Source: a virus
Lineage: Duplodnaviria > Heunggongvirae > Uroviricota > Caudoviricetes
Length of the DNA stretch: 64,000 bases
Direction: 5' to 3' (one strand)
Virus record (IMG/VR): IMGVR_UViG_2690316311_000019
Shown: piece by piece, positions 1 to 64,000 of the stretch
How the letters are laid out: every line of letters begins with the position of its first letter
Position numbering within the stretch: position 1 is the first letter of the stretch
Notes under the pieces: generated by a model
Databases searched by the model: none
Seen by the model: only the letters and a program-made list of their open reading frames with translations
Told to the model about the DNA's origin: nothing
Program-made: the position numbers and the translations under genes

Positions 1-134
1 TTGAGCAGAACTCTGATATTGATAGTGAAGATGTTGCGCAGCGACTGGACGCAGATTTCTTCCTGTTGACCAGTGAAATTTCGTGCCTGGTTGATGCTCT
101 GGTAAATGCCCTTGGCGGAGAGGCTAAGCAGTGA
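1..134 (+). CDS. 3' end of an upstream gene truncated by the window edge (product unknown)
   Basis: Open frame from window start to TGA at 132-134; the stop overlaps the GTG start of the next gene (GTGA). Confidence 0.35.
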
Positions 135-3100
135 AAGAGCTGTGCTATGGATCTGTTTGCAGTGGAATTGAAGCCGCGAGTATTGCCTGGGAACCGTTGG
201 GTATGCGTCCGGCGTGGTTTGCTGAAATCGAGCCTTTTCCATCGGCCGTTCTTGCGCTCCGCTGGCCCCATGTTGCCAACCTTGGCGACATGAAAAAACT
301 TGCCAAAAAAGTCTTGGCTGGGGAAATCGAATCCCCTGACGTGCTCGTCGGGGGAACACCATGTTTTACCGCGGGGCATATGGTTCTTTGTAAAAATGGC
401 TATAAACCAATAGAAAATGTTTGCCCTGGTGATTACGTAGTCAGTCATCTCGGGCGGTTACAACAAGTAAAAAGAGTTGGTTCAAAAATAGCTAATACGG
501 GGTTACTTAATGCCGTTGGGCAGCCTTTAGGTATAAGAACAACCAATGACCATCCCTTCCTGGCTGTTCGGTGGAAAGCCCAAAACACCCGGAAAAATGG
601 CACATATTTTAAGAGAGAGTTGTTGTCTGAACCGGAATGGCGAGCAGCATGTGATATGCCGGGATATCAATGGTGCGCTCTAACTAATTTCAATATTGCA
701 TTTCCAGATATTTGTTCTCGGTTCTTGTCTGAAGAACAGGCTATGTATCTTGCGGGCGCTTATGTTGGCGATGGATATATTAGGAGATGGAGAGGTAAAT
801 CTAAGAAGGCGGTTGTTTTTGGCATAAATTGCCAGAAATTGAGAAAGTTTCATTGCCGCATACCAGAAAACATATTTTCCGTGGCAAGCGAAATCCGAGG
901 GAGCATCAAAGTAACCTTGAATGATACGTGTTATGCCAATTGGCTTAATGAACATTTTGGCGAGTTAAGCCATGCTAAGCGTATCCCTGCATGGGTGATG
1001 TCGCATCCATTGCGTCATGTGTTTTTACAAGGCTATCTTGATACTGATGGGACACCAAGTGGTAAAGCGGGATTTAGAATTAATAGTGTTAGTTCTGCGC
1101 TTGCTTGGGGCGTTGCGGGGTTGTCACAGACTTGTGGTTATGTTTCTTCGGTCAGCTTTATTGAAGTTGAGCCCAAAAAAGTGATCGAGGATCGCGTGGT
1201 AAATCAACGGAATTATTATCAGGTAACAATCTGCCCGCAGAAATTGTCACGTAAATCAAGATTGGCTCATGGAATGCTTTTACGAACAGTCAAAGAGTTT
1301 AAATCGGTAGGCCTAGATACTGTATACAACATAGAAGTCGAAGGTGATCATTCCTATATCCTCAATGGTGCGGTGGTCCATAACTGTCAGGCATTCAGTA
1401 TCGCGGGATTACGTGGTGGGCTTGATGATGAGCGTGGCGCGCTAACTTTAAAGTATGTGGAGTTTGCAAATGCAATTGACGACAAACGGGCTGAGTCATT
1501 TCTCAAACCAGCCGTTATCGTCTGGGAAAATGTCCCAGGAGTCTTGTCATCGGCAGATAACGCCTTCGGATGTTTCCTTGCCGGATTGGCTGGAGAAGAT
1601 GTGCCATTTGAACCAGGTGATCGACCTGAATCAGGAAAAAGCAACGCGTTCTGGCGGTGGGATGGCAAAACCGGTTGCCATGTTCCAAAGTGGCCGCAGT
1701 GTGGTTGTATTTATGGACCGCAGCGAAAAGTGGCCTGGAGAATCCTTGATGCCCAATACTTCGGAGTGGCACAACGACGCCGACGCGTGTTTGTTGTCGC
1801 AAGTGCTCGAACAGATCTCGATCCCGCAACGGTACTTTTTGAGTTCGAAGGCGTGCGCCGGAATATTGCGCCGAGCAGAGGCGAGGGGAAGGAAACTACC
1901 AGATATACTTCAAACATCGCTATCAGAACTTGCGATGATACAAACATAATTGCCATGGCACATGGGCAAGGAGGGGCTGAGATAAAAACCGATAATTCGG
2001 CACCAACTTTGACATGTAACCATGAAGCACCAATTGTATTGCTCGGCGACGGTAGAATGCGCCGTCTTACCCCTGTCGAATGTGAAAGGCTGCAAGGTTT
2101 TCCTGATTGGCATACGTTGATCCCTACGGAAAAGCGTAAAAAAGTTAATTCAGATGAACTGGCATATCTGCACAATCACTATCCAGATTTAAGCGAAGAA
2201 GAGGCCGCAATGCTTGCAGCTGACGGACCGCGTTACAAAGCGATCGGCAATAGTATGGCAATACCAGTAATGCGCTGGATTGGCGATCGGATTACTAAGG
2301 CCGTATGTCGGCAGAAAGAAGGAAGTGAAACAAAAGAGCGAAAAGTTAAACCAGCGGCAGAATTCGAACGGTCCATATTCAAATGGGCTGGTGGAAAATT
2401 TGGTGTTCTGGAACAAATCTTTCGCTATTTGCCAGAAGGGAAGCGCCTGATTGAACCTTTCGTTGGTGGCGGAGCTGTCTTCATGAATGCCGGATACCAG
2501 GAAAATCTGCTAAATGATGTGAATGCTGACCTGATTAACTTTTACAAGACTCTGCAACGCGAGGCGCATTCACTTATCACTCTGGCACATCGTTTCTTCC
2601 AGGACTACAACACACAGGAAGGATACCTGGCAGTACGGAATGCGTTTAACAAACAAGTCTATGATGATTTACATCGCGCAGCGGCGTTTTTGTTCCTGAA
2701 CCGACATTGTTTTAACGGATTGACGCGTTACAACCAGGCCGGTGAGTTCAATGTCGGTTATGGGAAGTATAAAACTCCGTATTTCCCATTACAGGAGATG
2801 GAAGCCTTCCTCGGTGCGGAAGGGCGGTCTGAGTTTGTATGCGGTGATTTTGCAGCGGTGATTGAAGCTGCCGGAGAAGGAGATGTCATCTTTTGCGATC
2901 CGCCGTATGAACCGCTTCCAAATACAGAGGGATTCACGAACTATTCCGGTCATGACTTTAAGTTTGAAGAGCAAAAACGCCTGGTGTCTCTGTTGACGGA
3001 TGCTCATCGTCGAGGTGCAAAGGTTCTCATTACTAACAGTGGCGCGCCAAACATCAGAGAGCTTTATCATGACAGTGGCTTCAGAGTGGAACCTCTTTTT

Positions 3101-3172
3101 GCCAGACGTTCTGTGTCTTGTAAGGGGGACACTCGAGGTGTAGCTCATGACGTTTTGGGTATATTGCTCTAA
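131..3172 (+). CDS. dmt: Bifunctional DNA methyltransferase: N-terminal C5-cytosine MTase domain (interrupted by an intein) fused to C-terminal Dam-like N6-adenine MTase domain
   Basis: C5-MTase motifs (GGTP|[10 protein letters not shown] motif, [23 protein letters not shown]) and Dam motifs ([21 protein letters not shown]); position and architecture match P1 dmt. Confidence 0.88.
362..1384 (+). other. Intein (341 aa) with LAGLIDADG homing endonuclease, inserted between Pro and catalytic Cys of the C5-MTase PC motif
   Basis: Starts CFTAGH (block A), TTNDHPF (block B), two LAGLIDADG motifs ([23 protein letters not shown]), ends VVHN followed by Cys+1; lower GC than flanks. Confidence 0.85.
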
Positions 3173-3179
3173 TAAATTT
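3163..3179 (+). promoter_or_regulatory. C1 repressor operator (ATTGCTCTAATAAATTT) overlapping dmt stop codon
   Basis: Exact match to the P1 C1 operator consensus. Confidence 0.75.
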
Positions 3180-3353
3180 ATTAGTGTAATATCACCTCAA
3201 TGAATCGTGATTTATAGAGCGATTTAGCTGTTAGCCGCGACAGGCGCGGCGGTAAGCATGGCTGGGCCTAGTCCTCCCAGACAAACCACCGAGTTGCCAG
3301 GTTGACCATGCGCCTAAGTGGCAACGCCGAAGTGCGTTACGAGCGTCCAGTTT

Positions 3354-3379
3354 GCCCATCTTCGGGTGGGCGTTTTTTT
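3354..3379 (+). terminator. Rho-independent terminator-like hairpin plus T7 run
   Basis: gcccatc-ttcg-ggtgggc stem-loop followed by ttttttt. Confidence 0.55.
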
Positions 3380-3844
3380 CAGGGTTTTCGTCATGGTTAG
3401 CGACTTTGCGGCGGTTTAGAAACTGACCATTAAAGTAAATGCAAACGATGATCTGATGATGGTAGCGGCCTAAGAAGCCAGATGCCATGGGGTATGAGTC
3501 GTCCCCCGTCAAAAAATCGACCGCAGAGTGTCCCCGTCTGTGTATTAGGGAACGGGGAGGCACAACAGGTAAGGGCGCTGGTGTGATTAACCAGATGAAC
3601 GAGAAGGGGCCATCTGTTGGTCAGCGTCCTTTCCTGTTGCGTTTTCTTTTCAGCGTAACAGCGGTGCTTAACAGCACTTTGGGTACAGTTCCACGAATTT
3701 ACGGGTATATCCCGTCATGCTGAAGGCGCTAATCACGCTGGAAGCCAGGGTTATGCATCCCCTGTTACCGAATTGCAGCCAGGGCGCGGTGCGCCGAAAA
3801 GCATACGGAGGTGGAAGCCCTCGCCGGAGACGTACCCGGCAAGT

Positions 3845-3918
3845 GATGGTGTAGCTCAGCGGTAGAGCAGTTGGCTGTTAACCAACTGGTCGGTAGTTCG
3901 AATCCACCCACCATCGCC
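3845..3918 (+). tRNA. trnA: tRNA-Asn (anticodon GUU)
   Basis: Manual cloverleaf: 7-bp acceptor GATGGTG/CACCATC, D-arm GCTC/GAGC, anticodon loop CTGTTAA, T-loop TTCGAAT, CCA end. Confidence 0.85.
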
Positions 3919-3923
3919 ACTTT

Positions 3924-4010
3924 AGGGGAGTTAGTCCGTAGGGGTAGCGGGGTAGACTGTAAATCTACTGTCATTGCGACTCGGGTGGTTCGACTCCATC
4001 ACTCCCCACC
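3924..4010 (+). tRNA. Type II tRNA-like gene, anticodon GUA (Tyr-like), long variable arm; D-arm atypical
   Basis: Acceptor GGGGAGT/ACTCCCC, anticodon stem GTAGA/TCTAC with loop CTGTAAA, 15-nt variable arm, T-arm GGTGG-TTCGACT-CCATC, CCA end. Confidence 0.55.
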
Positions 4011-4014
4011 ACAT

Positions 4015-4090
4015 TGCCGATTTAGCTCAGTTGGTAGAGCAGTCGCTTTGTAAGCGAATGGTCAGCGGTTCGATCCCGTTAATCGGCACC
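4015..4090 (+). tRNA. trnT: tRNA-Thr (anticodon UGU)
   Basis: Acceptor GCCGATT/AATCGGC, D-arm GCTC/GAGC, anticodon loop TTTGTAA, T-loop TTCGATC, CCA end. Confidence 0.85.
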
Positions 4091-4095
4091 AACAT

Positions 4096-4170
4096 AACAG
4101 GTAAGAGCATTCTCCCTTATGGGGCCTGGCTTAAATGCATCGAGTGCTCTTACCGTTGTGATGAAGTGCA
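4096..4170 (+). repeat. Structured repeat copy A (long hairpin ggtaagagca...tgctcttacc, then cgttgtgatgaagtgc tail)
   Basis: Shares 5' module acaggtaagagcattctcc and 3' tail with copy C; starts right after tRNA-Thr. Confidence 0.55.
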
Positions 4171-4466
4171 GATCTTAGAAGCAACCAGAAGATAAGCATC
4201 TGGCTTCACAACATAAACCGCAGGAACGACCAATAAACGGTAGTCCGTATGGAGAACACCCCGTTGAGGAAGAGGCCTGGCCGGAACCGTAACCGGCGAC
4301 TGGTAATGTGTGTAAATGGAGCGAAATATGTGGGCGTTTAACGGGATACGGGTTGTAACAGCGATTATTAACGGCGAACTTAAGTATTCACGTTTCGAGA
4401 CAAATGAACGTGATGGGAAATGTATTGGTGTGCGGTTAGTAAGAGAATACGCATAACAACTACAAC

Positions 4467-4565
4467 GTTGAGAACACTGGCGTAACGGGGTCATATCCCA
4501 ATCTACGAATAAATGTTGCGTTGCCGCGTGACAACCAGTGTTCTCAACATTGTGGTGAATGCACA
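4467..4565 (+). repeat. Structured repeat copy B (14-bp perfect stem gttgagaacactgg/ccagtgttctcaac enclosing conserved core cgtaacggggtcatatcccaatctacg)
   Basis: Core nearly identical to the core of copy C; 3' tail ttgtggtgaatgc. Confidence 0.55.
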
Positions 4566-4740
4566 GGCTGATGTGCCGCAACTACAGTAGTGCGCGCTTT
4601 GCGGGGCTTGCTACAACCCTGTGTCGGAGTTCAGCACCGACCATCACAGTTTGATTCTCTGGCATGAGCATAACGCTGAAATAAGTCCAGTCTGGTGCGG
4701 TCTGATCACCCGCCGTTAGCTCCACGAAACGGAGCACGTA

Positions 4741-4820
4741 ACAGGTAAGAGCATTCTCCTGTAACGGGTTCATATCCCAATCTACAGGTCCACCAAGAAT
4801 GCTCTTTCCGTTGCGGTGAA
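4741..4820 (+). repeat. Structured repeat copy C (stem aagagcattct/agaatgctctt enclosing core cctgtaacgggttcatatcccaatctacagg)
   Basis: Combines the 5' module of copy A with the core of copy B; 3' tail ccgttgcggtgaatgc. Confidence 0.55.
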
Positions 4821-4964
4821 TGCGGCTAAGCGCACGCGGGGAAATGGTTATATCTGTCCATTATTTCTCCTTGTTTCCACGTCCACGGTGGATAACCAGC
4901 CAAAGGACACCGGGAGGAACCCGGCACCGCAGCTTTTTTATTCGTTAAATAATGGAGTGAGAGG

Positions 4965-5201
4965 ATGCAGAACAATCCGAACAAATGTCGAACGCTATGG
5001 GTGCGGTTATATATTTATGCCGTCCTCTGTTTGATTGTGTCACTGGTTCTGTATGTTTGGCTTTTGCCAAATATGATCTCATCTAACAGCACAATACTTG
5101 TATTGTTGGGAGTCCTTCTCGCGCTCATTTACCCGGCTTTCGCAGTAGTCTTTTTTCGTGAAAAAACCAGGAAATTAATTAATGAAAAAAACGTTGATTA
5201 G
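4965..5201 (+). CDS. upl: Small membrane protein (two predicted TM helices), upstream of plp
   Basis: ORF with GGAG/GAGG RBS; hydrophobic segments; position as in P1 upl. Confidence 0.55.
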   Translation: MQNNPNKCRTLWVRLYIYAVLCLIVSLVLYVWLLPNMISSNSTILVLLGVLLALIYPAFAVVFFREKTRKLINEKNVD

Positions 5202-6009
5202 TGCAGCGATTATTTTGGGTTCTTTATGTCTGACCGGATGCGATCGGGTAGAGCCAGGTAACGTAGGGATCAAAGTAAATAAGCTGGGGGATGATAAAGG
5301 TATCGGTGAAGTAGTTGGCGTTGGTCGCTACTGGACAGGCTTGAATACTGAAGTTTATATCTTCCCGACCTTTAAGCAAATGAAGACATACGATGAGCCG
5401 TTCAGCTTCCAGATGAGCGACGGAACAACCATTGGTTACCACATCGGCGTAGCCTACAAGGTTGATCCAGCAAAAGTCACAACGGTATTTCAGACCTATC
5501 GCAAAGGTGTAGATGATATTACTGATACCGATCTACGCCAGAAGGTTGCAGATGCTCTGAACCGATTAGCCAGCAAAATGACCACCGACAAATTTATCGA
5601 CGGTGGCAAATCTGAATTGCTTGATGCAGCCCTTAAAGACATTCAGGAAGAAATGACGCCAATCGGCATTCAGGTGATGAGCCTCTCTTATGTAGGTAAG
5701 CCAGAATACCCGCCAACAGTTATTGACAGTATTAACGCCAAAGTCACGGCAAACCAAAAAACCCTGCAACGCGAGCAAGAGGTCAAACAACGTGAAGCAG
5801 AGGCCAACATGCTGCGCGCGGAAGCTGCCGGACAGGCTGATGCTATTCGCACAAAAGCCCAGGCCGAAGCTGATGCCATTCGTTTACGTGGTGAAGCTCT
5901 GCGCCAGAACCCCGGTGTTATGGACTTGGAAGCGATCAACAAATGGAACGGTACATTACCGCAGTATATGACCAGTAATACCGCTGTTCCGTTTGTTCCG
6001 GTGAAATAA
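5182..6009 (+). CDS. plp: Lipoprotein with SPFH/band-7-like domain
   Basis: Signal peptide with lipobox LTGC, coiled-coil C-terminus; P1 plp position. Confidence 0.75.
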   Translation: MKKTLISAAIILGSLCLTGCDRVEPGNVGIKVNKLGDDKGIGEVVGVGRYWTGLNTEVYIFPTFKQMKTYDEPFSFQMSDGTTIGYHIGVAYKVDPAKVTTVFQTYRKGVDDITDTDLRQKVADALNRLASKMTTDKFIDGGKSELLDAALKDIQEEMTPIGIQVMSLSYVGKPEYPPTVIDSINAKVTANQKTLQREQEVKQREAEANMLRAEAAGQADAIRTKAQAEADAIRLRGEALRQNPGVMDLEAINKWNGTLPQYMTSNTAVPFVPVK

Positions 6010-6036
6010 AAGCGTAAGCAAAATTGGCAGTAATCC

Positions 6037-6112
6037 GGCCCTTTAGCTCAGTGGTTAGAGCTGGCGACTCATAATCGCACGGTCACCGGTTCAAGTCCGG
6101 TAGGGGCCACCA
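6037..6112 (+). tRNA. trnI: tRNA with anticodon CAU, strongly resembling E. coli ileX (tRNA-Ile2, lysidine)
   Basis: Acceptor GGCCCTT/AGGGGCC, anticodon loop CTCATAA, T-loop TTCAAGT, CCA end; near-identity to ileX by recall. Confidence 0.85.
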
Positions 6113-6392
6113 TATTTGGTTGTAACACGGCGTCTGGCACATGCGTCGTTAGCGGTCTGGTGACGTTAAAGGGGTAACCTTTCCCCTAGCTCAGGCAACA
6201 AACCAGGTAGCCGGAATGTGCAAGCCCCGTTCATAGCGTCGGACTGCGGATTCACCATCCTGGCGATTCGGTGTGACAACCGGGAAGAGTCCGGCGCATT
6301 AATCCTGATTTTCTGGTGATGACTCATATCGTTAGGAGTGATTTGAGTATGCCGATTATATCTGACATTCAGCACGCCTGGGTGGAGTGCTA

Positions 6393-7757
6393 ATGTCTGC
6401 ATCCCCTCTTGAATCCATGCCAAATTCCCTTAGTGCAGAACAAGCTGTACTTGGTGGCTTAATGCTTGATAACTGCCGCTGGGATGAAGTTGCAGATCGT
6501 ATAGTTGCTGATGATTTTTATACCAGTGCTCATCGTGAAATTTTCAGTGAGATGGAGAGGTTATTAAGTCATGGCAAACCGATTGATTTGATAACACTTG
6601 CTGAAGCACTTGAACAGAACGGTAAATTAGAACGCGCCGGTGGTTTTGCGTACCTTGCGGAGATGTCAAAGAACACGCCCAGCGCGGCAAATATTTGTGC
6701 TTATGCGGATATCGTTCGTGAACGCGCGGTTGTTCGTGAAATGATTTCCGTCGCAAATGAAATAGCTGAAGCTGGATATGCGCAGGATGGCAGGGGCAGC
6801 AATGAATTGCTGGATATGGCCGAGCGCCGCGTTTTTGAAATAGCTGAAAAACGACAAAAGAGCGGTAGTGGTCCAAAAGATATCGCCAGCATTCTCGATG
6901 CAACGGTATCTCGCATAGAAGAGTTGTTTCAGCGACCGCATGATGGTGTAACGGGGCTTGATACCGGATTTACCGATCTCAATAAGAAGACGGCAGGACT
7001 TCAGGCGTCCGATCTCATTATTGTCGCCGCCCGCCCATCGATGGGGAAGACTACGTTTGCGATGAATCTCGTCGAAAATGCCGCAGTCCGTAACGATAAG
7101 CCCGTATTGGTTTTTAGCCTTGAGATGCCGAGCCACCAACTGATGATGCGCTCACTGGCTTCTCTTGCACGCGTTGATCAGACTCGTATTCGAACAGGGC
7201 AACTTAACGACGAGGATTGGGCGCGGGTTTCTGGCGCAATGGGGATTCTGTTGGACAAGCAGAATATTTTTATTGATGACTCAAGCGCCCTGACACCTAC
7301 AGAGCTTCGTTCCCGCGCTCGTCGTGTTTATAAAGAAAATGGTGGTTTGAGCATGATTATGATCGACTACCTGCAACTTATGCGCGTCCCCGAGCTGCAA
7401 GATAACCGAACGCTGGAAATTGCCGAGATTTCTCGCTCACTGAAGGCTTTGGCGAAGGAATTACAAGTACCGGTGGTGGCATTGTCACAACTTAATCGAT
7501 CGCTTGAACAGCGTGCGGACAAACGACCGGTAAATTCAGATTTACGTGAATCAGGAGCAATTGAGCAGGACGCAGACCTGATCATGTTTCTGTATCGCGA
7601 CGAAGTTTATCACCCGGATAGCGAAATGAAGGGCATTGCCGAGGTAATTATCGGAAAGCAACGAAATGGCCCAATTGGCACGGTGAGATTGGCTTTTAAC
7701 GGCCAATACTCACGGTTTGATAACTATGCTGGTGCTGACTGGCAAGAGGATTATTAA
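6393..7757 (+). CDS. ban: DnaB-like replicative helicase (Ban)
   Basis: DnaB N-terminal motif and Walker A (ARPSMGKTTFAMN), 454 aa from ATG at 6393. Confidence 0.92.
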   Translation: MSASPLESMPNSLSAEQAVLGGLMLDNCRWDEVADRIVADDFYTSAHREIFSEMERLLSHGKPIDLITLAEALEQNGKLERAGGFAYLAEMSKNTPSAANICAYADIVRERAVVREMISVANEIAEAGYAQDGRGSNELLDMAERRVFEIAEKRQKSGSGPKDIASILDATVSRIEELFQRPHDGVTGLDTGFTDLNKKTAGLQASDLIIVAARPSMGKTTFAMNLVENAAVRNDKPVLVFSLEMPSHQLMMRSLASLARVDQTRIRTGQLNDEDWARVSGAMGILLDKQNIFIDDSSALTPTELRSRARRVYKENGGLSMIMIDYLQLMRVPELQDNRTLEIAEISRSLKALAKELQVPVVALSQLNRSLEQRADKRPVNSDLRESGAIEQDADLIMFLYRDEVYHPDSEMKGIAEVIIGKQRNGPIGTVRLAFNGQYSRFDNYAGADWQEDY

Positions 7758-7780
7758 TGCAATGGAATGAGGAAAAGCCG

Positions 7781-8755
7781 ATGAACATCCTGATCATTGG
7801 GCGAAAATTTGAAGCTATCAGTGATGTGAAAACATATACGGAAATGTGGGCTTACAACCTGGCCTGCGCCTTTAGTGAGGCAGGGGTAACATTGCAATTC
7901 CATCGTCCATATTCCCCCGGCGTCGAAAGCCCGGAGGATTATGTTGAAGCTGTGTTGACCGCTGCGACCTCGTGTTCTGCGAAAGCCATTTTAGCGCCAG
8001 GATTGCGGTATTTTACTACGGTGCCCAGGGAAATAGGCGTGCAACTGCGTCGTCGATTCACTGGATGGGTAGCCCAGGTATACGACGGTTCTATGCTGGA
8101 TTCGGCACCAGTCGATATTACTTTTACTGTCCGCGATGATACCTGGCGGTACCTGGATAATCCCGGCAGGTTAGAGCGTCATAATCGCTTTAACAAACAT
8201 GTTGGATGGGCAGCGAATCAGGATCTGTTCCATCTGGAAACCAAAACAGACGATGTTCTGCGTATTTTTGTAGACCACGCTGCATTTGATGTTAGTGGGT
8301 TTGATCACTCCTTAAGTATCCTTATGAACCTTCAGCGTCTGACCGTTCCGTATGAGGCCAGAACGTTGACCGATGACGGATTGATTACCATTGATCCGGG
8401 GAATATATCGGTAACCCCATACAGACGGACGCCGGTACCAGCAACCGAATTTGCAGCTGAATTGCGTAAGAGTGACGTGTTTATCGTTACGCATCCCGAA
8501 AGCCTTGGATTAACTGTACTTGAGGCGGCAATGTGCGGGGCGTTGGTATTAACGCCTCCCGATTGTCTTCCGCCAGATCGCCTGGCTTTGGTGAACCATA
8601 TGGTTATCAAGTCGCGGATTGATTGGGATGAGGTTATTGCTCGCGTTGATCGCGTGAAAAATGCTGAAAAGGTCCAGTGTCACACCTGGTCGGCAATTGC
8701 GGAAAAGATGCTTGAGACGTTTGTCACGCAGAAACCGTCGCGCGGTAACGGATAA
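7781..8755 (+). CDS. Hypothetical protein downstream of ban
   Basis: Long ORF; start chosen at ATG with GAGGAAAAG RBS (track ORF begins 7757). Confidence 0.55.
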   Translation: MNILIIGRKFEAISDVKTYTEMWAYNLACAFSEAGVTLQFHRPYSPGVESPEDYVEAVLTAATSCSAKAILAPGLRYFTTVPREIGVQLRRRFTGWVAQVYDGSMLDSAPVDITFTVRDDTWRYLDNPGRLERHNRFNKHVGWAANQDLFHLETKTDDVLRIFVDHAAFDVSGFDHSLSILMNLQRLTVPYEARTLTDDGLITIDPGNISVTPYRRTPVPATEFAAELRKSDVFIVTHPESLGLTVLEAAMCGALVLTPPDCLPPDRLALVNHMVIKSRIDWDEVIARVDRVKNAEKVQCHTWSAIAEKMLETFVTQKPSRGNG

Positions 8756-8779
8756 AAAATTGAACCCGTCATAACAGAA

Positions 8780-8801
8780 AAGCCCGAACGCCGGGCTTTT
8801 C

Positions 8802-8802
<1 letters not shown>
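8780..8802. terminator. Bidirectional terminator hairpin between convergent genes
   Basis: aagcccg-aacg-ccgggctt with T-runs on both strands. Confidence 0.55.
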
Positions 8803-11948
<3,146 letters not shown>

Positions 11949-13166
11949 TTATCCTTTCCGTTTACGGGCTTCGTTAATTTGTATCTCAAGAATGCTTCGC
12001 GCCTGCGCGGTGGCAGCGGCTTTGTCCATTCCCTGACTCATGAAAAACTTTATGAGGTTGTTCGCCTGCGTTTGCAGGGCTTTTTTAAGAGCGTCGGCTT
12101 CAGCGCGAGCCTGGGCTTCCCTCACCCGCGATGCTTTTAGTTCGGCACTCTTCCTGTTTGCCGTGGTGCGAGCTTTTTTTAACAACCGGCGAACGTTGTC
12201 CGTGGCGCTATCTTTGGCGCGTAGTTTTTTGCCTAATGCATCCTGAGATTTCAGATATAACTCATACTCACGCGCCGCTTTAGCCTGATCCGTCGTTGTT
12301 GTCCGGTTGCGCGCGAGCGATTTAGCCAGTTCGCCTTTGAAATAGGTTGTTGTCTTCCGCTTGTCATCGCCGAAGGCCACCTGTTCAGCTGCTTTTTCCA
12401 GGGCAATAATGATGGCCTTGTGCCATGTGGGAGACTGAAAACGCGTCATAGCGTGCAAAACATGTTTGCAAGCCACACCAGTCAGATCAGGGTTGCGGAT
12501 TTTAGGGAAGGCATACTCTTTTGGCGGCGTGACAGCATAGTTACCAGCCGTGGCCATATAACGATACCAGTATTGATGGCGTCCACAATCACAGTCGAAA
12601 GATACCCGGCCCTTGCAGAGATCGGCAGCGATTCGGGCTTTTTTCGCACCGTCTTCAGCAATTTCCTCAACGGCTTTATCCCATTCCTCAAATCGAATTC
12701 TGACACGGTGATGCTGGTGGACCGACTCATCCGAGGCATTAACAGATATCAATGCAAGGTTGTGTTTTAGCCCGAGGAATGTCGCGGCTTTGATCCCTGT
12801 GCCATCAGAAACTTTGTTGTTAGCGCGTTTTATATCAATGCTGGTGGACTGCGCCACCAGCTGAGCATAGGTAATGCCGGGTACCGTGCTCTTGAATTTG
12901 GTTTTATGAGCCTGCCTTGAGGTGTTGAAACTGCGTATATCTTCGGGCGTAAAGTAGGTGCCATCTTTCTTTTTCCCAAGGCTGAGGAATGCCTCAAGTT
13001 CGCGGTTACGCATCCCCATAATCCTTGGGGTGAGTGTACGTCGCGCGTTTCGCCGATTCTGACGCTGCTGTTTACGGATAAGATCGAAGACCTTGTTAAA
13101 GTCTTTTGCACTTAATCCATCAGTCTGATAGCGACCAAGATTGTCGCGAGCATATTCAGTTGGCAT
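11949..13166 (-). CDS. Hypothetical protein with SWIM-type zinc-finger motif (CxC...CxH)
   Basis: FDCDCGRHQYW...CKHVLHA motif; basic coiled C-terminus. Confidence 0.55.
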   Translation of the reverse strand: MPTEYARDNLGRYQTDGLSAKDFNKVFDLIRKQQRQNRRNARRTLTPRIMGMRNRELEAFLSLGKKKDGTYFTPEDIRSFNTSRQAHKTKFKSTVPGITYAQLVAQSTSIDIKRANNKVSDGTGIKAATFLGLKHNLALISVNASDESVHQHHRVRIRFEEWDKAVEEIAEDGAKKARIAADLCKGRVSFDCDCGRHQYWYRYMATAGNYAVTPPKEYAFPKIRNPDLTGVACKHVLHAMTRFQSPTWHKAIIIALEKAAEQVAFGDDKRKTTTYFKGELAKSLARNRTTTTDQAKAAREYELYLKSQDALGKKLRAKDSATDNVRRLLKKARTTANRKSAELKASRVREAQARAEADALKKALQTQANNLIKFFMSQGMDKAAATAQARSILEIQINEARKRKG

Positions 13167-13175
13167 TCATTTCCC

Positions 13176-22773: not shown

Positions 22774-23289
22774 ATGGCGTTAACACACCGAGAACTCTGT
22801 CAGATTGCGTACAAGTTCCTTAAGCGCAACGGGTTCAAGGTTTGCTTTCATGACCGCTTTATAGCTGTAACCAGTACCGGAGAACAGCCAGATGCTATGG
22901 GATTCAGAAATTCAGCATCATGCCTGATAGAGGCGAAGTGTTCTCGTGCTGACTTGTTGGCAGATAAAAAAAAGCGTTTCCGTAAAAATCCGTCTCTTGG
23001 AATGGGCGACTGGCGATTCTTTATTAGTGAGCCGGGAATTATTTCAATTGAGGATTTACCACCTGGCTGGGGATTACTTCACGTTGTTAACGGAAGAGTA
23101 CGGAAAGTACATGGGTGGCCCAAGGGTAATTGCTGTTGGGGTAACCCTGAAGATAAACCTTTTATTGGGAATAAGCAGGTTGAATGCGATTACATGTTAT
23201 CTGCATTAAGGCGCATGGAGTTGAGAGGGCACCTTAATGAAATATATGACGGTGTAATTGTTAATAAGAAAGAAGGAAACGCGGCATGA
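22774..23289 (+). CDS. PD-(D/E)xK nuclease-like protein
   Basis: PDAMGF...CLIEAKCSRADL motif; ATG with AAAGGAGAG RBS. Confidence 0.5.
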   Translation: MALTHRELCQIAYKFLKRNGFKVCFHDRFIAVTSTGEQPDAMGFRNSASCLIEAKCSRADLLADKKKRFRKNPSLGMGDWRFFISEPGIISIEDLPPGWGLLHVVNGRVRKVHGWPKGNCCWGNPEDKPFIGNKQVECDYMLSALRRMELRGHLNEIYDGVIVNKKEGNAA

Positions 23290-24143
23290 TCACTATTACC
23301 AAAGAGCGACTGCTGACAATCAAGCAGTGGCGCGAAACATACGGACCTGATAGCAACGTTGTACTGCCAGCAGAAGAAGCGGAAGAACTGGCGCGTATCG
23401 TGCTGGCATCGCTGGAAGCAGAGCCTGTTCTGTATCAGTCCTGCACTCGCCCCACCTGGAATAGCGGTGTTCCGTGGACGGAATGGAAAGAACGTAGTCG
23501 TGAGTGCTACGAAGACGATTTGCGTTTTACAGACACGCCTGACCATGCCGGTTGGATATACAAATGTCGAAAACTATATACCACTCCGCCAGCGCCGATA
23601 GCGTTAGAGGCCATTGAAAACGCAATTGAATACATTCGTAGTATCGCTTTTCACATCGATGAAGACGATTACCACGGCAAACATATTGCGTATTTCATGC
23701 GACAAGCATTGGCCTGGCTGGAAGGGCATTCATGCAGCGACGACAGACTGGGTAAAGCCGACAATCAGCCAGCATCTGGCAACCAGGCTGCCGAATCCAA
23801 TCGCGGTAATGAGTGGACCGGCAATCCTGATATTGATAACGCCATCATCATGCTCGACCGCATAGATACGCTGGAAAATTGCGATGATGACCGTATTGAG
23901 GCTGTTAAGGCTGTTTTGCGTAGACTGGCAGGCAACTCTCCGGTAACTCCGGATGGTTGGATAAGCTGTAGTGAGCGAATGCCACCTCAAGATGATTGGA
24001 TTTTAATTTATTCAAAGCACGGCGAGTATATGGCAGGACAGGTACAAGGGGAATACGTGGAGTTGAGCGACGGCACTTTATCGTGGTTAGGGAACGCCTT
24101 GTTCTGGATGCCGCTACCAGAACCGCCGCAGGAGGCGAAATGA
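23286..24143 (+). CDS. Hypothetical protein
   Basis: 285-aa ORF coupled to neighbours. Confidence 0.55.
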   Translation: MITITKERLLTIKQWRETYGPDSNVVLPAEEAEELARIVLASLEAEPVLYQSCTRPTWNSGVPWTEWKERSRECYEDDLRFTDTPDHAGWIYKCRKLYTTPPAPIALEAIENAIEYIRSIAFHIDEDDYHGKHIAYFMRQALAWLEGHSCSDDRLGKADNQPASGNQAAESNRGNEWTGNPDIDNAIIMLDRIDTLENCDDDRIEAVKAVLRRLAGNSPVTPDGWISCSERMPPQDDWILIYSKHGEYMAGQVQGEYVELSDGTLSWLGNALFWMPLPEPPQEAK

Positions 24144-24400
24144 TGGATGTAAAAGAGAAGGTTTTGCAGGTGATGCGTTCCCGGGCTGCCCTGCAAGATA
24201 AAGCTCTCGGCGGGGAATATCCATTCAGGATGGCAACCTGGAATCTGCGGTTGGCAATGGAGAAGGAATTTCCTGATGAAGAATGGCGTTCGGCAGATTT
24301 GCGCAAAATTCTTATGGAGCTGGCTAAAGACGGAACAGTATCCAAAGATACCCATGCCAGCCGGATTGGTCAGGCGGTATGGAGACTGGAGGTGAGGTAA
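24141..24400 (+). CDS. Small hypothetical protein
   Basis: ATG at 24141 within track ORF. Confidence 0.45.
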
Positions 24401-24681
24401 TGGCTAACCTGCAACTTGCCGTTAAAGGTGAATACTTCGATGCCATGATTCGCGGGGAGAAAACGGAAGAGTATCGCCTGTGTAATGACTACTGGAATAA
24501 GCGCCTCGTTAACTGTAAGTATGACCGCCTGATTATCACAAAGGGATATCCGAAGCGCGAAGACTTCAGTCGCAGAATTGACGTCCCGTATAACGGATAT
24601 GAAATAAAAACAATCACACATCCACACTTCGGTGATAAACCGGTAAAGGTGTTCGCGATAAAAGTGAAGATTAATAGCTAA
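24400..24681 (+). CDS. Small ASCH-like protein
   Basis: RGEKTEEYR motif. Confidence 0.45.
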   Translation: MANLQLAVKGEYFDAMIRGEKTEEYRLCNDYWNKRLVNCKYDRLIITKGYPKREDFSRRIDVPYNGYEIKTITHPHFGDKPVKVFAIKVKINS

Positions 24682-24704
24682 ATTTCAATTAACACGGAGT
24701 AATT

Positions 24705-24998
24705 ATGTGGCGCGGTAATAATCATGGCGGAAGTCAGATGATACTTACCGAATATACGTTCGACCACAAAACCAATAAATCACGTTCAGTATATTTGCTT
24801 CGGCACAATAGCCGCGTAAGAAATACCGTTCTGGAGCAAAATCTGACCGTTGAAATGGATAATTTGGGAAACTTCAAGCCAACAATATCGCTTGATGATT
24901 TTCCGTGTGGTTTAAGCGAAAGAGAAGCAATGCTGAAATTAGCAGAATGGCTACAAAGATTAAGCATTGCTATTGAAGATAACTGGCCTGAACCTTAA
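24705..24998 (+). CDS. Hypothetical protein
   Basis: ORF. Confidence 0.45.
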   Translation: MWRGNNHGGSQMILTEYTFDHKTNKSRSVYLLRHNSRVRNTVLEQNLTVEMDNLGNFKPTISLDDFPCGLSEREAMLKLAEWLQRLSIAIEDNWPEP

Positions 24999-25004
24999 AT
25001 TAAT

Positions 25005-25379
25005 ATGATGACACTAAAACATTTTCTTGACCGCCCATTATGGGCGGCAGCCGCAGGCTATGACTTTAATTATATGGATTGCATGTCTTATACTGCCAAT
25101 GCATACGACCATTCGTTCAGCCTGCTGTTTAATTCTTTAAGAATATTGCCGGAAACAGAAGTTGGAGAGCTTCATTTATGGATATTGGGCTTTATCGCGG
25201 CTGGAGTTGGTATTGCCGTATGGCCTTTTATTTTCTGGCTGGTGGCTGTTGTAGTGTGGTTTAAGTGCAAGACGTACCGGAAAAAGTATTTCTTAGGTGA
25301 TGGAATGACTGATATTGCCAAAATGAACATTGAAAAATGGACTAAGGAATGTGAAAAGAAATGGCGCAAAAAGAAATGA
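25005..25379 (+). CDS. Hypothetical membrane protein
   Basis: Hydrophobic helices. Confidence 0.5.
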   Translation: MMTLKHFLDRPLWAAAAGYDFNYMDCMSYTANAYDHSFSLLFNSLRILPETEVGELHLWILGFIAAGVGIAVWPFIFWLVAVVVWFKCKTYRKKYFLGDGMTDIAKMNIEKWTKECEKKWRKKK

Positions 25380-26050
25380 CTACTCTAACGACAGCATACT
25401 TACAGCAATTGGTATTTTTTGCAGGCGAGGCTACTTGTCATCCTGACGCAAACTATTTATTGGAATTTGAGAGGTTAGCGTCACCCGGTATCGTTCTGGA
25501 ACTGGCCCAACAGGTGCTGGCCTTGAGACAAAAAGAGCAACATGAAAGTAATACGTGTAGATTGAATTTTGAGCAGTGGCTGGAACAGCAACGCGGAAAA
25601 ATCGATGTGGACTGTGGTTGTGTGTCCACTGAAACATTCATGCACTGGCTGCGGGTAGCTTACGAGGCTGGCAACTATCCGGATATTCCGGATATTCCGG
25701 ATAGTTCGGTGCCAGCGCCAGGAAAGGGCGTCACAGGTGAACGTATCCGCATTAAGCCGCATGTTTATCGCGAACTGGTTAACCGTCTCCACGATACAGC
25801 GATCAAGTGTGCAGGCACCCAGCAATTACGAGAAAGAATTAGCCGTGTTTTGGGCGACGTTATTACGCCAGACCATCATAAACAAGCCGAGAAAAGTGAC
25901 CTGGAAAGGTGTCACCTTGAGGCGGCATTAAACATTAAGCCGGGGCATACGCTTGGCATTATCGATGCTCTGTTGGTTCATAAGATGGCCAGGGCTTTAT
26001 TGCCGCTGGTGGCTGAAAAGCATGAGGCGGACCATGCCAACGAAAGCTGA
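25361..26050 (+). CDS. Hypothetical protein
   Basis: 229-aa ORF. Confidence 0.5.
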   Translation: MAQKEMTTLTTAYLQQLVFFAGEATCHPDANYLLEFERLASPGIVLELAQQVLALRQKEQHESNTCRLNFEQWLEQQRGKIDVDCGCVSTETFMHWLRVAYEAGNYPDIPDIPDSSVPAPGKGVTGERIRIKPHVYRELVNRLHDTAIKCAGTQQLRERISRVLGDVITPDHHKQAEKSDLERCHLEAALNIKPGHTLGIIDALLVHKMARALLPLVAEKHEADHANES

Positions 26051-26318
26051 GTTACAGGCGCGCATAGATATTCTTGAAAAAGAGAATGCGAGTCTAAAAG
26101 GAATGCTGGCGCGGGCGGAAAGGGAATTATCAGGCAAATTATTGCCAGAAGAGCTGCCACCAGCAGATATACCTGATCGAGTGTCCTGGTGGATGAAGTA
26201 TTTCCGTGCACCGTGGGAGGCGTTTTGGTGCTACGACCATCGCAGATGGTGTGATGAGCTTGATAGCAGTTTCCCCTATTTTGCGGAAGGGAACTCTTGC
26301 CCTGAATGTAGGAGTTAA
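26034..26318 (+). CDS. Small coiled-coil / Cys-His motif protein, paralog 1
   Basis: C-terminal WEAFWCYDHRRWCDELDSSFPYFAEGNSCPEC. Confidence 0.5.
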   Translation: MPTKAELQARIDILEKENASLKGMLARAERELSGKLLPEELPPADIPDRVSWWMKYFRAPWEAFWCYDHRRWCDELDSSFPYFAEGNSCPECRS

Positions 26319-26623
26319 TGATGACCGGAGAGCTTTATTTTAAAATGGCACGGGAGCGGCGTGTGCATCTGGATCGGATATTTCATCTCCAGAAGAGAGT
26401 AGAAGAACTGGAACGTCGTCTGAACTGTTATCCTGTTGATATGGTGTCTGCAATACCGCCGATTCCAATAGAAATGCAGATCCGCCTATGGATGGAAGAA
26501 TATGGAATGCCGTGGGAGATATTTTTCTGCTTCGACCATAAACAGTGGGTAGATGAGCTGGATAATAGTTTCCCATATTTCACAGAGAACACATGCCCAG
26601 TATGCAGGAAGAACGGAATATGA
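26318..26623 (+). CDS. Small coiled-coil / Cys-His motif protein, paralog 2
   Basis: C-terminal WEIFFCFDHKQWVDELDNSFPYFTENTCPVC. Confidence 0.5.
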   Translation: MMTGELYFKMARERRVHLDRIFHLQKRVEELERRLNCYPVDMVSAIPPIPIEMQIRLWMEEYGMPWEIFFCFDHKQWVDELDNSFPYFTENTCPVCRKNGI

Positions 26624-27144
26624 CAAAATTTGGAAAGCTGGAAGCTCATTTGCTAACTCGTAACTACCGCCATGATATACACCCATATAGACAGTGGATC
26701 GATGAAAGTGAAGGAGTAGTTACATTCCCTCTATACAGGTTTGATGGGATGTTGGCTGGGTATCAGACATATAGACCAGGTGCTCCTAAGCAGCATAGCA
26801 ATCCGAAGATGGCCCGGTATTTCACGCGATCACATGGCAGACAGTTACTTTGGGGAACCTATCTTCCTTTAAAAGATGGCCCAATATGGATAACTGAGTC
26901 TATTTTTAAGAGCGCAGCTGTACACAACGCGGGCGGCAATTCGTGGGCGCTGTTAGGTTCGACTTTCTCCGCAGGATTACGCCGTCAACTTGCGATGCTG
27001 CCGTATGACTTTCGTGTAATAGGTGACAATGATGCGGCTGGTGAATTACTTGTGAAGTCTTTCGGAAAAGGTTTTGTGGCCCCGGATCTTGACGAGCTAC
27101 AACCACATGAAGTGTCTCATTTGATTTTTAGCCATAGCCAATAA
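26620..27144 (+). CDS. Toprim-domain protein
   Basis: Conserved E (ITESIF) and DxD (GDNDAAG) motifs. Confidence 0.55.
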   Translation: MTKFGKLEAHLLTRNYRHDIHPYRQWIDESEGVVTFPLYRFDGMLAGYQTYRPGAPKQHSNPKMARYFTRSHGRQLLWGTYLPLKDGPIWITESIFKSAAVHNAGGNSWALLGSTFSAGLRRQLAMLPYDFRVIGDNDAAGELLVKSFGKGFVAPDLDELQPHEVSHLIFSHSQ

Positions 27145-27204
27145 GCATCTCTCCCCTTTGAGGCCACAATTAGTGGCCTTAAACAATGTGTTTTCTACCT
27201 CGAT

Positions 27205-27420
27205 TTAGCCTCTATTATCGTTTTGCATTTCTCTAATCCGGTTCAGAACTACTTCATGCTGGGCTTGGATAGCGGCTTTTTCGTTTTCAAGTCGGGCAAT
27301 AGACATCTCTAATTCTTTGCTGTACCAGGCGAGTTGGGCCAGGTTCATCCGGTTGTGGTCGAGAGTTGGAGACACTTCGACGCGATCCCTTTCTTCCTGC
27401 TTTAATGAGAAGAGATTCAT
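27205..27420 (-). CDS. Small hypothetical protein
   Basis: 71-aa ORF. Confidence 0.4.
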   Translation of the reverse strand: MNLFSLKQEERDRVEVSPTLDHNRMNLAQLAWYSKELEMSIARLENEKAAIQAQHEVVLNRIREMQNDNRG

Positions 27421-27450
27421 CTCATCCCTTGAGGAAAATTCAGCAACAAT

Positions 27451-27786
27451 TTATTGTTGATGATCCGGTCGCTGCGGCATCCTCGCCAGTATAAATGGCG
27501 GTTCTTTTGAAAACATGAATGTCGGTTCAGACCGTGTTTTTACCCAGCTTGCCTGCTGTCTTTCGGCAAGTTCACAGGCTTCATCATAGTTATTTGCCAA
27601 ACCAAGCACGGATGGACGGTCCCACGCGCCACCATTCAGACAATAAACAACAATTTTCCCGTCATGTTCTGTAACCCCATAGGGATGGTCCCACCAGGCG
27701 TCCAGCTGAGCTTTAGAGCGTCTCTCGTTAGGAGTGCAGTCAAAATTTTTGGGCAATACAGGATCGAGAGGAATGCGATTAGGCAT
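27451..27786 (-). CDS. Hypothetical protein divergent from humD
   Basis: 111-aa ORF. Confidence 0.5.
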   Translation of the reverse strand: MPNRIPLDPVLPKNFDCTPNERRSKAQLDAWWDHPYGVTEHDGKIVVYCLNGGAWDRPSVLGLANNYDEACELAERQQASWVKTRSEPTFMFSKEPPFILARMPQRPDHQQ

Positions 27787-27921
27787 AGCTAATTCCTTAT
27801 TAACTGATTGGCAATGAGGTTACGCTGATCCGTTGGTGATGAATAGTAGCAAAGCGCACAAAATCATCTGCGGTGGTTGATGTACATAACGCGTTTGCAC
27901 CAAAGGTGTCTCTTTAATGTA

Positions 27922-27941
27922 TACTGTATAAATGAACAGTA
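27922..27941 (+). promoter_or_regulatory. LexA (SOS) box upstream of humD
   Basis: TACTGTATAAATGAACAGTA = CTGT-N8-ACAG, about 20 bp before humD start. Confidence 0.8.
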
Positions 27942-27960
27942 TTATTGAGGTGAAAACGCT

Positions 27961-28350
27961 ATGGGCTTCCCTTCTCCTGCGGCGGATTATGTTGAAAGCA
28001 GAATTTCTCTTGATCAGCAACTAATCAGGCATCCATCAGCGACCTACTTCATGCGGGCGGCAGACAGCCATCACCGTGAGGGAATATTGCAGGGTGCTTT
28101 GCTGGTGGTTGATTCCTCGCTTACTCCGGTTGATGGTTCGCTGCTTGTCTGCGCTATGGAGGGTGAATATCGCATAAAGAGATACCGAAAGTATCCGCGC
28201 CAGCACCTGGAGGATTTAAGCACCGGGAAGAAAGAGGCGTTACCAGTAGATGACGATGGTTACACGGGTAGTAATGCTGTTTTTGGTGTGATCACTCATG
28301 TCATCAATGATGCCCGATGTGGGGAGTTTGATGATTGTCCGATCATTTAA
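27961..28350 (+). CDS. humD: UmuD homolog
   Basis: UmuD'-like peptidase S24 fold, 129 aa, matches P1 HumD by recall. Confidence 0.88.
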   Translation: MGFPSPAADYVESRISLDQQLIRHPSATYFMRAADSHHREGILQGALLVVDSSLTPVDGSLLVCAMEGEYRIKRYRKYPRQHLEDLSTGKKEALPVDDDGYTGSNAVFGVITHVINDARCGEFDDCPII

Positions 28351-28416
28351 GCTGCAAAGTGCTGGTGCTTTATGCCTGTGAAGTTTATAATTGTGTACAC
28401 ATAACGAGTACACGAG

Positions 28417-28644
28417 GTGTTTATGCAATCCATTAACTTCCGTACCGCGCGTGGCAACCTTTCTGAAGTGCTTAACAATGTTGAAGCCGGGGAAGAGGTT
28501 GAAATCACCCGCAGAGGCCGTGAGCCAGCAGTAATTGTCAGCAAGGCTACTTTCGAAGCCTACAAAAAAGCGGCGCTGGATGCTGAATTTGCATCCCTGT
28601 TTGACACCCTGGACTCCACCAACAAGGAACTGGTTAACCGATAA
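28417..28644 (+). CDS. phd: Antitoxin Phd
   Basis: Sequence matches P1 Phd by recall; overlaps doc. Confidence 0.9.
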
Positions 28645-29024
28645 TGAGGCATATATCACCGGAAGAACTTATTGCGCTTCATGATGCGAATATAAGCCGC
28701 TACGGCGGCCTGCCGGGAATGTCAGATCCGGGTAGGGCAGAGGCCATTATCGGGAGAGTTCAGGCCAGAGTTGCCTACGAAGAGATCACCGACCTTTTCG
28801 AAGTCTCCGCCACCTACCTGGTGGCTACGGCGAGAGGGCATATATTCAATGATGCCAATAAGCGTACCGCGCTAAACAGTGCGCTGTTATTTCTACGCCG
28901 TAACGGGGTGCAGGTATTTGATTCACCTGAACTGGCAGACCTTACCGTAGGGGCTGCGACTGGCGAGATATCTGTATCTTCTGTCGCCGCCACGTTACGT
29001 AGATTGTATGGTTCTGCGGAGTAG
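28644..29024 (+). CDS. doc: Toxin Doc (Fic-fold kinase)
   Basis: 126 aa with [11 protein letters not shown] motif. Confidence 0.92.
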
Positions 29025-29208
29025 ATTAATGGCACGCAAATACAACAAATTGTCCCGTGAAGCGTTAAAGATGCTTCTTGATGGCGTGAGTCGCCGCGAG
29101 GTAAAGCAATACCTGGTTGGTAAGCAAATTAGAGCCAGGACTGCTATTGCTGTGTTATGCCGTCAGGAAATGGTTGTGCTTAAACAGAGAATGCCGGGCA
29201 GCAGATAA
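29008..29208 (+). CDS. pdcA: Small protein downstream of doc
   Basis: Position as in P1. Confidence 0.5.
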
Positions 29209-29235
29209 AGCCCAATCAGTGATGAAAGGTGTGAT

Positions 29236-30279
29236 GTGAAAGCCGTAATTACTCCCTTTGTACAAAAAGAGCTTGGCGTCGCCACATTCAAAGTGGATCA
29301 GGAAGTCAGAAAGCTGGTGGAGGCTGGCCGTAAATTTATTATGGAGCCGGTGCCGCGTGAGTTAATCGAGCACATGGACGACGGCCTCGTTGTTTCCGAG
29401 CAAACTATGGCAACAAATGAGGCGTTGCAGCCGTTTTTTAACAGCGATGAACTGTTTCGCCGTATTGGTGGAATTGACGCGCTGGTGGCGTGGTTGCGCA
29501 GGAAAGAGGGGCAATGCCAGGCCGCAGATCGTAGCTGGTGTGACAACCATATTGTCCACGCAGAACGAGACAATAGCGCGGTGTTGTTGTGCTGGCATCA
29601 CGATAACCATTACCGGATGCGTGGTTTTAATGAGCTGAAAGAAACGCTGCATAATAATCGCGTTAACTGGATACTGGATGTCGCCCGTCAGGAAATGGGG
29701 CTTTCAGATGGCCATGATTTAAGTATTCAGGAACTGTGCTGGTGGGCTTTCATGCGCAACATGATGCACCTGATGCCGGAAGAAGTTTGCCGCATATCAA
29801 TAAATAAGATGAAGGCTGCTCCGCAGGATAGCGGACCTTTGAAAGAGGCGGATATTCGCCCGTACGACGATCGTGCTACAGCATATGTTCAGATGATGGA
29901 AGAACGCGCCGCGCCGATGCGTGCAAAAGTATGCCCTGTGGATGTTGACTCCGACCCTGGCATGGCGCATTTCAAAATACCAAAACTGCAATCGCTAAAA
30001 TTACCCGAGTACATGGACTTTGTTGCTTCCCGTCCGTGCTGTGGATGTGGAGCTGCGGGAGCTGGCGCTCGCATTACGCCTTATATCGTTCGTCATAGTC
30101 GATTATGCGCGCATGACATTTACGCAATTCCTCTGTGCCAGTCATGCCAGCGTGATATTGAGCGTGACCGCGATAATTGGGAGAAGACGCACGGCAGGCT
30201 GGCGATGCATCAACGATTGTTCTTTGATTACGCGCTTGGAGTCGGCGCTATCACAAGTCACTCGTCGAGCGTTAGATAA
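29236..30279 (+). CDS. pdcB: Protein downstream of doc
   Basis: 347-aa ORF, P1 synteny. Confidence 0.65.
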
Positions 30280-30280
30280 A

Positions 30281-30297
30281 ATTGCTCTAATGTATTG
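30281..30297 (+). promoter_or_regulatory. C1 operator upstream of lpa
   Basis: ATTGCTCTAATGTATTG. Confidence 0.7.
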
Positions 30298-30367
30298 CTA
30301 TTTCTTTAATCGAGGGTATTATATTCCACGTTGATTAGTTGACATGGGCTAATCAGTAGGTGACAGG

Positions 30368-30820
30368 ATGTTACTTAACTGGCAGGGACGCCACTTCATG
30401 GAAATAAATCACTCACGAATAACATCGTACGAGATTGCGGATTACATGATCCGCACTAAATCTCTTCTATCAGCGAAAGAACTCGCAGCAATTCTTGAAA
30501 AGGAATACCCGCATCTGGATGTCGATAAGCGCGATGTTTATCTGCGCTTAAAGGCTATCGCTGTGTCTAAGTATTCGTCTGTTTTGATTGATGACAGTAC
30601 ACGCCCACGTAGATTTCAGATCCACTCTCTGAATCCTGAATTCTTTCGCCGTAGCCGCGCTCCGCGCCGGTTTGATGAAAAACTCCAGAACGAACTCTAT
30701 ATGACGCAGGACGAAAAGGAACGCCGGGAGCACCAGCCTTGGGTAATGGCGCGTCAACTTTTCAATAAGGTGGCCCGTCAGCACCGTCATTACGGTAATG
30801 CCACATCCGCACGTATCTGA
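30368..30820 (+). CDS. lpa: Late promoter activator
   Basis: 150-aa ORF after C1 operator and before pacA. Confidence 0.7.
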   Translation: MLLNWQGRHFMEINHSRITSYEIADYMIRTKSLLSAKELAAILEKEYPHLDVDKRDVYLRLKAIAVSKYSSVLIDDSTRPRRFQIHSLNPEFFRRSRAPRRFDEKLQNELYMTQDEKERREHQPWVMARQLFNKVARQHRHYGNATSARI

Positions 30821-30905
30821 TTGATTGCTTGCCCGTTCCGGGCCTTTTGACATGTGACTTTCGTTACCCTCGCGTCAAAAAGAGTTTTTACGAAAGGAAG
30901 CATAA

Positions 30906-32099
30906 GTGACCTGGGACGATCACAAGAAGAATTTTGCTCGCCTGGCGCGAGATGGTGGTTACACCATCGCACAGTATGCCGCCGAGTTTAATCTTAACCC
31001 TAATACTGCACGTCGTTATCTCCGTGCCTTCAAAGAAGACACCAGGACAGCGGACAGCCGCAAGCCAAATAAGCCAGTCAGGAAGCCACTAAAAAGCATG
31101 ATCATTGATCACTCTAATGATCAACATGCAGGTAATCACATTGCGGCTGAAATAGCGGAAAAACAAAGGGTTAATGCCGTTGTCAGTGCCGCAGTCGAGA
31201 ATGCGAAGCGCCAAAATAAGCGCATAAATGATCGTTCTGATGATCATGACGTGATCACCCGCGCCCACCGGACCTTACGTGATCGCCTGGAACGCGACAC
31301 CCTGGATGATGATGGTGAACGCTTTGAATTCGAAGCTGGCGATTACCTGATAGATAACGTTGAAGCGCGGAAGGCCGCGCGCGCTATGTTGCGTCGGTCC
31401 GGGGCCGATGTTCTGGAAACCACTCTTCTGGAAAAGTCTCTTTCTCATCTCCTTATGCTGGAGAACGCCAGGGATACGTGTATTCGTCTGGTGCAGGAAA
31501 TGCGCGATCAGCAAAAAGACGATGATGAAGGGACTCCGCCTGAATATCGTATCGCGAGCATGCTAAACAGCTGTTCCGCGCAGATAAGCAGCCTGATCAA
31601 CACCATTTACAGCATCCGGAATAACTATCGAAAAGAAAGCCGGGAGGCGGAAAAGCACGCTTTATCTATGGGGCAAGCTGGCATTGTTAAGCTGGCATAC
31701 GAACGAAAGCGTGAAAATAACTGGTCAGTGCTGGAAGCAGCTGAATTCATCGAGGCGCATGGCGGGAAAGTGCCGCCCCTGATGCTGGAGCAAATCAAAG
31801 CCGATCTGCGTGCTCCTAAGACCAATACCGATGATGAGGAAAGGCAAACAGCCGTCGGTGGCCCTTCTCTTGAAGATCTGGACAAAGTTGCGCGAGAACG
31901 GGCCGCCAACCGCCGCGCGGATGCCGCATTGTGGATTGAGCAGCGTAGGGAAGAAATCGCCGATATCGTTGATACAGGCGGTTATGGAGATGTTGATACT
32001 GAAGGTGCATCAAACGACCCATGGCTGGAACAAGACCTGGACGAAGACGAGGAGGAAGACGAAGAAGTTACCCGCAAGCTATACGGGGATGATGATTAA
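30906..32099 (+). CDS. pacA: Terminase small/pac-recognition subunit PacA
   Basis: 397 aa; contains pac hexamer cluster; acidic C-terminus. Confidence 0.88.
31099..31284 (+). promoter_or_regulatory. pac: pac packaging site: seven TGATC(A/G) hexamers in two clusters
   Basis: Hexamers at 31099, 31106, 31118 and 31229, 31241, 31252, 31279. Confidence 0.75.
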
Positions 32100-33583
32100 T
32101 GGCCAGAAGTTGCGTAACGGATCCACGTTGGCGCGAGCTGGTGGCGCTATATCGTTATGACTGGATTGCGGCCGCTGATGTTTTGTTCGGCAAAACACCT
32201 ACCTGGCAGCAGGATCTGATTATTGAGTCTGTGCAGGAACAGGGTAGCAAGACATCTGTTTCGTCTGGTCACGGTACCGGGAAATCAGACATGACTTCTA
32301 TCATGATCATGTTGTTCATAATCATGTATCCCGGTGCCCGAGCCATTATCGTTGCGAACAAAATTCAGCAGGTAATGACCGGTATATTCAAGTACATCAA
32401 GATAAACTGGGCTACTGCCACCAGCCGTTTCCCATGGCTTGCTGATTATTTTGTTCTGACAGAAACCGCTTTCTATGAGGTTACTGGTAAAGGTGTATGG
32501 ACTGTAGTACCGAAGGGCTTTCGTCTGGGAAGTGAAGAAGCTCTCGCCGGTGAACACGCAGATCATCTTCTGTATATTATCGATGAAGCCTCCGGTGTCA
32601 GTGATAGAGCTTTCGGTATCATCACCGGTGCTCTTACCGGACAGGATAACCGCATCTTATTACTGTCACAGCCTACACGCCCAAGCGGCTATTTCTACGA
32701 TACTCACCATAAACTGGCCAAGCGTCCTGGTAACCCTGATGGCGTTTATACGGCGATCACGCTTAACAGTGAGGAATCACCGCTGGTAACGCCAGCATTT
32801 ATCAAAATGAAGCTGGCGGAGTACGGCGGGCGCGATAACCCTATGTACATGATTAAGGTACGCGGCCTATTCCCTAAATCACAGGATGGCTTCCTTCTTG
32901 GACGTGATGAGGTTGAACGTGCAACGCGGCGGAAAGTCAAGATTGCAAAAGGATGGGGCTGGCTTGCATGTGTGGACGTTGCTGGTGGTACGGGACGGGA
33001 TAAGTCCGTTATCAATATCATGATGGTGTCCGGCCAGCGAAATAAACGCCGTGTAATCAACTATCGAATGCTGGAATACACAGACGTTACAGAAACGCAG
33101 CTTGCCGCCAAAATTTTCGCAGAATGTAATCCTGAGCGATTCCCAAATATCACCATAGCGATAGACGGCGATGGCCTGGGTAAAGCAACGGCGGATCTGA
33201 TGTACGAGTATTATGGTATTACCGTACAGCGTATACGCTGGGGTAAAAAGATGCATAGCCGTGAAGATAAGAGCCTGTACTTTGATAAACGTGCTTATGC
33301 CAACGTTCAAGCCGCAGAGGCCGTAAAATCTGGTCGTATGAGACTGGATAAGGGTAATGAAACTATTGAGGAAGCGTCGAAAATCCCTGTAGGGATTAAC
33401 TCCGCAGGTCAATGGAAAGTGATGAGTAAGGAGGATATGAAGAAAAAACTCAACCTGCACTCACCAGACCATTGGGATACATATTGTTTCGCTATGCTGG
33501 CTGATTATGTTCCCCAGGATGAAGTGCTTAGCGTCGAAGACGAAGCGCAGGTTGATGAAGCTCTGGCATGGCTTAATGAATGA
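32099..33583 (+). CDS. pacB: Terminase large subunit PacB
   Basis: 494 aa; Walker A-like GHGTGKS and Walker B LLYIIDEA. Confidence 0.9.
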
Positions 33584-33585
33584 AT

Positions 33586-33602
33586 ATTTGCTCTAATAAA
33601 TT
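33586..33602 (+). promoter_or_regulatory. C1 operator-like site
   Basis: ATTTGCTCTAATAAATT. Confidence 0.6.
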
Positions 33603-33922
33603 GTGTTTTTTAGCTACCGATGTTACATTGAACCTGACCTCTTGCGCCTTGAGGCATTTTCGGTTTATGCTTATCAGGCACCTCATTAAAACGGGTGCCG
33701 GGATTGGCCTCCCGCTTAAGTCTAAGGCGATACAGACGCCGCTCGCGTCTTTTTTTGTATCGGCGTACACGCACACCTCTACAATGGTGGGCTGTATGGG
33801 GCTACCTTCGGGTAGGCTGGTTACCTTGGACGCCAGTAAGGCCAACTCCGTACAGTCCACCGCCAGCAAGATTGGTCTCTTCTGCGGTGGTTACATACCA
33901 ACGTCTAAGGAGGCTGCCAATA

Positions 33923-34143
33923 TGGCTACTATCCCTACCCCAACTCATCCTGAATTTATCTGGCGCTTTTACTCCTGCCAAAAACGTCACTATCACTTCG
34001 TTATTGCACCAACAGAAGATGAGGCCCGCTCTCAGCTTCCTGACGCCCCATGTATTTTCTCTGCCCGTTTTTCCACTGATTCACGCAATTCTCTCAGTTA
34101 CTGGTGCCTCCCTGTTAACGCTTCTGCTCAGGAGGGACTATGA
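33923..34143 (+). CDS. Small hypothetical protein
   Basis: ATG with AGGAGG RBS inside a longer track ORF. Confidence 0.4.
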
Positions 34144-34913
34144 GAACGTCATTAGTCACCCGTGAAGAGATGATCGAGGCAATTGAACAGCACACTGCCT
34201 GTATCAGTACCAGGGATATACCAGGCGTTATTGCCAACTACTTCATGATCACCAAACAACTTTACCGGAGAAAGGACAAGAACGCGGTTCACCGTATCCT
34301 GTTGTCTGATATCCGCGAATACCTGCTCGAACAGGGTCATCTGAATTACGCAACCGTCGCAGCCGAAGCACGCAAGGAGGCACACAGAATGAAAGCAACT
34401 AACGTTAAATCAGAAAAAATTCATGCACCTTCAGTTCAGGAATCGGAGCTGGTGGTTGTTCAGAATCAGTCTGATGAAATTCCCGTTCTGGAATGGCAGG
34501 GAGTGCGTGTAGTGACAACCGAGACTCTTGCTAGAGGGTATGGGACAGAAACAATCCGTATTCGCCAAAATCATCATGAGAACAAAGTACGCTTTGTTGA
34601 AGGGAAGCACTTTTTCAAAGTTGAAGGAGAATCATTGCGCGAGTTGAAGCACAGAGTAGCTTTAAACTACTCTGTAAAAATTGCTCGCAATGTTCGCTCA
34701 CTCCCCTCTGGACAGAACGCGGCGCAGCCCGCCACGCTAAAATGCTCGAAACCGATCAGGCATGGGCATTCTTTGAAAAACTGGAAGACAGCTACTTCCG
34801 ACAAAAAGAACAGCAACCGATCGCAATCCCCCAGACGCTTCCTGAAGCCCTACGCCTGGCTGCCGAACTGGCTGAACAAAAGCAACTTCTGGAACAGAAA
34901 GCCCACCAGCTAA
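34140..34913 (+). CDS. Antirepressor-like protein, N-terminal part (ORF6N/AntA domain); frame-broken
   Basis: IPVLEWQGVRVVTTETLARGYG...FVEGKHFFKVEGESLRELK motif. Confidence 0.6.
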   Translation: MRTSLVTREEMIEAIEQHTACISTRDIPGVIANYFMITKQLYRRKDKNAVHRILLSDIREYLLEQGHLNYATVAAEARKEAHRMKATNVKSEKIHAPSVQESELVVVQNQSDEIPVLEWQGVRVVTTETLARGYGTETIRIRQNHHENKVRFVEGKHFFKVEGESLRELKHRVALNYSVKIARNVRSLPSGQNAAQPATLKCSKPIRHGHSLKNWKTATSDKKNSNRSQSPRRFLKPYAWLPNWLNKSNFWNRKPTS

Positions 34914-35257
34914 ATCAGCAGCTGGTGGCCGCCGCTCCTAAAGTCGATTTTGCCGACCGGGTATCAGTAGCTAAAGGGATCCTGATTGGGAATTTTGCAA
35001 AGGTTGTTGGACTTAAGCAAAACGCGCTGTTTGTCTGGTTACGGGAGAACGGCATCCTGATAGCGTCCGGTGGACGTAAAAATGTGCCGTTCCAGCAGTA
35101 CATCAACGCGGGGTATTTCACGGTGAAAGAAGTGGTGCTGGATGATGAAGATGGCTACCAGATACGGTTGACGCCTCAATTAACGGGTAAAGGCCAGCAG
35201 TGGTTGACGCGTAAACTGCTCGATGCTGGCTTGTTAAAACCGGTGGCAGCTGAATAA
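34742..35257 (+). CDS. Antirepressor-like protein, C-terminal part (KilAC/ORF6C-like); frame-broken
   Basis: LWTERGAARHAKMLETDQAW motif readable in this frame from 34700. Confidence 0.6.
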   Translation: MLETDQAWAFFEKLEDSYFRQKEQQPIAIPQTLPEALRLAAELAEQKQLLEQKAHQLNQQLVAAAPKVDFADRVSVAKGILIGNFAKVVGLKQNALFVWLRENGILIASGGRKNVPFQQYINAGYFTVKEVVLDDEDGYQIRLTPQLTGKGQQWLTRKLLDAGLLKPVAAE

Positions 35258-35264
35258 TGGAAGA

Positions 35265-35286
35265 ATGCCCGGTTGATGCCGGGCAT
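35265..35286. terminator. Hairpin between convergent antirepressor-like gene and c1
   Basis: atgcccgg-ttgatg-ccgggcat. Confidence 0.5.
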
Positions 35287-35289
35287 AAT

Positions 35290-36141
35290 TTATTGCGCGC
35301 TTTCGGGGGTGTCGTTTACTGGCTGCCCCTTCTTGGTTTTACGGCTGCGCGTAACTGATGCGGCTGACTTAACCTTTTTCTCTTCGCGAGTGATGGCAAT
35401 TTGTTTTTTTACATTTTCAATATCTGCCAGGCGATATATTTTTGCTTGCGGCCAGCGGTCGCAGATGATCGGTTCTATGGAGTCATAAAGGCTAAATTTT
35501 GCTTTTTCGAATTCACCGTTGATGATAATTCCATCACGGAGAGTTTCATCGCAGATAAACACGCCACACAGTGGCACATGGTAACTAACTGATTTACCAT
35601 CATTGTAGTTAGGGCTACTGGAAATGTAGTGGACGCGCAGCATTGTTTCGCTAAAGCCGTGTACGCGCATACGGAATTTTTCATCCTCCGGGTACTGCTT
35701 CATTAGCTCTTTTGTTGCTTCCAGGTTCTCTATGTATTTCGCACTGTGCTCATTGATCCCCGCGCTTTTTTGGATGCGAATGTCCTTATCAATCAGATGA
35801 ATAATGCGGCCAGCGGTCATGTTGACGCTGTTCACAGCTTCTGTCTGATAAGTTGTAACCTTACGCACACCGCGAAGGATGTTAGGCACTGGATATAAAA
35901 TAGTCTTTGGGATATTGAGGTCTGGGTACTGTTCCAGTTCCCGCGCCATTAAAGTCCATTTATCAATTTCAGCCTGAATGCTGTCAGTTTCTTTGAACGG
36001 TAGAACGACAACCGGGCGTACAGGACGACCGTCGCTGGCTGTATCAACGTGTTGGGCGCGTGCAACAGCTTTTTTTAGAAAGAGATCCCTGAAGCTGACG
36101 AACTCCTGGTACAGTTGTTCGCCGTAGACATAATTTATCAT
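35290..36141 (-). CDS. c1: C1 repressor of lysogeny
   Basis: 283 aa; recognised as P1 C1 by recall. Confidence 0.93.
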   Translation of the reverse strand: MINYVYGEQLYQEFVSFRDLFLKKAVARAQHVDTASDGRPVRPVVVLPFKETDSIQAEIDKWTLMARELEQYPDLNIPKTILYPVPNILRGVRKVTTYQTEAVNSVNMTAGRIIHLIDKDIRIQKSAGINEHSAKYIENLEATKELMKQYPEDEKFRMRVHGFSETMLRVHYISSSPNYNDGKSVSYHVPLCGVFICDETLRDGIIINGEFEKAKFSLYDSIEPIICDRWPQAKIYRLADIENVKKQIAITREEKKVKSAASVTRSRKTKKGQPVNDTPESAQ

Positions 36142-36236
36142 TGATCCTCCTCCAGAATTGACATGGCCAACAACTCACAGCGGATTACACTGGGAGTTGT
36201 TGGCCACCATTATAGAAGGATCCAACGAAAATAATA

Positions 36237-36253
36237 GATTTATTAGTGCATTT
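36237..36253 (-). promoter_or_regulatory. C1 operator-like site upstream of c1
   Basis: AATGCACTAATAAATCT, 14/17 match. Confidence 0.45.
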
Positions 36254-36461
36254 ATTGTGAGTCTGGCTGGTTAGTGGCCATGAGATATTCGATTGTGTCA
36301 GTGAGATCATCCAGGTCGTCTTGGGTGATGCGGTACTCCTGATTGGATATCTTTGAGTAGTGTTCAGCAATGGCGCGGGCAGCGTCGGTTTCGGCAGGGT
36401 CTACAGATAAAGCGTTAGAGCAATGTCTAACGTCGTCGATGGTTGGTTGAATGAAAGCCAT
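36252..36461 (-). CDS. coi: C1 inactivator Coi
   Basis: 69-aa ORF immediately upstream of c1. Confidence 0.8.
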   Translation of the reverse strand: MAFIQPTIDDVRHCSNALSVDPAETDAARAIAEHYSKISNQEYRITQDDLDDLTDTIEYLMATNQPDSQ

Positions 36462-36699
36462 AATTATGCCTCACTGTATTGACAACACAGAGCCTGAAGC
36501 TCTGACCTACTGTTTCACCCATGATCCATGCTGGGGTAATCTAACAACATTGCGCTGTGTGTAAGATGAGCAATGCATAGCTGTAATGCCGTTGTATAAG
36601 GTTTCCCTGTTTGCTCATTTCCTTCTGAGCCGCTCTACAACGCTGAAGACACATTAAATAGTGAATCCAAAGTCGTATTACGTAACGGCGGCAAAACTA

Positions 36700-36716
36700 T
36701 AATTTATTAGAGCAAT
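36700..36716 (-). promoter_or_regulatory. C1 operator (Op99-type)
   Basis: ATTGCTCTAATAAATTA on minus strand. Confidence 0.7.
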
Positions 36717-36782
36717 TGTCAAACAACTATGAAAAACAATCCAGTTTTTGGCTGGTGGAGTGGGATTTTTCTCTCAAAATTT

Positions 36783-36799
36783 ATTGCTCTAATAATTCT
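36783..36799 (+). promoter_or_regulatory. C1 operator
   Basis: ATTGCTCTAATAATTCT. Confidence 0.7.
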
Positions 36800-36842
36800 T
36801 GATTTTTATGCGTAGCTGGACGTAAACTCCTCTTCGGACCTA

Positions 36843-36876
36843 ATAACTTCGTATAGCATACATTATACGAAGTTAT
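36843..36876 (+). other. loxP: loxP recombination site
   Basis: Exact ATAACTTCGTATA-GCATACAT-TATACGAAGTTAT. Confidence 0.97.
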
Positions 36877-37285
36877 CTTAAGGGTTATTGAACATGATTA
36901 ATTTACCTGTAAATCCATACAGTTCAATACCTTATCAGGTCAAATAGTGATCATTTGATCAAGGTTGCGCTACGTAAAATCTGCGAAATGTTGGCAGTGT
37001 TAGTGCTCCAGATTTCGCGTAGCGCACTTAGCACCACCAATCAATCAGAGGTGAAAAATGGGATATTCAGCTGCTAAAGGTCCACTCATCTTGAGCTTGA
37101 GAAAAATCGTGGTTACTGGCGGGCAAAAGGGTTTGATCGTGATAGTTGTCAACTGTCATTATCGCGCGGTGAAGAAAAGATAGAACGCAGTCGCGGTCGT
37201 TGGCGTTTCTATGACGAGAATCATAAACAGGTAAAGGCAGAGCCGATCCTGTACACTTTACTTAAAACCATTATCTGAGTGTCAA

Positions 37286-38317
37286 ATGTCCAATTTACTG
37301 ACCGTACACCAAAATTTGCCTGCATTGCCGGTCGAGGCAACGAGTGATGAGGTTCGCAAGAACCTGATGGATATGTTCAGGGATCGCCAGGCGTTTTCTG
37401 AGCATACCTGGAAAATGCTTCTGTCCGTTTGCCGGTCATGGGCGGCTTGGTGCAAGTTGAATAACCGGAAATGGTTTCCCGCAGAACCTGAAGATGTTCG
37501 CGATTATCTTCTATATCTTCAGGCGCGCGGTCTGGCAGTAAAAACTATCCAGCAACATTTGGGCCAGCTAAACATGCTTCATCGGCGGTCCGGGCTGCCA
37601 CGACCAAGTGACAGCAACGCTGTTTCACTGGTCATGCGGCGGATCCGAAAAGAAAACGTTGATGCCGGTGAACGTGCAAAACAGGCACTAGCGTTCGAAC
37701 GCACTGATTTCGACCAGGTTCGTTCACTCATGGAAAATAGCGATCGCTGCCAGGATATACGTAATCTGGCATTTCTGGGGATTGCTTATAACACCCTGTT
37801 ACGTATAGCCGAAATTGCCAGGATCAGGGTTAAAGATATCTCACGTACTGACGGTGGGAGAATGTTAATCCATATTGGCAGAACGAAAACGCTGGTTAGC
37901 ACCGCAGGTGTAGAGAAGGCACTTAGCCTGGGGGTAACTAAACTGGTCGAGCGATGGATTTCTGTCTCTGGTGTGGCTGATGATCCGAATAACTACTTGT
38001 TTTGCCGGGTCAGAAAAAATGGTGTTGCCTCGCCATCATCCACCAGCCAGCTATCAACTCGCGCCCTGGAAGGGATTTTTGAAGCAACTCACCGATTGAT
38101 TTACGGGGCTAAGGATGACTCTGGTCAGAGGTACCTGGCCTGGTCTGGACACAGTGCCCGTGTCGGAGCCGCGCGAGATATGGCCCGCGCCGGAGTTTCA
38201 ATACCGGAGATCATGCAAGCTGGTGGCTGGACCAACGTAAATATTGTCATGAACTATATCCGTAATCTGGATAGTGAAACGGGGGCAATGGTGCGCCTGC
38301 TGGAAGATGGTGATTAG
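37286..38317 (+). CDS. cre: Cre tyrosine recombinase
   Basis: 343 aa, near-identical to canonical Cre (MSNLLTVHQNLPALPV...). Confidence 0.98.
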   Translation: MSNLLTVHQNLPALPVEATSDEVRKNLMDMFRDRQAFSEHTWKMLLSVCRSWAAWCKLNNRKWFPAEPEDVRDYLLYLQARGLAVKTIQQHLGQLNMLHRRSGLPRPSDSNAVSLVMRRIRKENVDAGERAKQALAFERTDFDQVRSLMENSDRCQDIRNLAFLGIAYNTLLRIAEIARIRVKDISRTDGGRMLIHIGRTKTLVSTAGVEKALSLGVTKLVERWISVSGVADDPNNYLFCRVRKNGVASPSSTSQLSTRALEGIFEATHRLIYGAKDDSGQRYLAWSGHSARVGAARDMARAGVSIPEIMQAGGWTNVNIVMNYIRNLDSETGAMVRLLEDGD

Positions 38318-38334
38318 CCGTCAATGTATAATAA

Positions 38335-38351
38335 ATTGCTCTAATTATTTG
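38335..38351 (+). promoter_or_regulatory. C1 operator
   Basis: ATTGCTCTAATTATTTG. Confidence 0.65.
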
Positions 38352-38367
38352 ATATTTATGGTGGCAT

Positions 38368-38679
38368 ATGAGAAAGGATTTCAACATCGACGGAAAATAT
38401 GTAGTGCTGTCTGTAAGCACTAATATTCAGTCGCCAGCCGTCATTGTCACTGTAAAGCTGAGCGATAGAATGCCTGATATTGACTCAATATCCGTTGCGT
38501 TTCCTGTCAAAAGTATGCGTAGTGCTGAACATTTCGTGATGAATGCTACCGAGGAAGAAGCACGGCGAGGTTTTGCTAAAGTGATGTCTGAGTTTGGCGA
38601 ACTCTTGGGTAAGGTTAACAATGTCCTTTCAATCAGTTCAGCAAGGTCCAAAGCATTAACAGCTTCCATGATGAAATAA
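38368..38679 (+). CDS. cra: Cre-associated small protein
   Basis: 103-aa ORF in P1 cra position. Confidence 0.6.
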   Translation: MRKDFNIDGKYVVLSVSTNIQSPAVIVTVKLSDRMPDIDSISVAFPVKSMRSAEHFVMNATEEEARRGFAKVMSEFGELLGKVNNVLSISSARSKALTASMMK

Positions 38680-38810
38680 AAAAAGCCTGGCAAGGAGCCA
38701 GGCTGCACAAAAGAGCGGGTTTGTATTCCGCATCCAATCAATCAAGAAGGAGTATAGCAGACAGATACTGAAGTGAAAAAATGTGACTCACGATAAATAA
38801 AATATCTATC

Positions 38811-38827
38811 ATTGCTCTAATTAATTG
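38811..38827 (+). promoter_or_regulatory. C1 operator overlapping putative ref promoter (-10 TATAAT at 38829-38834)
   Basis: ATTGCTCTAATTAATTG followed by gatataat. Confidence 0.65.
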
Positions 38828-38894
38828 ATATAATTGAGCCGCAGTTTTTGTCAACTACGAAGACGTTGCCATTACTTCACTCCTTGACATCATT

Positions 38895-38920
38895 GGCGGC
38901 CATTAGGCCGCCTTTTTTTT
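38895..38920 (+). terminator. Terminator/attenuator hairpin immediately upstream of ref start
   Basis: ggcggcc-atta-ggccgcc followed by T8. Confidence 0.6.
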
Positions 38921-38926
38921 GACCAT

Positions 38927-39487
38927 ATGAAAACAATCGAACAAAAAATTGAACAGTGCCGCAAGTGGCAGAAGGCAGCCAGAGAACGAGCGATCGCTCG
39001 GCAACGGGAGAAGTTGGCTGATCCGGTCTGGCGAGAATTTCAATATCAGAAAATGCGGGATACTATCGACCGCCGTATCGCTAAACAGAAAGAGCGCCCA
39101 CCAGCTAGCAAAACGCGGAAAAGCGCGGTAAAAATAAAATCTCGTGGCTTGAAGGGGAGAACACCAACGGCGGAGGAACGGCGCATCGCCAATGCTCTTG
39201 GCGCTCTCCCCTGCATTGCCTGCTATATGCATGGAGTAATATCTAATGAGGTGTCTCTGCACCATATCGCCGGTCGTACCGCGCCGGGTTGTCATAAAAA
39301 GCAATTGCCACTTTGTAGATGGCACCACCAGCATGCAGCACCGGCTGAAGTAAGAGCAAAATACCCCTGGCTGGTCCCTGTTCATGCCGATGGTGTGGTT
39401 GGAGGCAAGAAAGAATTCACCCTGCTGAACAAGTCAGAGATGGAGTTACTGGCTGACGCCTATGAGATGGCAAACATCATGCACTAA
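38927..39487 (+). CDS. ref: HNH endonuclease Ref (recombination enhancement function)
   Basis: 186 aa; HNH motif CYMHGVISNEVSLHHI...CRWHH. Confidence 0.9.
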   Translation: MKTIEQKIEQCRKWQKAARERAIARQREKLADPVWREFQYQKMRDTIDRRIAKQKERPPASKTRKSAVKIKSRGLKGRTPTAEERRIANALGALPCIACYMHGVISNEVSLHHIAGRTAPGCHKKQLPLCRWHHQHAAPAEVRAKYPWLVPVHADGVVGGKKEFTLLNKSEMELLADAYEMANIMH

Positions 39488-39529
39488 TAAATATATTATT
39501 TTTAATGATAAATGATTGACAACTGACAA

Positions 39530-40318
39530 GTGACTTCAGTCAGAATCATCACACGCCCGGTACGGATGGATCCCTTTTCAAATATTCCATGGACGGCACA
39601 GTCTGAGTACCGGGCGCTACCTTCAGTTGTATTGCTAAGCCGCCGCTGGTGGCTTTTCTTTTTTGTAGGGGGCGCTATGGATAAGAAAATATGCGTTGTT
39701 TCGATGAGCGTCGGCAAACCGGCGTCAATGACTGCTGCATGGATCAATAACGAGCTGATAATGGCTGAGCGGACCAGCTACCCTGAACGCCGCCGCGATA
39801 TGGAACTCCAGCTGCTGCGCGAATTGCGAGAAAAAGAGGAAAAGGGTTTTATCGTGCTGGTGGAAGAGGAAAACAGCTTTATTACTGGTCGAGTTGGCCA
39901 GCGTGTAAGGTTGCGCGATCCCTTCATGAACAGCAGGCCGGTACTAATTGAGGCAATGCAGATTTATAAGGAGCTGGAACGCCAGAAAGCAATCAAGTTA
40001 CCGCGCAAGGAATCCGGCAAATACATCCTTCACAAAAGCATCTTCGATTCCGAACACGATAAAAAAGGCGATGAATTTTTCAACATCAACTGGAGCGAAA
40101 TAACGACAGAACATGTTCTGACGTTACTATGTTGCTTTGCGACGGAATACAACAACGTTGCCAGCGCCGACTACATCAGGGCAATGGCTGGAGAAGTTGA
40201 GGCCAATCAGGATACGTCGTTACTAAGTCCCCTAGTGAATATAATTCAAGCTACTCATGAAATTGCCGCGCGGAAAGTGCCTAAAGGTTCATTAACTGGT
40301 AAAGATAATTATCTTTAA
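39530..40318 (+). CDS. mat: Particle maturation protein Mat (start may be ATG at 39677)
   Basis: ORF in P1 mat position. Confidence 0.6.
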   Translation: MTSVRIITRPVRMDPFSNIPWTAQSEYRALPSVVLLSRRWWLFFFVGGAMDKKICVVSMSVGKPASMTAAWINNELIMAERTSYPERRRDMELQLLRELREKEEKGFIVLVEEENSFITGRVGQRVRLRDPFMNSRPVLIEAMQIYKELERQKAIKLPRKESGKYILHKSIFDSEHDKKGDEFFNINWSEITTEHVLTLLCCFATEYNNVASADYIRAMAGEVEANQDTSLLSPLVNIIQATHEIAARKVPKGSLTGKDNYL

Positions 40319-40322
40319 ACTT

Positions 40323-40346
40323 ATTGGGCGCTAACTATGCGCCCAT
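40323..40346. terminator. Bidirectional hairpin between convergent mat and PIN-like gene
   Basis: attgggcgc-taactat-gcgcccat. Confidence 0.5.
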
Positions 40347-40350
40347 TATA

Positions 40351-41301
40351 CTAATCAATAAATACACGGAATGTCTCCAGCATCCCTTCAGGATCTTTAT
40401 CCTCGTCACCTAATGATATTAGTCTTCTGGCAAGAAGTTTCACATCATCATCATCTTTGATGTAACCAACCTGATCATTTTCAAAATAAATATCAATTAT
40501 TTTTAGGATTTGCTCTTGTGTAAAGTGAGTGAGCTTTAATAATTTTGCTACAACTCGATGTGTTGTAGCAAAACTGCCAGAGTGTCGTAATTCATCTATA
40601 GTGAGATTAACTTCCATTTCCACCAAGTTACTAGCTTGAGGAAAGTGCTCGCCTATAAACTCTGATAAGCGGGAATAGATATGTGGTTCTGAATTTTTCT
40701 TTTTTTTCCACTCATGCTTCAAATATTCATTCATATCATCCTTTATAAAGGCACTTTTATAATCACCATCTTCAGTTATGATATATATATCCTCACCGTC
40801 TGGTATCGCTTTTAGCAAACATTCCCAATTAACTGCGTCACCATATGATTTATTTTTGCCTGGCGGGTTTCCAAGATCAAATCGAAGTTTCCCCTTATCT
40901 ATTGTTTCATCATCAGCCTCTATTTTAGATGCTGCATCAAAAATCCTTTTAATTACAATATCGGCAGCCAAAGCCTCCTCTTTAAACAATTTCTGGATAT
41001 CTGTAATAATTTCATTCTTTAACCTACCTGCTTCTATAACCTTATCATTAAATTGTGAATGCTTTTCATGTTGCCTAAAAATCTGGGGAAGCGCGGGCTT
41101 ATAATCTTTTGTTATTTCCTTTATGGTTTCAGAGAGAACTTTAGAACGATTTCTCCAGAACTCATTCACTAAAAGCTCTGGTAACCAAAGTTTTAAACGA
41201 CCATATTGATGTAAGGCAAATACTTTATCCAGCTCATCTAGTTTATCTCTACCCATCCTGTAAAATTCTAAATATAGATTTGTATCAATAAAAACATTCA
41301 T
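40351..41301 (-). CDS. PIN-like nuclease domain protein (316 aa) in the locus that holds res/mod in P1; candidate defence/exclusion gene
   Basis: N-terminus MNVFIDTN with downstream acidic residues (E43, D147, D170); markedly AT-rich gene. Confidence 0.7.
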   Translation of the reverse strand: MNVFIDTNLYLEFYRMGRDKLDELDKVFALHQYGRLKLWLPELLVNEFWRNRSKVLSETIKEITKDYKPALPQIFRQHEKHSQFNDKVIEAGRLKNEIITDIQKLFKEEALAADIVIKRIFDAASKIEADDETIDKGKLRFDLGNPPGKNKSYGDAVNWECLLKAIPDGEDIYIITEDGDYKSAFIKDDMNEYLKHEWKKKKNSEPHIYSRLSEFIGEHFPQASNLVEMEVNLTIDELRHSGSFATTHRVVAKLLKLTHFTQEQILKIIDIYFENDQVGYIKDDDDVKLLARRLISLGDEDKDPEGMLETFRVFID

Positions 41302-41362
41302 ATCACATCCTCATTAAGAGTAATTTAGGCCACTCTAAAAAATAAAGTGACCTAACAGGAAA

Positions 41363-41611
41363 TCAATCAGCATTCAGGAGCAATGCGTTATCTATGATGA
41401 TCTGCTCCCATTCTTCGAATGCCCGGTCGCGGACGCCCTGGGGAACGCTGTTAGTTTTGAAATCGACGACCGTACGCCATTTCCCGTCCGGACGGTACAT
41501 GCGCAGAGCTTTACTTCCCCCTTCCCTGCGCACCTCAACGTTATGCTTATCAGCAAACTCTTGTAATGCTCGTAGCGTCCCATGCTTTACTGTGTAGTAT
41601 CGCTTTTTCAA
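41363..41611 (-). CDS. lxc: C1 co-repressor Lxc
   Basis: 82-aa ORF, P1 synteny. Confidence 0.65.
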   Translation of the reverse strand: MKKRYYTVKHGTLRALQEFADKHNVEVRREGGSKALRMYRPDGKWRTVVDFKTNSVPQGVRDRAFEEWEQIIIDNALLLNAD

Positions 41612-42048
41612 GTTTTCTCTCCAGCCTGTGCTAAGGCTTCAACTTCCAAATCGTAAGACTCAAACTCATAGTCCTGGTCGTCAACTTCTTCAGGCACTGG
41701 CAATAAATGCCAGGCTGAGTATATCTGACCGTTATCAAAACGCTCCTGGCTGTAGAGCGTCGCAGCTATGAGCGTCAGCGCCGGGCGGTCATAACGGTAA
41801 ATTTTGCGAACGTCACGGTCAACGAGACGACCCAAATTACCATAACCGCGCTCCAGTAATAATTTTTTAATTTCCGGCCAGTATGGGCCATAGCTGCGGT
41901 ACAGGCGGGGATTTTTCAGTAATCGCCCGCGTAGCCCTGACAGGAAGAAATCAACGTATTCGTCTTCTGTCTTTCCTAACAACGCTGTACGGAGTACCGC
42001 CTCAAGATATGTTTTATTCGGTTTTATTGTATCAGATAGTGTGGCCAT
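41608..42048 (-). CDS. ulx: Ulx (upstream of lxc)
   Basis: 146-aa ORF between darB and lxc. Confidence 0.6.
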   Translation of the reverse strand: MATLSDTIKPNKTYLEAVLRTALLGKTEDEYVDFFLSGLRGRLLKNPRLYRSYGPYWPEIKKLLLERGYGNLGRLVDRDVRKIYRYDRPALTLIAATLYSQERFDNGQIYSAWHLLPVPEEVDDQDYEFESYDLEVEALAQAGEKT

Positions 42049-42081
42049 ATTATGCGACGCCCGGCGAACCGGGCGCTCCTG

Positions 42082-45000
42082 TTATGCGTATTGTTGGATG
42101 ACGGCCAGAACGTCCGCCACGTTGTGTTTTGTCTCGATAATCCACCAGTTACCCGGGAAATCGCTGTTCTTCGCCTTCGCTGGCAGCCAGCGAGCGCCGA
42201 ATTTTTCCTTGATTGCGTCTTTAGCACGGAAAAGAACGCCTTTCATGCCGGACGCCTCCTGAAGCCCAAATACCTCTCCAGCGGCGAATTTTGGTGCGTA
42301 CATCATCTTCAGGTCGGCAGTGGATACGCGATAATTCAGACCAAGAGACTGAGCTATGCTGGTGGCATCACCCTGTATTGATGATAACTCTTCTTGTTTC
42401 TCGTTTCTGGCGGCAATTTCTTCCTCCGTGATGTTGCCAAGGGCCAGGTTTATCCGATCAGCGTCGGCCTGTTTCTCTTCATCGGTGCGCCCGGCAAGAA
42501 CCGTGTTAATTCTCTGCAATATCTCCACATGATTCTTGCGCATGCTGAGCAAGTCCGGCGTAACCTCGTTAAGATCCACCAGCCCAAGGATGGCAAGGTC
42601 GGAAAACATTGATACCAGGTTGTAGGTCATGCGATAGCTGAGTTGACCATAGGCTGATGGCAACTTCATCGCATCCATTTTATAGGCATCCATAAATTTA
42701 GAGCCGTCGTTTACGACATCCGCAATTGCCGGTGTGATTTTTCCTGTGGTGGCGGCCTCCCTGATTGCTGTTACCCACGATTGAGTCAGCGCGGCGACTG
42801 CATGATTCAGATTGGCTTTCCGTTCTGCTGCAATGCGCGCGCTTGCTGCGTCCATTGCCTGCTTGATCTCGTCTTTATTGCTGTAAATGCCAATGGTGCC
42901 AAACTGTGCTGTGGTGATCTCATAATCTGACGCCCGGAACTCATTGGTACCGAAAATAGCATTGGTGACCTCAAGTTCAGAATCCCCGTTACGAGTAGCC
43001 CCCTGGTTTGTTTTTTCCGGCATTCTGGCGATCGCATCCGCTATTTTCTCCTGAATTGCTTCAGGGGATAGCGTATCTCCGTATGACGCGATTACATCGC
43101 CATAATTGGAGCCAAACAGTTCAACCAGGAATGTTTCTGCCGAACGGATCTGGCGGTTATTCCCTTCCGACATCATACCAAGCACCCATTTTGCAATTGA
43201 CGACTTCAGCGCGCCGTCACGGCGATCCGGGTAAACCGCATGCTTCAGTGGGTACGTATAGGTACCAACAAAATCAATGCTATAGCCTGACTCTGTAGTC
43301 TGAACGCCGTATGAGTCAGTGATTTTGATCATGCCGCGCTGCTGGAAACGGTAGAAATCGTCACAGGAAATGATGTCGTTAATCCCGGCGATGGAGACGC
43401 CACCACTGATTTTCTGCATAACAGCATCTTCATCGGGAGTTACATCAACCTGTTTATCCAGCGTCTTCACATCCCAGTTACCCGATTTGGTACCTTTGAA
43501 GGTAAAGATGATCTCCACGTCTGCGCGCTGGCTGTCGAAGTCCAGCGACTTAATGCGAACGATATCACCGGCACAATCATAGTATTGGCCTACACGCCAT
43601 GAGCGATCGCCGATAACAAGGAACTCATTCGCATGGTTAACCAGATCAGGATCAACATCCAGAATGCCTTTATTTATTGCATCCTCCACCAGCGGGCGCA
43701 GGCGTTTGATATCCGTCGCGGCCTTCTGAGTACGGTTCAATAATTTCTCATAGCGGGAGATGGCCTGAGAGATATTAGCCTTGCGCTGAATGGCGCTTTT
43801 CAACGACGCGCGATACTGTGCTAACAACATACGGTCTGTGTGATGGACGCTACCCCAGCGGGCTTTCCAGTCTGCGTTATCAGCTGCTTTGGCCATTACC
43901 GCCTGTTTGAATTTGGCGACGTCGGCGGTGGTCTTTTCAAGTTCCGCTTTGCTTCGCTCCAATTCAGCGGTAAGTACCTCCACATCCTCACCAGCTGCGT
44001 GCTGCGCCTTGATGTAGTTCTGAAGGTCGATAGTAGCCTGTTCTTTCTGGCGAGCGCGTTTCGCAGCTTTCGCCTTATCCATTTGAACCTGCATCATTGC
44101 CAGACGTTCGCCGTCATCCTTCGCGGTATACATCTGCATTTCGATCATGTCATTGGCGTCGGCGTTCTCCATTTCTGACTTATCTGAACGGAGGATATCG
44201 GAGATCCAGCCTGCTTTACGCTTCAGCGTCTTCAGTCGGTATTCATCGAAAGACCCCTTGCCGCAGTAGTAGTGAACGCGAACGCTTGCACGGTTGGAGC
44301 CAACTCGTGCACCGCGACCGTTACGTTGTGCGATGCTGGCTGGAGTCCACGGCAACGTCAGGTGGTGGATATCCGTCGTTCCTCGATGCAGGTTGATACC
44401 CACCTCTGCCTTTTTGTTGCAGATGATGATCGGAGTCCGGCCCTCCTGGAAGTCGGCTGCAATCTTTTCCAGACCGCCCAACGACATTTCATTTTGCTGC
44501 GCGATATAGGCGTCATACCGAGCCATTTGCTCGTTGTATTTCGCTATCTGCGCATCTGTTGGTTCATCCGGTAGCTCTTTCGGCGGTTTAACAGCTTTCA
44601 GTTTCTGACCGGTTTTACCTGCCTCGGCAACCGTCTGAGCATTCAGGATCCCCACCTTTGAAGGTTCAAGGTTAAGAGCATTGCAGATAATGCGCTTGAG
44701 CTTCTGGTGCTGCGTTTTTTCATCGGTGAAGATGATTTGCTTACCTTCCGGGAAAAACTCCTTCAGCGTGGCAATCAGCTTCGCGTATTTGGGCGTAACG
44801 GGGTGAGTTACGGTCTGTTCGTCAATGCCAAACCTGGCCAGGCGCTTATTCACTTCCTGCTCGAACGCTTCCGGAACCTGCAACTGAATAAACTCGCCCT
44901 TATCTATCAGGGAGTATTGCGATTGCTGCGTGATTGAATCATCACTGTCGTCGTCTTCGCTGGTGGCTTGTTTAGGCAAACTGTCCGCCAGCTGCTGCAC

Positions 45001-47994
45001 CGCATCGGCATACTCCGGCAGGAAACGATAGGTGATCCGGCGATAGTACAGGTCCATGTCAGTACATACGCGGTCCATATCCCTGATTATTGAGAAGATC
45101 GGACGGGCTTTCTCGTGCTCAATCACGCCGTCTTCATTGACCGAGGTCGTTACGCCATTGTTGGCTTTGGCTGCCGCTTCCGCCTGCTGACGCAATTCTT
45201 CATACGCCGCCAGTTGTTCTTCAGTAAGTGGTGCATCCTGCTGGTGTTCGTCCAGTTCCGGGATCTCCACGGTATCCTTAACGTCTTCCGCCGTTTTAAG
45301 CGTTGTCCAGCGATGGAATATGCCGCGCAGCGCATCAAGGTTTTCAAAACCCACCAGCGCCATTTTTTCTTCAACTTCGCCGCTGATTTTCTGTACCGTT
45401 TCCAGCCTGGTCTTGCCGAAGAATTTAACGAAGTCATCAGGACCGTAGATCCCCATCTTCTGCCAGTATTCCTTCGGCAGCACATGAGAAAGCATGTTGT
45501 ATGCATCGATCGGGGTGTTAACTACTGGCGTTGCAGTCAGGAGAACCGGTCCGCGCCCACCATTCTTTTTCATCAGGTACGCGTTTTTGATTGCCATATC
45601 CCGCGCCGATTGCGCCACCGCGCTGGTGGGCAGATAGGCCAGTTGTGACGCTTCGCGACCATTTTTATAGCTATTGCGGTAGTTGTGGCCTTCGTCAGCA
45701 ATCACGCTGTCGAAGCCCATATCCTCAAAGTACGGATACTTCTCTGCTTTTTCGGTACCGGTATCTGAATACTCCGACAATACCCGGCGACGCGCCGCCT
45801 CTTTGCGATGGGAATCGGAGTCCATTGCGCTGGCCACACGCCCGGCAGCAACGAAGTCATAAAGCATGTCTTGTGCATGCTCATCTACGGTGTCATCACG
45901 TAGCGGAATGCGGGCGTATTGTTCTTTGGTAAACACGACTGCACGGTAATTTGAGTGCGGGATCGCGTTCATCCGCGCCGTGATAGTGGCTTCATCTGCC
46001 AGCTTAAGAGCATCGCGCATAACTGGAGTGCCATCAGTACCAAGAACAGGTTTACCGTTCTCATCGAGCACCGGCACCTGGCGAATCTGATCGCCATCCA
46101 TCAGCACATCAAGACCGACGAACAGGTAGTTACTGAATGCCTCTTCACTCAGGAACTCTTTTGCTTCGTAATACCAGTTTTCCAGCACTGCTTTAGGCAC
46201 TACATAAGCAGTACGGGTGGAGCGACCGTTCTCATAGTTGAACGCCTCAAGCGCCAGCGCGGTCGTCGTTTTACCCAGCCCGGTGCCGAAGCCCAGGATG
46301 CCGCGCCCATCTTCGGACAGTCGGCGCACCTCGCTATTCTGGTAATCAAATGGCTGGCGCTTACCGCTTAATCCCTTCAACCCAAGCGGATCGCCAGAGT
46401 GTTCATACGGGATATTGCTATTGAACACATCGTTGTATTTGGCAACCAGCTCATCGTAGCGATCGTGCGTCTTGAGCCACTTATTGAACTGGTCCTCAAG
46501 CAGTGCCATCTGCTCGCGGTAGCCGTTCGCCGTCGCGCTATCTTTGCCACCGATACGCGCACCATTGAGATACTTTTCCAGCTGTGCCGGGAACCCGGTC
46601 GCGTTTTCACCTGATTTACGGTCCCACTCGTAGCGGATCTCGCCTGTTTCTTTATCCTTGCGCTGGACGACACCGTATCGGTGTCCGACGAACAGACCAT
46701 CACCACCGTGATAGGTGTCAGAAACCATTTCGTCGCCTTCCAGCTGCACTGACTGCACATAGCGCAGATCCGGATAGCCGTTTTCCTGCAAAAATTCCAG
46801 AATGACGGAACGGTCGAACCAACGGCTATTGAGCTTAAAGCGGATATTCTCTGCTGGCGTCTTGATGCGCTTCTCTTCGATCGCTGCCAGCTGATTAAGG
46901 ACGTTGTTCTTTACTGGACCGTCGGGGAGCGTGGCGAGGAATTCCTGTTTTGGAGCCACTATCTCGTTAATGTCGCCGCTGGTGGCGCGGGCGAACGGAA
47001 CAATCCCGCCATACGGTGAAACCGCAATACCAGGGGTGCTGGCCAATAAATTAAGCAACTCTTTATCACTGGCTGGCAGTTCGCCGGTAAACGCAAGGCG
47101 GAAATCATCGAGCTGGATTGGATCGCGGGTAAGATCGCTATAGAGATAACGCAGGATGTCCTGATAGCTGGTGGAGTCATAACTGGCGCTGGAATCATGC
47201 GTAACCAGCTTTCCTGTCAGCTCGTCAGAAATAGTGCCATCCAGCTTAATCGCACCACGGAAAGCAAACCAGGCGCGCGCACCGCTCCCCGACAATTTCG
47301 CTATAGGACCGCGACCAGGATTACCAAAGCGGTCAATCTCTGCCTGCAAACGGGATACCAGAGAAAGGCGCTGCTGTTCGATTTGTTCAGCACTATGCCC
47401 GGCGGCCTTCATATCCTGATATTCAATTAACATCCGGCCAATCATCGCCCCGCGATACAAGCGTTCACGGTATTTTTCAGGCTGGCTGTTAATCCAGTCC
47501 ACCAGCTGCACCATATCGTCGCTGATTGATGTGGTGTACTTATCGCGGACATTTGCCATCTGGGTAAATGTCATGCCGAGACGACCTTCTGTGGTAGTCA
47601 GGTTACGCTGAAGAGCCTCCCAGCTATCCGCGCCATAACTGGCAACATCAATCTTCAGCTCCTTCCCGGCATCAGCTTCAATCCAGCGACCACCAGCATA
47701 TTTTTGCCATACGCCATTAATCAGGCGCATTTCCCCTTCATCAACAACATCTGCGGTCGGTGACGGTTCAGCCATATCGAGCAAAGACCAGTCGATACGA
47801 CTTTCGAAACGATGAATCAGCTTCGCTTTAAGAGCCAGGTTATCAATCTGCCCGTCGGCACGAACCTCAATACGCCCCTGGAAACCCTTCTCCTGGGTGC
47901 CATGAACAAACCGGCGGCCGTCCTTTTCGAACCACTTGCCAGAAATAAACGTTGGCCAAAGCACATTTGCCGATTCAAGAGTGCCTTCATCCAC
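42082..47994 (-). CDS. darB: DarB antirestriction protein, C-terminal 1970 aa (SF2 helicase region); frame-broken from N-terminal part
   Basis: Helicase motifs GFGTGLGKTTTA, DEGHNYRN, GRGARVGS; 8-nt overlap with upstream ORF. Confidence 0.85.
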   Translation of the reverse strand: MDEGTLESANVLWPTFISGKWFEKDGRRFVHGTQEKGFQGRIEVRADGQIDNLALKAKLIHRFESRIDWSLLDMAEPSPTADVVDEGEMRLINGVWQKYAGGRWIEADAGKELKIDVASYGADSWEALQRNLTTTEGRLGMTFTQMANVRDKYTTSISDDMVQLVDWINSQPEKYRERLYRGAMIGRMLIEYQDMKAAGHSAEQIEQQRLSLVSRLQAEIDRFGNPGRGPIAKLSGSGARAWFAFRGAIKLDGTISDELTGKLVTHDSSASYDSTSYQDILRYLYSDLTRDPIQLDDFRLAFTGELPASDKELLNLLASTPGIAVSPYGGIVPFARATSGDINEIVAPKQEFLATLPDGPVKNNVLNQLAAIEEKRIKTPAENIRFKLNSRWFDRSVILEFLQENGYPDLRYVQSVQLEGDEMVSDTYHGGDGLFVGHRYGVVQRKDKETGEIRYEWDRKSGENATGFPAQLEKYLNGARIGGKDSATANGYREQMALLEDQFNKWLKTHDRYDELVAKYNDVFNSNIPYEHSGDPLGLKGLSGKRQPFDYQNSEVRRLSEDGRGILGFGTGLGKTTTALALEAFNYENGRSTRTAYVVPKAVLENWYYEAKEFLSEEAFSNYLFVGLDVLMDGDQIRQVPVLDENGKPVLGTDGTPVMRDALKLADEATITARMNAIPHSNYRAVVFTKEQYARIPLRDDTVDEHAQDMLYDFVAAGRVASAMDSDSHRKEAARRRVLSEYSDTGTEKAEKYPYFEDMGFDSVIADEGHNYRNSYKNGREASQLAYLPTSAVAQSARDMAIKNAYLMKKNGGRGPVLLTATPVVNTPIDAYNMLSHVLPKEYWQKMGIYGPDDFVKFFGKTRLETVQKISGEVEEKMALVGFENLDALRGIFHRWTTLKTAEDVKDTVEIPELDEHQQDAPLTEEQLAAYEELRQQAEAAAKANNGVTTSVNEDGVIEHEKARPIFSIIRDMDRVCTDMDLYYRRITYRFLPEYADAVQQLADSLPKQATSEDDDSDDSITQQSQYSLIDKGEFIQLQVPEAFEQEVNKRLARFGIDEQTVTHPVTPKYAKLIATLKEFFPEGKQIIFTDEKTQHQKLKRIICNALNLEPSKVGILNAQTVAEAGKTGQKLKAVKPPKELPDEPTDAQIAKYNEQMARYDAYIAQQNEMSLGGLEKIAADFQEGRTPIIICNKKAEVGINLHRGTTDIHHLTLPWTPASIAQRNGRGARVGSNRASVRVHYYCGKGSFDEYRLKTLKRKAGWISDILRSDKSEMENADANDMIEMQMYTAKDDGERLAMMQVQMDKAKAAKRARQKEQATIDLQNYIKAQHAAGEDVEVLTAELERSKAELEKTTADVAKFKQAVMAKAADNADWKARWGSVHHTDRMLLAQYRASLKSAIQRKANISQAISRYEKLLNRTQKAATDIKRLRPLVEDAINKGILDVDPDLVNHANEFLVIGDRSWRVGQYYDCAGDIVRIKSLDFDSQRADVEIIFTFKGTKSGNWDVKTLDKQVDVTPDEDAVMQKISGGVSIAGINDIISCDDFYRFQQRGMIKITDSYGVQTTESGYSIDFVGTYTYPLKHAVYPDRRDGALKSSIAKWVLGMMSEGNNRQIRSAETFLVELFGSNYGDVIASYGDTLSPEAIQEKIADAIARMPEKTNQGATRNGDSELEVTNAIFGTNEFRASDYEITTAQFGTIGIYSNKDEIKQAMDAASARIAAERKANLNHAVAALTQSWVTAIREAATTGKITPAIADVVNDGSKFMDAYKMDAMKLPSAYGQLSYRMTYNLVSMFSDLAILGLVDLNEVTPDLLSMRKNHVEILQRINTVLAGRTDEEKQADADRINLALGNITEEEIAARNEKQEELSSIQGDATSIAQSLGLNYRVSTADLKMMYAPKFAAGEVFGLQEASGMKGVLFRAKDAIKEKFGARWLPAKAKNSDFPGNWWIIETKHNVADVLAVIQQYA

Positions 47995-48850
47995 CAGGGG
48001 GGATTTTCTCAGCCATCTCTGCCGGATGTTTACGCATCAGCACCACATCAACGACCGTACTGGTCCCGTTTGCGTCAAAAGTACCGGTAGGCAAGCGGTG
48101 AGCGCCAAGAAATTCAGCTTTACGGGATAGGCGCAGGCGTAACCGCTTCATGTTTGAACCTGAAACAATGGACGGCGGCACAATCACACACATGAATCCG
48201 CCAGGCTTTATCTTGTCCAGCATGCGGAGCATGAAGTAAGAACCCATGTCCGTTTCTTCTGCGTAAGGCTTATCGATGTTGCGTGTGTTATCACGACCGC
48301 CGAACGGAACGTTACCCACAACATGGTCGAATGAATCGTTAGGCGTGCTTATAGCCAGCTGTTCGAACGGGGAAATCTGTACGCTGTCTTCCGGGTGTAA
48401 CAACTGGTTTATACGACCGGAAACACTGCTGATCTCAGTCGCGGTCATCACCGTACCAACCGGTTTTGTCTCATTAAAAACGCCGGTTCCCGCCGATGGT
48501 TCCAGAGTGTTACCTACGTCCGCGCCGTAGAGCTTCATGATCTCCCAGACGCCTTCAGCGATCGGCTTTGGTGTGTAATATTCGGAGACGGCCCCGCCAA
48601 TGCCACCTTCACCGGTGTACCCAGCCAGGATCTGGCGCTGTTCATCTGTCAGTGTCGCGCCGTCCACCAGCGAATTAAGCAAATCTATCGCCTTCTGATT
48701 CGCCTCCCGGCGCAGTCGGTCATAGCTTTTGCCTTCCACCTTTTCCACGCCGTATTTAATCGGCGCCCGGTGAGATGTTATTGCCCTAATGTATTTCAAT
48801 ATTTCGCTGACACTTGAACAGCGAAACACCCCCATAGATAGCTTGTTCAT
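47987..48850 (-). CDS. darB: DarB N-terminal 287 aa (N6-adenine methyltransferase-like region)
   Basis: MTase-like NVPFGG motif; ends at stop inside a C6 tract. Confidence 0.8.
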   Translation of the reverse strand: MNKLSMGVFRCSSVSEILKYIRAITSHRAPIKYGVEKVEGKSYDRLRREANQKAIDLLNSLVDGATLTDEQRQILAGYTGEGGIGGAVSEYYTPKPIAEGVWEIMKLYGADVGNTLEPSAGTGVFNETKPVGTVMTATEISSVSGRINQLLHPEDSVQISPFEQLAISTPNDSFDHVVGNVPFGGRDNTRNIDKPYAEETDMGSYFMLRMLDKIKPGGFMCVIVPPSIVSGSNMKRLRLRLSRKAEFLGAHRLPTGTFDANGTSTVVDVVLMRKHPAEMAEKIPPGG

Positions 48851-48860
48851 TGGTAATCCT

Positions 48861-48886
48861 TAACAAGTGACTAGTGTTAAATTCCG
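48861..48886 (+). promoter_or_regulatory. Putative late (Lpa-dependent) promoter element upstream of prt
   Basis: TAACAAGTGA decamer, also found upstream of lyz. Confidence 0.35.
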
Positions 48887-48916
48887 TTCAAACACGATGC
48901 GAATTATTCTAATTAA

Positions 48917-51647
<2,731 letters not shown>

Positions 51648-51658
51648 CCACCAAAAAT

Positions 51659-51686
51659 AACCCCGGCGGCTGCCGGGGTTCTCGTT
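51659..51686 (+). terminator. Terminator hairpin after pro
   Basis: ccccggc-ggct-gccgggg then T-rich. Confidence 0.6.
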
Positions 51687-51938
51687 AACTATTATCGCCT
51701 TCGCCTGCGTGCCATATATTTGCGCACCGCGCGGCGTGGACAATCTGAAGCGGTTTCTTTCTGCTGCATCAATCTTGCAGCCATGCTCAAAAATGTCAGG
51801 CACAGCCGAAGCCCGGCATACAATAGCGGTTCCAGTGGCCACGTCTCATTGAGCACATATACCGCCATGAAAATCGAGTCGAAAACTATCGCCGCCAGCG
51901 ATAACTTCATTGTCGAAAGTCGGCGGAGCTGCCGGAGT

Positions 51939-52493
51939 TTATTCATTGACCAGTCCCGTCAGGCAAAGCTGGCGTTCTTTTTCACGGCGAATCTTTAAAC
52001 CTCGCAGGGGCACGCCGTTACTGTTCACGAAATCAGGGAGATGGTTACACATATTCACCCATTCCCCTTTCTGCGCCCACTTGTGGATGGACGTTTCTAC
52101 TCGCATGCCTCGCGCTTTGCTGTAGTAGGTCCGTAAACTATTGCATCCCATATTGAATGCCGCGCTTGTCATTGCACTGAAGGCATTATCGGGCATGTCT
52201 TTGCCCCGGAAGTGCTGATTAATACAGCGTTCAGCGATCAGGATATTCTTTTCCCAATCAGCGGCGATTTGCTGGTCAGTTTTTCGCACGCCTGGCGTTA
52301 CCCCGTGTGTATTACCAATCCCGTCAGTCCATACACCCGCCGGGCACATGTATGGGTCACGTCGGCAACCTTCAGCGTTTCCGATAAGCTCAAGCCCCGC
52401 CTGGTTGGTTCGCACATTGCCATTACCCATCACGATGGTAATCATCACCGCGATAGCGCAAATTGCACCGCCTCCTGCGGCTGTTTTTCCCTT
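51939..52493 (-). CDS. lyz: SAR endolysin (T4-lysozyme-like)
   Basis: 185 aa from MKGKTAAGGGAICAIAVMITIV (N-terminal hydrophobic SAR-like segment). Confidence 0.85.
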   Translation of the reverse strand, partial: KGKTAAGGGAICAIAVMITIVMGNGNVRTNQAGLELIGNAEGCRRDPYMCPAGVWTDGIGNTHGVTPGVRKTDQQIAADWEKNILIAERCINQHFRGKDMPDNAFSAMTSAAFNMGCNSLRTYYSKARGMRVETSIHKWAQKGEWVNMCNHLPDFVNSNGVPLRGLKIRREKERQLCLTGLVNE

Positions 52494-52580
52494 CATAAAG
52501 ACCTCATAAGCGAATTTTTTACGCTCCAGGACAAACACCCATTCACAGCCAATACCGACTGACTCGATCCCTTTAGAAGG

Positions 52581-52606
52581 CACAGGATAATGCAAATCAC
52601 TTGTTA
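52581..52606 (-). promoter_or_regulatory. Putative late promoter element upstream of lyz
   Basis: TAACAAGTGA on minus strand. Confidence 0.35.
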
Positions 52607-52629
52607 GCTACGTTTCAAAGATATACATT

Positions 52630-52646
52630 ATTGCTCTAATTAATTT
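52630..52646 (+). promoter_or_regulatory. C1 operator upstream of ssb
   Basis: ATTGCTCTAATTAATTT. Confidence 0.7.
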
Positions 52647-52665
52647 ATTTTATTAGGTAAGATAA

Positions 52666-53154
52666 GTGGCACAACGCGGTGTAAACAAAGTCATCCTGAT
52701 TGGTACCCTGGGGCAAGACCCGGAGATCAGGTATATACCAAATGGCGGAGCGGTCGGAAGACTCAGCATCGCAACGAATGAATCATGGCGCGACAAGCAA
52801 ACGGGCCAACAGAAAGAGCAAACAGAATGGCATAAAGTCGTTTTGTTCGGAAAACTTGCTGAAATTGCGAGTGAATATTTACGAAAAGGTTCTCAGGTCT
52901 ACATCGAAGGGAAACTTAAAACCCGTAAGTGGACAGATGACGCCGGTGTAGAACGTTACACGACGGAAATTATCGTCAGCCAGGGCGGCACCATGCAAAT
53001 GATCGGCGCTCGCCGTGACGATTCACAGTCCTCAAATGGCTGGGGGCAATCAAACCAACCTCAAAACCACCAGCAATACAGTGGTGGCGGTAAACCTCAG
53101 AGCAACGCCAATAACGAACCTCCAATGGACTTTGACGACGATATTCCGTTTTGA
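52666..53154 (+). CDS. ssb: Single-stranded DNA-binding protein
   Basis: OB-fold N-terminus, Gly/Gln-rich linker, acidic tail DFDDDIPF; GTG start. Confidence 0.92.
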
Positions 53155-53351
53155 ATGTGTAAAAAACGACTGAAAGAAAAGCGGTGGTCCAGACGCCGAC
53201 AAAAGCACGAACTCGCAAACAAACGCCAAAGTTGGCAATGGCACGCGCTTTTCACGAAAAGAACACCCCGAGATATTGCGTTCGCTGGTGGGAAAACATT
53301 CCTGACCCACCTGAAGGCGCAATACATCAGGTTTTAAGCAGAGGAAAGACT

Positions 53352-54029
53352 ATGAATAACATGACAACGAAAGAGCTTTTGACGGCACTTCCAAAATACA
53401 AAAGCCATAAAACAGTTCGCGCCTCAAAAATCAAAGATATCGAAATTATCGCCCTAATGGATGTGGTCCTTTTTTGCAACATCGAAGTCGTTGAGCCAGA
53501 AGGGGTAAAAGTCCATGTTGATAAAATATTTTTGCAAAAACACCGACCAGAAATTGGCGGATATCTGGTCGCTTATGAGGACGGATCTCTGTCCTATTCG
53601 CCAGAAAAAACATTTGAAGAAGGCTTTAGTCGGACTAACGACTTCTTCGAAAATGGGGTATCGCTCAGCATTGAAGGTCACAATGGGGTGACATTCATTA
53701 CAGCCAGGGACGTAACTATTTCTGCTGGCGGTATCGCTACTCTACAAGAAGAAATCGACCTTGAAGCAGCCGACTTTTCTGACGCGCTGATGTGGCTGAA
53801 GGATGGCAAGAAAGTTGCCCGACGCGGGTGGAACGGCGAAAACCAATTCTGCTGGCTGGTTCCTGAAGGACAGTACCCGGCACGAATGGAAGCCATTAAG
53901 GGATATTTCCCCGGCGACCTCGTTCCGTATGGTGCTTATTTCGCCTTAAAAAATGCACAAGGTGTAGTTGTTCCGTGGGTTCCTTCTGTAGGCGACTTAC
54001 TGGCATGTGACTGGTTTGTAGTGGAGTGA
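53352..54029 (+). CDS. Hypothetical protein
   Basis: ATG with GAGGAAAG RBS. Confidence 0.55.
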   Translation: MNNMTTKELLTALPKYKSHKTVRASKIKDIEIIALMDVVLFCNIEVVEPEGVKVHVDKIFLQKHRPEIGGYLVAYEDGSLSYSPEKTFEEGFSRTNDFFENGVSLSIEGHNGVTFITARDVTISAGGIATLQEEIDLEAADFSDALMWLKDGKKVARRGWNGENQFCWLVPEGQYPARMEAIKGYFPGDLVPYGAYFALKNAQGVVVPWVPSVGDLLACDWFVVE

Positions 54030-54035
54030 TTTAAC

Positions 54036-54818
54036 GTGGAAAATACTAAAGCAATTCAATACCGCCTGCGTAATGGTCAGAGTGTCGAAGTGACCATCAA
54101 TAATGATGGTGTGCCTGGCGAAAAGGTTTCGATCTCTGATCTGGCTATCGAAAAAACCATCATGTGCCACCTTGGCTTTACTGAAGAAGTGAGCAAAAAG
54201 CATGGTGTAGCAATCTGGAGCGCAATGGATACTGGTATGCGCAGATTCATTACTGCTCGTACCCCAGGGATGACCATGATGGACCTCATGCAGATTGCGC
54301 CGCTGTTTGAATGTGAGCCTTTAGATGTATTCAGCAATCCAGCTATCTGCCAGCAGCTATATGGTGAGATGAAACTCGCGGTTACCCCCATTGTGCTGCA
54401 TGAAGGATCGCTTGCTGGTGTGTGGAAAGTGGAGCGTATTTCAAGCTACATGCCTTTCCATGTCAACGGCGTAATCACTGGTGAAAATCAACCTGTTTCC
54501 GTTATAAAGTCAGACCTCAAGCGCGCAATTCTTGAAGCAAGTTGTCGAGTTGTCGGCCTGGGCAAACAGTCTTATGTTTCCTTCCCGGCTGGCCCTGAAG
54601 GCCCGGCAGAAATTCTGATTATGGATGCCGATCTGCTCTGGCAAATACAGTTTCTGATTGGCAAAAGCATCATCCGCGCTGAAGAACTCGATCAGTACAT
54701 TACCTGCACGATGACGGATGAAGTCAAAAGTGTGGCTATAGCCAATGCCCGGAACCTATGTCGTGCTGCATTAACAGAACTGCAAGAAAACACCACGGAA
54801 GAAGTGGAAAGTGATTAA
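54036..54818 (+). CDS. Hypothetical protein
   Basis: 260-aa ORF. Confidence 0.55.
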   Translation: MENTKAIQYRLRNGQSVEVTINNDGVPGEKVSISDLAIEKTIMCHLGFTEEVSKKHGVAIWSAMDTGMRRFITARTPGMTMMDLMQIAPLFECEPLDVFSNPAICQQLYGEMKLAVTPIVLHEGSLAGVWKVERISSYMPFHVNGVITGENQPVSVIKSDLKRAILEASCRVVGLGKQSYVSFPAGPEGPAEILIMDADLLWQIQFLIGKSIIRAEELDQYITCTMTDEVKSVAIANARNLCRAALTELQENTTEEVESD

Positions 54819-55064
54819 AAAGAACCCGCCAATTGGCGGGTTCTTTATTTATTGAATTAGCATTCAACTCCCGATTGTTATAGCGAACACTATGTAACAG
54901 AATAATATTATTAACATTTTAGTAATAAGTTGATTATTCATCTTCTGTATTCGCAAAGCGTAAGTATTGCTCATAGTTTCTTATTCCAGTACATTGTGAT
55001 TCGTTGAGGCAAAAGAATAGTGGCAATTCTACTGGCAATAAACTCAAGTAAGAGGTTGTAAACA

Positions 55065-55352
55065 ATGGAAAAACTGAACAATTTCTTAGACAAAATATCC
55101 ACCACAAACACTCGCGCAGGCCACACTATTACCCGCATAGCTAAGCTAAGCGATGCGGGTGTCAGTGATGACGTAATCGCACTTCAACTGTCCAGTAACA
55201 GTGCAAATGGCTTCCGATATACAGCAGATGAAATAAAAGCGTATAAGAAGCTCCACAATGATGTAAAAACTAAAGTGGGAATTACATCCAAACAAACAAA
55301 AGCATTAATCAAAGATCAAGAGCTGACTTTTGTTGCATTGCCTCAAAACTAA
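55065..55352 (+). CDS. Small hypothetical protein in AT-rich island
   Basis: 95-aa ORF. Confidence 0.45.
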   Translation: MEKLNNFLDKISTTNTRAGHTITRIAKLSDAGVSDDVIALQLSSNSANGFRYTADEIKAYKKLHNDVKTKVGITSKQTKALIKDQELTFVALPQN

Positions 55353-55380
55353 ATTTGTTTAAAGCTATAGCTAACAAAGA

Positions 55381-55426
55381 GTTATAAGAGCGATAGTGAT
55401 AAATTTATCATTGTCGCTCTTATAAC
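55381..55426. repeat. 46-bp near-perfect palindrome
   Basis: gttataagagcgatagtgataaa|tttatcattgtcgctcttataac. Confidence 0.8.
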
Positions 55427-55555
55427 CTTGTTAAAGATAAGAATATAACCCAAAAGATATACATGGGTTATTAAGGCCATAATTATCAGGCAAATAACAT
55501 GAAGTCGTCTATGTGATGGATGAAATTTGAACAATCAATTCTATGCCAATTCCTG

Positions 55556-55876
55556 TCAATACAAGAGTTGGTTGACTGTTTCATCACTAAAACCCTCTTC
55601 ATCGTCATCATCATCCTCATCGCCACCATCTACTGCTGGCCAATCAACAAACCAGCCAGCGTAAAGATGCAGCGTTCGGAGAACATCACTTGCGGGAGCA
55701 TCAAGGGTGTTAACGAATCCCATATAGCTATTGGGATTTGCCCCAGCTATGGCTTCAGCGATCATGTCCTCGGTAATGTCACCGGAGATAATGCTTAAAC
55801 GCCCGGAAACTTCTTCATTATCATCAAATTCGATAATGGCATCTCCACCTAATGGCGCTGCGATTTTAATCTGCAT
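55556..55876 (-). CDS. Small acidic protein at the 3' end of the dar operon
   Basis: 106-aa ORF with DGGDEDDDDDEEG tract. Confidence 0.5.
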   Translation of the reverse strand: MQIKIAAPLGGDAIIEFDDNEEVSGRLSIISGDITEDMIAEAIAGANPNSYMGFVNTLDAPASDVLRTLHLYAGWFVDWPAVDGGDEDDDDDEEGFSDETVNQLLY

Positions 55877-58853
55877 TATTTAGCTCCTTTGCCACACCTA
55901 ATAACAGTTCCAGCAATCCGTCACCATTCATCAGTGATGCGGCAGCGGCCTCTTTGTCATGATACAACTGAAGAGCCATAGAGAATACTTCCGTTGCTGA
56001 CGTTTTGGAAATAGTCGGTGATTTCTGCCGAATTTTCCCGGTGTTACTTACTGAGGCTGGCGGGTATACCTTCGCCATATAAATATTACTCAATCGAGAT
56101 CTGAAGCACCATTCAGGCTTGCCACGCCCACCGATATTGACGAAAGATGGCTTATCCCCTTCAACATTGGCCTTCAGGAATGACCGGGCTTTCTCTAACA
56201 AACCTGGGTTACTGTACTCAAGATGATGACCCAGCTCGTGCCACAGTGCACTTGCATTTTCATCGTTCAAATTGACAGCAACAACACCATTAAGATTTGC
56301 ATATGCCCTTCCCTGGTGGTGAACCACCTTTGATAAGGTCGAAATTTTACCGCCGGTCAGGCGATAAATATCAGCAAGTTCCTTGCGCAGGTCTATCCCA
56401 CCATTCTGTCCAGCGCGGGCTTCTTCCACTTCTTCCGTGATAAAAGAGTCGGCCCACTCAAGAGCTTTTTCTTCAGATACGGATGAGTTGGCGATCGCAC
56501 TGTTCATGGCGGATAACACTTTCTCGTGGACCGAACCCATACTTCGCTGATTCATTTGCCAGCGTGTCTGCGGGTTATATGAGAATCGCTTAAGTAGTTG
56601 GTCAAGATGCTCAAGTTCTTCTTCGCTGACATACTTTTTAGCCTCACCAATAATGCCGGGGAGAATATTGCCGTTAGGATTAAACGCTCGCGAAAGGAAG
56701 TGTTTCAGCGCCCCCATGCCCTCCGATGCTTCAATATCACCAATAACCCGGTTAACAATGGCCGCACTCTTCGGATTAGCATCCGCCAACGCTCTGACTA
56801 CAATTTGCAGGGACGATACGACCTCACGCTGCATATCCGTCCTGATCTCATCAATAAACTCTGGCGTTATGCCGTGCTCTTTAAGGATATCCCTGCCTTC
56901 CGCCGTTACCCCATCGATATCACCGACATGTTTATTAACCCGACTTTGCAATGCCTTAAATGCCTTCAGAATTCCACGGGCATCATCCGCTTTACTAACG
57001 GCCTTCCTGAATGCTGGCAAGAAGTCTGAGTTAACCTCATTTTGTTGATCGGCCCACTGAATGGAGGCTTCTTTCATCTCGTCCAGAGTCAGATCACCCA
57101 ACGCGGTATGGTCTGTGAATATGAGCGATAACCTCTGAACCATTTCTGCCAATGGTGATGCCGAATGCGCCGCGCTAAGGAATGCTTTCACCCTGGTTGG
57201 GCGAATGGAAAACCAGTCAATAGCTGGTGGCATATCTCCGTTTTTTATCGCCTGCGCTATCTCGTCAAAGCCATCGCGCCCAAGGGAGGATGCGTGATTT
57301 AACAAGCCGCGAAGTAACGAATTGCTGATACCGAATAATCGGCACCATTTTTTCACGTCGGCAACAGGCATTCGAACAAAATGCGCAAGCACTTGAACAA
57401 GCTGTTCATCCTGGGGATCTGTACGGGAAAGCAGCCTGATCAGATGAATAATGTCTTTGATGCCGGATGCCCGATGTAATAGCAAACTGGTATACGGAGC
57501 AACACCGTTGTAACTACCGCCGGAAACGGACTCGAAAAGACCGCCGGATATCCCTTGCATGCCTTCGTTTTCCAGTTCCTGAGACACCTGGCGAAGGATA
57601 TCCTGTAACGACACATCGCCGCCGCCAAACATATCCCCCAGCGCCTGGCCCTGGTGCTGTAACTCATCATTGATACGTTGCGCCATCAACTTAAAGGCGG
57701 TGGCCATACGCTTCGCGCTACGGTTATTCGCGACGATGAACAACGCGAGTGCTTTCACTTCCGGGGCCGTTTCGCTGAACATATCCCCCTGAGCAATAAC
57801 ATCGGTAATATGCTGGCCTGACTCCTTCGATTGCCTTACCAGGTCTACCGCATCTTTCAATGCCGCCAGCGCCTTTTTATCGAGGCTATCCGCTGTCTCA
57901 ATGCCATCAACAATAGTTGTCACAGCCTGCTTGTGCGCTTCTCCTGATAAAGCCTGCATCTGGACAAAATCATTGGCTGCCGCATTAAGCGCCGTCAGAA
58001 CATTACGCATATCCGGATCAGGTTCTTCTGCAACCATCCTTACCAGGCGCGCATCCTTATATGCCTTGGCAAAGATCGCGTTTTGTATACGGTCTACAAG
58101 TTGCCGTGTTGGTCGCCCATCTTCAGTTACAAGGCCAGCCGCCTGTGTGGCACCAACTTGCGTCATAAATCCGCGAATAAACGCGTCATTACTGCGGCTA
58201 AGCAGATCTCCGCTTTCTGACGGGTTAAAAAGCGCCATCATCGCCGGTGTTATGCTGTCGGCATCAACAAAAGCCTTTTCACTGGCTGCCATTTCCTGAA
58301 GATCAGAAATATTTGAGTCCTTGGCAAACTGAACGCGGTCAACCTTAGTTAACCGGCGGCGCACCAGTACCGGAGCCGTCATTGATTCAACCTTTTCAGG
58401 TCGTATGCCGAATTCGGTCGCATGATCAATCAGGTACTCACGATACCGATCCGCATTGCCGTCCTGATAGGCTTTGATGATCCCCATGGTCCGTCCATTA
58501 CCTGACTCAACGGCATTGTCCTCACCAATTATCGGCGCACCATGGCTGGATAAACCGGAATCAGTAAGCTGAGCAGGCCGCAAATCTTTGGATATCTGGT
58601 TAACCTGAAGAAGGCTGGATGCGCGGGTCCGGTCGCGCGGCTGAAGTTCCTGGGGATAGTCAGGATTAATTTTCCCATCCAGAGTATTGGATACCAAAAG
58701 AGCTGAGGCATCGACGATATCAAACGCTGTTTTTACCTCGTCTCCCTTCGCTGTCACCACATACGAAACCCGCCCATAATCGGGCAGGTTCTTTAGCAGC
58801 TCGATCAGCGTTTCTATGCTGGTGGCCATTACCACCTGATCGCTTAAGCTCAT
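55866..58853 (-). CDS. ddrB: DdrB-like large protein with HExxH zincin-type motif
   Basis: 995 aa; WHELGHH motif; downstream of darA and ddrA. Confidence 0.7.
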   Translation of the reverse strand: MSLSDQVVMATSIETLIELLKNLPDYGRVSYVVTAKGDEVKTAFDIVDASALLVSNTLDGKINPDYPQELQPRDRTRASSLLQVNQISKDLRPAQLTDSGLSSHGAPIIGEDNAVESGNGRTMGIIKAYQDGNADRYREYLIDHATEFGIRPEKVESMTAPVLVRRRLTKVDRVQFAKDSNISDLQEMAASEKAFVDADSITPAMMALFNPSESGDLLSRSNDAFIRGFMTQVGATQAAGLVTEDGRPTRQLVDRIQNAIFAKAYKDARLVRMVAEEPDPDMRNVLTALNAAANDFVQMQALSGEAHKQAVTTIVDGIETADSLDKKALAALKDAVDLVRQSKESGQHITDVIAQGDMFSETAPEVKALALFIVANNRSAKRMATAFKLMAQRINDELQHQGQALGDMFGGGDVSLQDILRQVSQELENEGMQGISGGLFESVSGGSYNGVAPYTSLLLHRASGIKDIIHLIRLLSRTDPQDEQLVQVLAHFVRMPVADVKKWCRLFGISNSLLRGLLNHASSLGRDGFDEIAQAIKNGDMPPAIDWFSIRPTRVKAFLSAAHSASPLAEMVQRLSLIFTDHTALGDLTLDEMKEASIQWADQQNEVNSDFLPAFRKAVSKADDARGILKAFKALQSRVNKHVGDIDGVTAEGRDILKEHGITPEFIDEIRTDMQREVVSSLQIVVRALADANPKSAAIVNRVIGDIEASEGMGALKHFLSRAFNPNGNILPGIIGEAKKYVSEEELEHLDQLLKRFSYNPQTRWQMNQRSMGSVHEKVLSAMNSAIANSSVSEEKALEWADSFITEEVEEARAGQNGGIDLRKELADIYRLTGGKISTLSKVVHHQGRAYANLNGVVAVNLNDENASALWHELGHHLEYSNPGLLEKARSFLKANVEGDKPSFVNIGGRGKPEWCFRSRLSNIYMAKVYPPASVSNTGKIRQKSPTISKTSATEVFSMALQLYHDKEAAAASLMNGDGLLELLLGVAKELNNAD

Positions 58854-58865
58854 CCCTGTTACGCC

Positions 58866-59231
58866 TTATGCTGCCTCTTTAATGTTGGCGGCTATCCATG
58901 CCGCCGTGTGCTGTTTAACCTGGTCCAGGTCGATGTATGTGCCAACATATTGACTCAAATCCTGCAAGGTACCGATAAATGCATCGGTGCTCTGATCGAC
59001 GAATTTATCAGCCAGGAAATCAGCAACCAGTTTTGGCACACCATCATGTACCGAAGGTTGTTTTTCCTCGCCACTACTGCCGCCGGACACACCGTACCCC
59101 ATCTGTTGCATGATCTGGTCAATTTCATCGCTGATATCCAGCAACTCCATGCCACTCGCGGTAGCCGCTTTGGACATCAGAGCATCCAACTTATCGCTGA
59201 GATCCATTAACTCAATAGCTGATAGTGTCAT
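58866..59231 (-). CDS. ddrA: DdrA-like protein
   Basis: 121-aa ORF coupled to darA. Confidence 0.6.
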   Translation of the reverse strand: MTLSAIELMDLSDKLDALMSKAATASGMELLDISDEIDQIMQQMGYGVSGGSSGEEKQPSVHDGVPKLVADFLADKFVDQSTDAFIGTLQDLSQYVGTYIDLDQVKQHTAAWIAANIKEAA

Positions 59232-61147
59232 GCCGCTACCCCCGCTTTCTGGATTGCTACCAGCAGATCAGCCAGGTGGCGAGCAGCGCCATTAACCAGC
59301 TCTTCGTTTTCCTCAAAACGTCCGGCAGCCTGAAGGGCTGCAATCGCTTCCCGGACATTGCCCCGGGCGTTACGGATCTCCGCCATGTCAGTGCTTTGCA
59401 TATCCATCACGTTATTGAGATATTCAATGGCTTTATTAGCCTCTGCATCTGCTTCGCTAACCGTTTCATCAGGCTGTGCCGGGGCCGGTTCTGGCTGAGT
59501 AATCTCACCGACTTCGGCCTGCAATGCATTGATCATGCTCTGCACCATTTTCTCGGTGCCAGCGCCCCCCGGAAACGCAATATTGGGGAAAGTTTTTTGA
59601 AACTGAGTCTTCAGCATTACGCGGAACTCGTCTGGTGAGCTGGTGGCCAGCTCCAGAGCTTTTTGTGCATATTTGCCAAACGGACCATTAGTAAGTGTCT
59701 TCGCCAGGAAGTCGAAAGAATCCTCGCGAGGCAATAACTTCAGGTCGTACTCACTCATTTGCTGATCAGAAAGCGGGGTATCGTAAGTAGCAATGCCGTA
59801 GCGTGCATATTCATAATACGGGTCACCTTCATCAGGGCGCGGCAGAATTGCTTTGTTACCTTCAGGTATTGCGCCAGGGGCCGCCGGACGCATTTGCAGG
59901 GCATATCGATATGCACCTACAGAGACTTCTGGTTCAGGCGAAGAGCTACCGGTATCCTCCGCTGGTTCAGGTTCGACGTTTTCCGGTTTATGTTCTTCTG
60001 GTTGGACCAGGTATTCCGATACATTACCCGCTTTATAGGCTTTAAACAGCTTGCCGATCGCATCTGCCATGTCCACACCCTGTATGGATTTAGCCTTGAT
60101 CATGTATACGCTGCCATCCGGATCGGTTAACTGGATATACCCTTCGCCATCCCCAATGAATTGCTTCATTGATGCACCATTACTGAGCGTCGCTTCCCCG
60201 TCCATATGCATACGATTTTTGATACTGGCAAGGCGATCCGTCAGCGCGCGAGAGTGCCCACCAGTCATCCCCGCAGGAGCAATGGTATCGCGCCCACCAG
60301 TGCGATTGAGCTGATCAATCTCCGCCTGCAAACGCTCATTTTCTTGATAAAGAGAATCCGCTTCCGAAGCAACCACGTTAATTTTCTGCTCCAGATCTGC
60401 CTTCTGGCCTTCTACCGCTGCCACCTGATCCGCGAGGTCGCTCATGGCATCCTCTTTCTGGTCACTGTCAGCCTGTAGTTGGGTTATTTCATCAACCAGG
60501 GCTTTTTTCTTCTTCTGCGCACGCTGGAATTTTGCCGAGTTTTTCTCTGCAAGGTTGGCAAGTTTCATGGTGACCTGCGCCAGCGTCATATCACGTCCAC
60601 TCATCGGAGCAACGGTATGAGTAACGTCTTTTTTATTCAGTAAGAACTGGAAAGCAATCAGCGTATCGCTATTGGTGATCCGGTTTTCCGCTGTCGGGCT
60701 ATGAAACAGAATGCTGATAGTCTGACCATCACTGAGCGGAATAATGGCTGGCAGAACCGGCAGCCCGTTAACGTTACGCGCCCGGCCAATTTCAGCCCCG
60801 CCGATCGCGCGTGCACCGTTCTGGGCCACGTCCCCCGTTTTATCACTCCCCGCAGAGATTCCGGTACCATTCAGCTTCTGGTTCAATGCCCGGACAAATG
60901 CCTGCATGGTCCGGTGTAGCTGCAAACGAGTAGAACTAATCGCCTCCAGTAAATCCGTAGCACACCAGTGGATCGGCGTGTCATAGAAGAACGTAGCCTC
61001 GATTTCCTCCAGGGTGTTGGATTCCGTCATCAGATAGCGGTCCTCACCGGCCATTAATGCGCGATATTCATCATCAGTCACTGGCGGGGGAAGCACGTCA
61101 AGCCCAGGCTTGATCGCCACCCCTTTATTGATATTGAACTGTTCCAT
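59228..61147 (-). CDS. darA: DarA antirestriction/head internal protein
   Basis: 639 aa, matches P1 DarA length; synteny. Confidence 0.8.
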   Translation of the reverse strand: MEQFNINKGVAIKPGLDVLPPPVTDDEYRALMAGEDRYLMTESNTLEEIEATFFYDTPIHWCATDLLEAISSTRLQLHRTMQAFVRALNQKLNGTGISAGSDKTGDVAQNGARAIGGAEIGRARNVNGLPVLPAIIPLSDGQTISILFHSPTAENRITNSDTLIAFQFLLNKKDVTHTVAPMSGRDMTLAQVTMKLANLAEKNSAKFQRAQKKKKALVDEITQLQADSDQKEDAMSDLADQVAAVEGQKADLEQKINVVASEADSLYQENERLQAEIDQLNRTGGRDTIAPAGMTGGHSRALTDRLASIKNRMHMDGEATLSNGASMKQFIGDGEGYIQLTDPDGSVYMIKAKSIQGVDMADAIGKLFKAYKAGNVSEYLVQPEEHKPENVEPEPAEDTGSSSPEPEVSVGAYRYALQMRPAAPGAIPEGNKAILPRPDEGDPYYEYARYGIATYDTPLSDQQMSEYDLKLLPREDSFDFLAKTLTNGPFGKYAQKALELATSSPDEFRVMLKTQFQKTFPNIAFPGGAGTEKMVQSMINALQAEVGEITQPEPAPAQPDETVSEADAEANKAIEYLNNVMDMQSTDMAEIRNARGNVREAIAALQAAGRFEENEELVNGAARHLADLLVAIQKAGVAA

Positions 61148-61148
61148 G

Positions 61149-61760
61149 TTAATTTCCTGCTTTCAGTTGCTTAAGACGGCGTTTGAGTTCGCCATTTCGG
61201 GCCTTTTCGTTATTGAGTCGGCCTGTCTCCTTATCCAGCTTCGCCCGCAAATCAGTGATCTGCTGTTGATTGAAAGACACCGAGTTCTGCGCTGATTTAT
61301 AAGCGGCAACCACCTGAGCATTCCGCTGTTTTGCCTCTTGCAGGCGCTGAAAGTTGGATTTTACTGCCGGTTTCTTGTCTACCGGATTGGCAACACGTTT
61401 CGCTTTGGCGATCAGTGATTTCTGGAATTTTGCGGAGTTTTTGCGGGCCGCTTGCCCCATGACGGTACCAAGCGTCTTGATATCCGGCGACTGAGCGTTA
61501 GGAATAGCTTTTCCATTCAGCCTCACAGACGATATATCGCCAGTATCGTTTACCTGTATGGCAAGAATTTGTCCGTCGTTAAGAACCAGCTTTGCGGTTT
61601 TAACTTTAACGCCATCTTTCGTTGTTGCGCGGTTGCTGGAGTCAACCTCAATTACCGTAACACCGGTTTTATTGATCGCCGCGATAAGGGATTTCAGCCC
61701 CTTTTCATTAACCTGGTCAAAATCGACCGTTGCATACTTATTTTTCGTCATCTGACACAT
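61149..61760 (-). CDS. hdf: Hdf
   Basis: 203-aa ORF upstream of darA. Confidence 0.65.
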   Translation of the reverse strand: MCQMTKNKYATVDFDQVNEKGLKSLIAAINKTGVTVIEVDSSNRATTKDGVKVKTAKLVLNDGQILAIQVNDTGDISSVRLNGKAIPNAQSPDIKTLGTVMGQAARKNSAKFQKSLIAKAKRVANPVDKKPAVKSNFQRLQEAKQRNAQVVAAYKSAQNSVSFNQQQITDLRAKLDKETGRLNNEKARNGELKRRLKQLKAGN

Positions 61761-62181
61761 CCTGTGCGAGATTTATTACGTAACTTCTGCGGATTTGCTG
61801 AGTAACAGGGAAAATCCGATACAACGGGTTAATGAACGAGTCGCCATGCGTAACCATGACGTTGAAATGCCACAGCCGTTCTCCTTTACCCATATATTCA
61901 GTGGGTATGTACAACCATTCACTGTTTTCGCCCTGTTCAGCCGACGTCAGACAACGTTGTTCGCCTTCAATCACTGTCGTTGGCTTCTGAACATCGCGGA
62001 TCCAATATCTGACCGTTGCGCCGCGCAAAAACGGGAATTTAGACCGGTATTTGAACGGCACCCGGATGAAACCCGGTTTAATTTCCACATCACCAAGTTC
62101 TAAATGCGTGATGTCCTTGCGTTTTAGCAAATAGCGATCGGCTAAGGCTAACGCAAGAGCGCATACACCCCAGCCAATCAT
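61738..62181 (-). CDS. lydB: LydB (antiholin-like)
   Basis: 147-aa ORF overlapping lydA. Confidence 0.6.
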   Translation of the reverse strand: MIGWGVCALALALADRYLLKRKDITHLELGDVEIKPGFIRVPFKYRSKFPFLRGATVRYWIRDVQKPTTVIEGEQRCLTSAEQGENSEWLYIPTEYMGKGERLWHFNVMVTHGDSFINPLYRIFPVTQQIRRSYVINLAQDVSDDEK

Positions 62182-62507
62182 TTCCCACCTCCCTTTTTCA
62201 CCAAACTTGTAAGAACATTCAGAATGCTATCGATATTCACTCGTTTCATCCCTGAAATCACCTCATGACCGTTATTGCTGGCTATCGTTACCATTAAGTA
62301 CGTAATTGATAACTCCCAGCCCTCGTGTTGCCCCAATAGGTACGCCACCGCGCCAGCTGTCACTGCAACAAAGATCTCCGTAACCAATCCCAACAAATTG
62401 CCAGACTGGCGACCGTCTCGGACATCCATCAGGAACGTGCCTATCCCACCAATTACTGAAAGCAGGAGCGCAATAGCAACTGGAGCTAATTCCTGTGTGT
62501 CAAGCAC
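62178..62507 (-). CDS. lydA: Holin LydA
   Basis: 109 aa with hydrophobic TM segments. Confidence 0.7.
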   Translation of the reverse strand: MLDTQELAPVAIALLLSVIGGIGTFLMDVRDGRQSGNLLGLVTEIFVAVTAGAVAYLLGQHEGWELSITYLMVTIASNNGHEVISGMKRVNIDSILNVLTSLVKKGGGK

Positions 62508-63331
62508 AAGTTCCCTCCTACGTTGTCAGGAGGTAATGGTATGCAAAGTAACTTCTCAACCGGTCATGCAAAGACAACAAGCGGAAAAAGAAAAGCAAAG
62601 CCTGCTACAGCTCGTCAGGGATAAAACTCAGCTCTGGGACTCACAGTTACGGCTAGGCATTATTTCCGTTCAGGGTAAACAAAAATTAACCGAGTGGATT
62701 CTCTATGCGCAGAAAGTCGAATCCACGGATACCTCCATCCTTCCAGTAACGTTTCCCGAAAAGCCGGAATGAGGAAAGGCCCGGAATCGGGCCTTAATTA
62801 ATATCTATAAGCTCAACAAATAAGAGCTAACAATTTTGTTAATTTCCTCTGGAAATAATGCATTGTGCTTATATATACCTGAAGCTATATTAAAGAGCGT
62901 CATGTAAAAAATAAACCAATCAATTAAATCTATTTTCAACAAACAAGTCAAAATTTTTAACAGATATGTATAGAAATGGCAAGCCATAAATTAATAATGA
63001 CATCCTTAATAAGTCTAAAGAAACACTAAATAGATAAAATATAAATTATTACATCCAAAAATATAGAAAGTGTTGGCAATCTTGCAACTCATTATCAATA
63101 CAATATTGACATCCCTTTAGCGCTCAGTTTAAAATTAACATTTGTGTTTACATTGTGCGTTGATTTAGTTTAGCAGGAACGCAGTAACACACTGATGATT
63201 ATTGTTTTAATTATAATGTCAATATATAAACATAGAAACCAAAAAATATAGGCAGTTGCAATATGTTATGTTACTTAATAGCTATTCACTTTGTCATCTT
63301 CGGGAATTCAAAAGCTCTATTGAGCTACTGG

Positions 63332-63835
63332 ATGGCTGAAATCATCAGGCGTGAAAAAATGGATGTTTGGCGACTATTAAGAGAGAAGAAGCAGCGCAAT
63401 CGGAATTTCCTTTTCTGGTGGAGACTGGCTAATGAAATGTATATTAATGGCAATAAATTACATAAGAAAGCAGCCAGAAAGTTAAACAATAATATAATTA
63501 ACAGATTTGGTTGCGAAATTGGATTGGGCGCAAATATTGGAAAAGGTTTAACAATTCCCCATCATACTGGAATTGTTGTTCATTTTGCTGTTGATGCTGG
63601 TGAAAATCTGGTTTTGCGACAGAATACTACCATTGGACAGGTAGATGGTGACATGCCTGGTTCAAGAGTAAAAATTGGTAATAACGTTGATATCGGAGCT
63701 AATTGTTGCATCATTGGATTATCACGTAAAATTGGGGATAATGTAAAAATAGGTGCAATGTCTTTTATAAATAAAGATATACCATCGAACTGCACATATA
63801 TAACAAAAAAGAGCGGTGTTGTATTGTATAAATAG
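63332..63835 (+). CDS. Hexapeptide-repeat acyltransferase (CysE/LacA-like left-handed beta-helix); start uncertain (track 63263)
   Basis: Repeated [LIV]G-x-x-x-x motifs (IGNNVDIGANCCIIG, IGDNVKIGAMSFI); AT-rich. Confidence 0.7.
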   Translation: MAEIIRREKMDVWRLLREKKQRNRNFLFWWRLANEMYINGNKLHKKAARKLNNNIINRFGCEIGLGANIGKGLTIPHHTGIVVHFAVDAGENLVLRQNTTIGQVDGDMPGSRVKIGNNVDIGANCCIIGLSRKIGDNVKIGAMSFINKDIPSNCTYITKKSGVVLYK

Positions 63836-63843
63836 AGTACATG

Positions 63844-63880
63844 AAGCCATCAATATTTCTATCGATGGCTTTATCCTTTT
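63844..63880 (+). terminator. Rho-independent terminator after acyltransferase gene
   Basis: aagccatc...gatggctt hairpin followed by T-rich run. Confidence 0.65.
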
Positions 63881-64000
63881 ATTGCGGGGCGACTGGCCAC
63901 TCAACATCCGATGCTACTGTTGTATCAACACGATTCAACAATACCCGATATGTCTTCCATGCAGTCAGTAACGATGCCTCTTCCTCCGTCGCAATATCCA
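63879..64000 (-). CDS. 3' end of a leftward gene whose start lies beyond the window
   Basis: Open minus-strand frame from window edge to TAA at 63879-63881. Confidence 0.4.

Follow-up and report, generated by a model that had tools for sequence, protein, structure and literature searches.

A predicted class-1 intein with a LAGLIDADG endonuclease at the catalytic cysteine of the Dmt methyltransferase in P1-like plasmid prophages

Introduction

Selfish inteins generally insert at catalytic motifs. The P-loop inteins of RecA and DnaB lie at conserved catalytic residues, leave the host protein inactive until splicing, and have a functional +1 nucleophile. PI-SceI of yeast VMA1, PI-PfuI, PI-PkoII (2cw7), and the TliVMA intein share a class-1 HINT domain with a nested double-motif LAGLIDADG endonuclease. 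Bacterial intein-like (BIL) domains are HINT domains that carry no nested endonuclease; they usually lack a canonical +1 nucleophile and HN terminus and occupy non-conserved host sites.

Among phage DNA methyltransferases, inteins have been published for the N6/N4 methylases of mycobacteriophages (PMC5050341, PMC9957025). The actinophage DNMT-1/2 inteins (Kelley et al. 2016, PMC5050341) and the Dorothy_75 family (Gosselin et al. 2023, PMC9957025) carry LAGLIDADG endonucleases, are hosted by orphan phage DNA methyltransferases, are patchily distributed, and have been transferred between divergent host genes. A 2025 preprint names a C-5 DNA methylase among the actinophage intein hosts and gives no detail (10.1101/2025.01.02.630785); those inteins probably belong to the family described below, which is inserted between the Pro and the Cys of a PCQ motif (hereafter P/CQ, the slash marking the insertion point).

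Here, we describe an intein in the dmt gene of a P1-like plasmid prophage, found in a viral DNA stretch of 64,000 nucleotides (the window). The preliminary description of this locus had regarded inteins in phage DNA methyltransferases as undescribed, which is wrong in view of these publications and of the abundant P/CQ homologues in public databases. Literature searches for an intein in dmt of P1 or P1-like phages returned unrelated papers and no paper on such an element. In our view, the segment is most likely a class-1 intein of canonical type that both splices and homes, with a double-motif LAGLIDADG homing endonuclease nested in it; we give this reading a probability of roughly four in five.

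Results

Position and anatomy of the intein

The dmt product consists of an N-terminal C5-cytosine methyltransferase, the intein, and a C-terminal Dam-type N6-adenine methyltransferase, in this order, and it matched PF00145 (E-value 9e-30), PF02086, and TIGR00571. The preliminary description had placed an element of 341 aa (1023 nt) between GGTP and CQAFSIAG, and the coordinates of the open reading frame agree with that placement to the base (Table 1). CFTAGH begins at residue 78 of the product and VVHN ends at residue 418, so that the insertion keeps the reading frame and separates Pro77 from the catalytic Cys of motif IV. Blocks A and B, two LAGLIDADG motifs, and VVHN followed by Cys had also been proposed; all were located in the translation, and the profiles and the fold agree with them. 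Asp137 of the first LAGLIDADG motif was invariant in alignment A1, the residue at -1 is Pro, and further cysteines are present at intein positions 10 and 21.

Table 1. Coordinates in the window of dmt, its intein, and the flanking tracts linked to the intein
Feature	Coordinates	Strand	Basis or remark
dmt ORF	131..3172	+	GTG start; 1013-aa precursor, coordinates including stop; annotated dmt in P1-like records
N-extein, 77 aa, C5-methyltransferase motifs I-III, ends GGTP (first half of motif IV)	131..361	+	
Upstream flank tract in linkage with the intein	244..361	+	r2 0.67-1.0 inside, about 0 beyond -130
Intein, 341 aa, class 1 (Cys1 ... His340-Asn341, then Cys+1)	362..1384	+	Boundaries, motifs, profiles, alleles, model
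Intein block A, nucleophile Cys1, intein residues 1-13	362..400	+	
Intein block B, TxxH residues T61/H64 (T61-N-D-H64), intein residues 57-69	530..568	+	
LAGLIDADG homing-endonuclease domain, approximately intein residues 120-290	719..1231	+	LAGLIDADG_3, model helices, Foldseek
LAGLIDADG motif 1 (LAGAYVGDG), catalytic Asp137, intein residues 128-139	743..778	+	
LAGLIDADG motif 2 (LQGYLDTDG), catalytic Asp229, intein residues 220-231	1019..1054	+	
Intein blocks F and G (G = NGAVVHN), end His340-Asn341, then Cys	1319..1384	+	TIGR01443, DnaX mini-intein alignment
+1 Cys codon TGT, splice-junction nucleophile and motif IV (PCQ) catalytic cysteine	1385..1387	+	M.HhaI alignment
Downstream flank tract, +1 to +160, partial linkage with intein	1385..1544	+	r2 0.2-0.4 inside, about 0 beyond +170
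C-extein part 1, remaining C5 methyltransferase: motifs IV-X, short-form target-recognition region	1385..2365	+	
C-extein part 2, Dam-family N6-adenine methyltransferase, aa 746-1009	2366..3157	+	TIGR00571 249 bits, PF02086

Removal of the insert in silico restored the PCQ of motif IV. The Dmt spliced in this way aligned without gaps to M.HhaI residues 59-125 (one of the two aligned strings across the junction region is AGFPCQAFSISG), and its +1 Cys paired with HhaI Cys81, which bears out the proposal that the splice nucleophile is the catalytic cysteine of the methyltransferase itself. The claim that the segment is AT-richer than its exteins also held: the GC content was 42.7% in the intein versus 54.5% in the N-extein and 48.3% in the C-extein (whole window, 48.2%), and GC3 was 37% versus 52% and 43%, respectively.

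Profile and structure comparisons

The intein scored 34.2 bits against Pfam LAGLIDADG_3 (gathering 22.5) and 25.9-28.9 bits against TIGR01443 intein_Cterm (cut-off 15.6). Its score against Pfam Hint_2 was marginal (28.1-28.2 bits, about 0.2 below the gathering score of 28.4), and that against Pfam Intein_splicing was well under gathering.

A single-sequence phmmer search of the intein against the PDB matched nothing but a DnaX mini-intein, over its C-terminal 42 residues, and so a family profile and a fold search were needed. The C-terminus of the intein aligns with that of the Spl DnaX mini-intein. The profile of the intein family matched PI-PkoII, PI-SceI, a BIL domain, and mini-inteins, and it placed residue 81 of M.HhaI at the start of the C-extein. 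The AlphaFold2 model of the intein (pLDDT 90.1, pTM 0.88) carries the LAGLIDADG motifs on helices 124-137 and 218-229. Its best Foldseek matches in the PDB were PI-SceI (E 3.5e-17), the TliVMA intein, PI-PfuI, and PI-PkoII, with E-values from 3.5e-17 to 8.7e-09; Prp8 inteins were matched as well, and the central domain matched I-DmoI, I-SceI, and I-OnuI-type enzymes over about 180-250 aligned columns. The model thus predicts a HINT fold, for which the Hint_2 score is marginal, and a pseudo-dimeric alpha-beta-beta-alpha-beta-beta-alpha LAGLIDADG fold.

Judged by its residues, the intein would share the C1, TxxH, HN, and C+1 chemistry of the PI-SceI-type inteins. It differs from them in host protein, in its bacteriophage host, and in the Pro at -1; the identity is just 11-17%, and it has 341 aa against 454-537. 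Given the smaller size, it probably has no extra DNA-recognition region.

Two other classes of element were considered and rejected. The insert keeps the reading frame, lacks its own start and stop, and bears HINT blocks at both ends, which speaks against a group I intron and against a free-standing endonuclease gene. A BIL domain does not agree with the endonuclease domain, the HN-C terminus, and the conserved catalytic-motif site; the BIL structure 2lwy matched just the N-terminal HINT part. The best PHROGs match, 'anaerobic ribonucleoside reductase large subunit', was set aside as an artefact of an intein-containing family that is uninformative on function. The odd RefSeq names of mycobacteriophage methylase genes seem to be an artefact of the same type.

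Intein-less alleles

Comparison with intein-less dmt genes confirmed a clean insertion of 1023 nt. P7 Dam and MH422554 Dmt have 672 aa, which is 1013 minus 341, and the junction GGTP-CQAFS. Alleles with the long target-recognition region likewise occur with the intein, as in RCS47 (1095 aa), and without it, as in the P1 reference (754 aa). Alleles without precisely these 1023 nt therefore exist in nature as a clean presence/absence polymorphism, and elsewhere they are 96-99% identical. Two intein-less haplotypes were found at the insertion site, ...GGTACGCCT/TGTCAG... and ...GGAACACCT/TGTCAG...; the longer strings are ...GGGGGTACGCCT/TGTCAGGC...GGGC and ...GGGGGAACACCT/TGTCAGGC...GGGA.

The intein occurred in 152 of 5426 complete E. 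coli genomes, or 152 of the 493 that bear dmt, and the uninterrupted junction was the majority state (339 complete E. coli genomes). It was also present in 129 plasmids of PLSDB and in 24 of 86 IMG/VR contigs. The copies from plasmid prophages of E. coli and Salmonella were at least 98.5% identical. The RefSeq name of the intein-plus product is 'Dam family methyltransferase' alone, with the intein left unannotated.

These alleles bear on the view that the segment never splices and stays in the methyltransferase as an insertion domain, such as an extra DNA-binding module. Splicing is so far a prediction, engineered inteins do poorly with Pro at -1, and both Hint_2 and Intein_splicing scored under their Pfam gathering values, all of which would suit such a domain. 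We nevertheless judge it extremely improbable: most alleles do without exactly this segment, it splits the PCQ catalytic motif, all splicing residues are present and conserved across the family, a HINT plus LAGLIDADG fold is predicted, and polymorphism in the splicing domain is mostly synonymous. The combined motif, profile, and allele evidence for an intein is far beyond chance.

Diversity, linkage, and homing

All 23 intein copies examined were intact, with 1023 nt, no stop codon or frameshift, and both catalytic Asp residues of the LAGLIDADG motifs. Their polymorphic codons comprised 11 synonymous and 11 non-synonymous ones (pN/pS about 0.28). Non-synonymous to synonymous polymorphisms stood at 7:3 in the endonuclease domain versus 4:8 in the splicing domain, small numbers whose difference is not significant; the former ratio could reflect relaxed constraint on the nuclease. 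Diversity within the intein was 0.005 versus 0.014-0.018 in the far flanks, about three times lower.

The linkage analysis left out three loci with flanks that are not colinear (L059, L071, and L087). Upstream, differences between intein-plus and intein-less alleles were fixed at 340 (-22, C) and 361 (-1, A), where r2 is complete, and r2 remained at 0.67-0.75 out to -118; the tract alleles at -118, -104, and -48 were absent from every intein-less haplotype sampled. Downstream linkage was partial (Table 1), and a target-recognition variant 493 nt downstream was unlinked, with a frequency of 0.53 in intein-plus and 0.58 in intein-less genes. The intein was found on at least seven combinations of flank and target-recognition region, with nine state changes on the far-flank tree. 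Low diversity, short linkage, and many backgrounds are consistent with homing or with intense local recombination.

The decay of linkage could indeed be the work of ordinary homologous recombination between P1-like plasmids. On that account the intein splices and is kept because splicing is needed for Dmt, its endonuclease is inactive, as late in the homing cycle, and it moves between P1-like plasmids by homologous recombination only. The frequency among dmt genes, about 30% overall and short of fixation, points this way, as do the 7:3 ratio in the endonuclease domain and the rampant recombination in dmt that left the target-recognition variant unlinked. An inactive endonuclease agrees poorly with a catalytic Asp pair kept in 23 of 23 copies that have no frameshift or stop, and with catalytic Asp residues conserved in 135-143 of 148 distant relatives. 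The threefold lower diversity of the intein and the intein-specific flank alleles, which fade with distance as co-conversion tracts would, also speak against it. We regard this account as possible, though rather unlikely.

The P/CQ intein family

Homologous inteins at the same P/CQ site were carried by at least 140 protein clusters (50% identity). Splice-junction residues were mapped by alignment for the representatives of the 148 best 50%-identity clusters (33-58% identity): Pro occupied -1 in 141 and Cys occupied +1 in 146, while Cys1 was conserved in 146, the block B Thr in 142, His64 in 147, Asp137 in 135, Asp229 in 143, and Asn341 in all 148. Named members include Propionibacterium phage B22 gp50, E. 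coli jumbo phage A4_120, EBPR siphovirus 2 gp44, Pseudomonas phage Lana gp71, and Mannheimia phage 587AP2. They share the insertion point and the architecture of the window intein, with homologous sequence at 27-58% identity, and occur in phages and bacteria that are unrelated. The family also has degraded copies (Mannheimia) and copies shortened to a mini-intein (P0019). The window intein is the P1-like dmt member, whose host gene is a C5-Dam fusion. The family is large and mostly unannotated, and the window copy is an ordinary example of it.

The actinophage inteins lie in different exteins, namely N6/N4 methylases (PF01555). In phage Tootsieroll (gp68) the site is MHV/CLARGS...VVKN/CPLQ, and the identity to the P1 intein is about 27%. 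The Tootsieroll-type intein is a similar kind of element and a different intein allele, which shares neither the extein family nor the site.

Pro at -1 abolished splicing in an engineered intein (PMC13014065), and the splicing efficiency of the window intein therefore cannot be assumed. The conserved Pro is a modest biochemical curiosity.

Discussion

The reading as a splicing and homing intein would involve the following events. The 1013-aa precursor would be translated, and Cys1 would undergo an N-S acyl shift. The thioester would then be handed to Cys+1, the nucleophile of the methyltransferase, cyclisation of Asn341 would release the 341-aa intein, and an S-N shift would leave a Dmt of 672 aa with the GGTPCQAFS motif intact. 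Since this motif would be formed by splicing, C5 methylation should need splicing; Dam activity, which resides in a separate C-terminal domain, is probably independent of it. In a cell that houses two P1-like genomes, the freed intein would be expected to act as an endonuclease and cleave intein-less dmt at the insertion point, and repair of the break would copy the intein with a short stretch of flank.

A selfish intein could also double as a post-translational switch, for example a redox-sensitive one, that delays or gates C5 methylation relative to Dam during P1 development. The precursor has a complete Dam domain downstream of the split C5 domain, Cys1, Cys+1, Cys10, and Cys21 are all present, and the site is the catalytic nucleophile, as such a switch would have it. 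However, two thirds of the dmt alleles of P1-like phages function with no intein, and insertion at a catalytic motif is a general habit of selfish inteins, so that we hold a switch to be very unlikely. A joint reading has P/CQ inteins as a natural family specialised for Pro(-1)-Cys(+1) splicing, a junction not tolerated by engineered inteins, actively homing in P1-like phages, and acting as a conditional m5C switch; because the +1 nucleophile is the catalytic thiol, splicing would then gate m5C independently of the Dam activity borne by the same chain. This combination is unlikely; if true, the phage would methylate its DNA on a programme that is timed or depends on redox state.

With splicing and homing as the preferred reading, the dmt intein leaves the current understanding of inteins unchanged. 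It is a clean case in which the splice nucleophile is the catalytic cysteine of the host enzyme. Compared with RecA and DnaB, the enzyme and its chemistry are different, the +1 Cys being the nucleophile of covalent catalysis by the methyltransferase. A large family that is predicted to splice natively after proline could serve protein engineering.

In E. coli and Salmonella, P1-like plasmid prophages often carry resistance genes, and P1 itself is a classical model phage. An unannotated intein in about a third of the dmt genes therefore makes for misleading protein sizes and domain calls. The dmt intein offers an E. coli setting amenable to genetics in which homing and co-conversion may be measured in a natural plasmid-phage population.

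Intein identification and boundaries

The insertion in dmt, which encodes a C5-cytosine methyltransferase fused to a C-terminal Dam-type N6-adenine methyltransferase, is real and is an intein with a LAGLIDADG endonuclease domain. In the translated ORF, it runs from CFTAGH at residue 78 to VVHN at residue 418, with GGTP directly before it and CQAFSIAG directly after it, and the boundaries and length of the preliminary description were reproduced exactly. At 42.7% GC, compared with 54.5% and 48.3% for the exteins (the host-protein parts beside it), the insertion bears out the proposed AT-richness; its GC3 is 37%, against 52% and 43%.

Features located in the window (TRD, target-recognition region of the C5 methyltransferase)
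Feature	Position	Strand	Length	Remark
dmt ORF	131..3172	+	1013 aa	
Intein	362..1384		341 aa	
dmt codon 74 of the P1 reference, equivalent position	350-352			GGG in the window
TRD	~1877-2200			short form
tRNA-Tyr (GTA)	3925-4011		87 nt	between tRNA-Asn and tRNA-Thr
isrK	33678-33755			Rfam
C4 antisense RNA	33780-33867			Rfam

In the profile search, the expected LAGLIDADG similarity was found above threshold (LAGLIDADG_3, 34.2 bits; gathering 22.5), whereas the expected Hint similarity stayed 0.2 bits under gathering (Hint_2, 28.1-28.2 bits). The intein C-terminal region matched TIGR01443 at 25.9-28.9 bits (cut-off 15.6), and weak matches were obtained to intein-bearing RNR, GyrA, RFC, and DnaB models. 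The exteins matched PF00145 (C5 methylase) and PF02086/TIGR00571 (Dam). The class-1 residues are complete (Cys1, block B T61/H64, His340-Asn341, and Cys+1, in intein numbering), and the acidic residue is retained in each LAGLIDADG motif (D137 and D229). With 11 homologues as input, AlphaFold2 gave a confident model (pLDDT 90.1, pTM 0.88), whose best PDB matches were PI-SceI (E 3.5e-17), the TliVMA intein, PI-PfuI, and PI-PkoII (2cw7); when taken alone, the central domain matched I-DmoI and I-SceI. By sequence, the family profile matched PI-PkoII, PI-SceI, and a BIL domain. The architecture first proposed (blocks A and B, two LAGLIDADG motifs, and VVHN followed by Cys) is correct.

Insertion at the catalytic cysteine

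Comparison with intein-less dmt alleles revealed a clean in-frame insertion of 1023 nt. A single gap, exactly 341 residues long, separates GGTP from CQAFS in the Dmt alignment, and the DNA junction reads …ACACCA/TGTTTT…CATAAC/TGTCAGG… (slashes mark the intein edges). The intein-less protein has 672 aa in P7 (Dam) and MH422554, equal to 1013 minus 341; the same length relation holds between RCS47 (1095 aa) and the P1 reference (754 aa), both of which have a TRD 82 aa longer. The in-silico spliced Dmt aligned without gaps to M.HhaI (aligned segment shown against AGFPCQAFSISG), and its +1 Cys pairs with HhaI Cys81, the catalytic nucleophile, as claimed for the insertion site.

At dmt codon 74, the P1 reference (AF234172) reads VLVWGTPC (TGG), whereas the window, P7, RCS47, and all 86 of 86 IMG/VR contigs read GGTPC (GGG). 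This Gly-to-Trp change inside motif IV may impair C5 activity in the laboratory strain.

Source genome

Database matches place the window within a P1-like plasmid prophage (Punavirus). OP279344 matches region 1-3300 at 99% identity, and phages RCS47 and Ro157c2YLVW cover this region to 94-100%; the remainder matches EHEC-type P1-like plasmids, such as the pO111-type NC_013370. The record OP279344 is labelled 'phage P1 isolate del res del mod', yet its dmt has the short TRD together with the intein, and the dmt flanks show about 4% divergence relative to the P1 reference; hence, it does not hold the classical P1 allele in this region. The tRNA-Tyr of the window is additional: in the P1 reference, tRNA-Asn lies just 2 nt from tRNA-Thr. 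C4 is the P1 immunity (immI) antisense RNA, and its presence is expected in a P1-like genome.

A family of inteins at the same site

The closest relatives all lie within C5 methyltransferases at the identical site; the phage members are Mannheimia 587AP2 (48% identity, broken extein), Propionibacterium B22 (GGSP/C…HN/CQDLS), E. coli jumbo phage A4 (GGFP/C…HN/CQAWS), EBPR siphovirus 2 (SCP/C…HN/CQPFS), and Pseudomonas Lana (SPD/C…HN/CTHFS). The mycobacteriophage methylase intein, in contrast, shares about 27% identity and occupies another site in an N6/N4 enzyme. When 1.84 billion representative proteins were searched exhaustively, 493 matched at E <=1e-30. Among the best 148 clusters (50% identity), Pro(-1) was present in 141, Cys1 in 146, the terminal Asn in 148, Cys+1 in 146, Gln+2 in 138, Asp137 in 135, and Asp229 in 143. 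The dmt intein therefore represents a large and long-lived intein allele whose endonuclease has been maintained.

In Mannheimia phage vB_MhS_587AP2 (1264-3584), the intein-bearing methylase ORF ends 20 aa past the splice site, and the remaining methylase forms a separate overlapping ORF, followed by an HNH endonuclease gene; judged from these reading frames, the host gene is decaying around an intact-looking intein. A 306-aa relative (P0019) holds a mini-intein of about 150 aa without the endonuclease domain at the identical GGTP/C…VHN/CQD site, as expected at the end of the homing cycle.

Population frequency and spread

Of 5426 complete E. coli genomes, 152 contain intein DNA at >=98.5% identity; they hold 153 copies, of which 148 are plasmid-borne. 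In PLSDB, the intein DNA is present in 129 plasmids, whose hosts are Escherichia, Salmonella, and Shigella. A spliced-junction query located dmt in 493 E. coli genomes, 339 of them with an uninterrupted junction. In IMG/VR, 86 contigs contain the C-extein start (24 intein-plus and 62 intein-less). Each of the 23 full copies has a length of 1023 nt and lacks a stop codon. Their 22 polymorphic codons comprise 11 synonymous and 11 non-synonymous cases (pN/pS ~0.28), with 7 non-synonymous versus 3 synonymous in the endonuclease domain and 4 versus 8 in the splicing domain. Nucleotide diversity was 0.005 in the intein versus 0.014-0.018 at >170 nt distance in the same intein-bearing genes.

For the flanks, 60 unique haplotypes were analyzed, 45 of them intein-less. 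Association with the intein was complete at -22 (C vs T) and -1 (A vs T); r2 was 0.67-0.75 at -118, -104, and -48, where the intein-linked alleles were absent from all 45 sampled intein-less haplotypes, 0.2-0.4 between -7 and +160, and about 0 farther away. A TRD variant starting 493 nt downstream had a frequency of 0.53 in intein-plus and 0.58 in intein-less alleles. Intein-bearing alleles occur on at least seven flank/TRD backgrounds, and the far-flank tree requires nine changes of intein state. This pattern is what repeated homing would leave if the co-conversion tracts were short and variable, although an older insertion surrounded by intense ordinary recombination could also have produced it. 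None of the sampled intein-less alleles has the intein-linked -22/-1 bases, which gives no sign of a recent precise loss.

The TRD itself exists in two forms, unrelated regions differing by 82 aa: the window and P7 have the short one, RCS47 and the P1 reference the long one. Each occurs at equal frequency with and without the intein, and the two probably confer different m5C specificities among P1-like phages.

Published record and annotation

The preliminary suggestion that inteins were undescribed in phage DNA methyltransferases is contradicted by the mycobacteriophage DNMT-1/2 (N6_N4) inteins (PMC5050341), by work devoted to an actinophage methylase intein (PMC9957025), and by a 2025 preprint listing 'DNA methylase N-6/N-4 and C-5 (IPR001525)' among intein hosts (10.1101/2025.01.02.630785). 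Our literature search found no mention of an intein in P1 or P1-like dmt; this intein itself is undescribed, whereas the kind of element is already known. Databases name the protein solely 'Dam family site-specific DNA-(adenine-N6)-methyltransferase'. Additionally, several RefSeq mycobacteriophage methylase/helicase genes (phage-collection hits H106-H125) are named 'anaerobic ribonucleoside reductase large subunit', a family assignment likely driven by the shared intein; the dmt intein matches the same PHROG, 26446.

Proposed mechanism and significance

Splicing by the standard four-step class-1 pathway would reconstitute motif IV of the C5 methyltransferase, and the unspliced precursor is expected to lack C5 activity. 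The independent Dam domain, through whose activity at pac sites dmt is essential to P1 in Dam-minus hosts (PMC12707154), would probably function with or without splicing. The freed intein would act as an endonuclease, cutting unoccupied dmt sites upon an encounter between two P1-like genomes.

The invariant Pro of the PCQ motif occupies position -1; an engineered intein with Pro at -1 showed undetectable splicing (PMC13014065). The P/CQ family would be either adapted to Pro(-1) or a poor splicer. We argue for adaptation, since the splicing residues are conserved and variation in the splicing domain is mostly synonymous. The interest of this intein lies in its model-phage context, its clear population signature, its Pro(-1) junction, and the widespread annotation gap.

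Follow-up and report, generated by a model that had tools for sequence, protein, structure and literature searches.

The P1 group of phages is usually credited with three tRNAs, and it has a common variant that carries a fourth, for tyrosine. Here, we describe this fourth tRNA in the window, by which we mean the whole 64,000-nucleotide stretch of phage DNA that was analysed. The reading that we favor, at a probability of roughly 0.55, is that the gene encodes a functional tRNA-Tyr of a phage family, that it was gained by exchange of a block of tRNA genes, and that its likeliest role is to buffer the phage against host defenses that deplete tRNA-Tyr. GenBank and RefSeq records already annotate the gene, which is of a known kind, a phage tRNA-Tyr, and the understanding of tRNAs or of P1 is unchanged by it. 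Should its function prove to match that of the tRNA-Tyr genes of phages T6 and T5, the temperate phage-plasmids common in Shiga-toxin-producing Escherichia coli would also practice tRNA-based counter-defense. If so, the tRNA block of the P1 group would represent a swappable accessory locus.

Four tRNA genes were identified in the window, and the same four were found independently by ARAGORN and by Rfam RF00005 (Table 1). The original prediction, made by folding the sequence by hand, had placed tRNA-Asn(GUU), a type II gene with the anticodon GUA, and tRNA-Thr(UGU) in that order, with tRNA-Ile(CAU) further downstream. Both programs recover this arrangement, with coordinates that depart by at most 1 nt for the first three genes and that coincide for the fourth. 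Specifically, ARAGORN, which had been proposed as a check on 3800..4100, reports tRNA-Tyr(gta) at 3925-4011. The CAT-anticodon gene has exactly the sequence of P1 trnI, labeled tRNA-Ile2 in NC_005856 (lysidine type according to the P1 annotation). The original prediction also gave P1 only Asn, Thr, and Ile tRNAs, and NC_005856 indeed contains trnI together with tRNA-Asn and tRNA-Thr, which are separated by 2 nt. Against Rfam RF00005, scores of 65-70 bits were obtained for the Asn, Thr, and CAT genes. The tRNA-Tyr gene is the lowest of the four, with a score of 41.9 bits (gathering score 29, E = 1.7e-05).

Table 1. Regulatory elements, tRNA genes, and parts of the tRNA-Tyr gene in the window.
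Feature	Position	Strand	Details
Bivalent C1 repressor operator (P1 Op72/Oban), overlapping the P1ban/P2ban promoters	3163..3190	+	two overlapping inverted ATTGCTCTAATAAATTT matches
Terminator-like hairpin and T-run, end of dicF-like region	3353..3379	+	8-bp stem, then T7
tRNA-Asn(GUU), non-P1 allele	3845..3919	+	ARAGORN; Rfam RF00005, 69.9 bits
tRNA-Tyr(GUA), type II, 87 nt including encoded CCA	3925..4011	+	ARAGORN; Rfam RF00005
tRNA-Tyr acceptor stem, 7 bp	3925-3931/4001-4007	+	
tRNA-Tyr 4-nt linker	3932-3935	+	UAGU
tRNA-Tyr D stem	3936-3939/3947-3950	+	D loop 3940-3946
tRNA-Tyr anticodon stem, 5 bp	3952-3956/3964-3968	+	anticodon GTA 3959-3961
tRNA-Tyr variable arm	3969-3983	+	T arm 3984-4000
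C48/A49 (raw numbering) in tRNA-Tyr variable arm	3972..3973	+	equivalent of the Septu cleavage site
tRNA-Tyr discriminator A	4008	+	CCA 4009-4011
tRNA-Thr(UGU), non-P1 allele	4016..4091	+	ARAGORN; Rfam RF00005, 67.8 bits
CAT-anticodon tRNA	6037..6112	+	ARAGORN; Rfam RF00005; sequence of P1 trnI

The tRNA-Tyr gene possesses the sequence features of a bacterial-type tyrosine tRNA. Tyrosine identity depends on A73, U35, and, in bacteria, the G1-C72 pair (PMC9976931). All of these elements are present, as A4008, the U at 3960, and G3925-C4007, respectively, and because they are intact, charging of the tRNA by the host TyrRS would be expected. The 7-nt anticodon loop, CUGUAAA (3957-3963), presents GUA together with U33 and A37. 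The variable region, of 15 nt, consists of a 3-bp GUC/GAC stem and a 5-nt loop, and this stem is 89% paired across relatives. The T stem is GGUGG/CCAUC, the T loop is UUCGACU, and G18G19 are present. The unconstrained minimum free energy (MFE) fold is a cloverleaf that matches the Infernal structure. The fold z-score, at -1.0, is uninformative, as is usual for tRNAs. Taken as a whole, 3925-4011 is very probably a working tRNA gene and not a pseudogene.

The D arm is the unusual part of the molecule. The original prediction had called it irregular, and the irregularity is real, but the two programs draw it differently: ARAGORN draws a 2-nt linker, a D stem of only 2 bp, and a 3-nt bulge, and Infernal inserts 2 extra nt after U8-A9, followed by a 4-bp CCGU/GCGG stem. 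In the Infernal register, the D loop is the 7-nt AGGGGUA, with A14, G18G19, and A21. Thus, the canonical 2-nt connector (U8, N9) is replaced in the window tRNA-Tyr by the four nucleotides UAGU ahead of the D stem. In canonical tRNAs, the acceptor stem is joined to the D stem by 2 nt, and the exceptions listed in a review of natural non-canonical tRNAs are tRNA-Pyl, with 0-1 nt, and the allo-tRNA-like molecules, with an extra loop (PMC7609411). That one review makes no mention of phage tRNA-Tyr among its natural non-canonical tRNAs.

The comparison of relatives decides between the two drawings of the D arm. Relatives were type II GUA tRNAs collected from IMG/VR with three pattern scans. The second scan fixed CCGTA and AGCGG, and therefore it is unable to reveal covariation in the D stem and was left out of that question; the third scan, anchored only on the anticodon loop and the T loop, was added. 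A structure parser assigns the window gene to class (4,4,1), that is, a 4-nt linker, a 4-bp D stem, and a 1-nt spacer. This class comprises 73 distinct sequences, of which 24 were recovered by scans that left the D arm unconstrained, and a long linker occurs in 26/173 of the unbiased distinct sequences (24 with 4 nt and 2 with 5 nt). Its layout is a 7-bp acceptor stem, UA plus 2 nt, a 4-bp D stem, a D loop of 7-8 nt with A14, GG, and A21, and a single nucleotide ahead of the anticodon stem. The window tRNA-Tyr fits this layout. The two extra nucleotides of the linker vary among members (GU, UC, UA, UU, GA, AC, AA), and CUCG is constant. Inspection by eye for covariation of the two linker nucleotides with the variable region, on its 3' side, revealed no evident pairing partner.

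Across 22 unbiased relatives, 96.2% of cells are paired, and double changes occur at 20/24 pairs. Compensatory changes are found in all five helices, and 0/500 shuffles and no slid control reach the observed values. For the D stem that follows the 4-nt linker, pairing in the 22 relatives reaches 93%, with double changes at 4/4 pairs, a percentage that is inflated for this helix by the parser's having chosen the 22 sequences on structure but that still leaves the comparison of registers clear. The alternative D stem drawn by ARAGORN is paired in 26% of cells across relatives. Because of this disparity, 26% as against 93% for the Infernal and MFE register, the ARAGORN drawing was rejected. Compensated variants of the D stem among the unbiased members are CCGU/GCGG, CUGU/GCAG, CGGU/GCCG, CCCG/CGGG, and CCGC/GCGG.

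The D arm with a 4-nt linker is a family trait of phage tRNA-Tyr, present in T-even, rV5-like, and T5-like phages and in phage-plasmids. Matches to the window gene occur in 1,524 phage records, with homology over the full length and identity of 89-93% to the T-even and rV5-like genes and ~80% to the T5-like genes. The same 4-nt-linker design is seen in the tRNA-Tyr genes of T6, of the rV5-like phage MaxTheCat, and of the T5-like phage poul124. As a structural matter, the linker is a small curiosity, and tRNA gene finders cope badly with it, conserved as it is. It may explain why real phage tRNA-Tyr genes score low and why the T6 gene misses the Rfam gathering score. For comparison, Rfam gives 53.4 bits to E. 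coli tyrT and tyrV and does not report the T6 tRNA-Tyr, which falls below the gathering score. Since the T6 tRNA-Tyr is expressed and misses the gathering score altogether, the modest Rfam score of the window gene is no sign of a pseudogene.

These comparisons also bear on a choice that the original prediction had left standing, between a pseudo-tRNA and an unusual but functional tRNA. A relic that goes unprocessed or uncharged owing to its irregular D arm could account for the lowest Rfam score of the four genes, for the mere 2 bp that ARAGORN pairs in the D stem, and for a linker that departs from the canonical 2 nt. Nonetheless, the same architecture occurs in the expressed and active T6 tRNA-Tyr, which scores lower still on Rfam, the D stem covaries, the nucleotides required for identity and for tertiary interactions are intact, and the MFE fold is a cloverleaf. 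The functional alternative is thus the one that stands, and we judge a pseudo-tRNA to be very improbable.

The sequence is not peculiar to the window. The 701 bases from 3600 to 4300 are 100% identical to Escherichia phage vB_EcoM-Ro157c2YLVW (MH160767 / NC_050153), a Punavirus (P1-like) isolated from an STEC O157 host, and the MH160767 record annotates tRNA-Asn, tRNA-Tyr, tRNA-Thr, and tRNA-Met(cat). A literature search on the name of this phage and on P1-like tRNA-Tyr retrieved no paper. The full Asn-Tyr-Thr stretch occurs in ~99/5,426 complete E. coli genomes, many of which are of serogroups O111, O26, and O157, and PGAP annotates tRNA-Tyr in them. Regarding plasmids, the full Asn-Tyr-Thr stretch is present in 99 of 749 matching records (~13%). 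The 87-nt Tyr gene occurs in 244 plasmid records, which fall at ~90-100 kb (P1-type) and at ~108-111 kb (the CMS-2020a class).

The tRNA block of the window occupies the Punavirus tRNA locus, which lies between dmt/Op72 and ban; its flanks are of the P1 type, and trnI is present. The 750 bp upstream of tRNA-Asn, encompassing the end of dmt, Op72, P1ban/P2ban, and the dicF-like region, are ~99% identical to P1. Phage P1 itself (trnA Asn, trnT Thr, trnI Ile; NC_005856) has its tRNAs at the same position, from dmt/Op72 to ban, and an identical trnI, but it lacks the Tyr gene, and the window tRNA-Asn and tRNA-Thr are other alleles. P1 and P7 align to 3600-4300 in two pieces, with Asn and Thr only. 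The window tRNA-Asn shares 88.2% identity with its P1 counterpart, 98.7% with the CMS-2020a gene, and 94.7% with the gene of an N4-like phage; for tRNA-Thr, identity is 82.9% to P1 and 98.7% to CMS-2020a. The flanks of CMS-2020a are unrelated to the window flanks. Block exchange is indicated because the flank is ~99% P1 and yet the tRNA block is 98.7% CMS-2020a. N4-like phages possess an analogous arrangement, Asn-Ser(UGA)-Thr, in which the central gene is again a type II tRNA and the A/T-rich spacers, of 4-5 nt, are almost the same; however, this central gene is Ser(UGA) instead of Tyr, and identity of the Thr gene to that of the window is only 79%.

The direction of the exchange can be read from the relatives that lack the Tyr gene. 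P1, P7, D6, SJ46, and JL22 have Asn-AT-Thr only at the locus, and their genes are identical or near-identical. On the simplest reading of these sequences, Asn-Thr would be the ancestral state in the P1 group, and the lineage represented by the window would have swapped this pair for an imported Asn-Tyr-Thr block. The donor was presumably another phage or phage-plasmid lineage acting through recombination, and CMS-2020a is the closest match. A reverse scenario, in which P1 lost the Tyr gene through CCA-CCA slippage, was considered and rejected. Slippage predicts a spacer of AATT or CATT, and all Tyr-less relatives have AT. Deletion in P1 is also contradicted by the flanking Asn and Thr genes, which are different alleles. 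Thus, the AT spacer and the differing alleles make gain by block replacement more parsimonious than deletion.

Exchange extends to the individual genes of the block. The P1-type plasmid CP012494 carries a window-type Asn, Tyr, and a P1-type Thr, and the P1-type plasmid CP027309 carries Arg(UCU), Tyr, a P1-type Thr, and an extra Ser(UGA). Across three different mosaic contexts of P1-type plasmids, the Tyr gene shows 100% identity. Among IMG/VR records, the family Tyr gene is flanked by Asn and Thr in 15 loci, with Arg in place of Asn in another 3. These swaps of neighbors (Asn or Arg; P1- or CMS-type Thr) show that the tRNA block behaves as a modular, recombining cassette. Mosaicism of this kind, with crossovers between individual tRNA genes (Asn/Arg upstream, P1- or CMS-type Thr downstream), would also suit a functional passenger that is unselected in P1-like phages and merely hitch-hikes in the block, as would the restriction of the complete block to only about an eighth of the matching P1-type plasmids. 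We consider such a passenger improbable. A Tyr gene that remains 100% identical while its neighbors are exchanged is the pattern that selection-driven retention would give, and the gene is common to two phage-plasmid lineages and their 244 records.

Regarding expression, the only transcription start annotated ahead of the tRNA block is that of P1ban/P2ban; the annotation comes from P1, to which the region is ~99% identical. The C1-controlled Pban region lies ~650 nt upstream of the block, in which the tRNA-Tyr gene is single-copy. The hairpin at 3353..3379, which corresponds to the P1 "dicF-like region," sits between Pban and the tRNA genes. A strict sigma-70 consensus scan of 3100-4400 found no promoter. 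Since the block is located downstream of C1-repressed promoters, the P1 annotation leads one to expect that it is silent in the lysogen and on at derepression. Transcription would then proceed into the tRNA block, ~650 nt past the ban promoters, upon derepression of the prophage or upon infection. The tRNA-Tyr transcript would be excised by host RNase P and the 3' processing enzymes, and the mature tRNA would be charged by the host TyrRS.

What the phage might gain from such a tRNA can be approached through codon usage, which was counted in the window open reading frames (ORFs) of at least 150 aa and compared with a 50-kb E. coli K-12 sample. To supply codons in demand is the classic proposal for the P1 Asn, Thr(ACA), and Ile(AUA) tRNAs, and tRNA-Tyr could be kept for the same purpose, translation capacity, with no link to host defense. 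The codons that match the three classic P1 tRNAs are indeed enriched in the window: ACA occurs at 11.5 per 1000 as against 5.0 in the K-12 sample (2.3-fold), AUA at 11.4 as against 3.1 (3.7-fold), and Asn (AAU + AAC) at 46.0 as against 35.3 (1.3-fold). Tyr codons (UAU + UAC) are slightly elevated, at 30.7 per 1000 as against 27.0, and some window ORFs have 44-47 Tyr per 1000. Nevertheless, the Tyr excess amounts to only ~14% and is spread without an obvious gene class; a search among the window ORFs for a Tyr-rich class found none that was striking. On these grounds, codon compensation was rejected as the main driver. Furthermore, with tyrT and tyrV, the tRNA-Tyr genes of E. coli K-12 number two or more, and with a host so equipped and Tyr codon frequencies that are similar in phage and host, a shortage of tRNA-Tyr is unlikely. 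The Tyr gene is, in addition, absent from most P1 relatives. Retention for codon demand alone is therefore somewhat unlikely in our estimation, and because Tyr codons are only ~14% up, buffering against defenses that deplete tRNA-Tyr is the likelier role.

The case for defense buffering draws on two bacterial systems. In the variable arm of E. coli tRNA-Tyr, Septu EcB88 cleaves at C48/A49, and in T6 tRNA-Tyr it cleaves at C48 (PMC13096335). T6 escapes Septu by raising the dosage of its tRNA-Tyr, and T4, which is without the gene, cannot escape (PMC13096335). Likewise, the PtuAB of retron-Eco7 depletes host tRNA-Tyr, and the T5-family tRNA-Tyr rescues the phage, in a manner that requires its anticodon and stems (PMC11555353). 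Direct cleavage by PtuAB is disputed, as purified Ec78 PtuAB left tRNA-Tyr uncut in vitro. According to both the T5 and the T6 work, high dosage is what rescues (PMC11555353, PMC13096335).

In the window tRNA-Tyr, the GUCAU around the equivalent of the Septu site is identical to the sequence in T6 and in E. coli tyrT, and cleavage by Septu at 3972-3973 is predicted from this identity. The variable loop is not of the cleavage-resistant T5 type; its GUC|AU site is that of the E. coli tyrT and T6 molecules, which are cleaved. Thus, any counter-defense action would be that of a supplement or a decoy and not that of a resistant variant. Moreover, the cleavage site does not differ from that of the host tRNA, and so a gene present in one copy may protect only weakly. 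The role that we propose is that the tRNA-Tyr would add capacity for tyrosine decoding during lytic growth and would thereby buffer the phage against Septu PtuAB and retron-Eco7. By analogy with T6 and T5, we put the involvement of the window gene in an arms race with tRNA-Tyr-depleting defenses at about even odds. Single copy number, promoter strength, and the in vitro result for Ec78 PtuAB are the considerations that weigh against a counter-defense role.

We speculate further on the linker. The 4-nt connector could be a phage-specific, non-canonical tRNA-Tyr design that evolved to alter recognition by host nucleases or by the modification enzymes of U8, G18, or the D arm and that remains acceptable to TyrRS and the ribosome, and temperate P1-like and CMS-2020a-like phage-plasmids could be trading the gene, within an Asn/Arg-Tyr-Thr block, as anti-defense cargo. 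We regard this extension as doubtful. If true, tRNA blocks would constitute a counter-defense accessory locus of phage-plasmids.

Comparison with the host and with the phages in which tRNA-Tyr has been studied places the window gene in context. E. coli tyrT and tyrV are, like the window gene, type II, with the loop CUGUAAA, G1-C72, A73, CCA, and a 3-bp GUC/GAC variable stem. The two differ in the D arm, which in E. coli has a 2-nt linker, a stem of 3-4 bp (CCC(G)/(A)GGG), and an 11-nt loop, and in the window has the 4-nt linker, the CCGU/GCGG stem, and a 7-nt loop. They differ also in the variable loop, of 5 nt in the window gene versus 3 nt in tyrT and tyrV. The window and E. coli genes are alignable only from the anticodon arm onward, with ~75% identity over 60 nt. 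Because the connector is longer by 2 nt but the D loop has 7 nt in place of 11, the anticodon nonetheless falls at raw position 35 in both the window gene and tyrT.

The T5-family tRNA-Tyr (SP15/T5) is also phage-encoded with the anticodon GUA, but it is only ~80% identical to the window gene. The T5-like poul124 gene possesses the 4-nt linker and a variable arm as in the window. The T5 tRNA-Tyr has been called resistant to cleavage by virtue of a distinctive variable loop (PMC13096335), and the SP15 gene is under a very strong promoter (PMC11555353). In contrast, the window gene keeps the host-like GUC|A site in its variable arm, and no strong promoter is evident.

Closest in design is the tRNA-Tyr of T6 (Tequatrovirus; MH550421 66473-66559), which is 89% identical and likewise 87 nt long. 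It has been seen on northern blots, and it rescues T6 from Septu when over-expressed or amplified (PMC13096335). The carriers differ: T6 is a virulent phage whose gene lies in a tRNA array beside the homing endonuclease SegB, which amplifies it, whereas the window gene belongs to a temperate P1-like phage-plasmid, in which it is single-copy and has no adjoining seg gene. The two tRNAs differ at two linker nucleotides, at position 26, and in the anticodon stem. They share the acceptor stem, the D arm with its 4-nt linker, the T loop, and the encoded A73 and CCA, and their variable arms are identical (UGUCAUUGCGACUCG).

Generic tRNA models may be prone to under-calling the phage tRNA-Tyr family, given that its members combine a 4-nt linker between the acceptor and D stems with a long variable arm. 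Specifically, at its gathering threshold Rfam RF00005 misses the experimentally validated tRNA-Tyr of phage T6 (6474-6560 in L125, the retrieved T6 stretch) yet detects all six tRNAs neighboring it. Other phage type II GUA tRNAs from IMG/VR appear to adopt further D-arm geometries, for example in stretches L025, L030, L043, L229, L231, and L258. In one of these, defined by a simple D-arm parse of genes collected by pattern scans, the linker is 3 nt long, the stem 4 bp, the D loop a tiny 5-6 nt, and the spacer 2 nt; the parse assigns 25 distinct sequences to this layout.

The tRNA block also varies among P1-type elements. Plasmid NZ_CP027309.1 harbors a tRNA-Arg(UCU), at 2566-2642 of its retrieved stretch L332, in the slot occupied by tRNA-Asn in the window. 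The two genes are identical in the acceptor stem and T arm and differ in the D loop and anticodon arm. Judged from sequence, the plasmid gene looks like an anticodon-arm swap on a scaffold shared with the Asn gene. The plasmid encodes an additional tRNA-Ser(UGA) approximately 435 nt 3' of the Thr gene.

Window positions 3287-3389, downstream of the ban promoters and ahead of the tRNA genes, are near-identical to the "dicF-like region" of P1. This segment ends in a terminator-like hairpin (3353-3372) followed by a T-run, and no Rfam family matches it at gathering score. Farther along, an isrK-type Hfq-binding RNA match lies directly 5' of a C4 antisense RNA; in P1-type phages, this site constitutes the immunity I region. 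Scanning the window with the C1 operator consensus ATTGCTCTAATAAATTT, allowing at most two mismatches, yields nine matches when 0.02 are expected by chance, an arrangement consistent with the dispersed C1 regulon known for P1.

Features of the window outside the tRNA block
Feature	Position	Strand	Evidence
78-aa ORF	4965-5201		
SPFH/Band 7 ORF	5182-6009	+	Pfam PF01145, E = 9.7e-31
isrK-type Hfq-binding RNA	33678-33755	+	Rfam, 60.8 bits
C4 antisense RNA	33780-33867	+	Rfam, 75.9 bits
C1 operator consensus matches	3163, 3174, 13626, 19391, 33587, 36700, 36783, 38811, 52630		

Downstream of the tRNA block, the ORF matching SPFH/Band 7 is labeled "putative serine protease" in MH160767 (phage vB_EcoM-Ro157c2YLVW), whereas its counterpart in a sister plasmid is named SPFH in RefSeq. 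P1 carries tciA, tciB, and tciC where the window has this ORF and the 78-aa ORF.

A comparable tRNA block exists in N4-like phages, including vB_EcoP_3HA13 (1501-1750 of its stretch, L004) and other N4 records. In several N4 records, the tRNAs of this block carry no annotation. The N4-like order is Asn-Ser(UGA)-Thr, whereas that of the window is Asn-Tyr-Thr. The two blocks have closely matching A/T-rich spacers of 4-5 nt, and their Asn genes are 94.7% identical.

Follow-up and report, generated by a model that had tools for sequence, protein, structure and literature searches.

Hairpins cut by RNase III are known to release tRNAs and rRNAs from polycistronic transcripts, as in the metY-nusA-infB operon, the rrn operons and the R1-R5 sites of phage T7, and phage tRNA clusters can also encode small stable RNAs such as species 1 and 2 of phage T4. 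The hairpins described here resemble the metY, rrn and T7 sites in being long imperfect duplexes beside a tRNA or other structured RNA, with mismatches or bulges near the presumed cut. Unlike those sites, they form a repeated sequence family with an exchangeable top, and their cleavage is a prediction. The locus also recalls T4 species 1 and 2, in that phage tRNAs would share a transcript with structured RNAs other than tRNAs, matured by host tRNA-processing enzymes, but there is no sequence relationship between the two, and the T4 RNAs lack the repeated unit of hairpin plus domain.

STnc100 and PasD are Hfq-dependent base-pairing sRNAs of the Q-holin niche of prophages (Zhu, Shabalina & Storz, 10.64898/2026.05.13.724894), and RNase III sites in the Q-dependent late transcript of phage lambda were reported by Daniels et al. 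(1988, Virology 167:568), as cited in PMC7547250. Lambda carries a member of the present hairpin family in that same late (pR') transcript; the coincidence of the hairpin with the reported sites is putative. What sets the family apart from the lambda sites, namely its constant base, its hypervariable top, its multiple copies in P1 and its coupling to tRNA-like domains, is not described in Rfam 15 or in the searchable part of the literature. RNase III processing hairpins as such are known; the hairpin family itself is previously undescribed, as it is not in Rfam 15 and its scaffold sequence was not found in the searchable literature. Lambda and P1 are among the best-studied genomes, yet the element is annotated in none of the P1, lambda and phage MK54 records examined, in P1 it is overlaid by the doubtful ORFs plp and upl, and the RNase III sites are likewise not annotated in the GenBank records of lambda.

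Four hairpins in the leader of a P1-like phage

The DNA analyzed here (the window, 64,000 nucleotides) belongs to a P1-like phage; across positions 3150-5000 its identity is 99.3% with phage vB_EcoM-Ro157c2YLVW and 95% with P1. Homology to the annotated P1 sequence makes the stretch with the repeats the untranslated leader of the C1-controlled ban operon, and the order of its parts is dmt, the Pban promoters with a bivalent C1 operator, a 'dicF-like region', the tRNA genes and the plp/upl stretch. Untranslated RNA would extend for about 1.8 kb from Pban to the first ORF after the array (4965), and a search of both strands from 3100 to 5250 returned no promoter-like sites. The long untranslated transcript most likely holds a DicF-like RNA, a tmRNA-like module, three tRNAs, tRNA-like domains and an STnc100-like RNA. 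The main features are as follows.

3148..3195, + strand: Pban promoters and bivalent C1 operator (Op72), assigned by homology with the P1 annotation, with an inverted repeat at 3161-3192; presumed start of the array-bearing transcript
3561..3641, + strand: hairpin copy 0 (the fourth copy), with base CACAAC-A-GGUAAGGGCGCUGG / CAGCGUCCUUUCC-U-GUUGCG; -40.4 kcal/mol, z -5.2
3845..4091, + strand: cluster of tRNA-Asn, tRNA-Tyr and tRNA-Thr (ARAGORN, Rfam)
4093..4160, + strand: hairpin copy A, the scaffold with apical type CUCCCUUAUGGGGCCUGGCUUAAAUGCAUCG
4155..4212, + strand: short domain closed by the tail, GUUGUGAUGAAG pairing with CUUCACAAC; contains CCAGA-AGAUAAGCA-UCUGG
4459..4556, + strand: hairpin copy B, with diverged scaffold CUACAAC-G-UUGAGAACACUGG / CCAGUGUUCUCAAC-A-UUGUGG and the shared 25-nt core; z -6.0
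4549..4650, + strand: predicted tRNA-like domain of class I, with acceptor-like helix AUUGUGGUG/CAUCACAGU, D-like hairpin at 4561-4576 and T-like hairpin at 4623-4641
4661..4735, + strand: conserved spacer module whose 3' end is the hairpin GCUCCACGAAACGGAGC; recurs immediately upstream of the hairpins in Klebsiella and Cronobacter lambdoid phages
4737..4815, + strand: hairpin copy C, the canonical scaffold with the 25-nt core common to B and C
4810..4939, + strand: predicted STnc100-like tRNA-like domain closed by GUUGCGGUG/CACCGCAGC; RF02076 match

An earlier note on this DNA had described three hairpin copies, at 4096..4170, 4467..4565 and 4741..4820. With the basal helix taken in, the spans of these copies become 4093-4160, 4459-4556 and 4737-4815, and a repeat finder added a fourth copy at 3561-3641, upstream of the tRNAs, which folds with the z score listed above. 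A structure-aware scan of the whole 64 kb, requiring AAC, an optional bulge, at least 12 of 14 stem pairs and GTT or ATT, found only these four copies on the plus strand plus one chance match, with 0-1 matches in shuffled windows. That each copy forms a long hairpin was borne out by folding for all four (z -4.2 to -6.0, with none of 200 shuffles as stable), the stems being about 19-25 bp. The repeats reported between copies were also recovered: the 5' module of A and C is 85% identical across 33 nt (4092-4124 and 4736-4768), and the core of B and C, GTAACGGGKTCATATCCCAATCTAC, is identical at 24 of 25 positions (4482-4506 and 4761-4785). The related tails were likewise recovered by the repeat finder, with the correction that the tail of copy B opens cATTG and not cGTTG.

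Several familiar identities were considered for the repeats and set aside. They are not a CRISPR array, as the earlier note had also judged, since they are irregularly spaced (532, 368 and 276 nt) and consist of imperfect hairpins of 70-100 nt. An intrinsic terminator would have a U-tract directly after it, which all four hairpins lack. A stretch CGUAACA(A)GGUAA resembles by eye the 3' end of E. coli 16S rRNA; its pairing register is different, and we treat the likeness as coincidence. At Rfam gathering thresholds the window yielded only tRNAs, C4 and isrK, with no match in 4096-4820, and at relaxed thresholds the hairpins matched miRNA-precursor models only, which reflects generic long hairpins.

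Conservation of the hairpin scaffold across temperate phages

Pieces of the region match many unrelated temperate phages. The scaffold CRCAACAGGTAAGAGCATT ... AGTGCTCTTWCCGTTGTGGTGAAT encloses different interiors in Klebsiella phage MK54, Salmonella phage Sasha and a Klebsiella lambdoid phage. Searched in IMG/VR as the pattern AACAGGTWAG-N(35-65)-CTYWYCGTTGYGRTGAA, it occurs in at least 120 contigs, and the same pattern with N(66-96) occurs in 57 further contigs and with N(4-34) in none. Taken together, these searches place the scaffold in at least 177 viral contigs, and its tops fall into at least 57 unrelated sequences (at least 35 and at least 22 types in the two sets); it is also present in prophages across Enterobacterales. 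A scan of one genome per species found the pattern in 18 species of Enterobacteriaceae, Erwiniaceae and Yersiniaceae, plus two probable contaminant contigs. The earlier note had proposed searching other genomes for the core shared by B and C; the 25-nt core itself occurred in P1-like contigs only, and it is the scaffold that proved widespread.

At most loci outside P1-like phages, the element lies 60-330 nt after one ORF on the same strand and about 350 nt before two others, and in lambdoid prophages these flanking ORFs are Q antiterminators and holins, each of different families. The lambda member (about 44,778-44,871, with CACAAC at 44,787 and GUUGUG at 44,857) lies right after 6S/tR', between Q and S, and its stem of up to about 28 bp is the longest duplex of the late leader. 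The K-12 prophages DLP12 and Qin hold no complete copy; a tail-like remnant is found at 1,641,171. The orientation of the hairpin is always that of the flanking tRNAs and Q/holin genes, with Pban and the C1 operator upstream by homology.

The base of the stem is nearly invariant, CRYAAC-A-GGUAAG / CUUWCC-GUUGYG, while the apical domain is exchangeable. The lowest 6-7 bp join the 5' arm of the hairpin to the opening nucleotides of the next module, and the box above this basal helix, GGUAAG/CUUWCC, hardly varies; it comes with a bulged A and, in many cases, a U-U mismatch. Once the interiors are left out, 91.8% of the cells in a set of 57 distinct arm pairs are paired, and sliding the register cuts the pairing from about 92% to 34-64%. 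In the same set, 7 of 20 pairs changed on both sides (50 cells), which none of 500 shuffles reached; ten innermost base positions were set by the search pattern, and the informative pairs are the others. Changes on both sides follow GGUAAG, for example AGCA/UGCU, GGAG/UUCC, AUUA/UAAU, CACC/GGUG, CUGC/GCAG and CCAA/UUGG. A U-G wobble is kept in 40 of the 57 arm sequences, and several pairs switch between G-C and G-U. The conserved U-G and G-U pairs point to an RNA of the plus strand, since the opposite strand would have A-C mismatches in their place. The hairpin family is a real, conserved, strand-specific RNA element, and its structural description is solid.

The strand specificity bears directly on whether the elements could instead be sites in DNA, either attC-like or at module boundaries, that promote the exchange of cassettes between phages. 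The conserved inverted ends with variable centers, the AAC...GTT base recalling the RYYYAAC/GTTRRRY of attC, the independent assortment of apical types and downstream domains and the mosaic matches to many unrelated phages would all suit such sites. However, the wobble pairs are conserved on one strand, the orientation always follows the surrounding transcription unit, no associated recombinase was noticed, and homologous recombination between the conserved arms of 20 nt would bring about exchange in any case, so we consider recombination sites highly improbable. Integron attC sites in particular were rejected: the cores CRYAAC and GTTGYG each have one mismatch to the respective consensus, and the strand-specific G-U pairs mark an RNA. 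No integron integrase gene was noticed in the ORF listings and annotations examined near the elements.

The same covarying pairs speak to the idea that the array shields the transcript against premature termination, by a dense structure that denies loading to Rho or by a boxA-like signal, UGCUCUUU, in the 3' arm. The length of untranslated RNA downstream of Pban makes such protection conceivable, and the 3' arm GUGCUCUUUCC looks like the boxA of rrn and nut sites. Yet the boxA-like letters are buried in a stem and are lost in the covarying variants GGGAG/UUUCC, AUUA/UAAU, CACC/GGUG and CCAAAU/AUUUGG. Late transcription of lambda is already terminator-resistant through Q, and a shield leaves unexplained why the basal helix tracks the next module. 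We therefore judge a shielding role very unlikely, and boxA antitermination was rejected on account of the loss of UGCUCUUU in those variants.

Finally, the stretch might simply code for protein on the minus strand, with the repeats incidental. The genes plp and upl are annotated there in the P1 record, and their frames are open at 4150-4581 and 4582-4773 in the window and in 34 distinct P1-like segments; this conservation of frames, that of upl included, is uninformative because the P1-like sequences are too similar. In contrast, neither product has Pfam matches, in keeping with the earlier statement that no convincing ORF lies here. The plp gene of P1 overlaps tRNA-Thr, and the plp-like product of the window is altered by an insertion of about 170 nt. 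Moreover, the same modules in unrelated phages vary in length, not by steps of 3, their substitutions are compensatory and not codon-like, and no promoter-like site was found on the minus strand between 3100 and 5250. A coding function that would account for the region is thus extremely improbable.

Tails, tRNA-like domains and a proposed processing role

The tails had been described as the ends of the copies, but they are not free ends, as in the window each pairs with sequence 40-115 nt downstream. The tail is the 5' strand of a following domain predicted to be tRNA-like, with an acceptor-like helix, D- and T-like hairpins, kissing loops and often NCCA. Across the family, the tail GUUGYGRUG pairs with CRYCRCAAY 40-220 nt downstream, and in 81 of 141 cases all 9 positions found such a partner, with 8 or more of the pairs Watson-Crick, versus 2 of 141 after shuffling. 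CCA follows the tail helix directly in 37 of these 81 strict cases, mostly in lambdoid contexts, and is absent after the tail helices of copies A, B and C of the window.

In the commonest class of domain, the tail helix is followed by a 3-nt linker and a D-like hairpin GCGC-AGGCUGAU-GCGC, then by a variable middle and a T-like hairpin GCCGG-AGAUCAGCA-CCGGY that adjoins the 3' strand, and the loops of the two hairpins are complementary. Covariation was again clear, with 12 of 24 pairs changed on both sides among 55 distinct sequences and none of 500 shuffles reaching this value; the covarying set includes three loop-loop pairs that had not been selected for (GCUGAU:AUCAGC, GUCGA:UCGAC and ACUGAU:AUCAGU). 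A second class has a true T-loop, GGUUCGAUUCC, and a weak match to the tRNA-like end of tmRNA. The downstream domain of lambda recurs in the tRNA clusters of rV5-like virulent phages, where its closing helix shows compensatory changes.

The domains in the window fit this picture. The domain at 4549..4650 has complementary loops, GCUGA/UCAGC. Homologues of the short domain at 4155..4212 in Sasha-like and P22-like phages end in N-CCA, and the closing helix covaries (GUUGUGGUG/CACCACAAC; GAUGCGAUG/CAUCGCAUC). The domain at 4810..4939 has a T-like hairpin, CCGG-GAGGAAC-CCGG (4910-4924), followed by a run of six U. It aligns with STnc100 (RF02076), the outer helix made by the tail included, with 38.0 bits and an E value of 3e-6 (4812-4931, model positions 31-147 of 206), which is below the gathering score of 47; the P1 sequence scores 33.4 bits. 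A covariance-model search, one of the checks suggested beforehand, thus gave a subthreshold likeness for this domain and no Rfam match at gathering score for the hairpins, which are not part of the STnc100 model. The family and STnc100 also share the niche between Q and holin, though STnc100 and PasD have been described as sRNAs and not as tRNA-like domains. Neither ARAGORN nor the Rfam tRNA model (RF00005) calls the tRNA-like domains, in the window or at other loci; both report only the four true tRNAs of the window, the fourth being a tRNA with a CAU anticodon at 6037 (ARAGORN/Rfam). The tRNA-derived character suggested for the elements in the earlier note is supported for the tails and following domains, and for some tops such as that of copy A.

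What the hairpins might do is suggested by their basal helix, which changes with the module that follows. Where a tRNA-like domain follows, the tail GUUGYG stands opposite a 5' CRYAAC in 190 distinct cases. The tail GAUAGUUUUCG occurs with a 5' CAACUAUC in 6 cases, all paired at 6 of 6 positions, and the tail AGUUUUCG with a 5' GAAA(U)CU in 8 cases. When the module downstream is the tmRNA-like one described below, CAACUAUC pairs with GAUAGUU and GAAAUCU with AGUUUUC. Some copies of this module have their own promoter (TTGACA-17-TAGATT), whose expected start lies within about 1 nt of GAUAGUUUUCG, the sequence that follows CUUUCC in embedded copies. Because the next module always lends its first nucleotides to the basal helix, and because the promoter start agrees with this point, the hairpin appears to mark a wanted 5' end. 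On the other side, the CCA end of tRNA-Thr (4091) immediately precedes the basal helix of copy A, and the gap between tRNA and hairpin is at most 4 nt in other P1-like loci.

With moderate confidence, we propose that the hairpins are cis-acting, RNase III-type processing ('punctuation') signals that fix the ends of modules in a long untranslated transcript. Among the functions floated in the earlier note, processing signals fit best, given the basal helix, the tRNA-Thr CCA junction and the homologue in lambda. From the structures, conservation, covariation and positions observed, we infer the nuclease, its cut sites and the order of events: a duplex of at least two turns with a conserved bulge and mismatch next to the junction with the following module, its presumed place inside long transcripts and the 1988 report on lambda together point to host RNase III. 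The enzyme would cut near the junction of the GGUAAG/CUUWCC box and the basal helix. Such a cut would give the downstream module a free 5' end and detach the top of the hairpin, and no more than a short trailer would remain 3' of the upstream tRNA or module. The freed tail GUUGYGRUGAA could then pair with the downstream CRYCRCAAC to form the acceptor-like helix of the tRNA-like domain, on which RNase P and 3' trimming may act as well. Minimum free energy predictions differ from copy to copy, with the GUUGYG segment assigned to the base of the hairpin in some and to the acceptor-like helix downstream in others, which makes such sequential refolding after cleavage plausible. If correct, this reading accounts for the cutting of long untranslated phage leaders into tRNAs and small RNAs, and it provides a sequence signature for phage non-coding RNA arrays, including those of the STnc100/PasD class at the 'moron' site of prophages in pathogenic E. 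coli.

Several observations count against it. An intrinsic terminator lies at 3353-3372, between Pban and the array, and a plain RNase III site could do without an apical domain and without a base of 20 nt that hardly varies across Enterobacterales phages. In addition, RNase P alone might suffice to mature the tRNA-like domains, in which case the hairpin would only be a structured leader on their 5' side or would time the cleavage by competing for folding. The 9-bp helix that the tail closes downstream, the covarying D- and T-like hairpins and loop-loop pairs, the CCA in 37 of the 81 strict cases, the coaxial stack of 12-13 bp that T-stem and acceptor-like helix would form and the flips in predicted folding are all what one would expect of an RNase P substrate. 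Nevertheless, hairpins also precede the tmRNA-like module, for which an acceptor partner was searched for and not found, no CCA is present in the P1-type domains that follow copies A, B and C, and the tRNA-like domains go uncalled by ARAGORN and the Rfam tRNA model; we regard RNase P as the processing enzyme as doubtful.

Variable tops and the tmRNA-like module

The apical domain is never below about 20 variable nt, and each of its types is conserved in unrelated phages; the type of copy A, CUCCCUUAUGGGGCCUGGCUUAAAUGCAUCG, for instance, is also found in Klebsiella phage MK54 and in lambdoid prophages. The top of copy A has D- and T-arm-like hairpins, and several other types place a T-arm next to the 3' arm, while most types are not tRNA-like. 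In the former respect the family is like YrlA (RF02553), in which a tRNA-like module sits on a long stem, but there is no Rsr/Ro gene context and the majority of tops differ. A YrlA-type Y RNA was rejected, as RF02553 has no match on the elements and its single weak match spans the true tRNAs. The core shared by copies B and C is 96% identical between them, versus 52-64% identity for the arms, and folds into a GGG/CCC stem with a 7-nt UUCAUAU loop that is anticodon-loop-like. Conservation of the core above that of the arms hints at a sequence-specific role for the top, and recent exchange of the cassette would also produce it. Mimicry of the initiator-tRNA anticodon stem, which the GGG/CCC stem and the CAU of the loop might suggest, was rejected as unsupported and as limited to P1-like phages.

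The obligatory and hypervariable tops, their likeness in some types to parts of tRNA and the conserved B/C core mean that the tops may have functions of their own, which would be the main rival or complement to the processing role. The hairpin would then be a scaffold that displays variable tops, the constant base serving only processing and stability, and the tops, once excised, would work in trans, whether as small RNAs, as decoys or as mimics of tRNA. Protein binding, also on the list of the earlier note, is a further possible role of the tops. That a top is obligatory (no contigs with interiors of 4-34 nt, against the numbers found with 35-65 and 66-96 nt), that at least 57 discrete types are each kept across unrelated phages, that several have the T-arm beside the 3' arm with copy A showing both D- and T-like hairpins, and that the B/C core, with its anticodon-loop-like fold, is so much better conserved than the arms below it would all be expected of functional tops. 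However, recombination within the conserved arms can place identical tops on different scaffolds, no motif common to the types implicates a single host factor, and the 25-nt core is limited to P1-like contigs. Trans-acting tops are compatible with the processing role, and we consider them possible but on the unlikely side.

A combined form of these ideas, which is more speculative, would make the constant base a 'display and excision' scaffold of temperate Enterobacterales phages, from which RNase III frees interchangeable small RNA cassettes, of more than 57 apical types and some of them mimics of tRNA arms or of an anticodon loop, as trans-acting RNAs or decoys; we think it rather improbable. 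Were it true, the hairpins, the tRNA-like domains and the tmRNA-like tag module would make up a modular RNA toolkit of phages, matured wholly by host enzymes for tRNA and rRNA processing and exchanged through recombination in the conserved arms. If the preferred processing role is right, it raises the testable question of what such a signal needs its indispensable yet hypervariable top for.

A tmRNA-like module occupies about 3385-3560, on the upstream side of copy 0; it is called by neither ARAGORN nor Rfam, low-threshold ARAGORN searches for tmRNA giving only noise. It contains an ORF of 10 codons, ANDDLMMVAA*, at 3441-3473. Such a tag module is widespread and missed by standard tmRNA finders: we found 158 copies in P1-like, MK54-like and lambdoid sequences, with 19 variants of the tag, all of 10 codons. 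The variants start with AN(D/E), and their last two residues are AA or VA in nearly every case and AP in one. The stop codon of the tag lies inside a covarying hairpin, which is followed by a further hairpin and a pseudoknot in which 4 of 4 pairs covary.

The tmRNA-like module and the leader upstream of it

The array, the series of structured RNAs in the presumed untranslated leader of the C1-controlled ban operon, includes a tmRNA-like module directly upstream of copy 0, the first of the long hairpins in the window.

Window 3287-3380: DicF-like region, named on the basis of the P1 annotation
Window 3385-3560: tmRNA-like module, with a tag ORF of 10 codons at 3441-3473 (ANDDLMMVAA*)

Among the loci analysed, the module is present in 158 copies with 19 tag variants, and the tag length is 10 codons without exception. 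The module contains a helix-5-like hairpin with covariation, as well as an H-type pseudoknot. Neither ARAGORN nor Rfam made a call on window 3385-3560, and a search for a tRNA-like acceptor partner of the module found none.

The DicF-like region, together with the strong intrinsic terminator that closes it (3353-3372 followed by U7), lies between the promoters and bivalent C1 operator (Pban/Op72) and the remaining array.

Differences from P1 within and around the array, and RNAs of the immunity region

The tRNA block of the window shares about 76% identity with tRNA clusters found in N4-like phages, and it includes a tRNA-Tyr (3925-4011), flanked by tRNA-Asn and tRNA-Thr, that P1 lacks. Farther downstream, at about 4292-4460, the window carries about 170 nt that are extra relative to P1, and this insertion holds a small ORF, for which no Pfam match was found.

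Window 4328-4456: 42-codon ORF with a Shine-Dalgarno sequence upstream, MWAFNGIRVVTAIINGELKYSRFETNERDGKCIGVRLVREYA

The genes on either side of the array also differ from those of P1. The dmt ORF (131-3172) encodes 1013 aa, versus about 754 aa for P1 Dmt (P1 66412-68676), and contains an intein with Hint and LAGLIDADG homing-endonuclease domains (about 359-1384), inserted in the catalytic motif GGTPC|QAFS of the C5-methyltransferase half. Where P1 has tciA-tciB-tciC, the window (4965-6009) encodes a small predicted membrane protein of 78 aa and an SPFH/Band-7 lipoprotein of 275 aa. In the immunity region, two further RNAs both scored over the Rfam gathering scores.

Window 33678-33867: isrK-like RNA and C4 antisense RNA of the P1 immunity region

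Related elements in other phages and prophages

Neither of the E. coli K-12 prophages DLP12 and Qin holds a full hairpin copy, and Qin carries a remnant resembling the tail, the 5' strand of the domain that follows a hairpin, but with no hairpin of its own (CAUUGUGGUGAAGUGCAG, between cspB and essQ, K-12 about 1,641,171).

A comparison of L126 1058-1145 (lambda 44,857-44,944) with L127 1490-1575 shows that the domain 3' of the lambda hairpin is kept at 83% identity within tRNA clusters of virulent rV5-like phages, and that its closing helix has compensatory changes (GUUGUGCUG/CAGCACAAC versus GUUGACCUUG/CAUGGUCAAC). A short tRNA-like domain was found in the P22-like phage SPN9CC.

L004 2500-2560: short tRNA-like domain, GAUGCGAUG ... 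CAUCGCAUC-A-CCA

This domain lies a few nt 5' of the N-like antiterminator gene's Shine-Dalgarno sequence; in lambda, the N-leader RNase III site occupies that position.

Follow-up and report, generated by a model that had tools for sequence, protein, structure and literature searches.

The small accessory genes that temperate phages and phage-plasmids express early form a large reservoir of factors for taking over the host and countering its defences, and most of them are without an assigned fold or function. The exo-xis region of phage lambda provides described examples. One of its products is Ea8.5, a non-essential early accessory protein of about 90 aa that is stabilised by zinc (PMC8614690). 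The region also encodes Orf73, a homologue of TraR; the hallmarks of DksA, TraR and Orf73 are a DxxDxA motif at the helix tip, a C4 zinc finger, a C-terminal helix and an ExxRK motif (PMC8614690). Genes of the exo-xis region affect both lysogenisation and induction (PMC3824215, PMC8614690).

Two small adjacent genes, termed A and B here, lie in a 64,000-nucleotide stretch of viral DNA (IMG/VR record IMGVR_UViG_2690316311_000019; the window), and their coordinates and those of the surrounding features are collected in Table 1. The genes are already known to the extent that they are annotated as hypothetical proteins and grouped in PHROGs. Their family is phrog_3797, of which both match essentially the full profile: residues 1–94 of A align with profile positions 1–94 (E = 6e-58), and residues 18–98 of B with the same positions (E = 1.6e-36). 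In kind, the products appear to be small zinc-binding early accessory proteins of temperate phages.

Table 1. Genes A and B, their predicted metal ligands and neighbouring features of the window
Feature	Position	Strand	Remarks
Promoter-like site	19363..19407	+	overlaps P1 C1-repressor operator (19391-19407; 1 mismatch to ATTGCTCTAATAAATTT)
Upstream gene, 229 aa	25361..26050	+	at the position of pmgV in P1; C-terminal half matches phrog_21459
Gene A, 94 aa	26034..26318	+	A-type phrog_3797 member (ORF and profile match)
Gene A, proposed zinc ligands	C66 26229-26231; H69 26238-26240; C89 26298-26300; C92 26307-26309	+	
Gene B, 101 aa	26318..26623	+	B-type phrog_3797 member (ORF and profile match)
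Gene B, proposed zinc ligands	C71 26528-26530; H74 26537-26539; C93 26594-26596; C96 26603-26605	+	
Gene C, 174 aa	26620..27144	+	stand-alone DnaG-type Toprim protein; ITES and GDNDAAG motifs
Terminator-like hairpin, 11 pairs	27157..27183	+	consensus scan only; T-tract weak
humD	27961-28350		near genes A and B
phd	28417-28644		genuine Phd gene of the window
doc	28644-29024		phd-doc pair 2 kb downstream of A and B

Positions 25900–27300 of the window are 99.9% identical to plasmid pO111_2 of E. coli O111:H- (NC_013370.1), and about a dozen plasmids similar to pO111_2 likewise show ~99.9% identity over this segment. The area around the two genes aligns with P1-like phages and phage-plasmids, and A and B are carried by a P1-like phage-plasmid. 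In phage P1 itself, the interval between pmgV and lxr/humD is made up of upfM, upfN, upfO and hot. In the window this stretch is replaced by genes A and B and a Toprim gene, gene C. The gene found in place of pmgV has a counterpart in RCS47 that is annotated as a 'putative morphogenetic protein'. A search of positions 19000–29500 with Rfam did not find structured RNA.

That two adjacent genes of 94 and 101 aa are present, as the initial annotation of this DNA had it, is confirmed by the open reading frames on the + strand and by RefSeq, where pO111_2 has identical genes (ECO111_RS29505 for A and ECO111_RS29510 for B, both hypothetical proteins). A second ATG at 26321 is an alternative start for gene B, which would then encode 100 aa. 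The start of gene A overlaps the last 17 nt of the upstream gene, the TAA stop of A and the ATG of B have one base in common, and in an ATGA sequence the ATG of gene C runs into the TGA stop of B. Shine-Dalgarno sequences are found before A (GAGG) and before B (AGGAG). A and B are translationally coupled, as are B and C through the ATGA overlap. Among A-type orthologues with 87–91% amino-acid identity, dN/dS is 0.14–0.26, a sign of purifying selection, and therefore these are constrained coding genes and chance reading frames are excluded. Distant orthologues of A and B show saturated dS, with dN values of 0.25–0.46.

Both genes probably belong to an operon of roughly 7.8 kb. The promoter-like site that overlaps the C1 operator is its probable start, and the terminator-like hairpin just after gene C its probable end. 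All annotated genes from the promoter-like site to position 27144 are on the + strand, and the operon is rich in lambdoid 'ea'-type genes (EaA, Ea22-like, DUF551 and ASCH). Since A and B are near the end of an operon that lies behind a C1 operator, the plasmid prophage probably keeps them repressed, with expression beginning early in the lytic cycle, after induction or infection.

The phrog_3797 proteins form a small family carried by temperate phages and phage-plasmids whose hosts are Enterobacterales or belong to Vibrio and Moritella; the genera represented are Escherichia, Salmonella, Shigella, Klebsiella, Citrobacter, Pantoea, Erwinia, Proteus, Vibrio and Moritella. A profile search run exhaustively over 1.84 billion representative proteins (clusters at 50% identity) gave just 46 matches, nearly all of them 65–135 aa in length. 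The sequences P0122 and P0123 resemble assembly chimeras, and P0079 is a coiled-coil false positive. About 146 complete E. coli genomes out of 5,426 contain the family, which is common among the P1-like plasmids of clinical relevance in E. coli, Salmonella and Citrobacter. Searches of Pfam, NCBIfam and PDB sequences with A and B gave nothing beyond coiled-coil noise, an alignment search through a word index found no informative domain fusions, and in the literature no paper mentions either phrog_3797 or the RefSeq accessions.

The genomic context of the family is always an early accessory operon of a temperate phage. In prophages, the gene is situated between an exonuclease-like gene and xis/int, a site equivalent to the lambda exo-xis region. 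P22-like Salmonella phages have it between ninF and ninG, a Proteus phage directly after the replication genes, and more distant elements after a DnaB-like, UvrD-like or DNA methylase gene. One distant element has its phrog_3797 gene near an AcrF8-like gene. When open reading frames within 3 kb were clustered at 51 non-identical loci, only P1-backbone genes emerged, and the only partner shared across lineages was the paralogue. Context therefore points to no target. A PADLOC search for membership in defence systems gave no match.

The initial annotation saw in A and B a tandem duplicate with divergent N-termini, and suggested that these might be diversifying regulators or inhibitors. That the two act as regulators or inhibitors is plausible. 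Their paralogy is borne out by the common phrog_3797 profile and by BLASTP, which shows 52% identity across the C-terminal 54 residues (E = 4e-22); overall identity is about 38%. The notion of diversification, on the other hand, has to be given up. B is 63% identical to a protein of Klebsiella phage LASTA, and A is 60–65% identical to proteins of Pantoea and Erwinia prophages. Each is thus closer to proteins from other genera than to its neighbour, which points to two ancient subfamilies. In the A clade, identity to the window copy is 55–75% over the N-terminal 40 residues and 41–61% over the C-terminal domain. The N-terminal helix is conserved within each clade to at least the degree of the C-terminal domain, and the N-termini are therefore clade-specific, not diversifying. 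Recent duplication in situ and diversifying selection are both ruled out by the tree, by this clade-wise conservation and by the dN/dS values. Sequence comparison thus indicates that A and B are ancient paralogues that represent two old subfamilies.

A scan of 102 loci with a hidden Markov model found two copies in 25 of them. A neighbour-joining tree places the upstream copies without exception in the A clade and the downstream copies, likewise without exception, in the B clade. Four lineages have the A-then-B pair, namely the E. coli pO111_2 group, Citrobacter plasmids and two metagenomic elements. The Citrobacter plasmids have both copies, each about 57% identical to those of the window, with a 14-nt overlap and without a Toprim gene downstream. 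One of the metagenomic elements is a phage-plasmid (L018) in which a minus-strand gene sits between the A and B copies; the second (L090) has the same A-then-B order. In PLSDB, A-type genes are found in about 154 plasmids and full-length B-type genes in 23, and most P1-like plasmids have A alone. B-type genes are found alone in LASTA-like phages. Because many elements contain only A or only B, a heterodimer cannot be obligatory for the family. The conservation of the A-then-B pair points either to a heterodimer or to two targets that are related.

The initial annotation also described a Cys/His motif common to both proteins. B fits this motif exactly; A is one residue longer before the last Cys pair (F-A-E-G-N-S-C in A vs F-T-E-N-T-C in B) and so departs from it at that point. 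In an alignment of 49 divergent homologues, a Cys, a Pro and two further Cys residues are invariant, and the His, a Trp, an Asp and two Phe residues are nearly so. The ligand pattern is C-x2-H-x18-20-C-x1-2-C in 47 of the 49 and C-x2-C-x19-C-x-C in the other two. Members from P22-like phages also have Cys where others have His, and a swap of His for Cys at one conserved position is the behaviour expected of a metal ligand. The proposal of a zinc-binding module that follows a coiled-coil segment is thereby strengthened: the four predicted ligands are the most conserved positions of the family, and zinc occupancy of A and B may be inferred from this conservation.

Structure prediction is in keeping with such a module. 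With AlphaFold2, the C-terminal domain of gene A folds confidently on its own (54 aa, pLDDT 95.3), and the full-length protein modelled with the family alignment has a pLDDT of 90.4. The model consists of a helix (residues 4–33), a Pro-rich linker and the compact C-terminal domain. According to its DSSP string, a short strand ends at C66, a hairpin turn contains H69, and C89 and C92 are at the N-terminus of the last helix; the site would thus have a treble-clef-like arrangement. Residues 41–94 of A form an acidic domain rich in aromatic residues. Members of 63–71 aa exist that consist of this domain only, so that it can be considered an autonomous unit. A Foldseek comparison of the models with viral models matched only phrog_3797 members, including a 63-aa domain-only protein, and the domain is without a detectable relative among solved structures.

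The N-termini differ between the two proteins (MPTKAELQARID... in A and MMTGELYFKMARERR... in B). In A, residues 4–33 read as an amphipathic heptad helix with Leu 7, 14 and 21 at 'd' positions and Asn18 at an 'a' position. Asn at 'a' is a feature of parallel dimeric zippers, as in GCN4. In B, a conserved basic motif, YFKMARERR, directly precedes the heptad helix, and residues 1–40 have a pI of 9.6; A-type N-termini are not basic. The leucine-zipper-like segment noted earlier is upheld by the AlphaFold2 helix, by a hydrophobic periodicity of 3.5–3.6 residues and by sub-threshold bZIP or coiled-coil Pfam matches in several members. Membership in the bZIP family itself is rejected, as a basic DNA-contact region together with a zipper above the Pfam threshold is not found. 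Gene A scores 12 bits with the bZIP profile vs a cut-off of 22.3, the match covers only the zipper part, and the best bZIP_1/bZIP_2 match among the 49 members (E = 0.0055) is below the gathering threshold. Most likely, the N-terminal heptad helix drives dimerisation.

How might these proteins function? In the model proposed here, the amphipathic helices of A and B would bring about dimerisation, and a C-terminal domain of ~50 residues, acidic and rich in aromatic residues, would be stabilised by a single zinc ion, bound by a Cys-x2-His knuckle in a beta-hairpin and by a Cys-x2-Cys pair where the last helix begins. Probably not expressed in the plasmid prophage but produced soon after induction or infection, A and B may be non-essential accessory factors that bind, and probably inhibit or redirect, a protein of the host or of a competing element. 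They would act neither through DNA binding nor through catalysis, and the two might work as a heterodimer or on related targets. The combination of a dimerising helix, a flexible Pro-rich linker, an autonomous acidic domain and an early, non-essential, mosaic placement is what favours a protein-binding accessory factor. The charge of the C-terminal domain, which is net negative in 92% of members (mean charge -3.8), and the pI of 4.3–4.8 in both A and B make protein binding more likely than DNA binding. A point against is the basic N-terminal motif of B, which could contact nucleic acid. Dimeric, zinc-stabilised factors that inhibit or modulate a host or competitor protein are accordingly our preferred reading, and it is put forward tentatively as a real possibility, with the activity itself inferred.

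A bolder form of the protein-binding reading would have A and B pair through their coiled coils into a heterodimer that carries two copies of an undescribed zinc-stabilised mini-fold, a new class of phage-encoded inhibitor directed against a host protein of defence, replication or repair. The A-then-B order would then denote an obligate two-subunit inhibitor wherever both genes are kept. We regard this as doubtful.

The main rival is that A and B are nucleic-acid-binding regulators, in which a coiled-coil dimer would place the zinc domain, the basic N-terminus of B, or both on DNA or RNA and so tune early phage or host expression, much as has been proposed for lambda exo-xis proteins. It holds this rank chiefly because of the basic motif, which is kept in B-type proteins directly before the helix. 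The weak bZIP_1/bZIP_2 similarity of several members and the presence of some prophage members in the exo-xis-equivalent region also speak for it. However, the conserved domain is the acidic one, the A-type N-termini lack the basic character, and the bZIP similarity is confined to the zipper. Profile searches, moreover, detected neither an HTH nor a known DNA-binding zinc-finger family. A regulator of this type is unlikely.

The proximity of a Toprim gene raises the question of whether A, B or both are detached zinc domains that work in trans with gene C as a split, DnaG-like primase. The CHC2 signature of DnaG is C-x2-H-x17-C-x2-C, which the C-x2-H-x18-19-C-x2-C of A and B resembles. In addition, B is translationally coupled to a Toprim protein whose similarity to phage primase profiles is confined to the catalytic core (positions 145–333 of the 435 of phrog_849). 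Against this, the Toprim gene is present without A or B in PhiR41_1, T5-like phages and Kagunavirus, and A or B genes are present without Toprim in the Citrobacter plasmids, P22-like phages, LASTA-like phages and prophages. Gene C is therefore an independent module that is not tied to A and B. Among the 49 members there is no match to zf-CHC2 even at E <= 1, and hhalign against the N-terminus of E. coli DnaG gives a probability of 0.7%. With neither co-occurrence, nor zf-CHC2 similarity, nor a structural match, a split primase is largely refuted and can be given very little weight.

Equally improbable is a TraR/Orf73-like mode of action, where the helix of A or B would be inserted into the secondary channel of RNA polymerase and anchored by the zinc domain. 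The layout is superficially similar, with a small zinc domain placed after one long N-terminal helix, and some phrog_3797 members lie in a region equivalent to the exo-xis locus of Orf73. Yet A and B lack DxxDxA at the helix tip, a C-terminal helix beyond the zinc site and the ExxRK motif. Their ligands are C-H-C-C in 47 of the 49 members and not C4, and the proteins of the family end 2–9 residues past the last Cys. There is no match to the Pfam family zf-dskA_traR, and hhalign against TraR gives a probability of 0.6%. With the hallmarks absent, and matches in sequence and fold absent as well, this reading is rejected.

A Phd-type antitoxin, whose sole support is the name 'antitoxin PHD' on A-type proteins in NCBI and UniRef records, has next to no likelihood and is refuted as far as homology goes: when the family is compared by hhalign with the window's own, genuine Phd, the probability is 0.5%, PhdYeFM matches are absent from both Pfam and NCBIfam, and A is followed not by a toxin gene but by its paralogue and then the Toprim gene, the real phd-doc pair being at 28417–29024. 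The name is thus a misannotation, a widespread one that is corrected here. A likeness to Ea8.5 is also rejected, as there is neither a sequence nor a fold match to Ea8.5 or to its solved homologue 2M7A.

The two genes offer a confidently modelled zinc mini-domain of ~50 residues without a detectable relative, and they constitute a naturally occurring paralogue pair that is convenient for heterodimerisation tests. If a target were found, phrog_3797 would add a new inhibitor scaffold; otherwise it is another uncharacterised 'ea/nin-type' gene.

How A and B compare with known systems can be put as follows. The PHROG description of phrog_3797 contains neither the division into A and B subfamilies nor their conserved pairing. 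The operon of the window corresponds to the C1-controlled pmgT operon of P1, and the counterpart of its operator is OpmgT/Op88, which is upstream of pmgT in the P1 annotation. With the CHC2 domain of DnaG-type primases, A and B have in common Cys-x2-His and Cys-x2-Cys pairs at a similar spacing, and B abuts a DnaG-like Toprim gene, but the zinc-ribbon beta-sheet fold of that domain is not seen in them. TraR and lambda Orf73 are small proteins of mobile elements and phage early regions, and the helix-then-zinc-domain layout is common to these and to A and B (PMC8614690). With Ea8.5 and its prophage homologues (PDB 2M7A), which have a hybrid homeodomain/zinc-finger fold, some phrog_3797 members share the exo-xis location. 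There may also be a structural likeness to treble-clef zinc fingers, where, as in the DSSP string of the AlphaFold2 models of gene A, a beta-hairpin knuckle carries the first two ligands and the N-terminal end of a helix the last two.

E. coli LI60C3 (NZ_CP136900.1) has a type I-E CRISPR array, adjoined by cas1e-cas2e, in which a 32-nt spacer matches gene A, the first of the two adjacent phrog_3797 paralogues, at 100% identity. The protospacer is the part of gene A that codes for KYFRAPWEAFW, and an ATG (window 26193–26195) lies directly 5′ of it, at the PAM position. ATG is an interference-proficient PAM for type I-E. The full identity of the spacer, together with this PAM before the protospacer, indicates that gene A of P1-like elements is a target of immunity gained by E. 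coli.

A distant phrog_3797 member of 89 aa, P0124, is encoded directly 3′ of an orphan DNA cytosine methylase gene on a 48-kb metagenomic contig, with an AcrF8-like gene ~3 kb away. This locus may be an anti-defence neighbourhood. Many NCBI/UniRef records (e.g. the cluster of the homologue P0001) name the proteins of gene A's subfamily, the A-type, ‘antitoxin PHD’. A Phd/YefM identity was rejected; since A-type proteins show no similarity to Phd/YefM, the name is, as judged by sequence comparison, a propagated misannotation.

Related contigs also encode natural chimeras that include parts of A, its neighbour B or both. P0004 and P0005 consist of the first ~62 residues of A followed by the B C-terminus, and are joined at the PWE codons common to both genes (CCGTGGGAG); these 9 nt are the longest exact nucleotide run that genes A and B have in common. 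P0032 is the A start fused to B, and P0057 is the upstream 229-aa protein fused to A. Each of the four is present on only one or two contigs and may be an assembly artefact.

Gene C (26620–27144, + strand) encodes a stand-alone DnaG-type Toprim protein of 174 aa with ITES and GDNDAAG motifs. Of the 435 positions in the phage primase profile phrog_849, its match covers 145–333 only. Relatives with lengths of 172–174 aa, also encoded as separate genes, are found in Kagunavirus, in a second phage-plasmid and in T5-like phages, whose annotation calls them ‘DNA primase’. A primase role is doubtful for the gene C protein, because it has neither a zinc-binding nor a helicase-binding domain.

Locations of the CRISPR match, the P0124 locus, the lxr pieces and examples of C1 operator-like sites
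Feature	Location	Strand	Remark
Protospacer	window 26196–26227		in gene A; 100% identity to LI60C3 spacer
Spacer	L106 (fetched locus) 1502–1533		type I-E array of E. coli LI60C3
P0124 neighbourhood	L105 (fetched locus) 611–853 and 2491–4270		
lxr piece ORFs	window 27205–27420 and 27451–27786	-	phrog_6164 matches
C1 operator-like matches (examples)	window 3163–3179, 19391–19407, 36700–36716, 52630–52646		consensus scan, ≤3 mismatches

The A-B-Toprim block takes the place of the P1 genes upfM, upfN, upfO and hot. The last of these, a DNA polymerase III theta homologue in P1, is absent from its P1 position just before lxr (window 26620–27205, the one site examined). The LexA-regulated gene lxr is itself seemingly in two pieces, an ORF of 111 aa matching positions 1–111 of phrog_6164 (profile length 194) and one of 71 aa matching positions 123–193. 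The pO111_2 annotation lists the two as separate genes; lxr in the window is probably a disrupted gene.

Matches to the consensus of operators for the P1 repressor C1, ATTGCTCTAATAAATTT, number 15 in the window at ≤3 mismatches vs 0.33 expected by chance, and the element is consistent with one that has a complete P1-type immunity network. The C1-controlled operon at 19400–27144 (+ strand) is the counterpart of P1 pmgT-pmgV. It is filled by ~20 small genes of the kinds that characterise the ea/nin regions of lambdoid phages: Ea22-like, EaA, DUF4752, DUF551 and ASCH. The presence of such genes in this operon shows that early accessory cassettes are exchanged between lambdoid phages and P1-like phage-plasmids.

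Follow-up and report, generated by a model that had tools for sequence, protein, structure and literature searches.

A frameshifted antirepressor gene in a second immI-type cassette between pacB and c1 of a P1-like phage-plasmid

RESULTS AND DISCUSSION

The gene found next to c1 in the window (the whole 64,000-nt stretch analyzed here, which belongs to a P1-like phage-plasmid) is very probably the ant gene of a second immI-type cassette, located at 34140 to 35257 and turned recently into a pseudogene by the deletion of a single nucleotide, while the c4 and icd genes of the same cassette are intact. The cassette is an insert carried by a sub-lineage of P1-like phage-plasmids. The deletion, as judged by its presence in independent assemblies, is a genuine, inherited minority allele. 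The coordinates of all the features mentioned are collected in Table 1.

TABLE 1 Features of the pacB-c1 region and its surroundings in the window
Feature	Position	Strand	Description
pacA	30906-32099		ORF list
pacB	32099-33583		ORF list
Predicted C1 operator TTTGCTCTAATAAATTG	33587..33603	+	15/17 to consensus ATTGCTCTAATAAATTT; aligns with P1 Oc4
Candidate sigma-70 promoter	33601-33629	+	TTGTGT-17-TACATT; where P1 has P2c4
Candidate sigma-70 promoter	33649-33677	+	TTGAGG-17-TATCAG; where P1 has P1c4
isrK-type leader	33678..33755	+	Rfam RF01394, 60.8 bits (gathering score, 50)
a1 TTGGCCT	33704-33710	+	In isrK-type leader
b1 GTCTAAGG	33720-33727	+	In isrK-type leader
Terminator-like hairpin	33734-33750, then T run	+	In isrK-type leader; terminator scan
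C4-type antisense RNA gene	33780..33867	+	Rfam RF01695, 75.9 bits (gathering score, 45), full length (1-87/87)
b' CCUUGGAC	33824-33831	+	Loop of C4 RNA
a' AGGCCAA	33839-33845	+	C4 RNA
a2 TTGGTCT	33872-33878	+	One G.U pair with a'
b2 GTCTAAGG	33903-33910	+	Overlaps icd Shine-Dalgarno AAGGAGG
icd-like gene	33922..34143	+	73 aa, intact; WP_000201261.1, "host cell division inhibitor Icd-like protein"
ant (ant1/ant2-type antirepressor), probable pseudogene	34140..35257	+	1118 nt; "frameshifted" in RefSeq on identical span
ORF1	34140..34913	+	257 aa: 188 native residues, then 69-residue out-of-frame tail
ant2-type start	34389..34391	+	In-frame ATG, Shine-Dalgarno AAGGAGG 8 nt upstream, 249 nt after ant1 start
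1-nt deletion site	34703..34704	+	A of Thr189 codon ACC lost; leaves CTC-CCC
CCCC run	34703..34706	+	Seen in window sequence
ORF2	34742..35257	+	171 aa, -1 frame; KilAC (Pfam ANT) C-terminal part
GC-rich terminator-like hairpin	35265..35286		Between convergent ant and c1; terminator scan
c1 repressor gene	35290..36141	-	283 aa, intact; RefSeq "phage repressor protein C1" in identical relatives
coi	36252-36461	-	ORF list
cre	37286-38317		ORF list

A second immI-type cassette between pacB and c1

The gap between pacB and c1 amounts to 1,706 bp in the window versus 24 bp in P1, in agreement with the sequence-only reading, which had pointed out that an antirepressor module next to c1 is not part of the P1 map. 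By sequence comparison, the insert is a paralogue of the P1 immI region, a complete second immI-type cassette of which the window carries a defective member. Of the features that define such a cassette, the following are found: a C4 gene upstream of icd, complementarity between the a and b elements, a C1 operator, and an icd-ant overlap with a nested ant2 start. The operator lies at the Oc4/Op51 position of P1 immI and is one of 15 C1 operator-type matches in the window, against 0.33 expected by chance. A generic promoter scan upstream of c4 returned nothing that reached the threshold, and we infer the two candidate promoters from how their positions line up with those of the promoters mapped in P1.

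The a' element of the C4 RNA is complementary to TTGGCCT at 33704 and to TTGGTCT at 33872, while b' CCUUGGAC pairs with GTCTAAGG at both 33720 and 33903, with one G.U pair each, and the layout of a2 and b2 matches that annotated in P1. The icd product and P1 Icd share 80% identity over 66 aa (E 3e-41), and exactly the same protein was found on at least 1000 contigs. The icd stop overlaps the ant start in the tetranucleotide ATGA (34140-34143). Downstream, the product of the intact c1 gene is the presumed target of the antirepressor.

When P1 Ant1 and Icd were searched against the 64-kb window by tblastn, this locus alone was retrieved; the canonical immI is either outside the 64 kb or absent. 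One of the plasmids carrying the same deletion, pF1273-3, has a further icd-ant pair, also intact as regards both genes, close to dnaB/ban. A module of this kind beside c1 is common and already known: comparison of the pacB-c1 interval showed that at least 80% of the insert is present in 290 PLSDB plasmid records, and two short orfs plus an antirepressor gene inserted between pacB and c1 have been described for pTZ20_1P and RCS47 (PMC6906374).

An antirepressor gene split by a one-base deletion

The split of the gene is real and goes far beyond chance. As had been noticed from the letters alone, an ORF6N domain (34140..34913) and a KilAC domain (frame open from 34625, first ATG at 34742) are found in different frames, and both the coordinates and the Pfam searches agree with this. 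The frame of ORF2 begins after a TGA stop at 34622-34624. The native part of ORF1 comprises the Ant1 N-terminal extension and ca. 70% of the ORF6N domain, inside which the frame shift falls; this domain is detected at residues 116-176, covering profile positions 3-62 of 86 (E 7.9e-14), while ORF2 contains a complete ANT/KilAC domain (E 2.9e-31). As encoded in the window, no single polypeptide has both ORF6N and KilAC above the Pfam gathering score, and the window has no uninterrupted ant ORF ending in KilAC, which the relatives do have. The addition of one base at 34703/34704 fuses both ORFs into a 372-aa protein in which ORF6N extends over positions 3-86 of 86 (E 2e-19) and KilAC is complete, so the proposal of a single antirepressor gene, cut into these two ORFs by a one-nucleotide frameshift, holds. 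With an A as the added base, the domains score 70.1 and 107.9 bits (ORF6N PF10543 and KilAC PF03374, respectively). The ant gene of intact relatives has 1119 nt (372 codons), and it is the one-nucleotide deletion at 34703/34704 that cuts KilAC off from the ant start codons.

The identity of the missing base differs from that first proposed, a C in the C4 tract. All five relatives aligned (673R5, E2855, CP059910, CP042894, and CP034786) have an extra A at 34703/34704 and read CTCACCCTC at the site, that is, CTC-ACC-CTC (Ser-Leu-Thr189-Leu-Trp). The deletion (pseudogene) allele is thus CTCCCCTC, the intact allele is CTCACCCTC, and the true protein junction is ...NVRSLTLWTERG... and not ...SLPLW.... 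In pE2855-2, for example, ant has 372 codons and reads ...RSLTLWTERG.... The 372-aa protein repaired with A is an exact public sequence found on 968 contigs and a RefSeq MULTISPECIES protein, whereas the C-repaired version (SLPLW) was absent among about 15 billion public proteins. In the ancestor, the lost A was a single base with C's on both sides. Since the intact relatives carry an A between C's, the C4 run is the scar of the deletion rather than an earlier homopolymer.

A genuine minority allele

A 71-nt query centered on the site matched at 100% in seven complete Escherichia coli genomes (O157:H7 F1273 and TX 376-2; EH2252, EH031, UTAK-13, and OkiPb01717; and O103:H2 CEC12044), which come from bovine and human isolates from the USA and Japan. 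Another 124 complete-genome records matched at 95 to 99% identity, and every one of those listed has a 72-nt span, corresponding to the version with one more base. The deletion allele is therefore in the minority, with 7 of the 131 complete E. coli genome records that cover the site query; the split in PLSDB was similar in kind (4 of 83 records with the deletion versus 79 others). The 257-aa frameshift product was found unchanged on 75 contigs (99 index blocks), among them NCBI drafts and contigs that Logan assembled from independent SRA runs. Plasmids pF1273-3 and pO103_CEC12044_1 match the insert at 100% identity over its whole 1,706 bp. Over 24 kb, the carriers are 98.0 to 99.3% identical to the window with 86% coverage, and the best matches among complete E. 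coli genomes covered either 95% of the 24-kb query at 96.9% identity or 86% of it at 99.3%. From these comparisons, the plasmid backbone is mosaic, and the allele sits in diverged backbones. Over a 1707-nt span, the nearest intact alleles share 99.9% identity with the window and differ essentially by the indel alone, indicating that the lesion is young.

A sequencing or assembly error in a genome that actually has an intact gene was one of the options contemplated by the sequence-only reading, and we consider it extremely unlikely. Errors in assemblies are most commonly indels of a single base, and the related phage record 673R5 is riddled with indels: it has the A at the site, but another base is missing ca. 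25 nt farther downstream, and the annotation divides its c1 into three pieces. The base call in the window itself rests on identity to other assemblies. Such an error would nevertheless have had to arise identically in the seven complete genomes from isolates of two countries, in the NCBI drafts and in the Logan assemblies of independent runs, and in backbones as diverged as those described above; besides, the lost base was a lone A between C's, outside any homopolymer. Given these matches, an assembly error is for practical purposes excluded, and the deletion is, on the same comparisons, a genuine, inherited minority allele. It is the pseudogene option that is borne out: in RefSeq, exactly these 1,118 nt carry the label [quoted passage not shown] The pseudogene is in this sense already flagged, and there is nothing new in kind about it.

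Expected function of the cassette and loss of the antirepressor

In P1 and P7, the C4 RNA pairs with a2/b2 and blocks the translation of icd and of the coupled downstream ant; when this block is relieved, Ant1/Ant2 bind C1 and repression is lifted. By analogy, in the intact relatives of the window cassette, C4 would pair with a2/b2, blocking icd translation and hence ant expression, and relief of the block would allow Ant to bind the C1 repressor, with derepression of the lytic genes. The 56% identity to P1 Ant1 suggests that the window-type Ant would bind and inactivate C1.

In the window, translation from either of the ant starts is out of frame after Leu188, and the products of the ant1 and ant2 starts, which are the only well-initiated ones, lack KilAC entirely and the final quarter of ORF6N. 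The first ATG of ORF2 has no Shine-Dalgarno sequence (it is preceded by GCCACGCTAAA|ATG), making a separate expression of KilAC unlikely. The truncation of the well-initiated products, together with a KilAC part without a ribosome-binding site, indicates that ant is a recent pseudogene. The domain truncation points to a dead antirepressor protein, with c4 and icd untouched, but the truncated Ant1 N terminus with its partial ORF6N could retain some activity.

Two other readings would keep the gene functional. One of them is programmed or leaky -1 frameshifting, in which a P-site tRNA-Pro would slip on C_CCC (34703-34706) to yield a full-length Ant with Thr189Pro. Pairing of the CCC anticodon would be kept after the slip, the frame entered by the slip is open from 34625, and the product would be the very protein that was written out when the C tract was first proposed as a slippage site. 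Yet the 0-frame sequence is CTC CCC TCT, with only a C_CCC tetramer and no X_XXY_YYZ slippery heptamer at the frame junction, and the downstream RNA is unstructured: the 96 nt from 34695 to 34790 gave a minimum free energy of -21 kcal/mol, the average for the shuffles being -22.6 (z = +0.51), and 143 of 200 shuffles folded at least as well. The two-frame layout is not conserved either, the relatives being single ORFs; the allele is young, leaving no time for a signal to evolve, and the SLPLW protein is missing from the public data. Four C's are also too few for appreciable transcriptional slippage. We regard this reading as very unlikely. Programmed frameshifting is unsupported, and the idea of a slippage site does not fit the loss of a lone A, while tRNA-Pro may slip by -1 on C_CCC spontaneously at a trace or low level.

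The other reading holds that there are two functional overlapping genes, with the ORF6N and KilAC proteins made separately and acting together. Both ORFs are long, and some annotations have ORF6N-only and KilAC-only products. However, most of the short cluster entries are labelled "partial" by their sources, and CP059910, which is annotated as split, has an uninterrupted 372-codon ORF. The ORF6N that ORF1 would provide stops at profile position 62 of 86, and 69 nonsense residues come after it; the ATG at 34742, besides its lack of a Shine-Dalgarno sequence, sits 171 nt ahead of the ORF1 stop and is thus uncoupled from ORF1. The homologues examined are single ORFs and not two overlapping genes, the case in which the frameshift would have had to be abandoned. 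A two-gene arrangement is, hence, exceedingly improbable, and a recent pseudogene derived from a single antirepressor gene is the reading that we retain.

Comparison with known systems

The order and spacing of the parts are the same in the window cassette and in the immI of P1/P7. In P1, the starts of ant1 and ant2 are at 48688 and 48937, respectively, an offset of 249 nt that is identical in the window. P1 Ant1 and the repaired window Ant are 56% identical over their full length (E 7e-131), with conservation of the Ant1-specific N terminus and a KilAC C terminus ca. 90% identical, but the center of P1 Ant1 has no Pfam hit, whereas that of the window Ant is ORF6N. The location is also different, since the P1 immI sits between sim and kilA and the window cassette between pacB and c1. 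Further differences are the C4 recognition sequences (TTGACAG/GTTAGTGA in P1; a TTGGCCT and b GTCTAAGG in the window), the leader, of the isrK type (RF01394) in the window and of the c4-a1b1 type (RF03163) in P1, and the frameshift in the window ant, unlike in P1 immI.

The same gene is found at the same locus, uninterrupted in all cases, in RCS47 (CDN90860.1), JL22 ("roi," UOL51070.1), pE2855-2 (WP_062887669.1), and pTZ20_1P. The E2855 Ant and the A-repaired window protein differ at only 5 of 372 residues. The JL22 and RCS47 genes have 370 and 371 codons, are annotated as roi and ant, respectively, and contain both domains, with diverged ORF6N cores and other C4 specificities.

There is also a likeness to the isrK-orf45-anrP locus of Gifsy-1 in Salmonella, where, in the account of the locus given in PMC4825925, an isrK-type leader small RNA ends in a Rho-independent terminator and a small upstream ORF is translationally coupled to the antirepressor gene, the stop of the former and the start of the latter overlapping in AUGA. 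The part of that source dealing with the locus describes neither a C4 RNA nor a C1 operator there; IsrK is presented as an activator in trans, and the small ORF is orf45 and not an Icd homologue (PMC4825925). Immunity RNAs of the isrK and C4 types and the coupling of an upstream ORF to the antirepressor are established in P1/P7, P4, and Gifsy-1 (PMC4825925, PMC10111431).

Other lesions in ant and implications

Other lesions were observed in the ant genes of related plasmids. CP042894 and CP034786 have a premature stop, Q207* (34757 C>T), while an IS1203 in pO111_2 and an ISSen4 in CP060066 are each annotated between the icd coding sequence and a 5'-shortened ant coding sequence. In all four records icd is annotated as intact. 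Together with the loss of the A at Thr189 (75 contigs), these make four independent ant lesions. CP059910, with its split ORF6N/KilAC annotation, was considered as an additional lesion and rejected, as its ORF is uninterrupted.

Either a relaxation of selection or selection acting against a second inducer may lie behind the other ant lesions. One could go further and suppose that ant has been knocked out repeatedly and independently, with c4 and icd left intact, because there is selection to keep the superinfection immunity provided by the C4 RNA and to drop a second, orthogonal induction trigger, although we consider this doubtful. If it were true, plasmid prophages, among them those of Shiga toxin-producing E. 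coli, would be domesticating the cassette into an immunity module that works by RNA only. The pseudogene is an ordinary one and matters little beyond its correct annotation; the plasmid prophage in the window is left without one possible antirepressor and may be slightly harder to induce.

C4 specificity across alleles

The context is of modest value: the insert between pacB and c1 amounts to an entire second immI module whose C4 RNA has a specificity of its own, and this helps explain heteroimmunity among cocirculating P1-like phage-plasmids. The specificity alleles could also serve as natural orthogonal antisense-RNA immunity switches. Across the window, RCS47, and JL22, b' covaries three-way with b1 and b2: the window has b' CCUUGGAC with b1 = b2 = GTCTAAGG, RCS47 has b' CCUUUGAC with b1 = b2 = GTCAAAGG, and JL22 has b' CCUUUUGC with b1 = b2 = GCAAAAGG. 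As for a', it is AGGCCAA in the window versus GUCUCAA in RCS47 and JL22, and the a1 and a2 sites match accordingly. These compensatory changes in the a and b elements argue for an antisense mechanism that is at work and for a cassette that comes in several immunity specificities.

C4 RNA specificity and modular structure of the antirepressor

The insert between pacB and c1 is a full second immI cassette with a C4 RNA specificity that differs from that of P1. The window (33587-34143) was compared with the loci of the P1-like phages RCS47 and JL22 (L002 and L003, 1584-1960). In these three alleles (window, RCS47 and JL22), the b' loop of the C4 RNA and both b targets vary jointly, reading GTCTAAGG, GTCAAAGG and GCAAAAGG, and the a' segment varies in the same way with a1 and a2. 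These joint changes are naturally occurring compensatory covariation of an antisense RNA with both of its target sites. The ant genes of the same three elements are nearly identical in the Ant1 N-terminus and KilAC parts, but the ORF6N-coding center that these flank (34540-34700 in the window) is strongly diverged. P1 Ant1 has an unrelated center without any match in Pfam. These differences are modular domain swapping inside the antirepressor.

An ORF in the icd frame runs across the RNA genes of the cassette (see the table). It contains a match to Pfam Phage_ASH, and RefSeq lists its 5' part as a pseudogene ("ash family protein, incomplete"). Rather than being a protein gene, this ORF seems to be an artifact of translating conserved RNA genes.

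Features located in the window
Feature	Position	Strand	Remarks
187-aa ORF	33580-34143	+	same frame as icd; covers isrK-like element and C4 RNA gene
tRNA genes (three adjacent)	3845-4088	+	
tRNA gene (fourth)	6037-6109	+	
C1 operator matches	3163-3190		overlapping inverted pair
C1 operator match	36236-36252		example
C1 operator match	36700-36716		example
C1 operator match	36783-36799		example
C1 operator match	38335-38351		example
C1 operator match	38811-38827		example
C1 operator match	52630-52646		example

Other ant alleles and their records

A nonsense change at ant codon 207 (Q207*, equivalent to 34757 C>T in the window) was found in CP042894 and CP034786. In the annotations of pO111_2 and CP060066, two different IS3-family insertions (IS1203 and ISSen4, respectively) separate icd from an ant CDS shortened at its 5' end. 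All three lesions inactivate this ant gene independently of one another, and icd is annotated as intact in the four records. RefSeq divides the ant copy of NZ_CP059910.1 (L010, 771-1889) into a partial ORF6N pseudogene and a separate 110-aa KilAC protein, an annotation at odds with the DNA, which holds an uninterrupted 372-codon ORF.

Phage vB_EcoM-673R5 (ON470615.2; L001, 1500-4140) has the A at the deletion site of the window allele, but a different base is missing ca. 25 nt downstream, and the annotation of c1 in this phage falls into three pieces. Uncorrected indel errors are probably present in this record, which is unfit as an allele reference. Plasmid pF1273-3, a carrier of the deletion allele, has an additional intact icd-ant pair (L009, 24031-25283) adjoining dnaB/ban. 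The Logan contigs with this allele (L017 to L019) stop inside the KilAC-coding part; interruption of the assembly by a near-identical KilAC copy at another place would have this effect.

tRNA genes and C1 operators

Among the four tRNA genes, the one at 3925-4008 had a lower score (41.9 bits); in the related plasmid pF1273-3 the tRNAs carry the annotations Asn, Tyr, Thr and Ile. Throughout the window there were 15 matches to the 17-bp C1 operator consensus (0.33 expected by chance), some of them clustered around c1/coi/cre, as in P1.

What the first reader, a model, noticed from the sequence alone, without database searches (positions are those of the whole stretch)
40319..41362. AT-rich single-gene PIN-like module where P1 carries its type III restriction-modification genes
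From cre to darB the synteny with P1 is intact, but the interval between mat and lxc, which in P1 holds res and mod, here holds one 316-aa gene on the darB strand. Its N-terminus (MNVFIDTN..., then E43, D147, D170) looks like a PIN ribonuclease fold with an inserted helical region and an uncharacterised C-terminal half of about 140 aa. The gene is much more AT-rich than both flanks and is bracketed by hairpins, which points to horizontally acquired cargo. A lone nuclease-like gene at a defence locus is a plausible undescribed antiphage, abortive-infection or exclusion system; I cannot match it to a named system from sequence alone.
Basis: partly seen in the sequence, partly recalled or inferred. 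Interest (0 to 1): 0.88.

Follow-up and report, generated by a model that had tools for sequence, protein, structure and literature searches.

The report
PIN nuclease cargo in P1 defence hotspot
A P1-like phage-plasmid carries, in the slot where phage P1 keeps its restriction system, one foreign gene that fuses a PIN nuclease to a small helical module also found on TIR proteins, making it a plausible but untested single-protein anti-phage system.

Summary
A 316-aa gene (40351-41301, minus strand; GC 0.34 against about 0.50 in the flanks) fills the mat-lxc interval of an otherwise P1-syntenic backbone, with a stable hairpin on each side.

The protein belongs to the uncharacterised PIN_12/DUF4935 family (VapC-like fold). 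Its last ~95 aa form a separate six-helix alpha-solenoid module.

- **Hotspot:** the slot is a real cassette hotspot. Other P1-like plasmids carry type III RM, the SJ46 RelA/SpoT gene (identified as CapRel^SJ46), SIR2, DUF2971, YaaC plus a partner, GNAT, or nothing. All share a junction at the lxc stop.
- **Homolog context:** most homologs examined lie in defence islands or a prophage.
- **The module:** it is portable. It is fused to TIR domains in two other proteins and matches the C-terminus of PADLOC candidate PDC-S34 in all 116 family members scanned. It weakly but recurrently matches the ssDNA-sensing C-terminal region of DARNA (PD-T7-3).

Best reading: a lysogen-expressed, single-protein abortive-infection system made of a PIN RNase effector and a sensor module. 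Defence, substrate and trigger are all untested. It is a new variant of a known kind, of moderate to high interest.

The parts
40351..41301 (-). Single cargo gene, 316 aa (RefSeq WP_001100381.1, 'PIN domain-containing protein'): a PIN_12/DUF4935 nuclease fused to a C-terminal helical module
   Evidence: ORF. Pfam PIN_12 3e-16 and PIN_8 2.6e-13. AF2 model pLDDT 91.1. 100% identical copy annotated in NZ_CP013030.1. dN/dS 0.079 against the JL22 allele.
40642..41301 (-). PIN domain (aa 1 to ~220) with a long helical insert after strand 2 (aa 42-107). Invariant D6, N8, E47, R52, D114, R140, PPGK146-149, G154-D155, W159, D178, D180
   Evidence: 53-sequence alignment, residue check, secondary structure. 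Foldseek hits to VapC/PIN structures 1w8i, 1y82, 1ye5, 5h4g, 3zvk with probability up to 0.98-0.99 but E >= 0.036.
40354..40638 (-). C-terminal portable module (aa 222-316): a six-helix alpha-solenoid. Conserved S241-x-x-F244 and N275-x-Q277-x-x-(W/Y)280-I-x-x-D284-x-D286
41302..41362 (-). 61-nt lxc-PIN spacer: 13-bp hairpin (41355-41325), a second small hairpin overlapping the Shine-Dalgarno GAGGA (41312-41308), and no convincing sigma-70 promoter
   Evidence: Sequence, scan, fold -20.7 kcal/mol with z -4.0. The P2mod-equivalent hexamers are weak: ACGCAT / TGATTT.
40322..40348 (.). GC-rich hairpin between the convergent mat and PIN stop codons; probably a bidirectional terminator
   Evidence: Inverted repeat I3. 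Folds at -13.7 and -14.4 kcal/mol, z -4.3 and -4.9.
40248..41364 (.). Exchangeable cassette (1,117 bp, GC 0.346): last ~71 nt of mat, terminator, PIN gene and spacer
   Evidence: BLAST break-points against JL22, SJ46, RCS47 and P1. All cargo types share the right junction at the lxc stop, while left junctions are scattered in the last ~130 nt of mat. GC values.
39677..40318 (+). mat (maturation control), the conserved left flank. Its 3' end belongs to the cassette
   Evidence: Annotation of JL22, RCS47, SJ46 and P1; ORF.
41363..42048 (-). lxc (41363-41611) and ulx (41608-42048), the conserved right flank lying directly upstream on the PIN strand and the likely source of transcription
   Evidence: ORFs. 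P1 annotation with promoters P1-P3lxc. 98.1% nt identity to JL22 although the PIN alleles differ by dS 0.41.

Best explanation
The gene is lysogenic-conversion cargo in the mat-lxc defence hotspot of P1-like phage-plasmids. It most likely encodes a single-protein, abortive-infection-type anti-phage or exclusion system.

**Shown.**
- It is a foreign, AT-rich cassette under strong purifying selection.
- It occupies a slot that other P1-like elements fill with type III RM, the SJ46 RelA/SpoT gene (identified as CapRel^SJ46), SIR2 or DUF2971 genes.
- The protein is a PIN_12/DUF4935 nuclease domain with a complete set of invariant acidic residues.
- It carries a separate ~95-aa alpha-solenoid module that is also found fused to TIR domains.

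**Inferred mechanism.**
1. The gene is transcribed with ulx-lxc in the lysogen.
2. The PIN domain is a Mg2+-dependent VapC-like endoribonuclease, with tRNA, rRNA or mRNA as likely targets.
3. The protein itself keeps the PIN domain inactive, because no antitoxin gene is present.
4. The C-terminal module senses an infection cue through its conserved loop residues (S241/F244 and N275/Q277/W-Y280/D284/D286) and switches the nuclease on, probably through oligomerisation. Translation stops and the superinfecting phage is aborted.
5. By analogy with DARNA, whose C-terminal domain gives weak but recurrent profile matches to this module, the cue may be single-stranded DNA presented by a foreign phage SSB. 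This last step is the least certain.
For: **Cargo status.** GC 0.343 against about 0.50. The cassette boundaries are shared by all cargo types.

**Hotspot.** A 16-kb query matched 754 plasmid records, about 700 of them at 95% identity or more. Slot contents were verified as:
- SIR2;
- DUF2971;
- YaaC plus a partner gene;
- GNAT;
- a RelA/SpoT gene in SJ46, matching PDC-S33 at 7e-87; CapRel^SJ46 is published as a defence system of phage SJ46 (PMC9712102);
- type III RM in P1;
- nothing in RCS47.
SIR2 and DUF2971 match PADLOC PDC-S25/ThsA and PDC-S31.

**Functional gene.** dN/dS is 0.079 between two alleles with dS 0.41, while the flanks are 98% identical.

**PIN domain.** Pfam, invariant acidic residues, model pLDDT 91, VapC/HARP fold hits.

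**Homolog context.**
- The 64%-identical homolog sits among HsdSM, HNH, Mrr, ScoMcrA, CbtA/CbeA and SymE.
- The Pantoea homolog is a prophage moron.
- The Paraburkholderia homolog sits among Abi, Dcm-Vsr-Eco29kI, SIR2+ATPase and ATPase+HEPN.
- The Xanthomonas homolog sits among ABC-3C, DUF2326 and NERD.
- The Vibrio, Salegentibacter and Labilibaculum homologs lie in variable regions next to big helicases, EndoU and DUF4145.

**Module portability.** TIR-module fusions P0169 and P0240, with 39% and 33% identity to the window module at E 1e-8 and 3e-10. PDC-S34 matches only its last ~70 profile positions, in all 116 proteins scanned.

**DARNA link.**
- PD-T7-3 profile region 293-413 is hit by the window protein (7e-5), by P0240 (0.0044) and by 7 of 63 fresh representatives. 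That makes it the second most frequent family, against 3 or fewer for any unrelated one.
- The module has a HEAT-like fold, and the DARNA CTD is described as Pds5-like (preprint 10.64898/2026.02.22.705581).
- The DARNA ssDNA contacts F368, N402/Q403 and W406 resemble the module's conserved F244, N275/Q277 and W/Y280 in order and spacing.
Against: - No experiment exists. Neither the protein accession nor DUF4935 appears in any defence study in the held library.
- PADLOC does not call it as a system, and a published P1-like phage-plasmid survey did not list it.
- The DARNA relation rests on individually weak hits (14-20 bits for the two whose bit scores were shown). Only 1 of the first 53 members hit it, and chance-level hits of similar strength to unrelated models occur (Orf5 3e-5, HamA 3e-4).
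- The DARNA sequence could not be obtained, so the residue correspondence was never aligned.
- Foldseek E-values for the PIN domain are weak (0.036 or higher).
- One homolog (Aeromonas) sits in an ordinary chromosomal context.
- Not every cargo of the slot is a recognised defence gene (GNAT, YaaC).
- No promoter was identified; co-transcription with lxc is an inference.
Confidence: 0.6

Rival explanations
1. It is a direct, non-abortive restriction-type nuclease. The PIN domain cuts incoming phage or plasmid nucleic acid (DNA or phage transcripts) itself, with the C-terminal module acting as a target-recognition or nucleic-acid-binding domain, so the cell survives. This would make it a functional replacement for the type III R-M system of P1.
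For: It occupies the same slot as res/mod. PIN-like superfamily members include DNA nucleases (Matelska 2017). The helical-repeat module resembles nucleic-acid-binding repeats such as Pumilio and RESC. The TIR fusion P0240 carries what looks by eye like a winged-helix DNA-binding region before the module.
Against: The family falls in the VapC-like structural group, whose characterised members are RNases. There is no methylase or other self-protection partner in the cassette. The same module is fused to TIR, a typical abortive-infection NADase or signalling effector. The related DARNA acts by abortive infection.
Confidence: 0.15
2. It is a plasmid-maintenance or competition toxin: an addiction or post-segregational killing factor, or a weapon against competing P1-like or IncY elements, rather than a defence against lytic phages.
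For: PIN/VapC domains are classic toxin-antitoxin toxins. The gene rides on a low-copy phage-plasmid; all 31 copies in complete E. coli genomes are on plasmids, none on chromosomes.
Against: There is no antitoxin gene in the cassette, and the upstream gene lxc is backbone shared by all cargo types. Close homologs are chromosomal, in a defence island and a prophage, where addiction makes little sense. The slot's other occupants are defence systems. Many P1-like plasmids have an empty slot, so it is not needed for maintenance.
Confidence: 0.1
3. It is a phage lytic-cycle or housekeeping nuclease (host RNA shut-off, RNA processing or anti-defence) that benefits P1 development itself.
For: It is adjacent to mat, a late-gene maturation control, and to the anti-restriction genes ulx and darB. 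PHROG 9788 (unknown function) shows that phage-borne relatives exist.
Against: It is absent from P1, P7, RCS47, SJ46 and most P1-like plasmids, so it is not part of the phage core. It is oriented with the lysogenically expressed lxc operon. Most relatives are bacterial, monocistronic and located in defence islands. Only one record of 50,697 in the phage collection carries it.
Confidence: 0.07

Closest known systems
PIN_12 / DUF4935 family (Pfam PF16289; Matelska et al. 2017, PMC5499597)
   Same: Full-length membership. The PIN_12 score is 60.7 bits against a cut-off of 32. It has the same ~320-350 aa monocistronic architecture, a long helical insert after strand 2, conserved acidic residues and an unexplained C-terminal part.
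   Different: Nothing differs structurally; the family itself has no known function. New here: the phage-plasmid hotspot location, the definition of the C-terminal ~95 aa as an independent portable module, and its links to TIR fusions, PDC-S34 and DARNA.
DARNA (PD-T7-3), the ssDNA-activated HEPN tRNase (bioRxiv 10.64898/2026.02.22.705581; Vassallo 2022, PMC9519451)
   Same: It is also a single-protein system from E. coli with an N-terminal RNase-type effector and an all-helical C-terminal domain. There are weak but recurrent profile matches of the module to PD-T7-3 profile positions 293-413, the part that should contain the ssDNA-contact residues. The fold is HEAT-like. The order of conserved aromatic, N/Q and W residues is similar.
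   Different: The effector is PIN, not HEPN, and there is no RX4H motif. The protein is 316 aa against 456 aa, and the module is ~95 aa against a ~300-aa CTD. Oligomeric state, substrate and trigger are unknown.
PDC-S34 (PADLOC-DB v2 'phage defence candidate', single gene)
   Same: The last ~70 profile positions (299-373 of 384) match the module in every family member tested, with best E-values of 1.6e-16 and 5.1e-18.
   Different: The first ~300 positions of the PDC-S34 profile never match. PDC-S34 therefore has another N-terminal region, and this protein is not a PDC-S34 member. PDC-S34 is itself only a candidate without published validation that I could find.
CapRel^SJ46 (fused toxin-antitoxin defence; Zhang et al. 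2022, PMC9712102)
   Same: The RelA/SpoT gene that I identify as CapRel^SJ46 occupies exactly the same mat-lxc slot in phage SJ46. The logic is also the same: one polypeptide with an N-terminal toxic enzyme and a C-terminal regulatory or sensor domain.
   Different: The folds and chemistry are unrelated. CapRel is a RelA/SpoT pyrophosphokinase with a pseudo-ZFD antitoxin domain that senses capsid protein. There is no sequence similarity.
VapC toxins of type II VapBC toxin-antitoxin systems
   Same: The PIN fold and acidic active-site residues. These are the best structural matches (1w8i, 1y82, 5h4g, 3zvk, 6a7v).
   Different: There is no VapB antitoxin gene. The protein is twice the size, with a large helical insert and an extra C-terminal module. 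It is monocistronic.
EcoP1I type III restriction-modification (P1 res/mod)
   Same: The same genomic slot and strand in the P1 backbone, and presumably the same role of lysogenic-conversion immunity.
   Different: There is no methyltransferase, no helicase-nuclease Res and no homology. It is a single 951-bp gene instead of ~5-6 kb.

Membership tests
PIN_12 / DUF4935 (PF16289) | Sequence match to the family HMM above the curated gathering score | tested here: met
   60.7 bits against a cut-off of 32, E 3e-16, aa 3-181 covering profile 1-172/172.
PIN_12 / DUF4935 (PF16289) | Conserved acidic metal-binding residues of a PIN active site | tested here: met
   D6, E47, D114, D155, D178 and D180 are invariant in 53 homologs with 32-90% identity to the window protein.
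PIN_12 / DUF4935 (PF16289) | PIN (VapC-like) three-dimensional fold | tested here: met
   AF2 model pLDDT 91.1. Top Foldseek PDB hits are PIN/VapC/HARP proteins with probability up to 0.98-0.99, though E-values are weak at 0.036 or higher.
PIN_12 / DUF4935 (PF16289) | Metal-dependent nuclease activity | not testable with these tools
   Needs biochemistry.
DARNA / PD-T7-3 | N-terminal HEPN RNase domain with an RX4H motif | tested here: not met
   The N-terminal domain is PIN_12/PIN_8. There is no HEPN hit in Pfam or PADLOC.
DARNA / PD-T7-3 | Homologous C-terminal helical ssDNA-sensing domain | tested here: inconclusive
   PD-T7-3 profile 293-398 is hit at 7e-5. Only 1 of the first 53 relatives hit it, but 7 of 63 independent representatives did (best 6.7e-5), and so did the TIR fusion P0240 in the same profile region. 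The fold class is compatible. The DARNA sequence and structure (9tra-9tre) were not available.
DARNA / PD-T7-3 | ssDNA-contact residues (F368, D372, Q403, W406, N408) conserved | not testable with these tools
   There is no DARNA sequence to align. The module has invariant or near-invariant F244, N275, Q277 and W/Y280 in a similar order and spacing; this is a lead only.
DARNA / PD-T7-3 | Anti-phage abortive infection; activation by ssDNA presented by phage SSB; dodecamer | not testable with these tools
   Needs phage assays, biochemistry and cryo-EM.
PDC-S34 (PADLOC candidate) | Full-length match to the PDC-S34 profile (384 positions) | tested here: not met
   Only profile positions 299-370 match (aa 227-298). 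The same holds for all 116 relatives scanned and for two divergent plasmid homologs.
VapBC type II toxin-antitoxin | Adjacent small antitoxin gene (VapB) co-transcribed with the PIN toxin | tested here: not met
   The cassette 40248-41364 holds one gene. The upstream gene lxc is backbone present with every cargo type and in the empty site.
Type III restriction-modification (the P1 occupant of the slot) | Mod methyltransferase plus Res helicase-nuclease | tested here: not met
   There are no such ORFs or domains in 40248-41364.
Cargo of the P1-like mat-lxc defence hotspot | Lies between the mat 3' end and the lxc stop, with the junctions used by other cargos | tested here: met
   The right junction is at the lxc stop for the PIN, CapRel, RM III, SIR2, DUF2971, YaaC and GNAT cassettes. 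The left junction lies within the last ~130 nt of mat.
Cargo of the P1-like mat-lxc defence hotspot | Demonstrated anti-phage activity | not testable with these tools
   No experiment is available, and no literature on this protein was found.

The most novel reading that the evidence does not exclude
The ~90-aa C-terminal alpha-solenoid is a portable, DARNA-type sensor of single-stranded DNA (or of ssDNA presented by foreign phage SSB). Evolution has plugged it onto at least three different suicide effectors: HEPN (DARNA), PIN (this gene and over a thousand relatives) and TIR (P0169, P0240). That would define a sensor-centred superfamily of single-protein abortive-infection systems. P1-like phage-plasmids would use the PIN version for superinfection exclusion. 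Their own E. coli-like SSB would avoid self-triggering; this last point rests on my knowledge of P1, not on anything tested here.
Probability: 0.2. Interest if true: 0.8.

Novelty: new variant of a known kind. Interest (0 to 1): 0.62.

Why it matters
**A testable candidate.** If confirmed, this would assign a first biological function, anti-phage defence, to the widespread and uncharacterised PIN_12/DUF4935 family. At least 1,366 representative clusters carry the module.

**A hotspot worth mining.** It would establish the mat-lxc interval of P1-like phage-plasmids as a compact, easily mined defence hotspot. The YaaC pair and the lone GNAT gene found there are also unrecognised by current defence-finding tools.

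**Modular immunity.** One small sensor module fused to PIN, TIR and probably HEPN effectors would be a clean example of effector swapping around a common sensor. It would also extend the newly described DARNA activation mechanism well beyond HEPN proteins.

**Practical relevance.** P1-like phage-plasmids circulate in clinical and livestock E. coli and Salmonella, including O157:H7 and O111:H8 strains. Their cargo influences phage susceptibility, which matters for phage therapy and for P1 transduction.

Tried and rejected
1. **PDB sequence searches** with the protein and with a 53-sequence profile found nothing meaningful. DARNA entries 9tra-9tre are not in the copy.
2. **Obtaining the DARNA (RCP48690.1) sequence** failed.
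   - No supplement text is held for the preprint.
   - The Vassallo tables give only the accession, coordinates and 18-19-nt primer ends, too short for the BLAST tools.
   - The Vassallo supplement text contains no mention of DUF4935 or PIN.
3. **Word-indexed homolog search with the module alone** returned only fragments of the same family. The same search with the post-TIR part of P0240 returned only P0240 itself.
4. **The exhaustive HMM search with the module** was saturated by PIN-family members. Only two non-PIN architectures, both TIR, surfaced in the top 150, so HEPN-module or PDC-S34-type proteins could not be retrieved.
5. **The AFDB Foldseek library** was unavailable.
6. **tblastn of a module consensus against all plasmids** found only PIN-family genes.
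7. **'PDC-S34 is just a divergent DUF4935 branch'** is not supported. Divergent 369-389-aa PIN_12 proteins still match only its last ~70 positions. A very divergent PIN N-terminus in PDC-S34 cannot be excluded.
8. **A dedicated sigma-70 promoter in the spacer** was not found. The P2mod-equivalent hexamers are poor.
9. **NCBIfam** gave no hit. PHROGs gave only an unknown-function family.
10. **Context for the TIR fusions** could not be obtained because the contigs are too short.
Full report
**1. What is in the sequence**

The window carries a P1-like backbone: cre (37286-38317), c8, ref, mat, then lxc (41363-41611), ulx (41608-42048) and darB (42082-47994) on the minus strand. Annotated records of P1, P7, RCS47, SJ46 and JL22 confirm the gene order. 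They also confirm that P1 has res, mod and an IS5 between mat and lxc.

In the window, that interval holds one ORF: 40351..41301, minus strand, 316 aa, with a GAGGA Shine-Dalgarno 7 nt upstream.

- **Composition.** The gene's GC is 0.343 (GC3 0.274), against 0.477 and 0.518 in the flanks. Only 1% of equal-sized windows in the 64 kb are as AT-rich.
- **Hairpins.** Two hairpins bracket the gene. One is a 13-bp stem in the 61-nt lxc-PIN spacer (the spacer folds at -20.7 kcal/mol, z -4.0). The other is a GC-rich stem between the convergent mat and PIN stops (z -4.3 and -4.9).

The invariant acidic residues are D6, E47, D114, D155, D178 and D180.

**2. The cassette and the hotspot**

BLAST break-points show that the foreign segment is 40248-41364. 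It starts inside the last ~71 nt of mat and ends exactly at the lxc stop codon.

A 16-kb query matched 754 plasmid records, about 700 of them at 95% identity or more. Fetching representatives showed that the same slot holds a range of cargos:

| Cargo in the mat-lxc slot | Example |
|---|---|
| 435-aa SIR2 protein | NZ_CP029117 |
| 336-aa DUF2971 protein | NZ_CP127257 |
| YaaC protein plus a 169-aa partner | NZ_CP060935 |
| GNAT acetyltransferase | NZ_MW390536 |
| RelA/SpoT protein | phage SJ46 |
| Type III R-M | P1 |
| Nothing | RCS47 |

- All cargo types share the right junction at the lxc stop (within a few bp). Left junctions are scattered within the last ~130 nt of mat. This is the signature of cassette exchange by recombination in conserved flanks.
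- PADLOC recognises the SIR2 cargo (PDC-S25/ThsA-like), the DUF2971 cargo (PDC-S31) and the SJ46 RelA/SpoT protein (PDC-S33, 7e-87).
- CapRel^SJ46 is an experimentally proven fused toxin-antitoxin defence system of phage SJ46 (PMC9712102). I identify the SJ46 slot gene with it because it is the RelA/SpoT gene annotated at this position in that phage.
- A published survey of P1-like phage-plasmids lists RM III, dGTPase, PrrC and CapRel but not this PIN gene.

**3. Distribution and selection**

- The exact gene is RefSeq WP_001100381.1, 'PIN domain-containing protein'.
- It occurs in 30 of 5,426 complete E. coli genomes, always on plasmids of roughly 90-108 kb and never on a chromosome. It comes as two alleles, at least 99% and about 90% nt identical.
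- It is also found in 23 plasmid records from Escherichia (E. coli, E. albertii, E. fergusonii), Salmonella and Klebsiella, and in one phage record, JL22.
- Between the two alleles dS is 0.41 and dN/dS is 0.079, while the adjacent lxc-ulx is 98.1% identical. The gene is therefore functional, and the alleles entered the backbone independently.

**4. The protein**

- **Family.** Pfam assigns aa 3-181 to PIN_12 (PF16289, formerly DUF4935; 60.7 bits against a cut-off of 32) and to PIN_8. Matelska et al. 2017 describe DUF4935/PIN_12 as VapC-like and usually monocistronic, with unknown function and an unexplained C-terminal region. DUF4935 appears in only two papers in the library, neither on phage defence.
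- **Structure.** An AF2 model built on 53 homologs is confident (pLDDT 91.1). It shows the PIN sheet with a long helical insert (aa 42-107).
- **Fold matches.** The best Foldseek PDB matches are VapC/PIN proteins and PIN-like RNase P. Probabilities reach 0.98-0.99, but E-values are 0.036 or higher. No full-length relative has been solved.
- **Conserved residues of the module.** S241, F244, N275, Q277, W/Y280, I281, D284 and D286 lie in the H1-H2 loop and the H3-H4-H5 junction. By hairpin topology these lie at the same end of the bundle. That inference suggests a binding site.

**5. The module is portable**

- PADLOC's candidate PDC-S34 matches every family member scanned (53/53 and 63/63; best 1.6e-16 and 5.1e-18), but only over its last ~70 profile positions (299-373 of 384). 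The same is true of divergent 369-389-aa PIN_12 proteins from Paraburkholderia and Xanthomonas. PDC-S34 therefore shares the module and not the PIN domain.
- An exhaustive HMM search with the module found 1,366 representative clusters at E <= 1e-3. Nearly all of the top 150 are PIN_12 proteins or fragments of them.
- Two are not. P0169 (299 aa) and P0240 (398 aa) carry TIR domains (TIR_2 at 6.4e-14 and 3.6e-27) in front of the same module.
- Pairwise, only the module aligns: 39% identity (E 1e-8) and 33% identity (E 3e-10).

**6. The DARNA lead**

The window protein also hits the PADLOC model PD-T7-3 (7e-5; aa 178-281 against profile 293-398 of 432). PD-T7-3 was found in ECOR30 by Vassallo et al.. 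It has since been renamed DARNA. According to the preprint, it has:

- an N-terminal HEPN tRNA anticodon nuclease;
- a Pds5-like helical C-terminal domain that binds ssDNA through F368, D372, N402, Q403, Y405, W406 and N408;
- a dodecameric assembly;
- activation by ssDNA presented by phage SSB;
- an abortive-infection mode of action.

On its own the hit is weak. Only 1 of the first 53 relatives hit the model, and unrelated models gave similar chance-level hits. In an independent set of 63 representatives, however, PD-T7-3 was the second most frequent family: 7 members, best 6.7e-5, against 3 or fewer for any unrelated model. The TIR fusion P0240 hits the same profile region, 295-413.

The fold class and the order and spacing of conserved residues are compatible (F ... 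N-x-Q-x-x-W in the module, against F368 ... N402-Q403-x-x-W406 in DARNA). I regard remote homology as plausible but unproven, because I could not obtain the DARNA sequence or coordinates.

**7. Context of homologs**

| Homolog | Neighbourhood |
|---|---|
| 64% identical | Island with HsdS/HsdM, AlpA, HNH, a YfjP-like GTPase, KlcA, RadC, CbtA/CbeA, Mrr, ScoMcrA-HNH and SymE |
| 66% identical (Pantoea) | Prophage moron beside the serine recombinase |
| Paraburkholderia plasmid | Abi protein, Vsr-Dcm-Eco29kI, SIR2+ATPase and ATPase+HEPN |
| Xanthomonas plasmid | ABC-three-component protein, DUF2326, DUF5677 and NERD |
| Vibrio, Salegentibacter, Labilibaculum | Variable regions with large AAA_11/12 helicases, EndoU/YopA/DUF3800, or DUF4145 |
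| Aeromonas | Unremarkable |

This is guilt by association, not an enrichment statistic.

**8. Expression**

No convincing sigma-70 promoter lies in the spacer. The hexamers equivalent to P1's P2mod are poor (ACGCAT / TGATTT). The gene lies 61 nt downstream of lxc on the same strand, and P1 has three promoters for the ulx-lxc operon. I infer read-through transcription in the lysogen. The spacer hairpins may attenuate it, since the second one pairs with the Shine-Dalgarno.

**9. Interpretation**

The best-supported reading (confidence about 0.6) is a lysogenic-conversion, single-protein anti-phage system. A VapC-like PIN RNase would be held inactive within the protein, since no antitoxin gene exists. 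It would be released when the C-terminal module senses an infection cue, giving abortive infection.

The DARNA-like cue, ssDNA presented by foreign SSB, is the most specific and least certain step (about 0.2).

Rivals:
- a direct restriction-type nuclease (0.15);
- a plasmid addiction or competition toxin (0.10);
- a phage developmental nuclease (0.07).

**10. Novelty and score**

The protein family is catalogued, so the gene is not unclassifiable. Three things were not found in the literature searched:
- its role;
- the hotspot;
- the portable module linking PIN, TIR, PDC-S34 and probably HEPN/DARNA proteins.

I rate it a new variant of a known kind, namely a single-protein sensor-effector abortive-infection system with a swapped effector. 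The family is known and large, nothing is experimentally shown, and the most exciting link is still weak.

Noticed in passing
window 62350-63950 (ORF 63263..63835, + strand): This is a second strongly AT-rich patch (951-bp GC down to 0.314), next to ORFs that look by eye like the P1 lydA/lydB lysis genes. It holds a 190-aa ORF with a weak hexapeptide-transferase hit (Hexapep 1.9e-5, below the Pfam cut-off). It is probably another acquired moron, possibly an acetyltransferase.
   Followed up: partly
window 54600-55800 (ORF 55065..55352, + strand): This is a third low-GC patch (GC 0.369). It holds a 95-aa ORF with no Pfam match, upstream of a 995-aa minus-strand gene.
   Followed up: no
L018:6415-7964 (NZ_CP060935.1) and L019:6528-7136 (NZ_MW390536.1), same mat-lxc slot: Other P1-like plasmids fill the slot with a YaaC protein (PF14175, 1.4e-45) plus a 169-aa partner resembling a nucleoside 2-deoxyribosyltransferase (1.8e-4, below cut-off), or with a lone GNAT acetyltransferase. 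PADLOC recognises none of these, so they are further untested defence candidates.
   Followed up: partly
window 40248-40318 (3' end of mat): The last ~70-130 nt of mat travel with the cargo cassette. Mat proteins of P1-like elements therefore have different C-termini depending on which cargo they carry.
   Followed up: partly
window 41302-41340 (minus strand): Besides the 13-bp hairpin, the lxc-PIN spacer RNA is predicted to form a second small hairpin that pairs ACUCUU with the Shine-Dalgarno GAGGAU. This could attenuate translation of a potentially toxic nuclease.
   Followed up: no
P0240 (398 aa, metagenomic; aa 225-300): Between its TIR domain and the shared module, this TIR-module fusion has a coiled-coil stretch and what looks by eye like a winged-helix DNA-binding region. 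Its match to the PD-T7-3 profile starts inside that region (aa 250).
   Followed up: no
L001 (phage JL22, ON018986.2) 2567-3318: In JL22, mat is annotated as two overlapping 'Mat-like' CDSs, and cre is labelled 'GST-loxP-cre recombinase fusion protein'. These look like annotation artefacts in the only phage-database record carrying the PIN gene.
   Followed up: no
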